Notes under the pieces: generated by a model
What the model was told of the DNA's origin: nothing
The model's input: only the letters and a program-made list of their open reading frames with translations
Database searches by the model: none
Shown: piece by piece, positions 1-64,000 of the stretch
Layout of the letters: each line of letters opens with the position of its first letter
How positions within the stretch are numbered: position 1 is the first letter of the stretch
Translations under genes and position numbers: made by a program
Assembly: GCA_013416795.1 (NCBI GenBank)
Contig: RQSC01000026.1
Coordinates: 740,335 to 804,334, forward strand
Reading direction: 5' to 3'
Length of the DNA stretch: 64,000 nt
Origin: Prasinococcaceae sp. CCMP 1430
Lineage: Eukaryota > Plantae > Prasinodermophyta

Positions 1-1009
1 AGCGACACCGCTGGCCACGCGGTGCGCCCAGGCCTCCGTGAAAGTCTCGTCTTGGCCGTAGCGACATCGAAGGACCTTGATGGAGTCCAGAGGTTTCTTG
101 GCAAGTGGCCTACCCTCCACGAGCCTGAGCACAAGCCCCTGCCGCCCCCGCTCGTCGGCGCGCACGCGCGCGAGAGCTCGCGGCGCGTGCGGGCACTCGT
201 CGCCCAGCCCGGCGACGAGCGCCATCTCGTCGGCCGCAGCGCCGTCAGGCGACACGTGCCCTCCATCAGCCGCTGCAAATAGCTTGAGAGCGACGGGCTC
301 GCCCGCATAACGAGCGCGTAGAACGTCACCTCCCGACGCCCCTCCAAATTCAGGGTCGTTGAGCGCGCGTTCGCCTGCTTCGAGCCGCAGATCGCCGGTA
401 GCCCCACCCTCGAGGTCGCACACCGGCAGTGCTCGAAGCGCATCGTGCGCGTATCGCGGCGTCTCGAAGGCCGGGTTTGACGCTAGCGAAAGCCACCTGA
501 GGCAGGGAGCAAAGAGTGCGTCGCTCACGCGGTCCTCGGACTCGATCGCGTTCACCGGCACGCGCAGCAGCTCGAGTTCTTTCAGGCGTGCAACCTCGCG
601 CGGCAAGGAGCGCAGTTTGTTGCTTGAAGCCTGAAGCTTGCGGAGGGAACTGAGCTGGCCGATCTGTGCTGGTAGCTCGGTCAGCGCGTTGTCGGTGAGG
701 AAGAGAGCAGTGAGGGAGGTGAGGAAGCCGATGGTCGACGGTAATGCGTTCAGCTTGTTGGACTTGAGGCCAAGGAGTGTGATGTGCTCGGTCATCGCGC
801 TGCCGACGGCGACGTCGGGCAGTGCCGTGAGCTCATTGCCCATCAGGTTAAGCGAACGTAGCGGGAGGGCGTACAACGCGGCCACGCCATCCGCCTCGGC
901 GTCGGTGAGCCCGCAGCCGGCGAGCCCCGCAGCGAGCGGCGGCGACTCGCTCGCCGCCAGCCCGCGCGCCGCTCGCAGGCTCGGCGGCCGCCTGTGGCGC
1001 CCCCCCCAT
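1..1009 (-). CDS. LRR + Ser/Thr protein kinase (bacterial LRR-kinase family-like), 3'-truncated by the window edge
   Basis: Minus frame is open from 1023 to base 1 and is absent from the ORF track because no stop falls in the window. It encodes about 6 LRRs (LRSLNLMGNELTALP, ITLLGLKSNKLNALP, LTALFLTDNALTELP, LRKLQASSNKLRSLP, LELLRVPVNAI, LRWLSLASNP), then a kinase N-lobe (FGGASGGDVLRA, VALKLF, DEM, GLVLRLV). The ATG at 1009 is in frame only if the C8 run at 1000-1007 is one base shorter. Confidence 0.8.
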
Positions 1010-1222
1010 GCCAGCCGCGCCCCTCAGAGTAACGGCCGCCCGCCCCGACGCGCGCTCGAGGGCGCGCGCGCGCAAAACGTGGTATCATCGCGGCCGCGCG
1101 CGAACGCCGAGCCGAGCTCCCTCCCGGCGGCAAGTCATTACAGTAAAAAAACCAGTGGCCGGAGCTGTGGTGATGGGCGATGATTATACGTCTAGTACTA
1201 TGAATGAAATACCCACGGGAGC

Positions 1223-1689
1223 CTACTGTATTTTTTGGTGAATTTTTTTGTGTCGGTTTCGTGGAGATTTTTTGGGGGGTTGGGGAGAGAATCTGTGCTG
1301 ACTGTGCGCAGGCGTGCGTGTGGGGGGCGTGTGGGATGCGCGTGCGGGCGGAGGGTGGGCGATGGAGGCTAACGACGCCGCGAGTGGCGGCAGCGGCTTC
1401 GTGTCGGCCTCCAGCGCGGCGCGCGCCGCGCCGCCGCGCGAGAGGGAGCGCAGCGCGGCATCGCACTCCGCAGCCATCGCGTGCGCCTCGGAGAGGTCGC
1501 GGGCGCAGCATTCGAGCTCGTCTGTGGACGCTCCGAGGTCGCAGGCTCGGCGCTCCGCGTGCTCTCGCACGCGCTCGAAGCCGTCCGAGGCGTCCAGGCC
1601 CGAGCGGGCGAGGGAGGCGAGGGAGGGGATGGGGTCTTCGTTGTGTGCGAGGGCGGCGCGCGCGAGGGCGAGGGCGTGAGATGCGCGTG
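1223..1689 (-). CDS. Possible exon of a hypothetical helical protein
   Basis: Codons 1370-1689 are GC3-rich and read as an Ala/Glu/Leu helix (LARAALAHNEDPIPSLASLARSGLDASDGFERVREHAERR). A strong polypyrimidine acceptor CCTTCCCCCCTCAG ends at 1690. The upstream exon was not found. Confidence 0.3.
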
Positions 1690-1772
1690 CTGAGGGGGGA
1701 AGGCGCTGCTGGTGGGAGTGCGGATGGGGGCGGGGGAGCTGGTGCGGCTGCGCGGGCGCGGCCGACGGCGGC

Positions 1773-2135
1773 GTGCGCACGCCCGAGGTGGCCTTCCTCA
1801 TGGGCGAGCTGGAGTGCCGCGACGAGGCGGAGGCGGTCAAGTGGATGTCGTGGCTCGAGTCGGAGGGCTTCAAGTTCGACCTGGAAAAGGCGACGGCGCG
1901 CCTCGACGGGATGCGTGCCGCGCACGAGCTCGAGTTTGGAGGGCGGGTCAAGGAAGTCCCTTTCACGCTCCCCAAGACGCGCCCCGGTCGAGCGCTCCTC
2001 ATGAAGCAATGCGCCGTAAGGACTGGCGGCGGAGAAAAAGGAGGAGGAGTGGCAAGGCGGTGGAAAGAGGGCGGTGGGCCGCAAGAGGGCGAAGGCCTGC
2101 AAGGCATGCTCGGCAAACTCTTCGGGCGGAAGTAG
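1773..2135 (+). CDS. Hypothetical small protein (start uncertain, first ATG at 1800)
   Basis: Strong GC3 codon bias and natural composition (EVAFLMGELECRDEAEAVKWMSWLESEGFKFDLEK). Its mirror frame reads as typical antisense. Confidence 0.5.
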   Translation: MRTPEVAFLMGELECRDEAEAVKWMSWLESEGFKFDLEKATARLDGMRAAHELEFGGRVKEVPFTLPKTRPGRALLMKQCAVRTGGGEKGGGVARRWKEGGGPQEGEGLQGMLGKLFGRK

Positions 2136-2323
2136 AGGCCGCAAATACGCGCGCTCGTCGTACAAATGCGCGCGGTCGCGCGAACCCATGCGCAGTTGTT
2201 CATGCGTCAGTTATGTTACGGACTTGCGACGACCCCGGCGCTTCTGCTGGCGCCGAGTTCTGAGTCCGCTGGTGCAAGCCTGCTCCGGCGGCACTGCCAC
2301 AGGCTGCGAACGCACCGCACATT

Positions 2324-2324
<1 letters not shown>

Positions 2325-2373
<49 letters not shown>
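2325..2373. repeat. Poly-C homopolymer (49 nt)
   Basis: Counted directly. It lies between two convergent genes and is followed by (CA)n. Confidence 0.95.
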
Positions 2374-2576
2374 TTTCCCCCTTCTCCTCTGCCACACACA
2401 CACACACAGGCACCCTCCTGCCTTGTCGGTTGCGCGTGTGCACAGTGTGCGTGCGCGTTTAGGCGACGCACGCACATGCGCACACGCCTTCAGTGAGGGT
2501 CGCCAGCATTAGGACATACGCAGAGCCGGCCGAAGGGCGCGTGCGACCGGCTCCGGGGCACGCTGGCGCGCTGCGC

Positions 2577-5500
2577 TCACATGCATGGGGCGCGCGCGCG
2601 GCCGAAGGCCGCGCCCATCACGAAGGTTGCGGCCGCGCTGAGCACCGCCACGAGGCAGGGCATGACGATGTTGCCCTCGCGCACGGCTGGCTCCTGCAGG
2701 ATGGCGAGCTTCTTGCGCGCCACCTCGAGCGCGACGCGCGTCGTCGTGAGCTCGCCCTGTAGCAGCTCGGCGTTGGCCTGGAGGGCCGCGCTGGTCACCG
2801 CGTGCACCTTGCCGGCCGTCTTGAGCTCTTCGAGCTCGTCGCGCAGGGAGGCGGCGCCGCGGGCCGCGACGAGCTTCGCCCGCCGCGCACCGCGCGCCAT
2901 GGACGCGCGCGCGCGCTCGGCAATCTCCGCGTCCACGCGCGCTGCCTCGGCTTGCGAGGTGGCGATGGCGAGCTCGGCCTTCAGAGCCACGACGGTGTTG
3001 GCCAACTCGGCCTTCTCGGCGCCCAGGGCGGTCACGCACGCGGACGCTTCCTCGGCCGACTCCTCCGCGCGGGCCGACGCCTCCATGGCCGCCTGGACGT
3101 CAGCCTCCAGCTCCGAGCTGCGCTTCGCAGCGGCCTCGGCATTCGCCAGGGCGGCGTCGCGCGCTGCGAGCGCGGACAGACACTCAGCGCGCGCCGCGGC
3201 CGCCTCGGCGGAGGCGCTCTCCAGTCGCGCCTGCGCGTCGGCGGAGCCAGCCTTTGCAGCCGCAAGCTCGGCAATCGTGCGGCGGGCGAACTCATTGCTC
3301 GCCTCAATGCGCCTCGCCTTGTCTTCGGCGGCAACCTTGAGCTTGTTGCACATCTTGGTTGCGAACGTGTTCGAGGCGTCGTTGCGCCTCTTCAGGTCCG
3401 CGGCAGCCTGGAGCGCGGCCTCGCGCGCGTCGGCGGCGACGCGCTCCGCCTGCTCGCGCGACGCCGCGAGCTCCGCGGCGAGCGCATCCCTCTCTGCGTG
3501 TGCGCTGGCCTCGACGCGCTCCATCTCCTCCTGCGCGGCGGCCAGCTCATCAGCAAGCGCATCCTTCTCAGCGATGGCGGACTCGAGCTCCTCGGACTTG
3601 GCGACGATCTGCACCCTCAGCTCGGCCTTCTGGGCCTCGGCGAGGTCGTCAGCCGCCGAGGCCTTCGCCTGCGTAGCCACGAGTCCCGCTGCCAGCGCGT
3701 CGCAGCGGCTCTTGGCCTCTGCAGCTACGGTCTCGGCTGCGGTCGCGCGCGCGCGCGCATCCTTGAGCGCACTCGCCTGGTCCCGGCGCGCCATCTTGAG
3801 AGCGCCGGCCAGCGCGTCGCGCCGGGCATCGGCGTCGGCAGCGCGCGCCTCCGCGGCGTCCGCGCGTGCGCCCTCGGAGTCTGCATGCGCGCGCAGCCGC
3901 TCAGCCGCGGCTGTGTGCTCCGCGGCGATGAGCTGCAGCTCGCGGCACTCGATGGCCTTGGCACGCGCGGCGCCTGAGAGTGCCTCCACGCGCCTCGACG
4001 CCCTGGCAAGCTCAACCTCGAGCGCGTCCTTCTCCGACTGCAGCGCCTCCGTGACGGTTGCGGTCGTCGCAACGCCCTCGGCGTGCGCGGCGTGCGCAGC
4101 GGCCAGCTCGTTCTTCAGAGCGGTCAGAGCGGCGTCGCGCTCGCGCACCTCATTTGAGAGGGCCACTCCCTCTGCGGTCAGGCGTGCCGCCTCCTGCGCG
4201 GCAAACTTCGCTGCCGCAGACGCGGCGGCGGCCTCGGCCTGAGCATTGGCGCGCGCGGCATCGCGCTCCGCTGCCACCGCCGCCAAACGCTCCGCCGCCT
4301 CTGCCGCGTCTTGCATTGCGCGCTCCTCCGAGAAACGCGCGGCCTCAATAGCTGCCTGCTCGCGAGACGTGGCCGCTTCAAGGTTTTCTTTCACCTCTTC
4401 GAGTTCCTGCTGGGTCGCCTTGAGCTTGGCGAAGGCCATGTCACGAACACGAATCGCGCCCTCGAAGCGCGCCGCCGAGCGCTCGCTGAGCTCCTCAGCA
4501 TCCACGAGGCGATTCGTCAGCCCGGTCACCTTCGCCTCAGCTGCACGCTCGGCAGCTGCTGCTGCCGCCTTAGCGGTGGCCGCGTCCGACTCAATCTGCC
4601 TGAGCCGTGCGCGGAGCTTGGTGGCGGCAGACTCGGCCACGGCCATTGCGGCCTCTGCACTCGCAGCGCGCGTCTCGCTGGCCTCGAGGGCCTCTGCGTG
4701 CGCAACTTGCGCGGCGTGGAGAGCACGCTCTGCCGCGTGTGCACCAGCCTTGGCCTCCTCTGCCTCGGCCTGGGCGCTCTCGCTCGCGCGCTGCGAGTTT
4801 GAGGCAGACTTGGCAGCCGCATCCGCAAGTGCGCGCATGGCATCCGAGTCCGTCTTGGCGGCGTGGGCATCGGCGACGGCCTCTTCGGCCCTCGTCACGG
4901 CCGCCGCCTCAGCAGCCCTCGCTTCATCGGCGCCGCGCTGGGCCTCGCTCGCAGCGCGAAGAGCTTCCGCCATCTCGCGCTTCGCCTCGGCTGCTGCGGC
5001 GGCCTCTTCAGCACTGCGAGCCTTCGCGCCCGCAGCTTCGGCCCTTGCGACCTCCGCGCCGCTCTCGGCGTTTGCCACCCGCGCTTCCGCCGCTGCGAGA
5101 GTGCGCTTGAAGGTTTCCAGCTGGCCCTGCGCTGCAGAGAGCTCGCCCTGCGCGTCCTTGAGTTTCTTGAAGGTTATGTCTCGCACCCGCACGGCGCCCT
5201 CGGCGTGCGCCTTGGCCTCTTCCATGGCGGCCGCAGCGTCAACCTCGGCCTGCTTGAGGCTTGCGAGCAGCTCGGACGCGGTCGCCTCGGCCTCGGCCTT
5301 GCCGGCCTCGGCAATCGCAGCGCGCGCCTGCACCTCCTCAGCCGCGGAGGCGTGCGCCGCCTGGGCTGCCTCCATCGCGCGCTGAGCCGCCTTGGCGTCT
5401 TCAAGTGCGGCGCGCGCGGCCGTCTGCGCGTCGGCCATCGCGCGCTCCGACTTCGCCGCCGCCTTCGCGGCAGCCTCGGCCACGGCGCGCGACGCCTTCG

Positions 5501-7025
5501 CGTCCGTCTTCGCAGCGGCGGCGTCGGCGAGCGCCTCGTCGGCCTTGGCGAGCGCGGCCGCCTCGCTCGCCTGCGCGGCCTCCATCCCGCGCGTGGCCTC
5601 GGCGGCGGCGCGCTCCGCGGCGGACGCATCGCGCTTCAGCGACGCGACGGCCTGGGACAGCTCCGCGACGCTCGCCTTGGCGGCCCCGAGCTCGGAGTGG
5701 AGGGCCGCTGCGCGCGCCTCCGCGTCCGCCAGGCGCGCTTTTCGCGCCGCGAGCTCTGCCTGCAACCCGGCGAGCTCCCCCTGCTTGGCCTCGACCTCGG
5801 CCTGCGTGGCCTTGAGCTTGTGGAAGGCCAGGTCGCGCACTTTGACCGCCCCCTCGAGGCGGGCCTGGGCGTCGCTGACCGCGGCCGCGGCGTCGGCCTC
5901 CGTCTGCTTGAGGCTTGCGAGTAGCTCGGCTACCGCCGCTTCGGCCTCGTGCTTGCCGGCCTCGGCGCTGGCGGCGCGCGCCTTGCTTCGCTCGAGGGCA
6001 GCGGCGTGCGCGCTCTTGGCGGCGCCCAGCTCGCGCTCGGCGGCGCGGGCATCGGCGGCGGCGCGCGCGACGGCTTGCTCGGCGCNGATCGGAAGGCGAG
6101 CCCGTCGGTGCGCTTGTGGGCGTGACCGTCGGGGCTGCGGATGGTGCGCTCGCGGGAGCGCCACTTGGGGCGCTCGTAGGTGTAGCAGTGGGTGGTTCGT
6201 TCGGGACGGGGTCGATGATCTCGTAGTACGGCTCGGGCTCGGGCTCGGGCACCACCACCGGAGAGGCTGTCGGCGCCTTGGTCGGAAGGCCGGCCACGCA
6301 GCGCGGGCTGTCGGCGAAGCCGCTCTTGGTGCCGTACCCGCACGCCTGCGTGAGCACACGCCGGAACGTTGGGTAGACGGGGAGAGCAGGGAAAGGAGCA
6401 GAAGGCGGAGTGCAGGAGAGCGTCAACGCCCGAACGCAGCAGACCTGGCGCAACAAGCATCAGACGCCGCGAGTCTACCCACATCGCGCACGCTCGGCAC
6501 GCACCTCGCAGGCGTCGAGGCAGCACTGCTCGCCTCCCGCGGCTGGAGCCGCCGTGAACGTCGGTATCGCGATGGGCAGCTCCTCGTCGCCCTCTGACGG
6601 GGTGAGCCGTTCCGGGATGATTGGGATGAAGCCAGGGACGCGGGCGGCGCGGCGGCGGCCATGCTGGCCCCTGCGGGCTCCGTCGGGGCGGTCGGGAGGC
6701 GCGGCGGGACGGCGGGGGCCGTTGCGCGAGGCGCGCACCTTGTGGCAAACCCCAAGGCACACCCGCCACACTCCCGATCGCACCGACCGGACGCACACAA
6801 GCACACACACACACACGTGCCCACACACAATCCCCTCCCCCCCCCCACACACACAAACACCACACACGCACACACGCACACACGCGCACACGCGCGCGCG
6901 CGCACACGACACGCGCGCGCGTCCGCGCGATGCGCACATTCGGATTCGCGCGCCTCTCGGCGCCTTTTCCCGGATTCCTCCCCGGGTCCCCCCCCCGTCG
7001 CCGGAACCCCACTCGATGTCTTGCA
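2577..7025 (-). CDS. Very long Ala/Glu-rich coiled-coil protein with a C-terminal transmembrane anchor; probable upstream exons with a Cys/Pro/Thr-rich segment; 5' end uncertain
   Basis: Heptad-like ORF 2577-6085 ends in IVMPCLVAVLSAAATFVMGAAFG plus a short basic tail. Across the single N at 6086 another frame gives a PTxAP-rich stretch. A GT-AG intron at 6346-6504 joins CCLDACE to ACGYGTK. Confidence 0.7.
6086..6086. other. Single N, probably a collapsed assembly gap or frameshift point
   Basis: The coding frame changes exactly at this base. Confidence 0.8.
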
Positions 7026-7170
7026 TCGCATTCGCCGCCCTTCGCCCCCGGCGGCCCCCCGTTGGGATTCCGCCTTCCAACCGGCTTCGGGCGTTCCAAC
7101 CCGGGGTTCCAACTTTCAACCCCATCCGATCCGCGCTTCGGCCCAAGCGCGCGCGGAAGCCGACGCGCGC

Positions 7171-7392
7171 CATCAAAACGCATCCGAGTCGGGGCAACGG
7201 TCACTAACGGCGCCCGACGCCGGGATGCCGTACGGCGGGACGCGTTTTGATGGGCGCGTGAGCGCACGTCAAAACGCACCCGATCGCGCGCCGGGCGCCG
7301 AGGGCGCGCGCGCGCGCGCGGGGGGGGGACGTCACAACGCAAGGCGCGCGGCAACGTCACAACGCAGGGCGCGCGTCAACGTCAAAACGCAC
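7171..7392. promoter_or_regulatory. Cluster of C(A/G)TCAAAACGC motifs in a divergent promoter
   Basis: Copies at 7171-7183, 7242-7252 (inverted), 7267-7279 and 7380-7392, followed by a (T5C)n tract at about 7400-7458. Confidence 0.5.
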
Positions 7393-7937
7393 GGCGATTT
7401 TCCTTTTTTCTTTTTTCGGTGTTTCTTTTTCTTTTTCTTTTTCTTTTTCTTTTTCTTTGCGGGGGGGAATGCGGCGCGCGGACGCGGATGGGATGCGAGG
7501 ACGGGCCATCAAAATGAGAGGTGACCATCAAATCGCAAGGAGGACGCTTTTGGATCGCGCGGGGCGGTGCGCGCGCGCGCGCGCGCGCGGGCGGTGGGCG
7601 GGAGGGGTGTGGGTGTCGGCTGCAGGAGGACATCCACGTGAACCTCCTGCCGGCCGAGCGCGCGATTTATCTGGAGGAAAGAGGGGGGGCGAGACGAGGC
7701 GAGACGAGGCGGGGTAGGGCCTGCCTGCGAGTGCGCGGGGCAGGGCGGGAGCGCGGTTTCCCGGGGGTGGGCCGGCCGCCGCAGCCATCGGTGGACCGTG
7801 CGTGAGGGCCGCGACCGACGCCACCATCGCGCTCGCCCCGCGTGGGAAAGACCCCCGCGCAGTCGAGCAAAGGCGCCGCGGCGAGTAGGTGGGTGGGTGA
7901 ATAAAGGGGTTGGAGGCAGCGGCGGCAGCCCGCGGCG

Positions 7938-8648
7938 ATGCTGGACCCATCGGCCCCGGCGGCGGGTGCGCGACCTGCCGACAGAAGTCGCGCTGCGCCG
8001 TCGATGCGCAACCGGCAGCAGCACGCGAGTCCCAACGTCACCAACGCGCTGGCGTGGGACACGTCGGCGGCGGACAAATTCGACAGTCGCCGCTGGGACT
8101 GCACGGTACGCCATGACGGCTCGACCAACCCGGTGAGGCAGCTCGACCGCGTCACAGGCGAAGCGCGGCCCCGGATGAGCTATTCAGAACTGAACAAGTC
8201 CATGCAAATTCCCACCGTGTCGCGCAGGGAGCGCAAGGGCAGCCTGCGGTACATGTTCCCCGGAGCGACCGGTCAGCAGCCGCCGCCGCCCGAGGAGAAA
8301 ACCCCGCCGGCGCTGAAGCAGGTGCACGGCTACAACATCATCAAGAATTCCAGCGGCGACAAGGATGCGGACAGCGCGTTCGCCGCCAAGGAGAGAGAGC
8401 AGTGGAAGCGCCGGAACACGCAGGCCCTCGCTGCAGTACCCGTGAACCAACGCGATCGCGGCTACAATGTGGTGAGCGGCGTGGAGTATGACACGGAGCG
8501 TGCCGCGCGAGAGCAGAAGGCGGAGCGCGCCGCGCTCGACCGTCGTTACCACCTCGTGCGGCAAATGGCAGAGAAAGAAGAGGCGCGGCGCAACCAGCCG
8601 GTGCGACAGGACAAGCGCCTCGGCCTCGCCCCTCAATGGGTAAACTAA
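7938..8648 (+). CDS. Hypothetical protein with two GYN(I/V)(I/V) motifs and a C-terminal helix; upstream exon possible
   Basis: 236-aa ORF with coding-like composition and motifs HGYNIIKN and RGYNVVSG. A possible upstream exon starts after the acceptor at about 7625. Confidence 0.7.
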   Translation: MLDPSAPAAGARPADRSRAAPSMRNRQQHASPNVTNALAWDTSAADKFDSRRWDCTVRHDGSTNPVRQLDRVTGEARPRMSYSELNKSMQIPTVSRRERKGSLRYMFPGATGQQPPPPEEKTPPALKQVHGYNIIKNSSGDKDADSAFAAKEREQWKRRNTQALAAVPVNQRDRGYNVVSGVEYDTERAAREQKAERAALDRRYHLVRQMAEKEEARRNQPVRQDKRLGLAPQWVN

Positions 8649-8861
8649 TCCATTTTGACCCTGCTCTGAAGCGGCAGTGGCAGCTCGCGCGCGACGCGCG
8701 CAGCGACCGCCGTGCCCGTGCTGTAATATCCCCGTGTCAGGCGCCACGGACGTGCGGCGGCGCGTAGGGTGTACACGCGTGCACCGGCGCGAGGATCCGA
8801 TGGTGTTTATTAGACTACAGTATATGTCTGCCTGTATATGGACCGCGGGATGTCATGGCGA

Positions 8862-11360
8862 TCAGCGGAGTGCGAACGCACGCGACACGCATTCCTCGTA
8901 GTCTGGTCGGCCGATGATATAGTCTTTGTATTCGACCCTTGTAAGGTCTGTTTTGACAGCTCCGAGCATGTCGGCCACCGACGACGTGTCCACGAAGGGC
9001 TTAGCGCCGGCGGTAAAAGGGAACTCACGCGGCGGGCGCCAGCTGGGTTGGCCGCGCCAAATTTGTGTATATCCATGCGTCCACAACAGTTGGAGCACAG
9101 CGAAGGAGGTGGGCCTGTCGATGTGCGATAGGCGCGGTCGCTGTGTCAGGTGACGGACCACGTCCGTGGGTTGCGGGCGCGCGCGCGCAGCCACGCGCGG
9201 CATATCGAGCCGAAGGCGCACACACCTGTCGCCGGTCTCAAGTATGACCCAGCACGGCGGCTGTTCCGCGAGCCACGCAGTAGCAGAGCTTAGAGCCAAA
9301 AATTCCGAGTCCTCGACGTCGAACTTTGCCACTAGCACGTTTGGCCACTCAGACTGCGGAACGCGCGTGGTATGGCCTCCGTCGCCGCCTTCTGCACACG
9401 CCGCGCCGCGTAGGGCGTTGGCCAAGGTCGTAACGCCCGCGAGCGCTTTGGGCGGGCATCGATCCCTGGCAGTCATTGCCTTGCCATTGCGCGGGCCAAA
9501 CATGCCTTGGCCGCCAAGATTGTTTTCGGTCTCAGTCGAAAAGCACACGCCGTCGTCTTTGCGTATCACTTGCACGCCCGCTGGCGAACTCATCGCGAAC
9601 GGAAGTAGTTTGGTGATGCCGACGCTTGTAGCGGGGGGGGTACGAACAGGGCCGGTGGAAGAGGCGTGCCCTGTAGCGTTCGAAGATGCCGCATCCGCCG
9701 CGGCGATGAGTGCCATCTCCTTCGCCAGGCCGGCAGCGAGAACGTTGGCAGCCGCGACTGCTGCGTTCGACGCGAGCCCCTCGACGCCGAAGATCGGCAC
9801 CTGTGGGGGCAACGCCGCGCGCAGTGGTGCCAGCCAATCGCCAATGTTGGTCCCGACGTCAAGGAATGCAGGCCCGCCGCACGCCAGACCTTGGGGCCAG
9901 CGCAGCCCTGTGGTCGGATCAAGCGTGCCGACATCATCAGCGAGTATTTCTTGGCCGTGCACTGCATCGGATCGCACATCAATGCTGGCTTTTGCGTCCC
10001 CATGTCGAAGGCTTTCAGGTTCGCCCTCGTCGTTTGGGAACGGGGACGTAGCAGGAGCAGTGCGCTTGCGGAGCTTGGCTGCGGTCCGCGCGGCGTGCGC
10101 GAAGGCGCGCGGCACCCACGACCACAGATCTTTCTCCCATCTGAAGCCCGTCACAAATTCATTGCTCACCAAGTCATCTGCCCATGCGCACGTTTCGATG
10201 GCCGCCACCCGTGCTTGCTGGTAGCTCGAGCTTGCGGGCAGCGTGAGGTTTTGCGTGGCGCAATTGAGGGGACGGCTTTGAATCGCCGTGGCGATCGTGC
10301 GCAAGGCGCCAGGGCCGCCAGCAAGCGCGCGCGCCTGCGAGCAGAACGATCAAGGCAGCATTAGCAGTCACAGCAGTCACACGAAAGGGGAGAGGGATAA
10401 AAAAATACGTCGATCGCGGGTGTGATCACACGGTGAATGGTGTTGCCAGTCAGCGCAGATTGCGGTGCCGCGCCGGTGCGCACGCATGAGAACGCTTTGC
10501 TTGACGAGGTGTACGCGCGCGCTTACCACGGACGACGCGTTGCCTCTCTCGGCGACGGCAAACGTCATCTGCGGAATGTTGGCATGAAAGGCATTGAAAC
10601 GCTTGTCCCCGCCGCTGTACAGCAGCTGAGCCGGACCGTTGCGCTTGTCATCCACAATGGTGCGTTGGGCGAGCCGTGCAGTTGCCGCCAGCTGGTTGAG
10701 CTCCGCCACCGAGCTGCTCAGTGTGGCAGGCGTGAGGTCTATCCAGCCGTAGTCTGCTCGCACAACGTCCGTGTGTGCATTCGCCGAGCGCATCGCGCCA
10801 CGAGACATCCCGCGAATGCGATCAGCGCTGCTGCTGTCGCGGCGCGCCATCCCATGCCAACTCGCGGCCGTGCGGCCAGATGACAGATTGCCGGCGATAC
10901 TCGTCTCGACGGTGCCAGCAAGCGCAAAGATCTCGCGCACCATGCGCACCCGTCGTGCGCGCTGCGCAGTGTCAAACGCGCGCACCTGCGCAGCACGCGC
11001 GACCACAGCGGCCGCGTGTTCGCGAGCGGTGGCGTTTTGCGCCGCGCCAACCGATGGACCAACTCTGGCCACAGTCACGCTCTTCACTTGGAATGGCGTT
11101 GCAGCGCTGGGATCGGACGCCTTCTCGAGCGCGCGCGCGCTCGCATCGCCGAAGGGCGTCACGAAGAGGTCTGCCCGCGGCAGCGGGCGTCGGGATGCGG
11201 TGCCGCCAAGCAATGCCGTCCACGCGAATGGAAATGTCTCGGCGCCACCAGCAGCATCGGCGAGCAGCCCCCTACTCTCGCGTTGGTGCCCGCCCGCTCC
11301 TCGCGCCTCGCCTGCGAGCAGCACGAGCACGCCGCGCGCCGCTGCGCCCGCGGCCGCCAT
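8862..11360 (-). CDS. FkbM-family SAM-dependent methyltransferase fused to a long uncharacterised N-terminal region (about 731 aa)
   Basis: complement(join(8862..9114,9226..10334,10527..11360)) splices in frame with GTAAGC and GTGTGT donors. Motifs FLDVGTNIG, FGVEG, LLPFAMS, KFDVEDSE, VILE and LL..HGY. Short hydrophobic N-terminus. Confidence 0.75.
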
Positions 11361-11957
11361 GCGCGCGCCCGCGCGCGCGCATCGCCGGCCAAGCCTGGCT
11401 CGCCCAGTGCCAGCCGCCACCGCAGCCTCAGGGTACCGAACGCGCGCCCGTCAGGGCGCGCGCACTGTGCCGCCTTCCCCTCAAACACACACCCTGCCCC
11501 ACCCTCCTGGTACCAGGCACTGTCAACAGCGCGCTGTAATTTTTGGCGAACAGCCAATTTCCCGGCGGTGCGCGCGGGCGGGCGCCGGTGCGCCTGCGCG
11601 GGCGCCCGGCACGCGGGCACGAATCGGCGACCGGGCGGGGTGAGGACGCTCAGCAGCGCACCGGGCGTGCTCCGCACGTGCGCCTGCGGGCGGGCGGGTG
11701 GGTTAGGGGATGCGTGCGTGTGTGTGTGGTGTGTGGTGGGTGCGGCGCTGCGGCCGAGCGTGGGCGTGATGGAACGCGCAGAATTTATTTCGCGCGCGGG
11801 AAATTGCACGAGCCCTCCCAGGGGTGGGGGCGTGCTGGCTTGGGCGCCGCGCTCAGCGCGCCGATGACTGACTGTCCTCGGTGGCATGCTGTGACTCTGG
11901 CGAGGACTAGCACCAGACGGCTCTCGCCGTTTGCTCGGCGCGAGGCGGCGCGACGAG

Positions 11958-12779
11958 CTAGCGTCCGTCAGCTGACGACGACGACGGCAACGGCGACGAA
12001 GATCCGGCGCTGCGTAGCATGGCGGCGATATCGCCGTGGCCATTCTCCTCGGCCACCTGCAGAGCCGTGGTCCCGTTCGAATCGCGCCTGGACGTGTCGG
12101 CGCCTGCTTTGATCAACACTTCCACGCATTCGCGGTGGCCACGCATGGCGGCCACTGCGAGGGCGCTGCACACATCAGGTAGGTCCTGATACCAAAATGG
12201 AGAATCGCCCGAATAATACGTCGCGTCTGCATTTTCTCCGCGTTCGAGAAAAAGCTGGACAACGTCCGACACGCCCTCACGCGCCGCGGCTAGTATGAGG
12301 TCGTCAAAGTTTCCTCCAAACTGAGTAGACATGATCTGCTCGGTAAGCCGGCGCAGGATGTCCCGCGCCACGTCGCGCCCCTCACGTGCCATGCGCACGG
12401 CGGCCGCGTTGGATCCGAGCGCGCGCGTTGCGAGCAGCATCGCCCCGCGCACGTTCCCTGCCCGGGCTCTGAAATTGCCGGAGCCCCCGGCGACGTCGGC
12501 GTCAAACACCTCGGTCCCCGGGCGCGCGAAGCTGAACGATGCCTTGGCCGCCTTGCACAGTACATAGTCGATTTGATCGCCAAAGCCATCCTCCACGCGC
12601 CATGTCACGAGCCAGCGGACGGCGGCCCGCGCCGATTCGAGCTCAGCGCGTGCCGCACGCACAGCGGCCACTGAGACGCCAAGCGCCTGCGTAGCGAGCA
12701 AGAGCGCCTGGCGCGCGCGCTCCGCGCGCGTCGCGTCGTCGCCGCCACCCCGCCCCTGCTCCGCCACGCCAGCGGACAT
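11958..12779 (-). CDS. Ankyrin-repeat protein (start may lie further upstream)
   Basis: AAREGVSDVVQLFLERG, ALAVAAMRGHRECVEVLIKAGAD and GTTALQVAEENGHGDIAAML. Confidence 0.75.
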   Translation of the reverse strand: MSAGVAEQGRGGGDDATRAERARQALLLATQALGVSVAAVRAARAELESARAAVRWLVTWRVEDGFGDQIDYVLCKAAKASFSFARPGTEVFDADVAGGSGNFRARAGNVRGAMLLATRALGSNAAAVRMAREGRDVARDILRRLTEQIMSTQFGGNFDDLILAAAREGVSDVVQLFLERGENADATYYSGDSPFWYQDLPDVCSALAVAAMRGHRECVEVLIKAGADTSRRDSNGTTALQVAEENGHGDIAAMLRSAGSSSPLPSSSSADGR

Positions 12780-13069
12780 GCCGGCGCACACGGAACCCAG
12801 GAGGCGCCTTGCGTCCGCGCGCTGAGCGCGTTGAGCGCGCAGACTGGCGCCCTCTGGCACGTCGCTCTGTATTTCTGCCAAACGAAACAGCCGCACAGAT
12901 ATCAAGCAGTGCCACACCGCGCTCCCCAGGCGCCCGCAAAAAGCGCGCGGCGGAGGGGAGGAAACCAGGGGTGCGCTGGGCGCGGGGGTTAGCCGTGCCC
13001 GTAGGACGCGCTTCCAACGCTGGAATCCAGGTTCGGTGGCGTGGCGGTGCAGGCACTCCTCTGCGCGTG

Positions 13070-13836
13070 ATGGCGCCCGCGGCGACCGCGAAGGGAGGCA
13101 GCGGCGCCGCGGCGTCGAAAGGGGATGCGGGCGGCACGTCTTCGCCGGCTGCAATGCCCGAGCCACCTGCGCTCTCTGATATCCGTCGATTCGTCCTACC
13201 GCTCTGGGGTGGCTCGCTGTGCGCGCTTGTGTTGCTCGGCGGCCTTTCGCGCCTGCTGGTGGTGCTAGGCACATTTTCGGCGTGCGTGCTGTACCTGAAC
13301 AACCCATACAACTCAACCGAAGGGCGCGAAGCCGCATGGAAGAAGCTTCATGAGGCGCGGGCCGCCTTTAAGGCCGCGAAGGTCGAGGGCATGGCCAAGG
13401 AGGGGAGGCGCCTCGGCCTATTGGGCAGCATGCTGGCGTCGCCGGTGAAGAGCGCCAACAGAGCACTCTCCAGAGAGAAGGTCATGCAGAACTATGTTTT
13501 CTTCTCGTGCGCGTATATCGGCGGCACGTCGGACGAGGCAGACACCGAGCACATGGTGCGTGTGGTTTGTCACCAGCTCTGCCAACAAGCGGTTGCTGCG
13601 ACTGCGACTGACACAATGCGCTCATCCGCACGCCGTGCTCTGTCCGCAGGCAGTGGGGATCATGTCGCAGTGGTAAGGCCGTTCAGCCAGCCGCCAGCGC
13701 ACTTGACCGCGTGCACGAGGGCGCGCGCCGCCGCGCGCTGACGCACCCCCACGCGCATATGTGCACATATAGGTACGTCTTCTCACTGCCCGCGACGAAC
13801 GCGGCGATAGACGTGGCTTTCAACAAGCGCAAATAA
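13070..13836 (+). CDS. Small membrane protein, DUF4359-like (family call tentative)
   Basis: join(13070..13555,13650..13672,13773..13836) with canonical GT-AG sites. An N-terminal hydrophobic hairpin and YLNNP are followed by QNYVFFSCAY...AVGIMSQWYVF after splicing. Confidence 0.65.
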
Positions 13837-13959
13837 GCGGGGGGTTGCCTTCACGGCACCGCGCACCACGGAAAGAGTGAGCCCCAGGCAGAGATGCTGT
13901 GCACTGGGCCGCAGCTCGTAGCCCTATCATCTTGTAGTCTAGTCTACATGTTGTTACAG

Positions 13960-16900
13960 TCACATCAGGTCATTGACCGTGTCCATCTCCAGCTTGGGCG
14001 CCGGAGCCAGCTTGGGCTCCGACCTTGCGCGGCCCCCAGCCCCACTTCCAGCGAGCTTGAACGTGCGCGTCGGAAGCTCCGAGCCTTGCTCGTCCGCCAG
14101 GGCGTCCGCCTCGAGCACGAGGCGGCGTATCTCGCGGCGCTCGACCTCCTGCGCGCGCTCCGCCTCGCGCCGTGCCGCCACCAAGCTGGTGGCTGTGGGA
14201 ATAGCAAGCAGTCCAGTCTTGCTTTTCCCCTTGATCAGGCACCTGAAATTCATCGTGCTCGGCGCCGTCGCGTCGGACGCATCGCCGCGGGTCTGCGATC
14301 CCGCTGGCGCGGTCGGCCGCGTGGGACCGCCCTCCACGCCCGAAGCCATGCCGGCGATCGAGCTGGTGGAGGCAGTGGCTGCGTCCGCCATGCCCAACAT
14401 GCCTTTGCCGAGGAAGCTGGCCATCTCGGCCTCAAATGCTTCCACATCCTCTGCGCTCGCCTGAGGGCGGCTGCGAAGGCGGGCCCCGCGCTCCTCGCGC
14501 TCCTCAAGCTCCCCATCGGAGCTGCTGCTGCCGTCGCTGCTGCTGTAGCCATCCATCTCGGCGTCCTCCGCGCCGCTGCCGTCCTCTTCCTCGCTCATGT
14601 CTTCGGCATCGCTCTCACCCTCATCGCTCGATCCGTCTTCAGCTTCCTGCGCAAACAAAAGGTCCATATTGTCGTCGTCGTCGGCATCGACCTCCTCGAC
14701 GTCGGCATCCGCACGCGGGGCTTCCTCAGCGTCGAGCGCTTGCGCTGCGGCGGTGGCTTCCTCGAGGTTGACGAAGCGCACGAGCCGCGGGCGCAGGCGC
14801 TCGAAGACATCCTGCACGGCAAACTCAAGCTCAAAGGGCAGCTCATCCACGGGTAGCGGCTGCTCGGCTGGGTCCTCAGTAGCTGCACCTCCGTCCGCGT
14901 CGGCGCCGGAGGCCGTCAGCTCAGCCTGCGATGAGGATCGCGGTGCCCTCTGTTGCTGTCCGTCTTCCGCGGTCACTTCCTCATTCGCCCGTGCCTTGGC
15001 AAGCACATACTGTTGAAAGCGAACGATAAATGCGTCAACCGTCGTCCTGCCCTTGCGTGTCTTGTCGAGAGTCTCGCCGCACGCCCCCAAGAGGCGCAGG
15101 CACAGCCTCGCACGACCCCAATCCGTGGGAGGATCGCTGGTGGCTGCGTGCTTAGCGGCGCGCGCAGCGACTGCCATGGCCTCCTTCGTGGTGTCAACGC
15201 CCGGGTTCGCAGCGGATGCTGCGGCGGCGGCGGCCGCCGCCGCTGCGGCCGACGCGTGTCCCCAGGTGAGCAGCATGTTGAGCGTAGCGAAGATGAGGGG
15301 GGCTGGTACAACTTTGACGTTGTGCAGCTCTGCAAGCAGACCAGCCAGCGCGAGCTTGCGCTGCGCCAGCCGCGCGTCGTTGTCTTCCACCGCCTGGCGC
15401 AGCTCCTCCAGCACGCAGTCGACCACGCCGACGTGCAGCTCGGGCCGGTACAGCCGCAGCGTGGCCAGTGCCACTGCTGCCGCAGGCGCCGAGTGCGACC
15501 GTTGAACGACAGCCTCGAGCACGCACTCTTCCACGAGCTCGCCGCAGCGCGCCCAAGGCAAGCGTCGCACCTGCTTGACAATGCGTGGCACCGCGCGCTT
15601 GCCTCTGCCGAGCCCCCCGATGACGAGATCGCGAACGTATAGCTCAAGTGGCGTGAGTGTCCTCACGCGCGCGACGGCCCGCTCCGGAGGGCGCGTAGCG
15701 AGCATTGCGGATTCGATGAGCGATGTGTGCCGCGACTCCAAGTTCCTCGCCGATGCGAGACGCTTGAGCTTGTCAAGGTTTTGTGCCATGCGCTCGGCCG
15801 ACAGCGGCGTGAGGAGCAGGTAGCGTCCGCACGATTCAAGCAGAGCGCAGAGCACGTCGATGTTTTGCCCGGACAAATCCCGCAGCAGCGCCTCCATGTG
15901 GCGGAGCACGTCAGATGGCGGCACGATGCCAAATTTCGCGAGCTCGCCCATGTAACGCGCATTCGCGAGGCGGTTCTCAATGCCATGCATGCCATCCACC
16001 GATGAGGTCGTGTGCCCCCTCGCCGCACGTCTGCGCGCAAAGTCGTGCTGCACCACATCGACCACGTGCATGGCCACTTCGGTGTAGTGCGGCGCGATGG
16101 TGGCCACGAGCCGCGCATAGTGTGCAGCGAGGTCGGGTCGGGAGCGCGGCACGGCCTCCAGTCGACGCGCCAGGCGCTTGCGACTTGCTTTCGTGCTCAT
16201 GAGGCAGAATTCGACGGCCTTCTTGTCGACGTCCTCCCGCGTGCTCAGATCCGAGTCCAGCGTCTCCTCGAACGCGTCCATGCGCACGCACGCTTTGTCA
16301 AAGGTCGATGCACCATCATTATTTCCGTCGTCACTCGTGGCTGTTGCCTCGCCAGCCACGTCCTCGATTGTATTTCCGTCCTTGTCCTGCTCCCCCCCGC
16401 TCGGGGCCTTGCCCTTGCGCTCTTCGCCGAGCAGAGCGCCCGGCACGTGCGCTCGCAGCTCTAGCAGGTCCTGGTAGTAGGCGCGCTCGTATTCGTCGTC
16501 GAATGGGCCGAGCCTGTCGTCGCTGATGTCCGCCGCGGTGTGCCGCACGACACCCACGGTCCCTTGGACTTGTGCCGCCCCATCGTCTTGCGCGTCCTCC
16601 AGCGCTGGCACCGAGCGGCCCAGCACCTCTGCCAGCTTGCCGAGCGAGGACTGCAGCGCGTCAAACGCCTCACGAACACGCAGGTATTTCTCTCGTTTCT
16701 CTTTGGACTGGTCGGCGCTGCCCGCTTTGATGGCGCTGCGCTCGGCGCTGACCTCCATTTGGCGCAAGGACCGGTAGGCATTCAGCAGCACCTCCTCCCT
16801 CCCATCCATGAACGTGCCGAGGGCGCTCAGCAACACCTGTCGCTGGTCCTCACGCACGATCACGAGCTTGCCGAAGAGCCCGTCGCCATCGGCGGCGCCG

Positions 16901-17977
16901 TCGTCTACGGCTCCAGTCGGGGCAGCTGAAACACCGTGTGTGCCGTCCCCGCGCTCGCCACTCTCGCTCTCCACGCTCCCGGCCCCGCACGCAGACTGCG
17001 CGGTGCTGTGCGCCTGCGGAGCCCCCGGCGGCGGCGGGGGCCGTTGCGGGATATCGAGGCCCAGGAAGGGCCACTGGCCCTGCTTGGCGAATGCCAGCAC
17101 TAGAGCGAGTGCTTCGGCGGCCTCCTCTCCGTCCCAGGGCTCGCGCGGCTTGAGGAGGCCGCGAACAAGCCCAACGAGCCCCGACAGCGACGGCTCGACG
17201 CCCGAAGCGACTAGCTCACATAGCAGCCGCAGCGCCGACCTGCGGCGCGCCATCGTCGCATCAGCGGCATCATCCGATTGACCGGCCGCGATCTTTTGCA
17301 GTCTAGAGGCCACCGCAGCGCCAAACCCCTCGTAGCGGCGGTGCAGGAGCCAGCACGCCCTCGCTGCCGACATAATGTCCGTGGATTTCAGCTTGGCATC
17401 GCACACCGCCACGGCGGCCTCGGGCACGTATTTCGACAAGTTGACCTTGGCGAGGTCCACGAGGGTCGCCGCCTCGGTGTCCTCGCTGATCTTGCTGAGC
17501 TTCTTTAGCGCGCCCGTGCATCGCTTAATGGAAGAGTCCAGGGTCTTGAGGAAGGCCTCCGAGGGCCGCTCGGGGGAGAGGTTCGCCGCGCGTGCCTCGC
17601 TGCGCACAGCAGCCGCCGTGACCGCGGCGGCGTAGCGCTCCTCCGCGGCGGCGCGCTCGGCCGCGGCGCGTTTCGCAGCCTCCTCAGCCTCGCGTCGCGC
17701 GGCCTCGAGCGCTTCAGCCTCGGCTTTGGCGCGCGCAGCGGCCTCTTTCTGCGCTCTTCGCTTGGCCTCCTCCGCCTGCGCGCGAGCTCGATCGGCCGCC
17801 GCGACGGCCTCATCAAACGCTGCCCCCTTCTTCCCGCCGCCGCCGCGCCCGCCGCTGCGCCCTCGCCCGGCCGCTGGAACCCCAGCAGCCCCCGGGCCCC
17901 TACCACCTCCCCTGCCTCCCTTCACGCCTCGGCCCTTTCCCCGCCCCCCTCCGCCCTGGCCGCCGTCGCGGCCCCCA

Positions 17978-18012
<35 letters not shown>

Positions 18013-18186
18013 CGGCTGCCGTTGCTTCTGCCGCAGCGGGCCACCGCCGTCCGCCCTCCTCGCCTTATCGCCGTCACCCGCGCTCCCGCCGTCTTTCCTC
18101 CCGCCTCCGCGGCCGCCCGCGCGCCCCGCGGCGCGCCCGCCGCCTCCGCTGCTGCCCTCGCCGCCGCCGGGCACGCCGCCCATCAC
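13960..18186 (-). CDS. UPF2: Regulator of nonsense transcripts 2 (UPF2)
   Basis: RAANL...LDSSIKRCTGALKKL, LSKYVPEAAVAVC, three MIF4G-like helical domains (NARYMGELAKFG, LAGLLAELHN), an acidic stretch, and a C-terminal UPF1-binding region (FRCLIKGKSK...ERREIRRLVLE). Single exon, 1408 aa. Confidence 0.95.
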
Positions 18187-18457
18187 AGCGGCCGGCGCCC
18201 GACCGATCGCCGGCGATCACTTGCCGCACCGGATGATACAAGCGCGGCGTTGCCGCGTCGCGCGGCCCGGGAGAAGGCACGCGCCTGTGAAGGGGGAGCG
18301 GCGACGGGCAGGCAGGGAGGCACGCGCACCGAAGGCGCGCGTCTATGGAGAGGGGCGGCGGCCCGCCGCCCAGCAGGGTGGGTGGGTGGGGCGCGCGCGC
18401 GCTCGGGCCCCGCTGTGTGGCACCTTTCCCTCTCCTCCGGCCACCGAGTCCGAGATC

Positions 18458-18568
18458 GCGTGCTTTTTGACCTCATTATCCGAATGCGCGTGCTTTTTGA
18501 CGAGCGCGAAGGAAGGGGCTGAGGTGCACGTGCTTTTTGGTACGGGCCTGGGGCGCGTGCTTTTTGAC
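18458..18568. promoter_or_regulatory. Four copies of (G/A)CGTGCTTTTTG in the UPF2 / coiled-coil divergent promoter
   Basis: Copies start at 18458, 18488, 18528 and 18555. Confidence 0.55.
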
Positions 18569-19056
18569 GTGGCAGCGCGCGACGGTCCAAATGCGGCCGA
18601 AATTCGGCGGCAGTTCCCCGGGGCGCCGGGCCGGCGCGCACAAGGCGGCGCGGCGTCCGGCGGTCACCGCCTGGCCGCTCATCCTCATCTCTTCGGCGGC
18701 GGCGGACGCGGCGGCGGCCGCTTCGGCGGCGGCGGCGGCAGGTACTGACTCATTAGGAGCGAGCAAGAAACGCACTCTTTGTACACGACCACGACGCCCG
18801 CCGCGCCCACCGCCGCGCGCGAGCGATCCGCGCCTCCGCCTCGAGCGCCAGCACCGCCCCGACGACGCGCCTCCCACCCCCGCCCGGCCCCCCACACACG
18901 AGGGCAGCCGCGCCACGCACGCAGCTGGCTCCACCGAGGGGGTGGCCACACACAGGTGCCGACGCGCACCTGGCAGAGCATCCCACCCTCCCTTTCCCTT
19001 GAGCTGTTCCGTGGATGGGCCACGGACATTCCGGCTTTAGGCTGGGACTTAGTCTG

Positions 19057-19092
19057 TATAAACCCGGGTATTTCTATATAAACCCGGGTATT
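19057..19092. repeat. Direct repeat TATAAACCCGGGTATT x2 (20-bp period)
   Basis: Copies at 19057-19072 and 19077-19092. Each has a TATA-like 5' end and the palindrome ACCCGGGT. Confidence 0.85.
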
Positions 19093-19313
19093 CCAAACCC
19101 TTACTCAGCGCGCGCGGAGGGTGCGCAGCGGCGGCGGCCGGCGGCCGGCGGCCGCCGGCTGCCGCAGGCCCGCCAGGCAAGGCGCCGCTGCGGTGTCGTC
19201 GTCGTCCGCCCCCGTCCGTGGCACCACCGCGCTGTGGCTCCTGCGGCGTCCGGTCCTGGGCGAAGAAACGGAGTGCCGAGTCAGACTGCTCCAGGGGAGC
19301 TCTTTCGCCAGTG

Positions 19314-22300
19314 ATGTCAGACCGATCACCGACCCCGGGGTCGATGCGCACGCCGATGTCGTCGTCGACGGTCGAGGGCGCATCGGCAACTCTTGCCGAT
19401 GACGCCCAGACGGCCTACTCGACGTACTCCTCCTACATGCGCAGCAGACCTCTGCCGTCATCGGGCTTGCGCGGCTCTGGGACTGTGGGGAGCCACCGGA
19501 CGCGCGACTTTGGATCGGACGCGATGACCAAGCCTGCAGACTGGCGTGCCCCGCGCGACTCCAAGGCGCTGGCGCGAGCACTCGCGACGCCGCTTGGCAC
19601 GGGCAGCTCGCGCCATCCCGGTCTGCTGCGCTCGGCCGAGACGCCTGCGTCGGGCGCAGCGTCTGGCATTGACACGCTTTACTCGTCACATGTGGCAAGG
19701 GAGAGCGCGGCGTCGCTCAGCGCGGCCTTCGAGGGCAAGGCCGCACTTGAGGCCGCGCTCGCGGCCAAAGGGGCGGCGGAGCAGGCGCTGCGAGACGAGA
19801 ATGCCTTGCTTCGCGAGGCGCACCGCAAGGCTTGCGAGGATGCGCGTGTGGCGGCCGAGAAGGCGGCCGCGGCCACGCGCGAGGCGGAGACCACGGCCGC
19901 AGAAATTGCGAGGGCGAAGGCGGCAGTTTCCACCGCCGAGGCTGAGGCGCGAGAGCGTGCGGCACCACTCCAGATGCAGCTCCGCGAGGCCACTGAGATC
20001 AGCCGCGTGAACAAAGCGGCGTGCGAGGAGGCGCGGTCACGATGCGCTGAGGCCGAGACCGTCGTAGAGGACATCCGCCGGGCAATGACGGCTACTGAGG
20101 CCAGGTGTGTGTCGGAAGTCAAGGACGCCCGCCACGATGCCGACCTCGCGCGCGGCGAGAGCGACCGCTTGCGAGAGGAGGCGGAGCGCCTGCGGCGCGA
20201 GGTCGCCCTCTTGGACGAGAATGTTCACGACGCCATGACCAACGCGGCAGCGGCCGAATCTCGCGCCAAGGTTGCGGAGGAGGCCGCCATGCTAGTTCGT
20301 ACCGCGCGTTCGGATGAGGCGACCAGGCGCGCGGCCGCCGAAGACCGTGCGGCCGCGGCCGAGCAAACGGCGAAGTCGTTGGCCGCCGAGCGCGACGCCG
20401 TGGCAGAGGCGCTCCGCGCTGCGCAACGCGTCGCCGAGGAGAAAACTGGCGCGCTCGAACGGCTCAAGCGCGCGCTCGAGGAACAAACAGCCTCCACGAG
20501 GGAGGCTATCGCGGCGGAACGGGCCACAGCAGAGCGCTGCGCGCATGCAGAACGTCAGGCTGCCGCCGCCGTCGAGAATGGTGAGAGTCTTCGCCGCGTG
20601 CTGCAGGATCGTGGCGACTCTATGGAAGTTCTGGAGGCGGACCTGGCAGCGACCAAGGCAGATGCCGCGCGCCTTCGCCTTGCCGTCGAGGAGGCAACAT
20701 CGCGAACTGAAGAGGTCCGCGAGCGGATGGCAAATGCGGACGAGGAGCGTGGGCGCGCGCTGGCGGCCGCGCGGCAGGCGCAGGCTGAGACGACTCGATA
20801 TGAGAGCGAGCTCGAAGCGCTCAAAGATGAGCTGAAGGACTCGTACGCGGCGGCCAAGCGCGATCAGGAGCGCGCAGAACGTCATCGCACCGAGGCAGAG
20901 CAATTGATCGCCTCGCGAGATGGGGCACGCGAAGACCTCGCGGCTGCGAGCGAGGAGGCCAAGGCCAGGACTGCACGCATCCGGGAGCTCGAGCTCTCCA
21001 CGCAGTCGCTCCAGCGTGACCTGGACAGCTTGAAGGCCGCGGCAGAAGCTCAAGAAGGGCATGCGAATGCTCGCATTGCAGAAGCGAGCAGTGCTGTCGA
21101 AGCCACGCGCGCAGAGGCCGCCAGTGCAGAAGAACGGACCGCGCGTGCCACTTCAGAGTGCACGGCCGCGCACAAGCGCATCGCGGCACTCGAGTCTCGC
21201 GTGTCGAGCTTGCAGTCTGAGGGCAGGAAGAGCCAGAGCGCGGCTCGCGCTGCCAAGCGGCGCGTTGATGATGATCTGGCCGAGGCGCTGGCAGAATGCG
21301 AGGAGCTCAGGCAGCGCGCGGAGATTGCCTCAGCGCGCGCCCTGGACGCCGAGGGTGCGCGCGACAAGGCCATCGAGGCCGCTGAAACAGCGGCTGTCGC
21401 GCAGCAGCATGCCGAAAAGCTCGCTGCGCAGCGTGAGGAGGCGATGTCCAACATGCAGAGCACAGCCAGGCGTGCACGCGAGGAGGCCGAGCGCAGCAGG
21501 CGCGAGGCTACCGAGGCGCGCGAGGCCGAGGCAAGGGCTGAACGCGCGCGGGGCGAAGTGGACGCCGCGCGCGAGGAGGCGGAGCGGCTGGCCGAGGAGG
21601 CTCGCCAGGAGTGCCTCAAGGCCGAGTTCGACAAGGCGCAGCTAGAAGCCAAGGTCAAGCGCGTCGAGGCAAACGCTCAGGATCACACGACTGCCTTGGG
21701 CGCAGCGGAGGCAGATGCCGCGCAGGCGTGGGCGCTGGCCGAAAAACGTGAGCGCGAAGTAGCGAGTTTGCGTGCCGACCTCGACAGCGCTAAGCACGAG
21801 GTGTCCACCTCGCGTGCGGCAGCTGCCGCCGCGGCTGACGACGTCGCCAGACATCGCGCAGATGCCGAGTCGACGCGTGCAGTTAGCGCGAGGGAGAGTG
21901 AGCAGCGTGTCCTCGCCGAGCGGCGGGCCGAGGAGGCTGACAGCTCGGCCGCAGCCACAAACGTGCAGCTCAGCAAGCTCGAGTCCGACATCGCGCGCAT
22001 GCGCAACGAGGTTGCTGAGTCTGCTGAGGCTACGCGGCACGCACGTAGGCATGCGGCTGACAGGGATGCCAGGATGATTGCCATGGAGGCCGCCATCGCC
22101 GAGCGTGACGCTGCCACCGCTGAGCTCGGGCGTATTCTCGATGACAAGTCCCAAAGACTCGCGACGTTGGAGAACTCGCTCGAGGCGCAGCGCGCGCTGT
22201 CTGAGAAAGCCACTGCGCGCATTCAAACGTTGGAGGGCGACCTCGCGCATGAGAGGGAGGGTGTGCGTACGAGCGACGCGCGCGCGTCAAAGCTCGCGGA

Positions 22301-24284
22301 GGAGAAAGACGGCGCCGTGGCAGACGCAACTGCCGCACGCAGCACGCTGGCAGCGCGCGACACAGCGATTGCAGCTGCGCGCGCAGAGGCCGACACGCTA
22401 CGCAAGGAGAGGGACTCGTTGCGTGCCGAGTTGCGATTTCGAAAGTCCGCAGCAGAGGAGCTGGCAAACGAGCGCGGCGAGCGTGCTGCCGAGGCGGACG
22501 AGGCGTTGCGCGATGCTCGCGCAGCAACGCAAGCGCTCGCGCGTGCCAAGGCACAGGTCGAGACAGCCAAGGCCGAGGCTGCGCGCGCATCTGGCGAAGC
22601 CGCAGCTGCGCGTGAGAAGGCCGACGCGGCTCTTGCCCGCGCTGCCGAGGAGCACGCGCGTGCCACCGAAGCGCGCGACGCTCTCCGCAGGCTCGGCTCG
22701 GACGCGCGGAGGCTCGGTGCCGCTACCGCAGCGGCCGATGAGGCGGCCAAATCCGCGCGCGCGCGGGCCGAGGCGGCTGAGAAGGAGCTTGCAGCGCTGC
22801 GCAACGCCGCCGGGGAGCGTAGCGCGCACGATCGCTGGAACGGGCCGCTGATGCGGGGCGTGGCCGATGCCGCAGTGGCGGAGAGTGGCACAGCTGGCTC
22901 AGACGACTTGACCGCAGCGCTCACGGCAGCACGCGCGGTCTGCGACGCGCTCGCAGACAGCCTCGGTGACTGTCGAGTATGCTATGCAAGATCTGAGTAC
23001 AACCCGGCGAGGGATGCCATTGAGCTCCGCCTGATGCACGTATCGGAGAATGGCCACGCCTTGGCTGCTGCCAGTGAGGCAGGGCAGGCTTGGGCCTCGG
23101 CCGAGGCACTGCCGCTCGTGGCGACCGAAAGCCCCAACAGCTGTGCGGTGGATGGAGCCATGGGAGCCGGTGTCAGATCCTTCCTGCCTCATAGCTGCGC
23201 GGCATATCGCTGCATCCAGCGCGCTGAGGCCGAGGCTGGCGACGAGTGTCTGTTCCCCTCGTCAGTGTACCTGCGGGACGCGCTCGCGGCCGCTCTTCCC
23301 AAGTGTCTGACGTACGAGCGCGACCCGGAGATGCCCAGTGGCACCTTTATGGCTGTCGCTAGTGGGCAGTCGAGAAGCGGATGCCTACTGGTTGTGACCT
23401 CGCCGACGCGCCCTAACGGCGCGTTGACGGTGCCGGAAGTCGCCGCAACCCACGAAGCCGCAGCGGCAGCAGCAGCGGCGTACGATAAAGTGTCGGAGCG
23501 TTCGCTGGCGGTTGTCGCGCGCGGCGTGGCGCTGGCGACGTCTGCATTTGCCTCCGCCGAGGAGGCCAAGGCGGCGGATCCCAGCGGTCACCGCGCACAC
23601 CGACAGGCCGTGCAGGCGGCGTCGCAGATGCGCGGCGTGGAGGCGCAGCGCGGCGACTTGCAGGCGATTTTGCACTCGACGGATGGTCTGTGCGCGCTTG
23701 CGGAGCTCGGCGCGATGGTGCGCGTGCCGCCGGCGGTGGTACTGGTCGTGTGGGCAACGCTGGCCCTCTGCGATGGCGTCGAGACGCTCCCAGCCCTCGG
23801 GAGCGGCTCTGCCGGCATCGACGACGGGGCTCCGCGCACGCCCATGCGCGGACTGGGCGGGTTGTGGGAGTCGCTGCGCACCCGCTTGGGAGTCGCCACG
23901 GCCTCCCATGCAGCCGTGTCGCTGGCGGAGCGCATGGCGGCGTTCGCGATTGATCCCGCCGATGACCACTCGGCCGCGTACTCGGCGTTTGCAGCCGCGC
24001 GTGGGGAGCTGGGCCCTGCGGACGCTGGCAAGGCCGGGCGCGCGGTGGCGGCGCTCTACGCGTGGACGTGCGGCTCGCTGGCCCAATGGCAGCTCGCAGG
24101 CCTGTCCGAGTTCAGCGCAGCGGCGCTCGAAGGCGCGGGCTCGTCGACCAAGACGGCGCGCTCAGCTTCGTCTGAGCGCGCGAGCGTTGAAGGAGTCTTC
24201 GGGTCCACCGCCGAGCTCAGCGCAGAGGGGGTGCGATCGCTGGAGCAAGAGTTCGGTGAGGCGTCAAAACTCACCGTTGACTGA
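19314..24284 (+). CDS. Giant coiled-coil protein with C-terminal GAF-like and dynein-MTBD-like domains
   Basis: Single ORF with about 1150 aa of heptad-rich helix. It is followed by a globular segment (TFMAV...GCLLVVTS...LTVPEV) and then ALAELGAMVRVPPAVVLVV...LWESLRTRL...KAGRAVAALYAW. The first plausible ATG is at 19314. Confidence 0.8.
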   Translation: MSDRSPTPGSMRTPMSSSTVEGASATLADDAQTAYSTYSSYMRSRPLPSSGLRGSGTVGSHRTRDFGSDAMTKPADWRAPRDSKALARALATPLGTGSSRHPGLLRSAETPASGAASGIDTLYSSHVARESAASLSAAFEGKAALEAALAAKGAAEQALRDENALLREAHRKACEDARVAAEKAAAATREAETTAAEIARAKAAVSTAEAEARERAAPLQMQLREATEISRVNKAACEEARSRCAEAETVVEDIRRAMTATEARCVSEVKDARHDADLARGESDRLREEAERLRREVALLDENVHDAMTNAAAAESRAKVAEEAAMLVRTARSDEATRRAAAEDRAAAAEQTAKSLAAERDAVAEALRAAQRVAEEKTGALERLKRALEEQTASTREAIAAERATAERCAHAERQAAAAVENGESLRRVLQDRGDSMEVLEADLAATKADAARLRLAVEEATSRTEEVRERMANADEERGRALAAARQAQAETTRYESELEALKDELKDSYAAAKRDQERAERHRTEAEQLIASRDGAREDLAAASEEAKARTARIRELELSTQSLQRDLDSLKAAAEAQEGHANARIAEASSAVEATRAEAASAEERTARATSECTAAHKRIAALESRVSSLQSEGRKSQSAARAAKRRVDDDLAEALAECEELRQRAEIASARALDAEGARDKAIEAAETAAVAQQHAEKLAAQREEAMSNMQSTARRAREEAERSRREATEAREAEARAERARGEVDAAREEAERLAEEARQECLKAEFDKAQLEAKVKRVEANAQDHTTALGAAEADAAQAWALAEKREREVASLRADLDSAKHEVSTSRAAAAAAADDVARHRADAESTRAVSARESEQRVLAERRAEEADSSAAATNVQLSKLESDIARMRNEVAESAEATRHARRHAADRDARMIAMEAAIAERDAATAELGRILDDKSQRLATLENSLEAQRALSEKATARIQTLEGDLAHEREGVRTSDARASKLAEEKDGAVADATAARSTLAARDTAIAAARAEADTLRKERDSLRAELRFRKSAAEELANERGERAAEADEALRDARAATQALARAKAQVETAKAEAARASGEAAAAREKADAALARAAEEHARATEARDALRRLGSDARRLGAATAAADEAAKSARARAEAAEKELAALRNAAGERSAHDRWNGPLMRGVADAAVAESGTAGSDDLTAALTAARAVCDALADSLGDCRVCYARSEYNPARDAIELRLMHVSENGHALAAASEAGQAWASAEALPLVATESPNSCAVDGAMGAGVRSFLPHSCAAYRCIQRAEAEAGDECLFPSSVYLRDALAAALPKCLTYERDPEMPSGTFMAVASGQSRSGCLLVVTSPTRPNGALTVPEVAATHEAAAAAAAAYDKVSERSLAVVARGVALATSAFASAEEAKAADPSGHRAHRQAVQAASQMRGVEAQRGDLQAILHSTDGLCALAELGAMVRVPPAVVLVVWATLALCDGVETLPALGSGSAGIDDGAPRTPMRGLGGLWESLRTRLGVATASHAAVSLAERMAAFAIDPADDHSAAYSAFAAARGELGPADAGKAGRAVAALYAWTCGSLAQWQLAGLSEFSAAALEGAGSSTKTARSASSERASVEGVFGSTAELSAEGVRSLEQEFGEASKLTVD

Positions 24285-24584
24285 GTGGGTGCTCGCAGTC
24301 GCAGGGGCCCGCAGGATGAGCTCCCCCTCGCGAGCTAGCTAACCAGCCGCACTCTTCAGTGCGGGGCCAGGCACGCGCGCAGCAATAAAACTAATGATTC
24401 CCCATCCGTGGCACGTCCGAGTATCGATCAAGTGCTGTTAGTGCGTTCTTTATGGTACTTGTAGCGAACGGGCAGCGCGGTTGCTGCAAGCCCGTCCCAC
24501 CGCTTTGCAAGGGTGCCGGTGAGGCACTCTTTTGAAAGCTTGGATCGCGCCCTCGAGCGCGCGGGCGCGCATCAAGCGGGGAGC

Positions 24585-25643
24585 TCAGAATTGACCCGTA
24601 GCATTGTACACCTCGGCCATGTACTTTTTGAACGAGACCTCGTCATCGGCCTCCTGCTGGATGCCCTCCTGGACGGCACACGTGGCCTCGGCGCCGGCGG
24701 CCTCCTCGAATTCCTCCCTCCCGCCATCCACGCTCTCCACCACCGGGATGTCCAGCGTGCCACCGACGTTGCGCGGTACGGGCGCCCGCTCCTTCAGGTC
24801 AGCGATGATGGCCGCGGGGACCAGGACGTAGTCCACGCCGCAACACTCGACGGCCTTGGCCGCCGAGCGCACCGAGGCGGCGACGACCTTGGTCTTTTGG
24901 CCTGCCACCTCCGCCAGCGCGTACGCCTGCGCCACGAGCTCCGGACCTGCGCCGTCTCCGCCGATCGTGTCGGCGGTGCCGACCTGCACGGTGACACTCG
25001 AGCAGCCCGCATCGATGGCAGCCGCTGCGTGCACGCCGGTCGCTGCGGAAACGTCACACTGCGCGGTGCCCGCGGCCTCGAGCCGCCGTGCCGCCTCGAT
25101 TGCGTCGTAGGTGGCGGGCATGCGGAAGAGCACCTTGCTCTTCGCGTCGGCCACCCCCCCTTGGTCGATGAGGCGCAGCATATGCTCGCAGTAGCGCACG
25201 AGCGCATCCGCGTCGTGGGCGTGGCACGTGCGCGTGGCGAGCACCACACGGCCGGCCACCTTGGGGGCGAGCTCTATCGCCTGGTTGGCCATCGCGTTGT
25301 CAAGCACGCAGTCCCACAAGCCGTAGCCCGGCTCAGCGAGGCACGTGTCCCACTGACCCTTGTTCAGCTGTGAGTACACGGTTTCTGCGGCGGACTTGCC
25401 GTTCCCTTGATCCGTCAGCTGCTTAAGTAGGTTCGATGAGCAGACGAACCCGGCGTCAAGCGAGCCCTGCGACGAGGCGTCCACAGCCTCGCCGTACGCG
25501 TTGATGGACTCGAGCGCCGTGTCGCCGACGGGCTGCGTCGCGAGCGATGCGAGCGCCGCCGAGTTGCTCCGGCGCCGCACCGCGCCGCGCTGGGCGCCGC
25601 GCGCGCCACCACGGCGCGTGTGTGCCGTCCTTGTGGGCGATGC
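24585..25643 (-). CDS. Transaldolase-fold protein, probably catalytically dead, with a transit-peptide-like N-terminus (first exon unresolved)
   Basis: GRVV, VLFRMPATYDAIEAARRLEAAG, AAAIDAGCS, TKVVAASVR, CGVDYVLVP and EGIQQ follow the transaldolase motif order. An acceptor CAG lies at 25644-25646. Confidence 0.8.
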   Translation of the reverse strand, partial: ASPTRTAHTRRGGARGAQRGAVRRRSNSAALASLATQPVGDTALESINAYGEAVDASSQGSLDAGFVCSSNLLKQLTDQGNGKSAAETVYSQLNKGQWDTCLAEPGYGLWDCVLDNAMANQAIELAPKVAGRVVLATRTCHAHDADALVRYCEHMLRLIDQGGVADAKSKVLFRMPATYDAIEAARRLEAAGTAQCDVSAATGVHAAAAIDAGCSSVTVQVGTADTIGGDGAGPELVAQAYALAEVAGQKTKVVAASVRSAAKAVECCGVDYVLVPAAIIADLKERAPVPRNVGGTLDIPVVESVDGGREEFEEAAGAEATCAVQEGIQQEADDEVSFKKYMAEVYNATGQF

Positions 25644-26466
25644 CTGCCGCGCCGCGCACCCCACTCCGATCCCATCCCCCCTCTGCCCGCACTCGTGCAC
25701 CCACACCCACGGTGACTGGGTGCCAGCGACGGCGCCCGAATCCACGTCAGCACCCCTCGCGCCAAAAAAAAAAAAAATCCCTGGCACCCGACCCACCCAA
25801 TGGAATCGAGCATCTCGCACGGCGACTTTTGGACCCTGATTTATTTTTGTCCCTTTCGAAAATGTCGAAAAAGGATCCAAATAAAAAACGCGTGCAAAAC
25901 CCAAAATCGAGCGAACGCAGGTTCGGGTTGAGAACCGTCGAGACGACGAACGACGAGGCGGGCCGGCACCGTGTCGCTCCCAAATCGGATCAAATACTTG
26001 GTCGATCGCTTCGCTCATCCGCCCATCGCCGCCCGGACGTCTCCCCGAACACGGATTTAAATCCGGTGTCCAGCCCCTCCATTTTCATTTTCCTTTTCCA
26101 TTTCCGTCATCCCCACCAAAAAAAGCCGTTGGCGACGCGCGCGTGCGTTTTGATGGGAGCTCGTGCGCTCGTCGCGACGCTCCGCCGTCGCGCATTTCGC
26201 GCGCGCGCGCGCGGGGTGCGGGCGGACCTGCGGAAACGCGGAGCGGAGTGGACGAAATGCGGAGCGGCGGAAAGTCGCGCGCGCGAACGGCCGCGCGGCA
26301 GCGCGTGGCCGGTGGGTGGCGTGGGGGGTGGCGCAGGGGACTGGCTTAGGAACTGGAATGCTGGACGGCGATGATGGCATGACGGCGGTGTCTCAGCGGG
26401 CGCCAAGCCGGACGCTCAGGGGGGCGCTGAGCAGCCGCCCCCGCGGCGGCCACCGAGGTGTCGCCG

Positions 26467-29223
26467 ATGTGCTCCGAGGAGGAGATAGTGCCGCGCAACC
26501 TGGAGATGAGCTTCTCGGTGGCAGACGAGGAGGGAGAGCCGCGAGCCGCCGCGGGCGCGGCGGCGACGGGGGCGACGGTCGACGACTCGGCGCTGGGGCT
26601 GGCGCTGCCGTCCGCCGCATCGGTGGTCGTGCGCGTCAAGCCGGCGGCGCCCGAGGCCGCCGAGGAGTGCATCCGCGCCGTGAGCGCGACGCAAGTGGAG
26701 TGCATTGCGCCTGCGGGGAGCGCCAGCTTCAAGGCGGGCGAGCGCTCGGCTGAGTACCGCTTCTCGCGCACGTACGGCCCGGCGACCGGACAGCGCGAAT
26801 TCTACGATGCGGTCGCAGCGCCTATGGTGCGATCGCTGGTCGAGCGCGGCGAGTCGGGCGTGCTGATGGCGTACGGCATCACGGGGAGCGGCAAGACCCA
26901 CACCACGGTCGGCACCAAGCAAGCGCCGGGCCTCGTGCCCAGTGCGCTCATGCAGGTGTTCGAGTCGCTGCCGCGTGGCTGCTGCGTGGCATTGTCGCTC
27001 TACGAAATCTACAACGAGCGCATCGGCGACCTGCTGGCGCCCGGCGCCGACGGCCCCAGCACGACGCGGCCCGGCTCGGCGAGGCTGCGCCTCTGCGAGC
27101 GCGCGGACGGTCGCGTCGTGCCGCGTGGCATTACCGAGCTGCGCTTCGAGCGCGAGGCGGACGCGACGGCCGCGGTGCGGCGCGCCTTGGCCGCTCGCGC
27201 GGCAGGGCGCACCGCTCTCAACAAGGAGTCATCGCGCTCGCACGCGGTGTTTACAATCACCGTCGTGTCGGCGGAAGCGGCGCGCGCCGCCAAAGGCCCC
27301 GAGCAGAGCGCACCCGCAGCACGCCTGCCGCGCCTCGCCTTCGTCGACCTCGCGGGCAGCGAGCGCGCTCACCGCACAGGCGCCTCTGGCGCGCGCCTGC
27401 TGGAGTCGTCCGCCATCAATGCTAGCCTGATGACGCTCGGTCGCTGCTTTGAGGCGCTGCGGCACAACCAGGCGCGTCCGCGCAGCGAGCGCCGCCTCGT
27501 GCCCTACCGCGAGTCCAAGGTGACCCATCTCTTCCGTGACGCTTTCCACGGCCAGGGTGCGCTGGCGCTGCTGGTGTGCGTATCGCCCGATGCGGCGGAC
27601 TACGACGAGACTCAGCACGTGCTGCGCTACGCGGCGGTGGCCGCCAAGATCAAAACCATGGCCGAGATCGGCGTGGCCCCCAAGGCTGGCACGCTCCTGG
27701 ACGAGGTCATCGAAGAGGCCGAGGAGGAGGCCGAGGTCGAGGCATCCGAGGAGGATCCGATGGAAACCGCTCCGACGCCCGCGAACAAGCGCAAGCGCGA
27801 GGTTCTCGAAGAGGATGCCATTCAGGAGGAGGGCGACGACGAGGCCAACTTCGGCGGCGAGCTCGATCCGCAGGTTGACGTGGTCAACCTGAGGTCCGAG
27901 GTGGATGCGCTCAGGCAGCGCTTGTATGAGGCGGAGGCCGCTGCTGCTCGCATCGAGAGCGAGGTACGCGAGGAGGTCAGCGCGGAAATGGCTGAGCTCA
28001 TTAAGGCGATGGAGGAGAACTATGCCGCCAAGGGCGCCAAGGTCAAGGCCGCCGTGCGGAAGGGGCGTTCGACCAACGCTTTCGAGAGGCGCCTCAACGG
28101 GCTCAACGAGGACGAGGAGGATGCCGAGGACGAAGCTGACGATGTTGAAGAGGCGGACGAAAGCGACGATGGCATCGAGATTGTGGATGGATCGGACGAG
28201 GAGGAGGAGGGAGATGTCCGCGCTGCGCAGGGCAGCACTCGCAAGCGGTCGACGCGGCGGGCGCGCCCCTCGTCGCAGGCCGCCGCGGCGCTGCTGGCTG
28301 AGACGGTGCGCGCGCGCGCGGTCGCCGCAGAGCAGGAGGCCGCCAACCTGCGCGAGGAGAAGGCGCTGGCCGAGCGCCGCGCGGCCGAGCACAGGGCGGC
28401 GGCCGAGGCGGCCGAGGCCGAGGCTGCAAAGCTTGCTAAGACCGCAGCCGAGGCGCGTGAAGCAATGCAGAGGGCGCTGGAGGAGGAGCGTACACAGATG
28501 GAGGCCAACGCCGCCATGGAGCGCGAGGTGCTGGAGGAGCAGCTGCGGCGACAGAAGGAGGAGTATGACGCCCTCCTGTGCAAACTGAACACCGCGGCCG
28601 GGCGAGCGAGCAGGGCGGCGGAGGGAAGGCGCAAGTCGATGGCCGTCTTCAGAGCCGTAGTCGAAGGCGCAGAATGCACAGACGACGCGCTGCCCACCAT
28701 CGCCGAGCCCAAGGCCATCGAGGCGGAGGCGGCCATACTGACGGAGGAGCCAGCCGCGATGGAGCCAGCCGCGATGGAGCCAGCAGAGGCTGAGCTCGCC
28801 GCCGAGGAGGCCCCGCAAGGAGGCGACGAGGCCATGGAAGGCCCCTCCACTACCGCGGAGGTTCCTGCGGAGACGAAGCCAGCGGCCGTGAGCCCCGAGA
28901 TCATCGATCTGACAGCGCCCACGCCGGCGCCGGCGCCAGCGCAGCGCCGCGGGGGCATGCGGAAGGGCGCCGCGCGCAAGGGTGGCTCAAAGAAAGCCAA
29001 GAAGGCCGCAGCTGGAAAGGAGAACGCCAGCGTCAACGCCGCCAAGGCCGCGGCGCTCGCGGCGGTCGAATGCGCGGCAGTCGCAGCGGCAGCGGCCACC
29101 CCTGGTGCTGCGCTGCCCGAGGTGGCGCCAGAACCCAAGCGAAGGAGGAAAGCGAGCGCGCCGGCCGACGCGCCTGCGCGCCGGATCACGCGTGCCGCGG
29201 CGCGCAGCGCTGCTGTTGCGTGA
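26467..29223 (+). CDS. Kinesin motor, kinesin-6 (MKLP/KIF20/KIF23)-like
   Basis: P-loop GITGSGKT, switch I NKESSRSH and switch II DLAGSER. LGRCFEALRHNQ and VPYRESKVTHLFRDAFHGQG are kinesin-6-like. A coiled-coil stalk and an acidic/basic tail follow. Confidence 0.9.
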   Translation: MCSEEEIVPRNLEMSFSVADEEGEPRAAAGAAATGATVDDSALGLALPSAASVVVRVKPAAPEAAEECIRAVSATQVECIAPAGSASFKAGERSAEYRFSRTYGPATGQREFYDAVAAPMVRSLVERGESGVLMAYGITGSGKTHTTVGTKQAPGLVPSALMQVFESLPRGCCVALSLYEIYNERIGDLLAPGADGPSTTRPGSARLRLCERADGRVVPRGITELRFEREADATAAVRRALAARAAGRTALNKESSRSHAVFTITVVSAEAARAAKGPEQSAPAARLPRLAFVDLAGSERAHRTGASGARLLESSAINASLMTLGRCFEALRHNQARPRSERRLVPYRESKVTHLFRDAFHGQGALALLVCVSPDAADYDETQHVLRYAAVAAKIKTMAEIGVAPKAGTLLDEVIEEAEEEAEVEASEEDPMETAPTPANKRKREVLEEDAIQEEGDDEANFGGELDPQVDVVNLRSEVDALRQRLYEAEAAAARIESEVREEVSAEMAELIKAMEENYAAKGAKVKAAVRKGRSTNAFERRLNGLNEDEEDAEDEADDVEEADESDDGIEIVDGSDEEEEGDVRAAQGSTRKRSTRRARPSSQAAAALLAETVRARAVAAEQEAANLREEKALAERRAAEHRAAAEAAEAEAAKLAKTAAEAREAMQRALEEERTQMEANAAMEREVLEEQLRRQKEEYDALLCKLNTAAGRASRAAEGRRKSMAVFRAVVEGAECTDDALPTIAEPKAIEAEAAILTEEPAAMEPAAMEPAEAELAAEEAPQGGDEAMEGPSTTAEVPAETKPAAVSPEIIDLTAPTPAPAPAQRRGGMRKGAARKGGSKKAKKAAAGKENASVNAAKAAALAAVECAAVAAAAATPGAALPEVAPEPKRRRKASAPADAPARRITRAAARSAAVA

Positions 29224-29524
29224 GCACCTGCCAGCAGGCGCGTACGGGCGCGCGTCCTGATGCGCGCGCATAAGAGGGGGGGAGTGGGACGTAGGGAGGA
29301 GTGCTCGACGCTGCGTGCTCCGTGCGCGGGGCTCGCGCCGGTGTGTGTGTAAGTACAGCGATTCGGTGCCTTCGTAATTGACGCGCAGGTTTCGGAATAG
29401 GTGGCCCCCGGCAGGAGTTGTCACCAGGCGGCAGCGCGCCTTGGCCGCTGCGGCCGCGCGTGGGGCGCTCGGGGGGTGGGAGACGGGATCGTTCGCGTCC
29501 GTGAGCGTGCGCTGTGTATGAAAA

Positions 29525-31051
29525 TCAATTGGTGGTAACCGCGACTGCTTGCTCGCCTCCGCGGCTTCGACCGCCGCTGCCGCCTGCGGCGCGCGCGCGC
29601 AAGGGCGGCGGGGCGCCGCCAGTGGGTGGCCGCACCGAGCAAGCGCCCTCGGCGTTGTGCATGATGTCGCACTGCAGCGCATCCCAGCCGGGGTCGCCCG
29701 GAGGCAACTGGGCAGCCCTCATCCCCGCCGCCCAAATCGCCTTGTCGACGGGCGCGACCTCATGGTGCGTGTGGTTTGAGGCCGTTGTCGTGAAGTAGCC
29801 GTGCTCGGCGCGCGCGCCGAGCTCAGCGCGCACGTTGGACTCGTAGGCGAGCATTTGCTCGTGGCGACCCACAGTGGCGTAGCAGCAGTCGTCGCGCTCG
29901 TGCAGAATCTGTACCTGGTACCGGGTTGACTCAAGACCCGCCAGCAGGTACATGCAGGTGTAATTGCACTCACGATATAGCTTGCGCCCCGGGTGGTCGG
30001 GCGCCTCAATGCTGGGATCTGGCGCGCAATTCTGCTCGAAGTCCTCTTTGTCGTTGCCGACGGGCCAGGTCTGCTTCTCCGGGTCGCGCATTGCGCATGG
30101 GATGGAGCCAGCGATGGGAAAGCTGGACGCGACGCGCGCGTCGAGCGCGGCCACAACTGTCGTCGTCCACCCACCGCCGCTCAAGCCCGCCATATGCACC
30201 TCCTCGTAGCCAAGCCTTCGGGCGTAATTGATGGTGGCGATGGCCGGCTCGAGGAAGTAGCGCAGCGCGGGCTCTCCGGCCCTCTCGATAGGCAGAAACC
30301 ACCAGTGGTCGTCCTGGGCGTACGTGGCGTTGCTGCCCGGCCCTTTGTTCACACCTTTGAGTGGCATGGAGACAATGAAGACGTCGTGGCCGTGCGCGTG
30401 CAGGAACGAGGACACGTTGTACTGCAGCCTCGCCCGAGCGCGCGCGCAGCGTGCAGTGGGTCAGCGGTAGCCTCATGGCCGGAACAGCGCGCGCTGATGC
30501 GCCGGCGAGTCGAGCGCGCGCACGTCGCGTGCGTGCGCTTTCCCACGCACCAAGTCCCACCAAGTCCCACCCCTCGGCGCCAGCTCGGATGTGCACCCCG
30601 GCCGGCAGCGCGCAAGTTCTGCCGGCGGCGCGCCGTGCGGAGTCACATTCGAACAATTGCAATCGTTGTGGCCGTGGTGGAAGACGTATGCGCTGCGGCT
30701 GCGGGGCGCGCGGCTGCTGCTGGGGCGGTCGGGGACCGGCGAGTAGAAGACAGTGGACACAATCTCCTTCACGCCCACCGCGGACGCAGCCGGGGGCGTC
30801 AGCTGCATGCGCCATTCGATGGCGTCGACTCCCGGCGCCACGCCCGCGTGCACTGCGTCGGGCTCGTCACGGGATGGCAGCCCGCCCGGGCCGAAGGCTG
30901 CGCGGGCCGCGGCGGCACGCCGCGCGCGCCACGCCCACGTCGAGTTCTCGGCGGCCGCCTGACCCACAAGCGCGCCCATCGCCGCAGCAGCCAGGGCTAC
31001 GACAAGCACCGGCGCCGGCACCGGCGCGCCGCGCCGCGCCGCGCCGCGCAT
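29525..31051 (-). CDS. Secreted alpha/beta-hydrolase-fold protein
   Basis: complement(join(29525..30421,30551..31051)), with a 129-bp in-frame intron. Signal peptide VLVVALAAAAMGALVGQAAA; HHGH; nucleophile elbow GLSGGGW; candidate Asp in ERDDCC and His in NHTHHEV. Confidence 0.8.
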
Positions 31052-31544
31052 GGTGTCCCCCGGGCGCCGTCCCAGAGCAGAGGCAGCGTTCCTCCCCCCC
31101 CCACCCGGCCACGAAAGAAGCACGTGCCCAGGCGCGCCGCCGCTGCGGCGGCGCCGGCCGCCGTCGCCGCAGCGGCACCGCGCGGGCCCGCAGGGACGCG
31201 TGGGGGGGAAGAGACGGGGATGGACCGGCGGCGCCGACGGGCAGGATGGCGGCGAGGGGCCGGGCGCGTGGGCTTGTGGGCTGGCTGGGCCGCGCGCGCG
31301 CGCGGTCCCGCCTGCTGCTCGCGCTGTGGCGCCTGAAGCCGACGCCGCAGGTCCGCAGATGGATTCGAATTCGAAAGCAGCGTAGTTTTGATGGACCATT
31401 CCAAATGCATTGTCAAGAAAACGCGGTGATGAAATCGACGTGTGAGTGTTGTGTGTGTGCGCTTCGGTGCGCCACAGGCGCGGCGCTCACGCGACGCGCC
31501 ACAGCGCGCACGCCGGCGGCGCGGCGCCCCGCGCCGTCCCGGTG

Positions 31545-34124
31545 ATGCCGAGGCTGGACTGCGTGCTGCTGGTAAGTTCGCGTGCGGGCGGCGGCGGCTG
31601 CGCGGAGGGCGCGGGCGCGCGCGGCGACGGCGAGTACGCGCCGGGCTGCGCGCCCGGCGACGCCGAGGTCCTCCTCGGCGCCGGCGAGCTGGACGAGGGG
31701 ATGCTGCGGCTGCTGACAGGAAAGGAGGTGAGGCCGGTGCCGTGCGCGGCGAGGGAGGAGGATGTGTGTGTGTTGAGGGAGGGGGAGAGTCGCGGTTGGC
31801 GCGCGGCGCCTTGGCGCGCTGCTGAGGGGGACACCAGCGAGCAATGCGGGCAGGGGGAACCAAAAAACGCGCAAACGGCCATTTCGAAAGAGCGGAAGGC
31901 ATGAACGCACGCGCGCGACGCGCGACGTGGGGGGGTGCGCAGCGCGCCGGAGCGACCCTCTCGCACGCGCGGCCCCCCCAAAGCCGGTCCGTGCGGCGCA
32001 CCAGCGCCCATCCCGCTCGGCGGACCCCAGGGCGCGCGCGGCGCGGCGCCATACGCGGTGTGGTCGCTCTCAGGGCGCGCGGTGTCGGTGGTCGTCGCGC
32101 GGGCCAGCGCTGCATTGCTTCTTTTTTGGGACTCAACCGCTTTTTCCGCCGTGTATGTCTGCGAGCGGCCGCGCTTGCAGCTGCCGCGCCGGTCGACGCT
32201 ATGCGCCCGTCCGCGCCGGGGACGCGCCCGGGGCGCCTCCTCTGCCGCTCGCCCTGCGTGGCTGTGCCCGCGCACCACTGACGCCGCCGCCCGGCGTCCG
32301 GTCGCGGATGCGCCGCCGCGCCCGCCATCTTTTCGCGCGGCGCGCGCACTGCCCCCGCACGGCGTGCAGGACCTCGAGTCGGTGACGTACGTGGAGCTGA
32401 CGGTCGACGCGGAGACAATGCCCATCAACGAGATGGGCGCGATGCTTCCGGCGCTGCGCGAGCTAAAGCTGAACAGCTCGAGCATCGCGACGCTGCGTGA
32501 GCTCGGCACGGGACTGGGCGGCTTGCGCGTGCTGTGGATCAGCCGCTGCTCGGTCGCCGACCTCGAAGGCCTCGCGGCGCTTCCCGCGCTGCGCGAGCTG
32601 TACGCGTCTTTCAACGATATCGCCGACGTGTCTGCTGTCGCCGAGCTCGAAGAGCTCACTACGCTAGACCTCGAGGGCAATCGAGTCGAGAGAGACCAGC
32701 TCGAGTGGCTGGGCGCGTGCCCCAGCCTCCGCTCGCTGGCGCTCGACGGCAACCCGGTAGCCGCTGAGGTGGGCTACCGCCACGCGGTGGCGACGACCGT
32801 GCCGCAGCTTGAGTACATCGATGATGAGCCGGTCATCGACGAAGATCGGCTGCCACCGACGCCGTCCTCGTCCACGCGCCAGCAGCTCGACGTGGGTGAG
32901 GGCGCCGGCGCGGACCTGCCGGAGCTCAGGTTGCGCGCGGGCGCTGCGTCACCAGTGAAGTCTGCAGACAACACGCCGCGCGAGGGCGCGGGGGGTGCTG
33001 GCATGGCCGTAGATGAGGATGAGGAGGAGCTCAGGCGCCTCGAGGCGCTTGAGAAGCAGATGGTTGGCTTCGGCATCAAGTATGCCAAGATTGGCATCGA
33101 CTCGGTGCTGACGCTTGGCGAGCTCGCGGGCGGCGAGGGCATCCGCGAGGGCGATGGGCTGGGCGCGATACGACCGCGCACAGCGTGCCGCCCGTCGACA
33201 CCAGGACCGCGCCCGACGTCTGATTCGGCGCTGCTACTCCGACCAGGGACCGCGCTCAGCGCAGGCAGTGGAGGATACCTCAGCCGGCCGGGGACGGCGG
33301 GGGGCTTCGAGTGGGAGCACGCTCTCAGTCGCACGTCGCTCTCAGCAGGGGCCGGCAGCACGGGGCCATCGCTGCTGTCGAAGCCGGGAACTTCGGCGGG
33401 CGCCAGGTCGCGGCCTATGAGCGCGTTCTGCGGCGTGAGCGCCAATGTGCCCCCCACCCTGGGCCCGCCGCCTCCCGTCGATCCCAGGGACGACGAGGAC
33501 GATGGCAAGCTGGAGACCGTGCTGATCGGCGCGCCCACGCGCGCGCTGCGAGACCGCCGGCGAGCGGCCAAGCAGCATGCGGAGGGCGCACCAGGGGGCA
33601 GCGGCGGCGGCGAGCATGGCGGTGGCGACAGCGAGGGTGGCAAAGGCGAGCTCGCGCCGCTCGCGCGCGGCATGGACAACTCCGAGCTGCTCGAGCAGCT
33701 CTGCCAGTGGAAGCTTGAGACTCAGATGATTGTTGACGCGGACGCCGAGGTTGCAGGGGGGCTCGCCAACTCGCTGGGCGAAGACATGGCGAACATGGAC
33801 ATCGGTGGCGGTGAAACAGACAGTGATGTGGACTTTAATGATACGGGCGGCGCCAACATCCTCCGCGTGGAGTACAGCGACCACGACTCGGACTCGGCGT
33901 CGGATGCGCCAGAGCCCGACGTGGAGCCGCTGCCGCCCTCGCGTTTTCCACCGCGGACGACGGCAGCTGGTGGTGGCTCGGCGACGGCTAGTACATGGGT
34001 GCCCACGCCGCCGCCGTTTGCGCCGCGCGTGCCCGTGCCTCCCGATGGGCCGGCGCCTGGGAGCGGCGGCATCTCCGGTATCTCCGGCAGCAGCGTCGTC
34101 AGGCGGCCAAGGCGCTACCGATGA
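31545..34124 (+). CDS. LRRC56: LRRC56/ODA8-like outer dynein arm assembly and transport LRR protein
   Basis: join(31545..31727,32370..34124). LRELKLNSSSIATLRELGTGLGGLRVLWISRCSVADLEGLAALPALRELYASFNDI...LDLEGN...LALDGNPV matches the LRRC56 LRR block. A long disordered tail follows. Confidence 0.85.
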
Positions 34125-34343
34125 ATGCGCCGACGTTGCCCCCGACAAACGCACGAAACCCTGCGCACGCCAACGCGTGCGTGCACATTCACTCGCGCGC
34201 ACACCAACAAACGCACAAACTCTACAAAGATCGCACTCTAATGAACTGATGGGCCAAACAACAATTGTATGTTATGTTACACCGCGCGCGAGCCACCGCC
34301 TGGATGCGGCCCGCGCACGCTACGTGCGGGCCGGGCAGCGCGC

Positions 34344-35656
34344 TCATTCCATGTCGTCGTCTTCGTCCTCCTCGGGCAGCGCGTCCATAGTGTCGGTGCG
34401 CTTGACGACCACACCCTGCGAGGGCTTGATCTCCGAGCTGCCGGTGGGGTCGTGGACGATGAAGGTCCACGGGCGCGGCACATCCAGGAGCAGGTTGAGG
34501 CAGTGGATGGTGTCCACGATCTTGTTCTTGGTCTCCTCGCTCATCGAGCTGCCGGCCTCGCGCACGTGCATGCCCAGGTTGAAAATAGCGGCGCCGACTG
34601 CGTAGGGAGGGGTGGGGCGTGGGCGTAGGGGCGACACGAGCACACCGCATCAGCATGCGTCCCAAGTGCGAGGCGCTGCAACGCGCACGTTGGCGCGCAA
34701 CGGGCGCGCCTGGCGCACGCATGCTCCACGCGCGCACGCGCGAGGTACGGCGTACGCACTGTGGTTGTAGATTGAGTCAATCTTGCGCCTCTGGTCTGCG
34801 CCAATCTGGAACTCGAGCTCGGGGATCTCCACGGTGGCGTCCGCGCTCTTCATGCACACGCGCCACAGGTCCTGCGTGCTGTTCACCTGCAGCACCATTT
34901 TGGTCGACGGCCGCGAGCCCGGCGGGGGCGGGGGCAAGATCTTGAACTCGTTCTTGCCATCCTCGGGCGCCGCGCCGGGCTTGACGCGCACCTGAAAGTT
35001 GGGCAGCAGCCGCAGGAAGTTGGCGAAGGTGCCTTTGAGCGCCTCCTCGAACTCGTCGTCGTCCTCGTAGCCCAGGTCGCGCCCCACCATAGATCCTACG
35101 CCCTCAACGGCGAGCCACTCCACCCCTGCTTGGCGCGTGCCTTCGTACACCTGTGCGCGCACGCGCGGGCAAGCGCCACGCAGACGAGCGGCGACGCGCC
35201 GGCGATGCCGAGGCGAGGCGCAAGTCGTCAGCACCGAGCGTCGGGCGTGGACGCCGGGCGCAGCGCCGCGCGCGCGCCCCCGCGCGCCCCTCGGCGGCCG
35301 CTGCGTCGGCGGCCGCTATTGCGGCGGCCGCTGCGGCGGCGAGCCCGCGGGGACGCGGCCGAGCTCGAATGCTGCCTCGCCGCGCGCCTCAGGCCACGCT
35401 GCGCGCGGCACGCAACGCAGTTCTCGCGCCACGGCAGCGTGATCCATACCTTCTCGAGCTCCTCCACGATGCGGTCCATCTCCTGGTGGGAGATGTCGAG
35501 CTGCATGAGCTTGTCGAGATAGCTCGAGTCCTCGCCGGCGCCAGCGGACGCGGCGCCGGCCTGCGCGGCGCCCCCCCGCGCGGCGCGCGAGAGGTCCGTC
35601 TCGGGCGGTACCACCGTGCGCGCCGGGTCGAGCGCCGTCAGCTGCTCGGCCGTCAT
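34344..35656 (-). CDS. ZPR1 A/B-domain protein lacking the Cys4 zinc finger (5' end may extend into the gap)
   Basis: complement(join(34344..34597,34760..35150,35450..35656)) is in frame. DLWRVCMKSADATVEIPELEFQIG and PWTFIVHDPTGSSEI match ZPR1 A/B motifs. Confidence 0.75.
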
Positions 35657-35666
35657 GCCACCCGCC

Positions 35667-36287
35667 NNNNNNNNNNNNNNNNNNNNNNNNNNNNNNNNNN
35701 NNNNNNNNNNNNNNNNNNNNNNNNNNNNNNNNNNNNNNNNNNNNNNNNNNNNNNNNNNNNNNNNNNNNNNNNNNNNNNNNNNNNNNNNNNNNNNNNNNNN
35801 NNNNNNNNNNNNNNNNNNNNNNNNNNNNNNNNNNNNNNNNNNNNNNNNNNNNNNNNNNNNNNNNNNNNNNNNNNNNNNNNNNNNNNNNNNNNNNNNNNNN
35901 NNNNNNNNNNNNNNNNNNNNNNNNNNNNNNNNNNNNNNNNNNNNNNNNNNNNNNNNNNNNNNNNNNNNNNNNNNNNNNNNNNNNNNNNNNNNNNNNNNNN
36001 NNNNNNNNNNNNNNNNNNNNNNNNNNNNNNNNNNNNNNNNNNNNNNNNNNNNNNNNNNNNNNNNNNNNNNNNNNNNNNNNNNNNNNNNNNNNNNNNNNNN
36101 NNNNNNNNNNNNNNNNNNNNNNNNNNNNNNNNNNNNNNNNNNNNNNNNNNNNNNNNNNNNNNNNNNNNNNNNNNNNNNNNNNNNNNNNNNNNNNNNNNNN
36201 NNNNNNNNNNNNNNNNNNNNNNNNNNNNNNNNNNNNNNNNNNNNNNNNNNNNNNNNNNNNNNNNNNNNNNNNNNNNNNNNNNNNNNN
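35667..36287. other. Assembly gap (621 N) covering the ZPR1-like / DHAD divergent promoter
   Basis: Run of N. Confidence 1.
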
Positions 36288-36309
36288 GAAGCCGCGCGGC
36301 CGCACGTGC

Positions 36310-38199
36310 GTGCGCCGCAGCGCCGCGCGCTGCGAGGGGCACACGCAGGACATCACGCCGGCCGACACGGACGGCATCAACAAGTGGAGCGCGCGCGTCA
36401 CGCAGCCCAAGTCGCAGGGCGCCTCACAGGCGATGCTCTACGCCACCGGCCTCCAGGAGGCCGACATGGACAAAGCGCAGGTGGGGATCTCGTCCTGCTG
36501 GTATGAGGGTGCGTTGGACTCGCGCGGATGCGTGCATGCGCTTGCGCGCGTGCACGTGAGAGGGAGGGCAGCGAGCGAGAGTACGCGGTTGCTCGTGCTG
36601 ACACACACGCGCACACGCGCACGCACGCGCGCGCGCACGCGTGCCCACGCGAGCATAGGCAACCCGTGCAACAAGCACCTCCTCGACCTCGGCGGCTACG
36701 TGAAGGAGGGCGTGGAGGAGGCCGGCATGGTGGGCTTCCGCTTCAACACCATCGGCGTGTCGGACGGCCTGAGCATGGGCACCGAGGGCATGAGCTACTC
36801 GCTGCAGAGCCGCGAGATCATCGCCGACTCGGTGGAGACGGTGTGGTCCGCGCAGTGGTACGACGCCAACATCTCCCTCCCCGGCTGCGACAAGAACATG
36901 CCGGGCGTGCTGATGGCCATGGGGAGGGTGAACAGGCCCGCCATCATGGTGTACGGCGGGACCATCAAACCCGGCTGCTCGGCCACGGGTGAGCCGCTGG
37001 ACATCGTCAGCGCCTTCCAGAGCTACGGCCAGTACATCGCGGGCGCCATCGACGAGGAGGAGCGCGCGGACATTGTGCGCAACTCGTGCCCCGGCGCGGG
37101 CGCCTGCGGCGGGATGTACACCGCCAACACGATGGCGTCGGCCGCCGAGGCGCTCGGCATGACGCTGCCATACTCGTCGTCCATCCCCGCGGAGGACCCG
37201 CTGAAGATTGACGAGTGCAGGAAGGCCGGCGTGGCGCTCAAGGCCATGATGGAGAAGAACCTGTGCCCCCGGGACATCATGACGAGGCCCGCCTTCGAGA
37301 ACGCCATGACGCTCATCATGGCGCTGGGCGGCTCCACCAACGCCGTGCTGCACCTCATCGCCATCGCGCGCTCGGTGGGCATCGACCTGACGCTCGATGA
37401 CTGGCAGGCAAACTCGGACCGCGTGCCCTTCATCGCCGACCTCAAGCCGTCGGGCAAGTACGTGATGGAGGACCTGCACAACGTTGGCGGCACCCCCGCG
37501 GTGCTCAAGTTCTTGCTCAAGGAGGGCATGATCGACGGCAGCTGCATGACGGTCACCGGCAAGACGCTCGCCGAGAACCTCGCGGGCTGCCCTGACCTCT
37601 CTGAAGGCCAGGACATCATCAGGCCGCTCGACCAGCCCATCAAGGAGACGGGCCACCTGCAGATCCTCTACGGTAACCTCGCGCCCGAGGGCAGCGTGGG
37701 GAAGATCACCGGCAAGGAGGGCTTGTATTTCCAGGGTACCGCGCGCGTCTTCGACCAGGAGGAGGCCATGCTCACCGCGCTGGCTGAGGACCCGATGAGC
37801 TTCAAGGGTACCGTCATCATCATCCGCTACGAGGGGCCCAAGGGGGGGCCCGGCATGCCGGAGATGCTCACGCCGACCTCGGCCATCATGGGCGCGGGCC
37901 TCGGCAACGACTGCGCGCTGCTCACGGATGGGCGCTTCTCGGGCGGCTCGCACGGCTTCGTGATTGGCCACGTGTGCCCCGAGGCGCAGGAGGGCGGGCC
38001 CATCGCGCTCGTGCGGGACGGCGACGTGATCACCATCGACGCGGAGAAGCGCGTGATGGACATGGACGTCTCCGACGAGGAGCTCGCCCGGAGGAAGGCC
38101 GAGTGGTCGCCGCCGCCGCTGCGGGCCACGCGCGGCACGCTGCACAAGTACATCAAGAACGTCAGCAGCGCGAGCACCGGCGCCGTCACCGACGAGTGA
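36310..38199 (+). CDS. DHAD: Dihydroxy-acid dehydratase (IlvD/Ilv3, plant-type); true start and transit peptide lie in the gap
   Basis: [16 protein letters not shown]|NPCN (intron 36509-36658), [29 protein letters not shown] and [11 protein letters not shown]. Confidence 0.97.
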
Positions 38200-38370
38200 G
38201 TCGTGTGGGCGCTGCGTGCCCGTGCGTGCAAACGCATGCGCGTGTGACCATGAAACCCGTAAGCAGTCCCCGTACAAAAATACTGCGTGCACTTGCGTGC
38301 GCTTGCGCGTGTGTTTACGTGGGTGTGCGTGTGTGCATGCGTAGTGCGCGCGGAGGCGCAGCGCCGCCCC

Positions 38371-39302
38371 TCATGACGCGAGCGGCGCATCGCTGACATC
38401 GATCGCACTTCGCACGGCCTCCGTCGCGGCGGCGAGTGCCTCTGGGTCGCGCGAGGACACAGTGATTTTGGTCGTGTACTGCGCGCCGGACTTCGTCGCA
38501 GGGTAGCTGCCGATGGCGACACCAGCAGCGTGCGCCTCGGCGACTGCGCGGAGCGCGTCGGCGAGGTCGCCCTCGCCGGTTGCCGTGTATAGCGTGACGA
38601 CCTCGACGGCGTCGCCCTGGAACCTCTCGACATTGGCCGAGATCATCTGCGTGAATAGTCGCGGAATGCCAGGCAGCACCCACACCCCGCGCACATCGGC
38701 GATGGGCACCCACGTGCCCGGCGTCTCCAGAACGCGCGCCCCATCGGGCAGCGTGGCCATCCGCAGCCGCGCGGCGTTGAGCTCCTTGCGGCCGCGCGGC
38801 GCGATATCGACGACGTCAGTGACGCGCCAGCCGTGTTGCGAGGAGCCGGCGCCAAGCGCCCACACGCACCACACACACACGAGCGCACGCGCGCACACAC
38901 CTTGCCCTGCGGCTCGTAGTGCGCGCGCATTTTGTCCACGGTAGGTTCGTGAAGCGACAGGCCGACGCCCGCCCATTGCGCGACGGCCTCGTACGTGACG
39001 TCGTCGTGCGTCGGCCCGATGCCCCCCGATGTTACGACGATGCCGCTCTCCCCGACGGCGGCGCGACAGCGCGTGAGGCTGTCCGCGATGGCGTCGATCT
39101 CATCCGGGACGAACTCCGCTCGCACGAGCTCCGCACCGCGCGCTTGCAGCGCGCGCGCGAGCCAAGGCAAGTTTGTGTCGGCGGTCCGCCCCGCCAGCAG
39201 CTCGTCGCCAATGGCGACGAACGCTGCGCGTGGCGCTGGTGGCGGCGCTGATGGCGTGCGCGTCGCGGCGGCGCCGCGCGCGCCGCGTTTCGGCGATTCG
39301 AA
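38371..39302 (-). CDS. Stand-alone molybdopterin-binding/CinA-like domain protein (FAD pyrophosphatase Fpy1/FLAD1-hydrolase-like); start not resolved
   Basis: AIGDELLAGRTADTN, VPDE, TSGGIGPTHDDVT, RLRMATLP, LPGIPRLF and IGSYP. Intron 38785-38900 has a CTGAC branch point. Confidence 0.85.
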
Positions 39303-39697
39303 CTGGTATGCGAAAACGCGCGTCCGCGTCCATTTGGCGGAACATACGACATTTCGCGTCGCATTTACGTAATTCTGTCGGGCGACTATGCGAATTCCGA
39401 ATTCTGCCGTCGATTCTGTTTTTCAACAACTCCCCGCCCGCGCGCGCGCCGAAATCGGCGTTTCGGCGAACGCGTCTGTGTGCGCGCGGACATGGCGAGA
39501 CGGCGGCACCCGCGGACGCTTGCGCGCGCCGCGCCGCAGATTGCCGCGGAATCGCCGGCGATCCCCCCGCGATCTCCCGACCCCCCAGAAGAACCGCCGG
39601 CGCGCGCGCGCGTGGCACGCGCGCCACGCGCGTGGCGCGCACACGCAGCCGCCGCACACGTTCCGAACCCTAAGAAACGCGCGCGCGCGAGAGAGAC

Positions 39698-39891
39698 GCG
39701 CGTTAGGGGTGGTGGCGGCGCAGAGGCAAAAGCGCCGGGTTTGAGGTTTATTAGATATGAGGGTCCCTGACACATCGGGGAGCGCGAGCCGGGGGACGGG
39801 GGACGGGGAGGCGCGTTAGGGGTGGTGGCGGCGTTGAGGCAAAAGCGCCGGGTTTGAGGTTTATTAGATATGAGGGTCCCTGACACATCGG
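39698..39891. repeat. 81-bp near-perfect direct repeat (2 copies, 113-bp period)
   Basis: 39698-39778 vs 39811-39891, with 2 mismatches (CA vs TT). Confidence 0.95.
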
Positions 39892-39957
39892 CGAGTCCGA
39901 GGATTGCGCGGCGGCGCCTGCGATGCGGGGGCCGGGCCGGCGGTCACGCCGGCTCCC

Positions 39958-39995
<38 letters not shown>

Positions 39996-40461
39996 AATAT
40001 GTGAGTTCGTGGAATTCATGGTAAGAATGGGTGGCTCGTTTGCATTCGATGTCACGGCCTCCACAGCACAAACATGCTGTAATTCAGTCAAATAAAATAA
40101 AATAAATTAAAAATCAAAATCAAAATCAAAAAGTCTGCGAGCGCTTGTGATGTGTGGTGTGCTTTTAAAGTTTTTTTTTTAAAATTCCGAGGCATTTTAT
40201 GCATTTATTTATTTAATTAATTAATCAATAAATGGTTGGATACCGCACGTTGCATTCGATAGGGATTCCACGGGAGAGGGGGGGCGCGGCGACGCGCCGC
40301 CGCCGCGACTTTCATCGCCGAAAACGGGGCTCTCGCGGATGACGACATTCGTTGCGAATGCTCGGGGTGCTAAAACCGCGGAAGGCGTCGTTAAATACGC
40401 AGCGACCGCGAAAACGTTTTGCGCCGATCCCGATCCGCCCGCGCCGGGCGCGCGACACACC

Positions 40462-40514
40462 AAACCCTAACTCTGCGTAAAAACGTTATTGAGGTTTGAA
40501 AATGTGTAGGGTTT
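40462..40514. promoter_or_regulatory. Telo-boxes (AAACCCTAA 40462-40470; TAGGGTTT 40507-40514)
   Basis: Exact plant telo-box sequences on both strands, beside an AT-rich island at about 39960-40260. Confidence 0.5.
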
Positions 40515-40978
40515 GACGAGTACTTGGGGGCCGGGCGCTGATGGGGGGGGAGGGGGCGAGGGCGTCGGCGAGGGCGTCGGCGGGAGGGGGGCGACGGGGG
40601 GAGGCAGGGAGGGAGGCGGCGTGTCGTTACGCGCGCGCGCTCGAGGGGTTTAAGGGTCTCGCGGCGCGGCGGCGAGTCATCGCTTGCGCTTGGCGGCGGC
40701 GCCGCGCGCGCCCCGCGTGTCGCCGTGCGCAGCCGGGAGTAGCGGGGCGCGGCGGGCGCAAGGGTGGCAGCCTCGCGGGGGCAGCCCTGGCGAGAGCCGG
40801 CGCGCCAGCACGGAGCGCATCGCGGCGCTGCCTGCGTGGCGCCGGGCTGGCGGCGCGGTGTGGCTGGTCCAGCACAACATGCGCGCACCCCCCCCACACA
40901 CGCACGACCGCTTTGAAGAAAAAATCGTGTTATTATCGCCGGCGAGAGGCCGCGTGCTGCTAGCTGCCCGCGAGCCCA

Positions 40979-42848
40979 TCAGCTGCGCACCTCGTAGGTG
41001 CCGGCGACGGCGAGGCTGCGGCTGCCCTTGTACGGCGTATACTTGATGTTGTCGAACTTGAGGCTCTCGATGCGCAGGCCGGAAACGGAGGTGCCGAGGA
41101 GCTTCCAGGCGGCCCGCAGCGAGATGTATCCCTCCGGCGGCGGCGCGCCCTCTTCCAGCCGCACGTCGCCGCTCAGGCAGGGCGCGCGGTCGTTGGGGAT
41201 CTTCCCAATGGCCCACGTCGCAGTCTTCGTCGCGGCGTCCCACGATACGCTGCCAACATTCGCCGACAGCACGGCCGAGGCCACGCGCCACGCCGGCGGG
41301 AAAGGCACGGTGACGACGATGCCGTCGGCATTGCGCCCGACGTCCTGTTTCACTCCCACCATGACGCTCAGGCGTCCACCCGCACACGTTGCTTGCGACG
41401 CGCCGGCGCCGCCCACCCCCCTTCGTGCGCCGCGCGTGCGCGCACGCACGTCAGCGCAAACGCGTCCAGGCTGCGCTCGGGACCACACACGTGTTCGCGC
41501 GCGCAGGCGCGCGCGCGCATTGGCAAGAATGGGTGCGGGTAGGATCGGCGTGGTCGAACGCACCCCGCGCTGCTGCCCCCTGGCGATCCCTGCCCTTGCT
41601 CACCAGCTACATCACCACCAGAGCGCGCGCCCGCCTCGACGATTTCCCATGCGAACTGCGGAGTCATGTATATGGGCAACAGCCCACCCTTGGGTGCAGG
41701 AGGGCAGAAGTCTGCTAGCCTGAAGGAGCCGTCCGGCGGCACGAAGGACAGCACTCCGTCCGAGCGGAAGCGTTTGACGCGCACGCACGGATGAAAGCGC
41801 GCGTCGCGCAGCGGGCTCGTGTCGGCGAAAGCCATCGTCAAGTCGGGCATGCCGCTAAGTTTGCAGTTGGCCTCGATGGTCGAACGCACCTCGCACGACA
41901 CGAGGCGGCCGTCCAAGCGCGTCGTCGCGTCCACCGTGTCCACGATGTCGAAGTAGATCTCGTTCGCGGCGTACTTGACCTTGGGCGAGCGCCAGGTTAC
42001 CATCGACGTTGCGATATCAGGCAGTTTCTCCTTCATGGATTTCTGAGCCGAGCCCGTCACAGCAGCGGCCAGGCGGTCCACGAGCTTCGGGGGCGGCAGC
42101 ATCTCGAGCAGCACGGCGGGCTCGGAGACGAAGGGCACGCCAGAGTCGGCGATCTTGCAGTGGCACGGCCGCGCGGCGAGCGCGCGTCAGCCGGGGCAAA
42201 GAGTACGCGAGAGCGCAGCTGGGCTAAAGGCATCGCTCAGAGTTTAGTGGTTAACTATCCACATCCCGCGGGGGGTCGCCTGCGAGTCGCTCTGCCGGCG
42301 GCACCCGCGCTGTGCACGCCCGCTCCGAAGAACGTACGGAGAACAGCGCGCCCCGCCCAACAGTAGCGCAGCGCAGGGCCCGCCGCAGGCGTCCCGTTCG
42401 ACGGGGCACCTCGGACCCGATATACTTTAATCATGGCGATGGCTCACATGGCCGCGCTCAGCATCGCGCCTGCGCGCGCGCGCCGATGACTTACCTCGTC
42501 CAGCACCTGCACGATGGTCGCGAAGCTCTCCCTGAGCGCCTCCTCGCGCAGCCGCCCTCCGCAGTACCTGGCAAGCACGTCGCCGACGTGTGCGAGGAAC
42601 GAGAGCGCGGCCGCGGGTGGATGTTCCCTGCGTACCAGCCCAAGTAGCACCACGCCGTCGCGCCCGCAGTGCAGTACATAGGCGCGCGGCGACGCGAGCA
42701 CGGGCGGTACGGCGGCCGCATCTCCGCCAGCCGCCGCGAGCGCACGCCAGTACACGTCGCACAGCGAGCGATCGAGCCCCGCCTCCCAGTGCTTCTCCAT
42801 GAGCACCTCCTGCGCCGTACCGAGCACGAAGAGCGCGGAGAGCGGCAT
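40979..42848 (-). CDS. AP3M: AP-3 complex subunit mu
   Basis: complement(join(40979..41391,41604..42153,42495..42848)), 438 aa. MEKHW, VPPV, WRSPKVKYAANEIYFDIV, CKLSGMPDL, FHPCVR, LSFVPPDGSFRL, W.IGKIP and SGLRIESL. Confidence 0.95.
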
Positions 42849-43536
42849 GGTTCACCCCCCCCTCCACCAAGCCCTTCCCTCCCTTCCTCCCCGCCACACA
42901 CACACTCTTGCGCCTCAGGCCCTCAGCGCCGAAAGGCGCACTCAACACCCTCCGCGCGCTGCAGTCGCCCGCCCGCCGCGCTGTGCCGCGCCGCCCCACC
43001 TCCTCCCACCCCCCCTTCCGCAATGGCCGTGAGGGGCACGACCGCGGGCCTCACTCCGCAGGCGGGATCGTGGGGTGCGGCGGCAGGGTGGGCAGGGCCA
43101 GCGGCGGCAGCACCGCCACGCTGCCGCTGCGCGCGCGCGCGCGCGCAGTGTGGTGCGGGGCACAGACGCCCTAAACTGGCCACTGAGTACATTTTGATCT
43201 ATTATATAAACCCTGATTGATAATACACCCAAAACACGCCCCCAAACATGTGCAGCTTTTTCGCGAGTGCCAGCTCAGACAGCTCGCTCACTGGTCCCCC
43301 TGGGGGGGGGGAGCTGCGTCACAGCTGGCACACTGTAGGCGCGCCACGCGTGGGTGTTGCTGCTGACCCGCCGCCCGCGGTGGCGGAGCTCGGCGCCCCC
43401 CTCCGGACCCTTGACGGACGCGAGGCGGGGGCGTGCATGCGCGTCAGCCCGCGTTCGCGGCGTGGCCGCCGGTGCGGCCGCTGAGAGCGTTGAGAGGAAG
43501 GCGGGAGCAGGGCGGGGGAGGGGAAGCAGAGGGGGG

Positions 43537-46500
43537 ATGTGGGAACGACATGGAGGCGACGCCGGCACGGTGGCGGCGGCGGCCGTGGAGCGCGAGCTCG
43601 GTGCAGAGCTGCTACCTCCTCGCGTCGTGCGCCCGGCGACATGTGCGGGCGGCGCGCACGCTGCGGCGCGGTGCGCTGCGCTGCGGCACGCGCACGCGGA
43701 GGTCGACGTCGCTGTTATACCGCTGCTAGTCAGGCGCAGTGGCCAGGCGAGCGGGCGCGGCGGCGGCGGCGGCGGCGCTTCCGCCGCCTCGACCGCGGGG
43801 TCGAGCGTCGGTGCGCAGCTGCCCGCGCAACAGGATCTCAGCGCGGATGGTGGGCCGTGCGCTGTCGGCCTCGCCGAGTACCTCTCCGAGCTGACGTCGG
43901 AGGGGTGCGGTGAGGTCGAGGCGGCCATGCAGGGCGACCACGGCGCGCTCGCCAGCGAGTCCGCGCGCGAGCTCCGCGTGGCGGCCGCGCGCGCCGTGGC
44001 AATGCGTGGTGGGGCGGTCGAGGAGTGTGCGCGCCCTAGACAGTCGGACGATGGCGACGGCGTGGTGGGCGCCATCCGCTCCGCCCTGCCGCGTTTCTAT
44101 CCGCGAGCCGAGGCGCTCACGGCAGCGTCGCTCTCAGAGGCGGTCGCGACGGCGGCAAGACAGGGCAACATCTCGCCAGAAAGCGGTGCGGGGGCGTTGC
44201 ACGCGAACCTTTCAGCCCCAGTGGCGGTGCTGGTGGGTGAGTGTGCCGCCTACGCGCTCTTCGCGACTGGCTTGAGCGCGGTCGCGTGCGCGGGGGCTTC
44301 CACGCTCGAGACGGCCCTGCGCTTCGGGCGCGGCGCGCTTCGGCGCGAGGGTGGCCTCGTCATTCAGCTTCTGGCGTACCAGCTGCTCTCCGCGTTGGCG
44401 CCCCTACACGCGGCCGGCGGCGCGCACGGCGACGTGCGCGCGTCCAACGTTGGGCTCTCCCCTCACCTGTGGCTGCAATTGGACTGCCTGGACAGGGCCC
44501 ACGGTCGCTGCGCTGCGGACGGTCCTGACAGCGATGGTAGTGAAAGCGACGACGAGGACGGGAGCGACGGCGGACGTGATCCCCGGGCTCTCGACGGCAC
44601 GGGCAAGGGCACATCCGCGAAACCGACACGCCTCCGGCGCCTGCTACGCTCCGCCTGCGAGTCCGCTCCCTCGTGCTCGCGGTCGGCGTTCGCGCGCGCC
44701 ATGTCTGCATGGCGACAAGGTGAGATGAGCAATCTCGACTATCTGCTCCTACTTAATTCGCTCGCTGGGCGGCGCACGGGTGACGAGGCCTTTCTGCCCG
44801 TGCTTCCTTGGGTCATCGACTTTACACAACCGCCCGAGGCGAGCGCGCATGACACGCGCGCGCCGACCGGAGACGACGGCTGGCGCGACCTCACAAGGAG
44901 CAAGTGGCGGCTAAGCAAGGGCGAGCAGCAGCTTGACTTCACCTACGCAAACAGTGAACCGCCGCACCACATTTCAGACGAGGCGCTGTCGGAGCTCACC
45001 GCATGCATCTACACCGCGCGCCGTCAGCCGCTGTCGCGGCTGCAGTCGGTCGTGCGCGCAAATTACGAGCCCAACGAATACCCAGCAAGCATAGCGCGGC
45101 TCTATGCTTGGAGCCCAGACGAGGCCATCGCCGCATTCTACGACGACCCCACCGTCTTCGACTCGGTCCACGCCAACATGCCCAATCTTGCCGTTCCCGA
45201 CTGGGCAGCATCGCCTGCGGATTTCATAGCACGGCACCGCGCGGCCCTCGAGAGCCCACGCGCGTCAGCATGGCTGCACCACTGGATCGACCTCACTTTC
45301 GGATACAAGCTCACGGGCGCAGCGGCGGTCGATGCGAAGAATGTCGCTCTCGACGAGGCCATCACAGGGGCAAGTACGGGTGGTGCCGCAACGCTGCAGC
45401 GCGCGCGCGGTAGGTACCAGCTCTTTCGCGCGCCGCACCCGCCGCGAGGCGCCCCGACGCGCCCGGAGGCGCCGCTGCGGCTGCGTTCGCCGGGTGTCGC
45501 TGGAATGGGCGACGTGGCGGTCACGCTCTCTGGGGGGGCGGCGGCGCACGCACACGGTGGCACCGGTGCTGGCACTGGTGGTGGTGCGCGCACCAGCGTC
45601 GCGGAACCCATATTCGTGGCAGTGCCGCCCGGCGGCGCGGGCGCATTGGTGGCGACGCTCGTTGACGCTGAGCAGGAGCACGCGTTTGTGGATGCCTGCG
45701 ACTTTAGCTGGGACCTGGCGCCGAACGAGCTTGACAATGCAGGGGCCATGAAGGCAGATGTCATGCGACCAGACGGCACTCAGAATGGTGCTGCCGTCGG
45801 CGCACATGATCGCGCGAGCGAGCATGCTGGTGGTGACGGTGGTAGCGATGCGGGCTTGGACGGGATCGCTGCGAGCGCCACTGACGCTGCAGGAGATCTG
45901 ATGCGTGTCGGGCGACTCCTTCGGCACATGTTGCGGGCTTGCGGGTTCGGTGAAGGCGTGCGCGCGCGTGAGGTCGTGCGCTCGCTGACGCAAGCGAGTC
46001 CAAAGATGCGCCCCTCCGCTGTTGAGGTGCTCGCGAGCTCGTACTTCACGCCTGCAGTGCGGCGCGCGCACGGGGTGCTACTCGCGCTTCGTTCGCGTCA
46101 TGCGGGATCATCGTTGCTGCGCGTGGCGTCACTGCTGCGAGCGGCGCCCGCAGACACCGCAACTCTGGTTGCACCCGCGTGCATGCACGCCACGCTCACG
46201 CATGCGACGTCTGATGGTGGCAGCGCGGGAGGGGCCGTCGAGATCATACAAGAGCTCATACGCCTCCTCCCTGGCAAGGGTGTCCAGGAGCTCATCTTAC
46301 CCGCGCTGCTCGACCTGCTCACGGGTCACACAAACAAGTTGCTGGGGGCGCGCGCGCGCACGCGCGCGCTCTTCGCTGGGGGAAGCGGGCGCAGCGGGAG
46401 CGTCGACGATGACGAGAGCGACGGCACGGGGGAAGCGGATGACTCGAGCGAGCAAGCAGGCGCAATGGCAGCAATGCGTGGACTGCACGCGCTACGCCAC

Positions 46501-48630
46501 GCGCTTGTGCAGGCCGGCGTGGTGCGCGCGCTCGGTGCCAAGCTTGGCACAGACGAGTATGTGGCGCGCGTTCATCCGGCGCTTCTGGGCGCGCTCGAGC
46601 GCACGTCTGCGGAGGTTGCCGGTGCAGCGGCTGCGGCGCTCTCGGCGGGTTGCTGCGTGCCCATGGCGGCGCCCATGCTACTGCAGCAGACGGTCTTCCC
46701 CCTCCTGAGCAGCGCCGCGCGCGTGGGAGATCTGAGCGACGCTGCGGCAGCAGTGCTCTCGCATGCATGTGTGGAGCTTGGCGAGGAGCTCGTGGGGCGT
46801 CACGTGCTTCCAAACGCGGTGGCAGTTGCGTGCGCGCTGCCGCCGTCAATCCAAGGTAGATCGAAACGCGCGCGGGCGCGCGCATGTGCTCGATTTCGTG
46901 CTGGTGCGTACGTGCCCGCTGCTGCATTCTGGCGCTGACGTGACACGGCCCGCGATGCGCCGACAGGCAACCCGCGCTCCCACAGGTATAGAGCGATTGT
47001 CAACGCACTGCGCGTTGTCCTCGCGGCGGCGCCGCCGTCCTCATCAGTGCGCGCCCTCTCGCCACTCCCTCGCAAAATCGCGGGGGAGCTTGCCGTGGGC
47101 TCACCCGGCTTCGTGGGCTCGCCTCCCGACCCCAGCTTTCTCCGCTCGCCATCCGCCGAGCGTGGGCTGTGGATTTGGCTCCCGGGACCAGATGAGGGTG
47201 CACTTCCTGCCTCACCGGCGGGGGCATCCGCCTCTGCCAAGCGCCTGGCGGGCGACGGCATGGGTCAGGCCGATAGCGCGAGCCTGGGAGGGAGCGTTGG
47301 GGCTGGCAACGACTCGCCGGCCTTGGGCGCAGGAAGCGCGTCGGACGCCGCCTCCGAGGCATCGGCGAGTGGCAAACACTGGGGAATGAGCGAAGGCTTG
47401 ACAACGACCCGAGGCCTTGGCGGCGGGGTCGGATTTTCGGACGAGGGTGGCCGCAGTGGCCCGGGTAGCGCATGGACACTGCGCGCGCGCTGCCTCCTAT
47501 CGTTTCGTGCGCACGGTACCGTGCTGCGTGCCGCGCAGGCGCTCGAGTCGGAAGGCCTTGTTCTCACCGCTGGTGGCAGCACACGCAACGGCCCTCGCGT
47601 GCGTCTGTGGGAACTCTCCACGGGGGCATGTGTCCGTGAGTACACCACCTCGTCGCGTGAGCCCATCACTGCCGTAGCGGCGCTGGGCACGGCCTCGGGC
47701 CCCGGCGGCGCCGTGGTCGGCTGCGATGGCGGCGTACACGTCTGGCGCACGGCGAGCGGCGAGCGAGCGCACACCTTCAACGATGCATCGGCGGTCGAGG
47801 TCTGTTCAGGTTGGGCGCCCTCGGGCGCGACCGCTGGGAACTCGTCTGCCGCTGTGCGCTTCACCGCATTCGCGTGTCTCTCTGAGCGCGTTGGCGAGAC
47901 CACCGTCGTGGCCGGCACGAGCGACGGCGCCGTGATCGAGCTCGATGCCCATGCATGCGCACGCGTGTCTCGTGCGGCGTGCATGCCAGGTGGGGAGGGC
48001 CTTGCTGCCGCCCACTGGGCCGAGAGCGCTCGCGCGGGCGCCGATGCGAGCGCGCTCATGAGCGGGATGAGCGCAGCAGGCGCCGGTGCGCCGGCCGCGC
48101 CGGCTGCTGTCACGTCGATCGCCCAGCTGGGCTACTTGGGGTGTGGACGAGGGTCCCTGGCGGTCGGGCTGGCCAACGGCGCCGCCGCAGTGGTTGAGCG
48201 CGGTGCCGGCCGCCTGCGGGTGTGGTTCAAGGCGCACGACGGCGCGATCACCAAGCTTTTGCCGTACAGGGAGCATTACCTCGTGAGCGCGGGCGCCGAC
48301 AAGGCCGTCGCGCTATGGGACCTGCGCAAGGCGAGCAGCAGTGGTGCTGCGGGTGCCATGCTCGTGCACACGCTCACGGGGCTCAGCAGCGCAGTTACAG
48401 ACTGCGCGATCGTCGACAGTACGGTCGCGTGCGCATCGGGCAGCAGGCTGGGCGTCGCACCGCTCGGCACGGCACCACCCCGAGGAGCGACCATGGCCCT
48501 CGAGCCCATCCGGCTGCGCGGCGTGAAGGGCAAGCAGGAGAGTGCGGGCATCGTCGCGCTGGGGATCATGCGGCACAGCAAGCTCTTCCTCGCGGGCGCC
48601 GACGACGGCGCGCTGCATGTGTGCGTCTGA
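43537..48630 (+). CDS. GFS12: BEACH + WD40 protein, GFS12/BCHD/WDR81 type
   Basis: join(43537?..46855,46967..48630). WRQGEMSNLDYLLLLNSLAGRR, PVLPWVIDFT, RDLTRSKWRLSKGEQQLD, HHISDE.LSEL and WIDLTFGYKL. C-terminal WD repeats (LRARCLLSFRAH, KAHDGAIT, DKAVALWDLR). Confidence 0.9.
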
Positions 48631-48803
48631 TACGCACGGGGCCACGGGCGCGAGGCACGCGCGCCACGCTCGCCCCCGTACAGAAAGGGTCGCCAAAATT
48701 ATCGTTTGTGACCACCAAAGGCGCCTAGCGCCGCTGGTGTGGAGGGGGAGGAGGGGGGGCTTGCATACCCGTATGAGCCGCCTCGCGCCGGTGGGCCATC
48801 AGC

Positions 48804-49160
48804 TCACGCCGCCACCGCCTTGGGCGCGTCGGGCGCGTCGCCCGCGCTCTCGTCAAGGCTGACAGAAACGCTGTTGTAGATGTCCACGACCTTGGCGAGG
48901 TTCTTGTTCAGCGTGGCGATGAGCGTCTCGTTGTGCTTGAGCGCGTCTTTCTCCTGCGAGTCCTGGTTGGCTGTGATCTCTTTGATGAGCAGGCGGTTCG
49001 CCTCGAGCAAGGAGTGCACCTCGCCGAACTTGGCGAAGCCTTCCCACTCGGCGGATGCGCCCCCAACGGCGGCTTCCGCCGCCGCGGCCGCCGCGATGGC
49101 GGCAGCCGCGTCAGCCTCCCCCCCGCCCCCCGCCGCCGCGGCTTCGCCCGGCGTGCGCAC
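48804..49160 (-). CDS. ELF4: ELF4-like (DUF1313) coiled-coil protein; start exon unresolved
   Basis: EWEGFAKFGEVHSLLEANRLLIKEITANQDS...NETLIATLNKNLAKVVDIYNSVS matches the ELF4 consensus W..F...F..VQ..LD.NR.LI.EIN.NH.S...NV.LI.ELN.NI..VV.LY. Confidence 0.85.
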   Translation of the reverse strand: MRTPGEAAAAGGGGEADAAAAIAAAAAAEAAVGGASAEWEGFAKFGEVHSLLEANRLLIKEITANQDSQEKDALKHNETLIATLNKNLAKVVDIYNSVSVSLDESAGDAPDAPKAVAA

Positions 49161-49353
49161 CGACGCTCTCTCTCTTTCTCTCTTTCTCTCTCCCTCTCTC
49201 TCTCGCGCGCCGCAGCGGAAAAAAAAACGCCAAAAAAAGAACGGCACCATCGTTGCGAATCACGAGGCCGAGGCGGGAAAAACGGGAAAATAAAAAAGTA
49301 AAAAAAAAAGGCGCGTCCGACGTGGCCGACGGCACCTTTTCGCCTCGCCAGGC

Positions 49354-49477
49354 GGGTGTTGAGGTTTGGGGTTGGGTTTTGGGTATCATCGCGAGTTTTT
49401 TAAGTAGGGTCTGTGCATGTTAGGGCCGCGGCCGCGGCCGGGCATTTGCTGGGTGGGTGTTGAGGTTTGGGGTTGGG
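49354..49477. repeat. 23-bp direct repeat GGGTGTTGAGGTTTGGGGTTGGG x2
   Basis: 49354-49376 and 49455-49477, in the ELF4 / GLDH divergent promoter. Confidence 0.85.
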
Positions 49478-49735
49478 ATATTGAGGTTCGTTTCGGTAAA
49501 TAGGGTCTACGTGTGTTTGCGCGGTCCGGTCGGGGGTTTGCGGCTGCACGGCGCGCCACACCGCACGAGCGCGCGGGGGGGGGGCGCCACAAGGCAGGGT
49601 CCTCCGCCGCGGCCGGGGCGCGAGCGGGGAGTCGTCGCGCGAGGAGACGTGACAGGGATCTGAGGGGTCGCTGGAGGGCGCGGCTGCGGCTGCGGGCGGC
49701 GCTCGGCCGGGGGATTCGCCCCGAGCGCGCGGCCG

Positions 49736-51443
49736 ATGGCGTGGCGGCGCGCGCTCCCGCTCTCGGCGGGCGCGGTCGCTGCGGCGCCCGCGGCGGCGCT
49801 CGCCGACGCTGCCGTGGCGGCGAAAGGTGCGCGCGCGAGCATGGACGGGTGCGCACTCACTGGTGCTAGCGCGCACGCGCGCGATCGCACCCGTTCGCGC
49901 CGCTGACCGCATGTACGCTGCTGGCGGCGCGATCGCAGCGCCCGAGCCCGAAGCCGACGTCGAGGTGGTGAACTGGAGCGGCACGCACGCGGTGCGCTGT
50001 GCGCGCCACTACGCGCCGGAGAGCACCGCAGAGCTCGAGGCGATCGTCGCCGGCGCGCACGCGGCGGGCGAGCGCGTGCGTGTCGTCGGTTCGGCACTCT
50101 CGCCCAACGGCACGGGGCTCTGCGCCGACGGGATGGTGTCGCTCGCGCTTTGTGACAAGGTCCTCGCGGTGGACGAGAAGCGCAAGAGGGTCACCGTGGA
50201 GGCGGGCTGCCGCGTACGCGAACTCGTGGAGGCGCTGCGCCCGTACGGCCTCACGCTAGAGAACTACGCGTCCATCGCGGAGCAGCAGGTGGGCGGCTTC
50301 GTGTCGGTCGGCGCGCACGGCACGGGCGCGGCCGTGCCGCCGGTCGACGAGCAGGTGGTCAGCCTCAAGCTGGTGACTCCCGCCAGGGGCACGCTCGAGC
50401 TCTCCGCGGAGGGCGCCGACGCGGGACTCTTCCGGCTCGCGCGCGTGGCCATGGGCACGCTGGGCGCCATCTCCGAGGTCACGCTGCAGCTCGTGGACGC
50501 GCACAGGCTGCACGAGGTGACGTACGTCGCCACCAGGGAGCGCGTGCGCCGGGAGCACGAGGCCACGCTCAAGAGATTCAAACATGTGCGCTACATGTGG
50601 CTCCCCTACACGGACGACGTCGTGGTGGTCGGTAGCAACCCCGTCAAGAAGGGCGCCGAGCTGCCCGATTGCAAGGTGCCCGCTGCGCCCGAGGTGGAGC
50701 GCGTGGCGGAAATGCGAGCGTTGCTGCGCTCCGCCGCGCCGGAGGTCGACGCGCGAACCGCTGCCGACGCCAGCTTCGCCGAGCTGCGCGACGCGCTGCT
50801 CGCGGTTGACTGCGCCGATTCCGAATGGGTGGCCAAGGTCAACAGGGCCGAGGCGGCGTTCTGGCGCAAGTCCGAGGGCGAGCGCTGCGACTGGTCGGAC
50901 AAGGTGCTGGGCTTTGAATGCGGCGGCCAGCAGTGGGTTTCCGAGGTTGCGTTCCCCTGCGGCACGTACGACAAGCCGGACATGGCCGACATGGACTTCA
51001 TGGAGGAGCTTTTGGACGCGGTGGAGCACGCGGGCATCGCTGCTCCCTCGCCTCTCGAGCAGCGCTGGACGTCGGGCTCGAGCTCGCCGATGAGCCCGGC
51101 GGCGGGCGCGGCCGACTCGCTGCACTGCTGGGTGGGAATCATTATGTACCTGCCAACGGAGGAGCCGCTGGAGCGCGAGCGCATCACCGCGCGATTCAAG
51201 CGCTACTGCGAGCTCGAGCGCAGGGTGGTGCTGGAGAAATTCGGGGCGCACCACCACTGGGCTAAGATCGAGCCCGCTGGGCCGCTGGGCTCGGCCGCGC
51301 TCGAGCACCAGCGCGCGAGGCTGCGCAAACGCTTCGGCGGGGGTACAGCGGCGCTGGCAGCCGCGCGCAGGGAGCTCGACCCTAAGGGCGTCATGTCTAA
51401 CGACCTCATCGAGGCGGTGCTTCCCGCCAGCGAGGGTGCGTGA
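49736..51443 (+). CDS. GLDH: L-galactono-1,4-lactone dehydrogenase (terminal step of ascorbate synthesis)
   Basis: join(49736..49826,49939..51443). NWSGTH, VGSALSPNG, NYASIAEQQVGG, GAHGTGA, FECGGQQWVSE, LEQRW (Glu-Arg pair) and HWAKIE. Confidence 0.95.
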
Positions 51444-51639
51444 GCGGGTCGGATGACACGGGAGTGGCTACCAGCGCACCTCGCGGCGCGATTTGTTTCG
51501 TCTTCCTTGTTGATCAAACGTCATTTCTTCAGACCTAAGCAGCACGTCACGCGCCCCGCTCGCTCCCGGCCAAAGGCAGCTCAAGCGCCCGCGCCGCCTG
51601 GCCGCATGCGCGCGCGATTGCTCGACAGTGCGGACGAGC

Positions 51640-53607
51640 CTAATTTTCCCGGAGCCACTGTGCTGTTGACGCCCTCCACCTATCCCTCCCGGCCAGTTGC
51701 TCCAGCGGCGTGCCCGCCGGCTTCGCGCTCGGCCCCGCCAGAAGCGCTTTCGTGGCACCGCTGGCCGACAGACAAGCGAAGTGATACGGGATCTGCCGGG
51801 AGTGGTCGGGACCGCCCTCGGCCACAGAGACCGGGTCCGAGCCGTACTCCAAGAGCATCTCCAAGACCTTGGGCAGCCGTCCCTTGGCTGCGATGTGCAC
51901 TGGCTGCCGTCCGTACGCGTCCCTCTGGCCCAGCACGGCGTCGCGCAGCCCCGTATCGAGGGCCGTGCGCAGCAGCAGCGCGAGCACGCCAGGACGCCCG
52001 CCGTGCGCTGCCCAGTGCAGAGCGTTCCAACCCATCTTGTTGGGAAGCTCCAGCAAAGACGGCTTGGTGGGCGCCTTCTTCGCCGCCTCCAAGAGCAGCC
52101 GCGCCGCCTCGAACTGCCCCGCGTACGCCGCCATGTGGAGCGCGCTGTCGCCGTAGTTGTCCACCGCGCCCGGCTGCGCGCCCGCCTCGAGCAGCGCGGA
52201 GGCGAGTTCCACTTGGCCGTGGCGGCAAGCGATCATGAGCGCGGTGAGCCCCTCCGACGTCGGCGCTGCCACAAGCTTCGCCTTGTTTTTGGATTTCGCC
52301 AGCAGTAGCTTGCACACTCCGGGGCGGTCGGCGCGCGCGGTGTACGCTGACGGGCGCGACAGCCCTGCGAAGGTGTTGACGTTGGTCCCCGAGTACGTGT
52401 TCTCGTCCTGCGTGCCGGCCATCGCACTGCTTGCCGCCATGGACATCTGCTTCTCGCGCTTTGGGGCGCCTTTGTTCGGCATCTCATTGGGCTCCGCGCG
52501 GAGATCTCTTGCCACGAGCATGGTGCCGTTGTCGGCGCCAACCAGGAGGCCCTGATCCTTGACCTTGCCCGTGGTTGCGCCCGTCGCGCTGTCCACCTGC
52601 TCAACCATCGAGCGCTTGTCGTCAAACCACTTGCCGCATGCGAACGTCCACGACCTTCCGGTGTCCTCCATGGTCACCACCAATTTCTCGAGCAGCCACT
52701 CGGGTTCGAATCCGCTGCCGTCGTGCCCGATGCGGCACATGGTCAGCTCGCCCAGGTTGTGGTCCGTCACGTAGAAAGCATCGCACGCCCCCGCGCCAAA
52801 GAGCGAGCGGTCGGACTTGGACGTCAGCTCGTGCCAGCCCGCAAAGTTCTGCTGCGTGCCGGGCTTGAAGAAGGGCGAACCCGGGCCGATGTTGGTGGAC
52901 TGCACCAGGTCGCGGCCAGAGTTTTTGCCCTGCAGGAGGATGCGCACGTTGGCGTCGGTGCCTGCGCCGGGGCGCTTGGCGGTGAAAACCTCAATCTTGT
53001 AGCGCGTGGTGGGCAGCTGCAGGGCCTTGGCGGCCACGCAGTACATGTCCCAGAAGTTCTTGGCACGGCCCTCAACGAGGGCGCGTGCCGAGATGCGCGT
53101 GGGCGCATGGAGGCTCACCAGCTTGCCCGCCTCGGTCGACGCCGTCGCCTCGTCCGCCAGAAACGTCACCATTCGCTCAGCGTCCGACAGCATGGGCTTG
53201 AGCACCGCGGCCACGTTGGGATCTTTCAGGAGCTCCACCGTGCGCGGGTCAGCCGCGAGCGTCGCCGCGGCGCCGTCGACGCTCTCGCGCGTGTAGAAGC
53301 GGCAGTCGGCCGCCGGCGGGATGCCAAAGGCCGCCTTGACGCCCTCCAGCAGCGTGTCGGGGGTCGTGTACAACGAGAACGTCGCATCGCGCACCTCGGC
53401 GCGCCCGCTCTGCGCGTTGGTCGTCTTGTAGGTGAACCTCGCAGAGCGGTTGATCCCCGGCGCAGCGTCGGCGCATGCGACCGCGTGCAGCGCCGTCTTC
53501 CCGGACCTATCCTTCTTCATGGGGTCGTCCGTCTTGAGCAGCTTGCGGACGGCGTCCAGGTCGGTCGCCATCTGGCACGCCAGGTGGAGCTTGCCCGACG
53601 CCGCCAT
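51640..53607 (-). CDS. Ankyrin + ubiquitin-like + PLAT/LH2 + ankyrin protein (655 aa)
   Basis: PLAT: YKIEVFT...AGTDANVRILLQG...LGELTMCRIGHDGSG..PEWLLE...FACGKWF. Ankyrins: GKTALH, GLTALMIACRHG, GDSALHMAAYAG, GWNALHWAAHGG and GRQPVHIAAKG. Confidence 0.85.
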   Translation of the reverse strand: MAASGKLHLACQMATDLDAVRKLLKTDDPMKKDRSGKTALHAVACADAAPGINRSARFTYKTTNAQSGRAEVRDATFSLYTTPDTLLEGVKAAFGIPPAADCRFYTRESVDGAAATLAADPRTVELLKDPNVAAVLKPMLSDAERMVTFLADEATASTEAGKLVSLHAPTRISARALVEGRAKNFWDMYCVAAKALQLPTTRYKIEVFTAKRPGAGTDANVRILLQGKNSGRDLVQSTNIGPGSPFFKPGTQQNFAGWHELTSKSDRSLFGAGACDAFYVTDHNLGELTMCRIGHDGSGFEPEWLLEKLVVTMEDTGRSWTFACGKWFDDKRSMVEQVDSATGATTGKVKDQGLLVGADNGTMLVARDLRAEPNEMPNKGAPKREKQMSMAASSAMAGTQDENTYSGTNVNTFAGLSRPSAYTARADRPGVCKLLLAKSKNKAKLVAAPTSEGLTALMIACRHGQVELASALLEAGAQPGAVDNYGDSALHMAAYAGQFEAARLLLEAAKKAPTKPSLLELPNKMGWNALHWAAHGGRPGVLALLLRTALDTGLRDAVLGQRDAYGRQPVHIAAKGRLPKVLEMLLEYGSDPVSVAEGGPDHSRQIPYHFACLSASGATKALLAGPSAKPAGTPLEQLAGRDRWRASTAQWLREN

Positions 53608-54608
53608 GGCCTCGGCCTGGTGCGCGCGCGCTCCCTCCTCCCTTCCCTCTCTCTTTCTGTCTCCCTTCTCGCTCGCTTGCGCTCGCGCGGGGCGGTGCGA
53701 AGGGCCGATTGGCGCGCGCGAGAGAGCGCCCACCCCCCTCCCCCGCCGCGCGCAGTGGCACCCCGCCGAGGCGCGCGCCGCTCGCGCGCGCGCACACCGT
53801 CACCCTCGCGCGCACACGCGAGAGAGAGGACGGACACGCGCGTGCGCACACCCCGGCACACGCCGGCGCGCACGCTGCCAGCGCGCGTACAGCAGCCGGT
53901 TCGGACTCTCGCCCGCGCCGCCCAACAGCTCTCTCGCGCGCTTGCGCGCCCCTCGGGGAACCATTCCACATCAAAACGCATCCACAAAACTTCATGAGAT
54001 TCAACTTAATTCGTTTCGACGTACGATGTCTCCCTCGAATATCCACGTCACATCTCATCTGCAAGGGAAAACGGTTTCAAACTATCGAGATCAAAGTGGG
54101 ATATCATCGCGAGAGGACGTCGTCGCCGCGGCGGGCGCCAGCGGCGCGGTTGACCGACGCCCGACGCGGCGCGGCGCGGCAAAAAAAAAACAAAAAACAC
54201 GTTAGACATCGTGGAACCATGTTCTGCAGGTTCTGAAACATGTATTTACACATACAAATGCGCGGGTCTCATTTCGAAATCTGCTACACATTTTATTTTG
54301 ATTTTGATTTTTTTTGCGCCAGGCGTCGGCTGCTTCTGGGCTGCTCCGCCCTGCGACGCCGGCAGGGCGTACAGACTTAAAAAAAAAAAAACACGCAGCG
54401 GCGTGTGATTTGATGGCGGAACGCGCTAACCGTTGCTCCGATTCGCGCGCGCCGGCGTGCGTTTTGACGTGGTTTTTTTGTTTTTGTTTTTTCTTGGAGC
54501 GATGGAATCGGAATCAAAACCACGTCCGAGCGCCGCGCCACAGCGCGCGCGCGCGCAGCGGCGCGTACGCGTGGGGGCGCGGGCGGGCGGGGGCGCCGCG
54601 CGCGAGCG

Positions 54609-56836
54609 ATGTCGGAGGAGATTGACAAGCACGTGCTGCGCAAGTACGAGATCGCGCAGCGCCTCGGCAAGGGGGTACGTGCGCGGCGCCGCGCGGGGCG
54701 TGCGAGGGTGGGTGGGTGGATGGGATGTCTGGCTACTCGCGCATGCGTTGCGCCCGCCGTTGTCCGCGTGGGCCTCGCCCGGAGCTGACCGCGCCGCGCC
54801 GCATGCGATCCCGCGCCCGCCCTCCGCACCACGCCGCTCGTGCCACGCTGGCGTGCAGGCATATGGCATCGTGTGGAAGGCCATTGACAAGAAGACGCGC
54901 GAGACTGTCGCACTGAAGAAGATCTTCGATGCGTTTCAGGTGCGTGAGGCAGTAGCCCTGCGTTCGAGCCGTCTCCGGCGTTGCCGCCCCCGCCTCGCCT
55001 CGCCTCGCCGCCCTCGCGCCAGCACTCGCGTCCACACCTGCCCGTGCTGACGGCCCTGCCCGCACCACACACACACATCCCCGCCACCGCCCCCCCCCGA
55101 AACAACGACAACAAACATACACACACACACACCCACCAACCCTCGCCTCTCTACCTGGTGCGAGTCGGGCGCAGAATGCGACCGACGCTCAGCGCACCTT
55201 CCGAGAGATCATGTTCCTGCAGGAGGTCAACAATCACGAGAACATAATTCGCATGCTGAATGTGCTCAAGGCGGAGAACGATCGAGACTGCTACCTGGTG
55301 TTCGAGTACATGGAGACCGACCTGCACGCAGTCATCCGCGCAAACATTCTCGAGGAGATTCACAAACAGTACACCATGTACCAGCTCTTCAAGGCCCTGA
55401 AGTACCTGCACTCGGCTGAGATGCTCCATCGTGACATCGTGAGTGCTGAGGCGACAGACCTGCGCGCGAGCGCGCGTTTCGCGCCGAGCCTTTTGCTGAC
55501 TCGCCTGTGCGCACGCGCGCGTCGTCGCGCACCCCACAGAAACCGTCCAACCTGCTCCTCAACTCGGACTGCCAGTCCAAGTTGGCAGACTTCGGCCTCG
55601 CGCGGTCGATCGCGCAACCCGACGATCCGCTGGCGCAGAGCGGGCCCATCCTCACCGACTACGTCGCCACGCGCTGGTACCGCGCGCCTGAGATCTTGTT
55701 GGGATCCACGCAGTACACGTTCGGAGTGGACATGTGGAGCTGCGGCTGCATCCTTGGCGAGCTGCTGGGGGGGAGGCCAATGTTCCAGGGGTCATCGACG
55801 ATGAATCAGCTGGACAAAGTGCGTTTGGCCGCGTCGCGCCGGCCGTGCCATGGTCCGCGCTCGCGCGCCGCACGTGTGCGCCCCGCCCTTCGGGCGTGGG
55901 GGCGAGATGTCACATCGCTCGAGCCGGAGCTAACACGCGCGGTGATTTGCCCCTCCTCTCACACACATCTTCGCCCATCACCGCCCCCTTCCGTGTCCCC
56001 TTCAACGACCCTCGCGCCGCCAGATCATGGAGGTCACCGGCCGCCCAAGCTCTGAAGACGTTGAGTCTGTGCAGTCGCCCTTCGCCTCCACCATGCTCGA
56101 CTCGCTTCACGAGTCGCGGCGCAAGGGCCTGTCTGAGATCTACCCGGCGGCGAGCCCGGAGGCGCTGGATCTGCTGCGCAGGCTGCTGCAATTCAACCCA
56201 CACAAGCGCCTGTCGGCGGAGGAGGCGCTCAGGCACCCGTACGTGGCACAGTTTCACAACCCGGCGGACGAGCCCGCGTGCGACAGGATCATCACCATCC
56301 CGATTGATGACAACACCAAGTACTCGATTGGCGAGTACAGGGACAAGCTGTACGCAGAAATCGTCAAGCGCAAGAAGGAGCTTCGCCGGCGGATGCGTGA
56401 GAAGGAGGCTGCGCGCGCTGCTGCTGCGGGCGGCGGCCACCACTCGCACAGCCGAAGTGGGGGCTCGTACGGCGGCGGCTCGTACGGCGCCTCGTACGGC
56501 GCCTCGCACGGCGCCTCGTACGGCGGCTCGCACGGCGGCTCGTACGGCGCCTCGCACGGCGGCTCGTACGGGGGCTCGCACGGCGCCTCGTACGGGGGCT
56601 CGCACGGCGCCTCGTACGGAGGCTCGTACGGGGGCTCGTACGGGGGCTCGCACGACAGCAGCAGCCATGGGCACCGCAGCAGCAGCCATGGGCACCGTGG
56701 CAGCGGCCGCAGCAGCAGCCACGCGCACGGCGGCGGTGGCAGTGCATACGCTGCGGGTGGCAGCAGCGCGCACAGCGCGTACAGCGCGTACAGCGCAAGC
56801 GGCGGGGGAAGATACGGCGGTTACCCGCGGTCATGA
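54609..56836 (+). CDS. MAPK15: MAPK15/ERK7-8-like MAP kinase with a Gly/Ser/Tyr/His repeat tail (500 aa)
   Basis: join(54609..54674,54859..54939,55175..55438,55540..55818,56024..56836), all introns phase 0. [49 protein letters not shown] and [13 protein letters not shown]. Confidence 0.95.
56459..56653 (+). repeat. 12-bp coding tandem repeat, 16 x G(G/A)S(Y/H)
   Basis: Counted from the sequence: GG(C/G/A) G(G/C)C TCG (T/C)AC units. Confidence 0.95.
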
Positions 56837-57057
56837 GCTGTGGACATTGTCGGGCGTGGCGGCCGACGGCAGCGAGGCTCTCTGTAATTTCATCTCAATC
56901 TGGCGATCACCTTCGCAGTCCACACACCAGCCCATCGCACCGCGTGACGCTGCGCGCAACGTGTCAAGCAAGCGCGCGACCTTATATGACAACGTGCACT
57001 GCCAAGCTCGAGATTAGACTTGCTTTCTTTCACAAAGAGAGTCGCGGGGGCGCAACA

Positions 57058-58950
57058 TCAGTCCTCCTCGTCCGTGGACGTGGCGTAGTCCGGGAGATCC
57101 GCACGAGTGAAGACGCCCGGACGCTCGTCATCGTCCTCCTCCTCGGAGACCTCGACTGTCTTCCAGCCCATTTCGTCGTACTCGCCGTCGCTGCCGTCGT
57201 CGCCTTCGGCGCCTGCGCCGCCGCCCGCCGCGGTGCCCCCGTTTTGTAGAGGCGCGGCGTCGGCGCCGTCGCCATCGCCCGCCACGGCGAGCTGCTCACC
57301 GAAGAGTCCGTGGCGCAGGTACTCCATGAGCGGGTGCTCCTCCATGGGCACGGGGGGCATGAAACCCACGAGCTTGTCGATGGTGGTGAAGCGCAGCTTC
57401 CGGCCCTTGGACGCGCGCGTATCCACGCCACGGTCGATCTTCTTGCGGCGCTTGGCCGCTCGCGACGCCTCGCCACCTGCACCCGCGCCGTCGAGTCCGC
57501 TCTCGAGAAGCTCGCGCAACATTTGCTGGTACAGCTCGGTGTCATCGAAGCTCTCCGGGTCACGTGGCACGCCCGCGCGGCGCTGCCTCCCACCGCCACT
57601 GCCCTGGGCGTCCACGTCGGCATCTATCAGCGCCGCCTCCCTCTGAGCCAAGGCGGCAGTCGCGTCGGGATGGCCGCCGATGGGGTTGGACTGCGAGAGC
57701 GGCGTGCGCGCTCGCTCCAGCAGCCGCCGTCGCGCCGCGCCCGTCATCGACGCCTCGACCTGTTTGGACACGGCCTGGTTCAGCGCAGATAGCTGCCCGC
57801 TGCCGCCCTTGGCGGTGCGGCCAAGCGCGGTGGCGCCGCTCTCCAGCCTCGCTCGGCTGCCCCACTCGTCGAAGGCATTGGCGGCATAGGATTCGACGGC
57901 GCGGCTGTGACGCGAGGCGGCGCGCCACGCGGTGGCGGTATCGGCGCCCGAGCCCGCGCCCGCGCCCGCGCCATCGAGCGCGCCCATGCCAGTTTCGGAT
58001 GTACCCACCGCTGCCGCGAGCTCGCCGAGCACCGCGAAGGTCTTGGCGGCCTCCTCGGCGGCGGCGTCCAGCGCGCGCTCCACCCTCCCGCCAGCCCGGC
58101 GAACGATGCCGTGCGAGGCGTGGGCAGGCGGCACGCGTGAGGCGGCCCCCGCTGCGCGCTGTAGGAGGATTCGCAGCTCAAGACCGCGTTCCCACAGCAA
58201 GCGCTGCTGGCGCACGGCCTTCCCCCGCGCCACCTCCTCGCGCCGCCTCTTGCGCAGCGCCGCCACCTCGTCGGACTCGAGCGCGCTTGCGGCGCCCGCG
58301 CCGTCACCGCCGCCGAGCGTCTGCTGAAGCGCAGCGAGCGCGTCCTCGCCTTCGTCGCCCTCGCCATCATCGCTGCCGCTCAACTCCTGGTCGCTCTCAC
58401 TGCCCTCACCAGGCTCGGCCTCGCCATCGCCATCGCTGCCGCCCTCGATGTCCGCCAGCGTGAGCCGCCTGCGCTGCCCCGTGGTCGCGCCGGCGGCGCC
58501 GGCGCCTCCGTCGAGGTAGTAGCCCGTGCCTTGGCGGCCGGTGGTGAACACATACCCCGGCCGCACGCCGCCGAAGCGTTTCGCGGGGATGAAGTCCTCG
58601 CGTTCGAGGTCGTCTAGCTCCATGCCCTCCGAGTCCGAGCCCGAGCCGGAGTCAGACCCGTCGCTGCCGTCCCACGGCGCGGCGCCGTCGCCATCGCCCT
58701 CTCCGATGCCGCGGCGGCGCACGCGCCCCGCGTACTCGGCGCCGTCGAGGTCAATGCCTGCACGCATGCGCTTTCGCTCGGGCGCGGCTCTCGCACGCCC
58801 CGATCCCGACGCGCCACCGGCACCGCGCACGGCGCCGCGCAGCGGGTCGAGCTCCTCGCCATGGCCGTCATCGCTGTCGCTGCCACTGTCCGACGCCGCC
58901 CCGCCGTCCGCCCCGACCGCCCGGCGCGCGCGGCCCGGCGCGTGACCATC
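57058..58950 (-). CDS. AATF: AATF/Che-1/Bfr2 (SSU processome factor, TRAUB domain); start unresolved
   Basis: Acidic N-terminus, GKAVRQQRLLWERGLELRILLQ, FDDTELYQQMLRELLE and VDTRASKGRKLRF...KLVGFMPP...LFG. Confidence 0.92.
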   Translation of the reverse strand, partial: DGHAPGRARRAVGADGGAASDSGSDSDDGHGEELDPLRGAVRGAGGASGSGRARAAPERKRMRAGIDLDGAEYAGRVRRRGIGEGDGDGAAPWDGSDGSDSGSGSDSEGMELDDLEREDFIPAKRFGGVRPGYVFTTGRQGTGYYLDGGAGAAGATTGQRRRLTLADIEGGSDGDGEAEPGEGSESDQELSGSDDGEGDEGEDALAALQQTLGGGDGAGAASALESDEVAALRKRRREEVARGKAVRQQRLLWERGLELRILLQRAAGAASRVPPAHASHGIVRRAGGRVERALDAAAEEAAKTFAVLGELAAAVGTSETGMGALDGAGAGAGSGADTATAWRAASRHSRAVESYAANAFDEWGSRARLESGATALGRTAKGGSGQLSALNQAVSKQVEASMTGAARRRLLERARTPLSQSNPIGGHPDATAALAQREAALIDADVDAQGSGGGRQRRAGVPRDPESFDDTELYQQMLRELLESGLDGAGAGGEASRAAKRRKKIDRGVDTRASKGRKLRFTTIDKLVGFMPPVPMEEHPLMEYLRHGLFGEQLAVAGDGDGADAAPLQNGGTAAGGGAGAEGDDGSDGEYDEMGWKTVEVSEEEDDDERPGVFTRADLPDYATSTDEED

Positions 58951-59084
58951 TAAGAGACGGCATGCGCAGCAACTGTGCCCACGGGACCTCGCGCGAGCGC
59001 CGAGCGCGCGCGTGCGCACACCCCAGGCAGGCGCGCGGGCGCCTCCGGGACCACGCCACTCCGCGCGCGGTCGGTCGCTCTCGT

Positions 59085-59126
59085 CCTAAACCCTAATATG
59101 TACAAACCCTAAACCCCTAACCCTAA
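59085..59126. promoter_or_regulatory. Degenerate telomeric-repeat (telo-box) cluster upstream of AATF
   Basis: CCTAAACCCTAA..AAACCCTAAACCCCTAACCCTAA. Confidence 0.65.
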
Positions 59127-59907
59127 TGGGCGGGTGCGCGCGCGCCGGTGGGTAGGGTTGCGCGAGGGCTTTGGGCGGGGCGGCAGAAGGAGGAGCGGCG
59201 GGGGAGGCAGCGAGGGCGCGCGCGCAGCGGGCGTTGGCGAGGAGGGGAGGGGAGAGGAGGGGAGAGAGGGAGGGAGAGAGAGAGTCAGCGCGCATGCCAC
59301 CGCTCGCGCACATGTCCGCGAGGCTCAGCAGCTCACCGCCGTGCCGCCCCGGCGCGCACTGTGGCACCCCCGCCGCCGCAGCAGCCCGCAGGCGCGTGCG
59401 CGCGCGCAGCCTCGCCGAGCGCGTGCCAGTTAAGGTTACAATGCCGGTATTAAGGGTTAGTAAGGCATGGAGATAGGGTTCGTTCCCCGCATTGCTCTCC
59501 CGTGGGTATAGTTGACCAATTGCGAAGAATTGCGATGCGAGGAGGTAAATGATGGAACGTTTCGGGCGCGCACCGGCGCCAGCCGCCGGCGGCTGGCTGC
59601 GTCGTCTCCCCGGGGGTTTTTCCCCGGCCGAACGCGCCGCCCAAAACACATTCCGCGAATTGAAACACATTTCATTCCAATGCCAACCAAAACCGTCGGT
59701 TTGCCAATCCGAAAATTTTGAGGCCATCAAAGTACACGCAGCCGCCGGGTGGTGAAAATCCCCAAAAGAAAAAAGAAAAAGAAAAAGAAAAACGTCGGGA
59801 GCGAGCCATCGCAGCAACTCGCGGCGCTTCGCGTCTGTGCTCGTAGGGACAATGCCATCTCTCAGAAGTCACTTATGGCGGTGCTGCTACTCCGTCACTC
59901 GCGTCTA

Positions 59908-61791
59908 TCAATCAATATCCAAGTTCTTCTTGTCGTGCGCGTCCTCGAGTGGTTGGCCGCCGCTGCTGGCGCTGCACGCCTGCACCTGCAGCTGCGCGAC
60001 ACGGCTCGCTCGCGACGTGCAATCGTTGAGCATGCGAAAGGAAGTGCTGTTCGTCAGCGGCACGCGGGCGGGTGCCGACGGCCGAGCCCGTCATCGCAGC
60101 CCTCCGAGGTGCTGTGAAACGAGCAAGGCCTGCGCGAGCATGGCCTGCGTAAGCTGGTCTTGCTGCTTCCGCGCGGCGTTTGCTGTGGCTGCCGCCAGCT
60201 GGCTCGCGTGCTGCCCCTGGGCCTGCGCCTGCAGCTGGTGCAGCTGTGCGCGCGCCGCCTGCGCCTGCAGCTGCAGCTGCGCCTGCGCAGCCTGCGCCTG
60301 CGCCTGTGCTTGTGCCTGCGCCCGCCGCTGAACTTCTTGCTGCACGGCGAGCGCGGCCGCCTGCTGCTGCACCTGCGCCTGCGCCTGCGCCAACATTTGC
60401 CGCGCCTGGGCCTGCGCCTGGAGCTGGGCGAGGGCGTGCGCCTTCTGCTGCGTTTGCTGCTGCGCCAGCGCTTGCGCCTGTTGCTGTTGTCTGGCGGCGC
60501 CACTGAGCGCGGCCGCGTATGCCGCGAGCGCAGAGCTCGTCTGCTGCTGCTGCCGCCGCTGCTGCGCCAGCTTCTGCTGCAGGTGGTGGTGAGCCTGCGG
60601 GGACATTCTTTCCGCCTGTGAGGACGGTGGAATGGGCTTGCCCGTGATTTCGACCATCCCCGTCGTCGCCGGGGATTGCGCAAGCCTGGTCGGGCTGCCT
60701 TGTCCGCGCGCGCTGGCAGCCGCGCGCGCGCCCTCCACCTCCGCCGCGGGGACGGGCCTGCTGAGCTCACCGGCCGAGCGGGCGCCGCCAGAATGGGACT
60801 TCGGCTTCTCGAAGGGCGCGTGCGGCGCGCCGAAGCGCGCCTCGAGCGCGGCCTCCGCGCAGAAGACGCCGCGCGGCGACTCGCTCGGCACCCCGGCGGA
60901 CGGGGACGCCCTCGCAGCAGCCGCGGCAGCGGCGGTGGCAGCGGCGGCGGCGGGGCGGCGCTCTTCGGCGGGATCCTTCTGCGGCAGCGGCTGCTGGGCC
61001 ACCGGGACCGCGGTGGCCACGGGCGTGGCCTGCGCGTGCGCCCAGCGCAGGAGCGTCCCCTGGAGCTCGGCGGGCGGCGCGGCGATCCTGATGCGCGCTT
61101 GCTTCGACTGCTGGTGGGGGGACGCCTGCGCGGACTGCAGCGCTGCCGTCACGGCCGTTTGGGTTGCGGCCGACACTGCCACCGCGGGCGCGGGGGCTGC
61201 CGTCGTGCTGGCGGGCACCGTGACGACCACGTTGCTGCCGCGCTCAGCGCTGGCGACAGCGTCTCCCCAGCGGAGCGCGGTACGCGGCGGCGTGTTGGGT
61301 GCGCGCGCGACGACCGCGGCGGTCGTGGCGGCCACTGAGGACGCGCCAATCGGCGCGGCCACGACAGTCGCCATGCTGGTCTTGTTGCTGATCGGGGTGG
61401 CGGGGGCGGCGGCGTTCTTCTCCGTAGAGCGCTGAGGCGAGCCGAACGCGCTGCTGGGCGGCAGCGCTGCGACGCCGCGGCGGATGGCGCCGTCGCTCCC
61501 GGTGGTCGTGCTGCTGCTGCCGCGCTGCCCCCCGCCGGCGTCCCTCAGGGGCGGGTGCGCGCCGATGTCCAGGGGCAGCGACCGAGTGTCCTTGCCGGCG
61601 TTGGCCTCGCTGACGCGCGCGGCGAGCCTCGCGGCCTGCACGAGGCTGTCGCGTCCGAGGCGCGTCGCCACCGGGCGGACGCACTTCTGGCCGCCCCTCT
61701 TCTTGGCCGAGCTCTGCGGCTTGGAGCAGCCCGCGGCGCCCAGCGAGGCCAGCGACGCGGCCGCGGCGTCCCTGCTGGCGCGCGCGCGCGT
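59908..61791 (-). CDS. Hypothetical low-complexity protein (Ala/Ser/Pro/Thr-rich, Gln/Ala-rich C-terminus); 5' part in the gap
   Basis: Open frame 60091-61791 with CAG/GCG-rich codons. A possible last exon at 59908-59991 follows a weak GTTTCA donor at 60120, with a CTGAC branch point. Confidence 0.65.
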
Positions 61792-62162
61792 NNNNNNNNN
61801 NNNNNNNNNNNNNNNNNNNNNNNNNNNNNNNNNNNNNNNNNNNNNNNNNNNNNNNNNNNNNNNNNNNNNNNNNNNNNNNNNNNNNNNNNNNNNNNNNNNN
61901 NNNNNNNNNNNNNNNNNNNNNNNNNNNNNNNNNNNNNNNNNNNNNNNNNNNNNNNNNNNNNNNNNNNNNNNNNNNNNNNNNNNNNNNNNNNNNNNNNNNN
62001 NNNNNNNNNNNNNNNNNNNNNNNNNNNNNNNNNNNNNNNNNNNNNNNNNNNNNNNNNNNNNNNNNNNNNNNNNNNNNNNNNNNNNNNNNNNNNNNNNNNN
62101 NNNNNNNNNNNNNNNNNNNNNNNNNNNNNNNNNNNNNNNNNNNNNNNNNNNNNNNNNNNNNN
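61792..62162. other. Assembly gap (371 N) flanked by (GC)n runs
   Basis: Run of N. Confidence 1.
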
Positions 62163-62269
62163 CGTCGCGCGCGCGCGCGTCGCGCGCGCGCGCGGCCGGC
62201 GGCACTGCCGGGGTCCTCCAGTCAGCGCGCGCGCCCGTGGTTTCACTCAGCCCAGTCGCGTGAAATGCC

Positions 62270-62334
62270 AAATAGGAGTCCAATGAGAACACACCGAATC
62301 AATTAGTACGTACTGTAAATAGGAGTCCAATGAG
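62270..62334. repeat. 18-bp direct repeat AAATAGGAGTCCAATGAG x2 around the palindrome AGTACGTACT
   Basis: 62270-62287 and 62317-62334; palindrome at about 62305-62314. Confidence 0.85.
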
Positions 62335-63156
62335 GAGTCTGCGGTGCTGTACCAAAAAGTCTACAGTTGTACTGAATTGGGCACGCCCCCAATCCCAATG
62401 GCCTAAAGCACCCACCACACTCCCACCCCCCGCAAAAAAAAGAGCCATTTTTTCATTCAATGATTCCCACGCCGCATTCGATGGATCGTTTGCGCGCCGC
62501 CCTCGGAGGGGGCAATCTTTGCGCGGCAATTAGGAACGCGGGCCGACTTTTTGGGCGGCCTGTTCTTTTTTCGATCTTAGTTCGGGTGTGTGGGGTGGGG
62601 AAACCGAATCAGTCGGCTGGCGAATCGGCGAATCACTTCGGGGGCACGTCGTTCGTTTGCATCTCCGCCCGGGGCCGGCGACGCCGGAATTGCGCGAGGC
62701 CGCGGGCGAATTCGATCGCCGCATTTCGAGCGGCGGGCGCGCATTGAGCTCTCCCGTGGTCAGTGTATACGCTTTGTAGAATGGAAAGGCGGACGCGGCG
62801 GCGCGGACGAACCCGCGCCCTCGCCGTTTCGGCGCGCGTTTGCGCGGCGTCGCTCCCGCGATCCGATCGCTGCTCCGTCGCGTTTTTTTCCCCCGCCGCT
62901 CCGATGCGCGGGAATGAATTAGCGCGCACTGACGACGGAGGCGCGCAATTCCGCAGAGCGGCGCAGAAACATTTGCAGCCTCAACGCGATCGAAAACCAC
63001 CAAGTGATCAGTCGTTGGAAATCCGACAATGATCGGAATCGTCGGAATCGGATCTGGATCTCTGGTCTATTTGGACCATCAAACGGCGTTGTCTTACATA
63101 TAAATTTGGGAGCGTTTTTAGTGCGTTTGTTGGGCGTGTGCTCCCAAAAAGGCCTC

Positions 63157-63360
63157 CCACGTGGATGCGCGGGTCGTGAGGAGGTCGTGTGGCACGCGCC
63201 CGCCGGCGCCGACAGCTGCCAGGTGGCTGCCTCGAGGCGCCGCTCGCGCGCCTCGCGTCAGGCGGCTGGCGCGTGGGGCCCTCTCGCTGGCCCGGAGGGC
63301 GCCACTCCACGTCAGCACGGCGCCGCGGCGTAACGCCGCCGTGCTGCCATGCCACGTGGC
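63157..63360. promoter_or_regulatory. Cluster of ACGT-core bZIP/bHLH boxes (CCACGTGG, CCACGTCA, GCCACGTGGC)
   Basis: At 63157-63164, 63307-63314 and 63351-63360, downstream of an AT-rich island. Confidence 0.4.
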
Positions 63361-64000
63361 GGGGCGCATCGGGGGGAGGTTGCCACGCGCGCCAACGCCG
63401 AGCCCGAGGGTTTCAGCGCGTCGCCCGTGTTGACCTCGGAGGGCTCCGCCCCGCCGCTCGATGCTGCGGGCGCGCCCGCACCTCGCCACTGCACCGCATC
63501 GGAGTCATCGTCGTCCGCAAATGCGATCGAACGCGATAACGGTGCGTGGATCACGCGCGAGCTTGTGCGTGCGCGTGTGTGCGCGCGTGTGCGCGTGTGT
63601 GTCTTCGCTCGCGCGCGCGCGCCTTCTTCAGACCCCGAGCGCTGCCTGCGGAGCATCCCAAACGTGTGCTGGCGTGCGCCGCGCTTCTCTCCGTGCTCGC
63701 ACGCCAGCTGAGTTCACGCCAGGCAATCCGTATCTATCACATCTATCTGCAGGAGTCTAACGGTTGAAAATGCACATCATGTCTGTCTGTGTCTGCTTTA
63801 TGGCAAATAGCAGCAGCAGCAGCGCCCGACGATGTGAGCAATTGACGTTTGTTGTGTACTGCACGCTCGCTCGGGCCTGCGTCGCTCTACGCTCGCGTTG
63901 CGACGGCAGGGCTGAACGTGGCAGCGGCGGCGGCAGCAGCCCGCTCGCCGCGAGCGCGCGCTGCCGTGATGCGCCCCCGCGGTTCCGGCGGCCGGGGGCG

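Follow-up and report, generated by a model that had tools for sequence, protein, structure and literature searches.

A long orphan coiled-coil protein from a marine green picoalga with short dynein-tip-like motifs in its C-terminal region

Introduction

The microtubule-binding stalk of dynein consists of a six-helix bundle on an antiparallel coiled-coil hairpin, which is embedded between AAA4 and AAA5 of the motor ring. The locus described here raises the question of whether such a tip may also occur at the end of a protein that is not a motor. A reading of the sequence alone had suggested that one protein encoded in the window (the entire 64-kb stretch of DNA that was analyzed) is composed of a long coiled coil, a GAF-like segment, and a module with the motif order of the dynein tip. 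If true, the dynein tip would be able to exist and evolve as a free-standing, portable module, and the protein would provide a minimal natural system for how flanking helices set tip affinity.

The gene and its expression

The host is a marine, high-GC, intron-poor green picoalga. All of the peptides quoted in the sequence-only reading were found where it had placed them, in one open frame of 1,688 codons on the forward strand (19218-24284). The first ATG in frame, at position 19314, is the probable start codon and leads to a protein of 1,656 amino acids. ORF residue numbers, used throughout, count from the frame opening at 19218, such that ORF residue 33 is the first of the protein.

19314..24284, + strand: probable coding sequence, single exon, from the first ATG to the stop (ORF translation, codon-position GC, RNA-library contigs, and substitution counts)

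The codon-position GC is coding-like along the entire ORF, 19218-24284. Marine metatranscriptome contigs from four runs in two studies lie along its whole length, the tail and the stop codon included. Within the tail, these contigs cover positions 23333-23483, 23531-23961, and 24004-24400, the last of which spans the stop, and they contain no splice joint. One contig joint elsewhere, from 19757 to 22551, was rejected as an intron given its non-canonical ends, its side of only 23 letters, and its location within the repetitive coiled-coil region, and was read as an assembly chimera. The RNA contigs differ from the ORF by 26 synonymous differences and seven changed codons; the amino acid variants in the tail number four (R1459H, Q1463R, G1528A, and G1547S). 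On the basis of the codon-position GC, the transcripts that reach through the tail and stop, and the 26 to seven ratio of synonymous differences to changed codons, the gene is real, transcribed, and under purifying selection.

Organization of the protein

The overall architecture is distinctly tripartite, with a Ser/Pro-rich head, a proline-free heptad coiled coil of ~1,000 residues, and a non-coiled tail of ~480 residues. The individual regions are as follows.

19314..19724, + strand: Ser/Pro/Gly-rich N-terminal region, ORF residues 33-169 (composition per 100 residues)
19725..22826, + strand: coiled-coil rod of ~1,000 residues, ORF residues 170-1203 (no proline; rich in Ala, Glu, Arg, and Leu; heptad periodicity)
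22827..23492, + strand: non-coiled alpha/beta region, ORF residues 1204-1425, GAF/PAS-like in predicted-element order only (low-confidence AlphaFold secondary structure)
23493..23693, + strand: helical linker, ORF residues 1426-1492, placed like the stalk strand entering the tip module (predicted helices; variants R1459H and Q1463R lie here)
23694..23774, + strand: hydrophobic helix with the motif E-L-x-x-M-x-x-x-P-P-x-V-V, ORF residues 1493-1519, aligned to helix H1 of the dynein tip (local HMM and hhalign matches)
23775..23855, + strand: Gly/Pro/Ser-rich loop, ORF residues 1520-1546, at the site of variable-length insertions in the dynein tip alignment
23856..24077, + strand: four further predicted helices, ORF residues 1547-1620, with the motifs W-x-x-L-R, A-F-x-x-D, and K-A-G-x-A-x-x-x-L-x-x-W (AlphaFold secondary structure; local HMM match to the H6 motif)
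24078..24281, + strand: C-terminal tail, ORF residues 1621-1688, in which the helix runs on and is followed by an acidic stretch rich in Ser and a short final helix (translation; predicted helices)

Judging from its composition, the N-terminal region, ORF residues 33-169, is probably disordered. Proline is absent from about residue 200 to residue 1200, and a hydrophobic periodicity of 3.5 residues is observed in five of the seven 140-residue blocks of the rod (z of 4.7-13.3). The coiled coil noticed earlier is thus real, and its length is nearer to 1,000 residues than to the 1,150 first given.

Among the peptides in the tail, PSGTFMAVA begins at residue 1373 (nucleotide 23334), ALAELGAMVRVPPAVV at residue 1493 (nucleotide 23694), LWESLRTRL at residue 1549 (nucleotide 23862), and LAERMAAF at residue 1569 (nucleotide 23922), and LGPADAGKAGRAVAALYAW extends from residues 1598 to 1616 (nucleotides 24009-24065). 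The tip-like module carries two of the four variants, G1528A and G1547S, and both are located in or border the Gly/Pro/Ser-rich loop. The C-terminal tail (24078..24281) contains five basic and 10 acidic residues.

Single-sequence AlphaFold models were of low confidence, with pLDDT values of 39.5 for the whole ~480-residue tail and 41.2 for a 173-residue segment surrounding the tip-like module (residues 1471-1643). Foldseek searches with both of these models returned unrelated folds at E values above 1. The segment was not folded with dynein sequences as the alignment, as this would have been circular. In the low-confidence model, the number and order of the predicted helices are compatible with a dynein tip, and the helices flanking the module are only about 28 and 40 residues in length. 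Residues 1204-1425 are predicted to be arranged as a helix, two strands, a helix, strands, and helices, with pLDDT values of 30-57 that are too low for a fold comparison.

Search for relatives

The tail was searched exhaustively with phmmer against 1.84 billion protein representatives, which yielded one cluster only, namely same-species fragments that are 98-100% identical. Neither word searches nor a scan of metagenome loci revealed other relatives of the protein. With the whole protein, the tail, or sub-segments thereof as queries, Pfam gave only sub-threshold noise at E values up to 10 (DUF536, DUF7896, and DUF742). A sequence search of the PDB with the whole tail produced no match at E values up to 10. 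The best PDB matches of the 173-residue segment were two antibody CH1/Fab chains (E of 0.37-1.4), which were judged to be chance. The protein is an orphan without detectable relatives. Since only same-species fragments were found, there was no alignment for folding or for profile-profile work.

Comparison with the dynein stalk tip

As compared with the dynein stalk tip (PF12777; PDB entries 2RR7, 6L4P, and 6RZA), the end of the protein likewise displays a small helical module between flanking helices, the first element of which is a hydrophobic helix of the E-L...P-P...V...V type. This is followed by a variable loop, a W-containing helix, an A-F-x-x-D helix, and a K-A-x-x-A-x-x-x-L-x-x-W helix that continues further. 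The order of the helices, as predicted, agrees with that of dynein. Unlike the dynein tip, however, the tail shows no significant profile match, it has neither an AAA ring nor a long antiparallel stalk, its fold is predicted at low confidence, and it lacks the proline after H6 that is the sole invariant column of the dynein set.

The reference set for the profile tests comprised 32 real axonemal dynein stalk tips that were fetched for this purpose, and from which a custom, core-only HMM was constructed. With the stalk flanks included, an earlier HMM had mainly picked up Ala-rich coiled coil in other parts of the window, and it was replaced. In the Pfam control, 30 of the 32 dynein segments matched PF12777 at an E value of 0.001 or better (best 7e-56), whereas the whole protein, the tail, and the 173-residue segment did not match this family at E values up to 10. 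No AAA or other dynein domain was detected by Pfam anywhere in the 1,688-residue frame. Against the dynein-tip profile, hhalign assigned the segment a probability of 0.3-0.4% (E of 0.13-0.15).

With all filters off, the segment scored 2.5 bits on the custom HMM by way of two colinear local matches, one of the H1 type and one of the H6 type, which are positioned at the appropriate ends of the module. True tips, scored on the same HMM with relatives of at least 40% identity left out, reached 61-103 bits in 30 of 32 cases, with one at 31 bits and one at 7. The last of these is a true dynein (L003) whose tip is divergent enough to score only 7 bits, and because of it a low HMM score cannot exclude a dynein-tip fold.

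The dynein-like motif order reported in the sequence-only reading is present as two colinear matches, and whether it beats chance depends on the null that is chosen. Four of 2,000 composition-matched shuffles attained 2.5 bits, and among all long ORF windows of the 64-kb window only one locus outscores the segment on the tip HMM. Of 928 windows taken from real dynein sequence outside the tip, however, 63 attained the same score. In the best pairwise alignment, 60 residues that span the A-F-x-x-D and H6 motifs pair without gaps with an axonemal dynein tip (L047); the z of 4.9 applies to that pair, and after correction for 32 targets the score was matched by 18 of 300 shuffles.

The H1-like helix has the highest 19-residue Kyte-Doolittle peak of the protein (1.95), and true dynein H1 helices reach up to 2.19. 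The net charge of the tip-like module is -3, and that of true axonemal tips ranges from -5 to +6. Both values lie within the true-tip range and do not discriminate, and the use of charge and hydrophobicity as an argument against a dynein tip was dropped.

Among the language-model neighbors listed for residues 1471-1643, 26 of 30 are clusters that carry PF12777, with scores of 0.92-0.94; their shared-feature counts of 151-153 fall in the class that the calibration of the tool equates with chance or a distant relative. By sequence, the tail falls outside the dynein microtubule-binding family PF12777: there is no Pfam match, the HMM score is 2.5 bits, and the hhalign probability is 0.3-0.4%. Nor is it placed in a GAF family. 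The likeness to the dynein tip amounts to a colinear set of three or four short motifs, which is too weak for placement in a family, and for this reason microtubule binding is regarded as a possibility rather than as a result.

The GAF-like label and EFCAB5

The order of the predicted elements in the alpha/beta region resembles that of GAF domains (PF01590, PF13185, and PF13492), and it is followed by a G-x-L-L-V-V strand and a long Ala-rich helix. Unlike GAF domains, the region contains no nameable ligand-pocket residues, and none of these three families was matched by residues 1204-1431 at E values up to 10 or by the whole tail at E values up to 0.1. The GAF-like label thus found no profile support, and its basis consists of language-model neighbors and the low-confidence order of predicted elements. 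These neighbors of the whole tail include clusters annotated as GAF domain-containing (scores of 0.86-0.93). The best of them, with a score of 0.93, are clusters of 577-593-residue "GAF domain-containing" proteins from Chlorophyta, Oomycota, and Ciliophora, ~75% of whose members also carry Dpy-30. Only five of the ten best family-bearing matches agree, however, a level at which, by the tool's own rating, the family is probably wrong.

The C-terminus had also been likened to that of EFCAB5. Both are long proteins, and EFCAB5 belongs to ciliated cells. EFCAB5 is a stalk protein of radial spoke 3 in mammalian sperm (PMC11779644); its defining features are an EF-hand and a DPY30 motif, the latter of which pairs with AK7 on CFAP91 (PMC11779644, PMC12423330). 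Pfam detected neither an EF-hand nor Dpy-30 (PF05186) in the protein or its tail, and the tail has no meaningful sequence match to solved chains; the proposed likeness is unsupported. A radial-spoke docking protein of the RSP2 or EFCAB5 kind, with a GAF-like and a DPY30 element and an axonemal location, is highly improbable: the neighboring GAF/Dpy-30 clusters and the DPY30 motif of the spoke protein EFCAB5 speak for it, but the tool's own rating, the lack of any Dpy-30, EF-hand, or GAF match in Pfam, the lack of a meaningful PDB match even though axoneme entries were in the searched library, and the reported absence of EFCAB5 conservation in Chlamydomonas and Tetrahymena (PMC12423330) speak against it.

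Proposed function and alternatives

Tethers and scaffolds in which a long coiled coil carries a small globular end include the golgins, rootletin-type fibers, and plant filament-like proteins. Like these, the protein described here combines a head that is probably disordered with a ~1,000-residue rod and a C-terminal region in the place of a targeting region; it differs in that it shares no sequence relation with them and none of the named targeting domains is matched in its C-terminal region. The best explanation, to which we assign a probability of roughly 55%, is that it is an orphan, rod-shaped tether or scaffold protein encoded by a real, selectively constrained, single-exon gene. Most likely it would form a long parallel dimer and act as a structural tether or scaffold with a length on the order of 100 nm or greater. 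In the end of ~480 residues, an alpha/beta domain probably precedes a bundle of five or six helices, and, from the architecture, this globular end may dock the rod onto a partner.

The alternative that fares best is that the end of the protein adopts a dynein-type microtubule-binding fold on a short helical hairpin, by way of very old homology or convergence, and that the protein anchors to microtubules, without a motor, through the tip of its long rod. This we consider possible though unlikely. The language-model neighbors, the colinear H1- and H6-type matches with their four in 2,000 shuffles, and the 60-residue alignment with an axonemal tip argue for it, and the Gly/Pro loop at the insertion site, the helix count and order, and the hydrophobicity and charge of the module are in keeping with it; the presence of a kinesin gene nearby lends weak context. 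These are to be set against the failure to match Pfam MT, the gap between 2.5 bits and the 61-103 bits of typical tips, the frequency with which non-tip dynein windows and shuffles equal the scores, and the neighbor counts in the "chance or distant relative" class. Moreover, the flanking helices measure at most ~40 residues, there is no AAA ring, and a literature search found no non-dynein carrier of the tip fold. That the tail is the first dynein-type tip outside of a dynein motor, on a short helical hairpin that neighbors a GAF-like domain where a ~1,000-residue rod ends, in the deepest-branching green-plant lineage, is a doubtful proposition.

Quite improbable is the reading of residues 1503-1518, which are all hydrophobic, as a membrane-spanning helix, by which the protein would act as a tether anchored in a membrane, with its rod and alpha/beta domain in the cytoplasm and its last 170 residues lumenal or extracellular. 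The hydrophobic maximum of the protein lies here, with an Arg on its N-terminal side and an Asp on its C-terminal side, and another long Ala-rich coiled-coil gene in the window, 2577-6359 on the reverse strand, carries a clear hydrophobic tail anchor at its end. Only 13-16 uncharged residues, however, separate Arg 1502 from Asp 1519, which is short for a bilayer, and the first of these are two prolines. In addition, the H1 helices of soluble dyneins are equally or more hydrophobic, and ordinary amphipathic helices are predicted for the 170 residues that follow.

On the present evidence, the gene encodes another lineage-restricted long coiled-coil protein. Its interest lies mainly in its being a well-supported orphan that is expressed and under selection, lacks any relative among 1.84 billion proteins, and belongs to an early, little-studied branch of the green plants. 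It also provides a calibration case in which language-model neighbors and motif reading agree and every profile method disagrees.

Promoter region and neighboring genes

Two elements were read directly from the sequence upstream of the gene.

18459..18569, no strand assigned: four copies of GTGCTTTTTGAC/G, in the divergent promoter common to a UPF2 gene and the coiled-coil gene
19055..19095, + strand: direct repeat, GTATAAACCCGGGTATT x2, TATA-like, ~220-260 nucleotides upstream of the ATG

The TGCGTTTTGAYG family has 13 matches in the 64-kb window versus 0.43 expected, and two of the four promoter copies match it with one mismatch. The motif gives no functional clue within the window, where the promoters that bear it flank mixed genes, several of them without a Pfam match. 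The repeat of GTATAAACCCGGGTATT is a putative core promoter. A kinesin gene is located 2 kb downstream of the coiled-coil gene.

The gene and its transcripts

The open frame at 19218-24284 is a real, selected gene that encodes a long coiled-coil protein. It resides in a window of ~68-70% G+C, in which the eukaryotic genes are long uninterrupted frames; BEACH and AATF proteins are also encoded there. A G+C content of 69.8% has been published for P. coloniale, an organism described as being without flagella and for which a count of flagellar proteins was reported (PMC7455551).

Genes at and beside the locus
13960-18186, minus strand, UPF2
19218-24284, plus strand, open frame of the gene under study (1,688 codons, single frame)
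26458-29223, plus strand, kinesin gene

The first ATG is at 19314 (residue 33 in the numbering of the open frame, which is employed throughout), and a start at this position gives a likely product of 1,656 residues. From start to stop, the tail (residues 1204-1688) included, the G+C content by codon position runs high, low, high, and is thus coding-like in this frame. Contigs from the RNA libraries of four marine metatranscriptome runs, belonging to two studies, lie along the frame with identities of 95-99%. Those of the tail include 23333-23483, 23531-23683, 23695-23961, and 24004-24400, the last of which passes through the stop codon. Such contigs indicate presence in RNA libraries and do not provide transcript ends; among those covering the tail there is no splice joint. 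ENA metagenome assemblies also hold fragments of the gene that are 98-100% identical. Over the whole gene, the metatranscriptome contigs differ from the window by 26 synonymous changes versus 7 changed codons, which indicates purifying selection. The tail alone shows seven synonymous changes and four replacements. R1459H and Q1463R are positioned in the helix preceding the candidate module, G1528A and G1547S fall within its Gly/Pro loop or on the border of it, and none of the four is inside the motif helices.

In one metatranscriptome contig, 19757 is joined directly to 22551, and the 2,793 nt between them are left out; the ends are CT..AG, and one side of the joint has 23 letters. The joint falls in the repetitive region that encodes the coiled coil, and an assembly chimera is its most likely origin. 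A further match (L001; ENA ERZ28548065, contig 'chicken_3' NODE_11253, 9,474 bp, coverage 0.89) derives from a metagenome assembly labelled chicken. This DNA, at trace coverage and 98-100% identical to the locus of the marine alga, probably reflects carry-over or contamination rather than habitat.

Architecture of the protein

The peptides quoted in the sequence-only reading all occur in this one frame and in the order given.

Layout of the protein (residues)
1-170, Ser/Pro/Gly-rich region
~170-1203, coiled-coil rod of ~1,000 residues, proline-free, Ala/Glu/Arg/Leu composition
1204-1425, non-coiled region; low-confidence AlphaFold prediction of helix, two strands, helix, strands, helices
1426-1640, helical region; low-confidence AlphaFold prediction
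C-terminal end, acidic Ser-rich tail

The proposed coiled coil is supported by the absence of proline and by heptad periodicity, but it is ~1,000 residues in length rather than ~1,150. The 3.5-residue hydrophobic periodicity of the rod has z values of 4.7-13.3 in five of seven blocks. The predicted elements of residues 1204-1425 are followed in the sequence by a G-x-L-L-V-V stretch and a long Ala-rich helix; their order would fit a GAF or PAS-like domain, without establishing one. The prediction for residues 1426-1640 opens with two helices, which are followed by a hydrophobic helix and a loop; three short helices come next, and the last helix is long. The hydrophobic helix, predicted at residues 1503-1519, is fully hydrophobic and follows a Pro-Pro pair, and the loop after it consists of 27 residues of the Gly/Pro/Ser type. 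In AlphaFold runs without an alignment, the tail reached a pLDDT of 39.5 and the candidate dynein-tip-like segment (residues 1471-1643, 173 residues) one of 41.2, and Foldseek on these two low-pLDDT models returned unrelated folds with E above 1 throughout.

Residues 1204-1688 were compared exhaustively by phmmer with 1.84 billion representative proteins; a single cluster emerged, made up of fragments of the same gene, and word-indexed searches with the full-length protein, the tail, and the segment added nothing further, even at E 10. Given the size of the library, E 0.001 corresponds to ~40 bits, and thus relatives weaker than that would be missed. The metagenome scan contained no related locus. 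No Pfam family rose above noise, either for the complete protein or for any piece of it; the profile comparison with Pfam MT and GAF was thus negative, and the GAF assignment has no profile support. Against all PDB chains the tail had no match, and the segment had only chance matches to antibodies.

Most likely, the gene encodes a long coiled-coil protein that is an orphan restricted to its lineage. The plain reading, to which we assign a probability of roughly 0.55, is that of a tether or scaffold whose docking end is unclassified, the mechanism being taken solely from the architecture. The rod would very probably dimerise and extend over roughly 100 nm or more, and the 480-residue end would be the part giving the protein its address.

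Comparison with dynein stalk tips

Control tips were sought through the AAA4 P-loop of axonemal dyneins, for which a degenerate DNA pattern was used. This pattern yielded 120 metagenome and metatranscriptome loci, all reading L-V-G-V-G-G-S-G-K-Q-S-L in frame, and the 32 whose frames reach the stalk tip, ~350 residues downstream of the P-loop, form the control set. PF12777 (Pfam MT, the dynein stalk) was matched by 30 of these tips (alignment A2) with E values of 0.001 or lower (lowest 7e-56), and the control-tip profile matched, with E values as low as 4e-51, the dynein heavy chains in solved axonemes. The control set is therefore sound. In PDB entry 9fqr, the tip profile matches several chains longer than 4,000 residues (E 1e-31 to 1e-48) that bear names such as CFAP57, malate dehydrogenase 1B or RSPH9, and for this entry the naming of the molecules looks shifted.

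With all HMMER filters off, the segment scored 2.5 bits against a core-only HMM of the 32 tips, in two local alignments that are colinear with the tip and sit at the proper ends. The motif of helix H1 of the stalk tip was aligned to E-L-G-A-M-V-R-V-P-P-A-V-V... and that of helix H6 to G-P-A-D-A-G-K-A-G-R-A-V-A-A-L-Y-A-W. This score was reached by 4 of 2,000 shuffles of the segment and by 63 of 928 windows of real dynein sequence away from the tip. When 173-residue windows from every frame of at least 250 residues in the 64-kb window were ranked, the segment locus was second, the top match being diffuse and located in another Ala-rich coiled coil. The hhalign probability versus dynein tips was 0.3-0.4% (E 0.13-0.15). 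The best pairwise match, to the control dynein L047, is ungapped over 60 residues and aligns A-F-x-x-D and the H6 motif; z is 4.9 for this one pair, but when the best of 32 targets was taken, 18 of 300 shuffles scored equally well.

The dynein family has had recognisable classes since before the last eukaryotic common ancestor. True tips, with relatives of at least 40% identity left out, score 61-103 bits in 30 of 32 cases and 31 bits in one, which places the segment far outside the normal range of the family; together with the missing Pfam MT match and the hhalign values, this removes the suggested family membership. The remaining tip, that of dynein L003, scores 7 bits, and a score this low thus does not by itself exclude a dynein fold. 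L003 (5731-6240, minus strand), a dynein heavy chain from a metagenome, has its AAA4 P-loop intact and its stalk tip shortened to 94 residues; this may be a case of a microtubule-binding tip that has degenerated.

A feature search of language-model neighbors points the other way, in that 26 of the segment's 30 neighboring clusters carry PF12777 (scores 0.92-0.94). The top neighbor is an unnamed 156-residue cluster with 173 shared features, and the PF12777 clusters share 151-153, which is the tool's class of 'chance hit or distant relative', in a calibration not made for protein parts. We take these neighbors as one positive, semi-independent signal; the language model and the motif reader may both respond to one small set of local motifs, and hence they are counted as one lead. 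A dynein-like fold of the tail is a minority possibility, and an end that is truly tip-like and binds microtubules is rather unlikely.

The features that did not DISCRIMINATE were the hydrophobicity of the H1-like helix, the net charge, and the position of the Gly/Pro loop. The segment has a net charge of -3, inside the range of true axonemal tips (-5 to +6), and its loop occupies the same place as the variable insertions of axonemal dyneins. The hydrophobicity of the H1-like helix, 1.95, is enough for a membrane-helix call by the Kyte-Doolittle rule, but H1 helices of true, soluble dyneins reach 2.19. With only 13-16 uncharged residues, beginning with two prolines, it is improbable that this helix spans a membrane.

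A radial-spoke GAF/DPY30 relation is more improbable still. Neighbors of the whole tail were 'GAF domain-containing' clusters with Dpy-30 and bacterial GAF clusters (0.86-0.93); with agreement among only five of the ten best family-bearing neighbors, the family is probably wrong by the tool's rating, its calibration again not applying to protein parts. EFCAB5, of which the C-terminus had seemed reminiscent, is specific to sperm, where it belongs to the stalk of radial spoke 3; it contains an EF-hand, pairs through its DPY30 motif with AK7 on CFAP91, and is reported not to be conserved in Chlamydomonas or Tetrahymena (PMC11779644, PMC12423330). In contrast, neither an EF-hand nor Dpy-30 is detectable in the protein under study, and no solved chain matches; the likeness to EFCAB5 is not supported.

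Probable promoter motifs and neighboring genes

Putative promoter elements
19055-19095, direct repeat of GTATAAACCCGGGTATT (two copies, TATA-like), upstream of the gene under study
7171-7537, 18459-18569, 26144, 53969, 54458, motif family TGCGTTTTGAYG/GTGCTTTTTGAC (one mismatch or fewer)

The divergent promoter common to UPF2 and the gene under study contains four copies of GTGCTTTTTGAC/G. GTGCTTTTTGAC is a variant of the motif family TGCGTTTTGAYG, which has 13 matches in the window versus 0.43 expected at one mismatch or fewer. The copies cluster in intergenic regions that are probably promoters. Genes beside the other copies are of mixed function, and thus the motif gives no functional clue; an association with cilia genes is not evident within the window. 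The duplicated TATA-like element lies ~220-260 nt upstream of the ATG, and is a possible core promoter.

A transaldolase-family gene (24585-26018, minus strand) is convergent with the gene under study, and the kinesin motor gene begins 2 kb downstream. These two neighbors have a common divergent promoter with one exact motif copy within. A second long Ala-rich coiled-coil frame, at 2577-6359 on the minus strand, encodes 1,260 residues with visibly repeated segments and had no Pfam match. One ambiguous base produces an X near residue 92, and the frame ends in a hydrophobic C-terminal tail anchor (...IVMPCLVAVLSAAATFVMGAAFG...).
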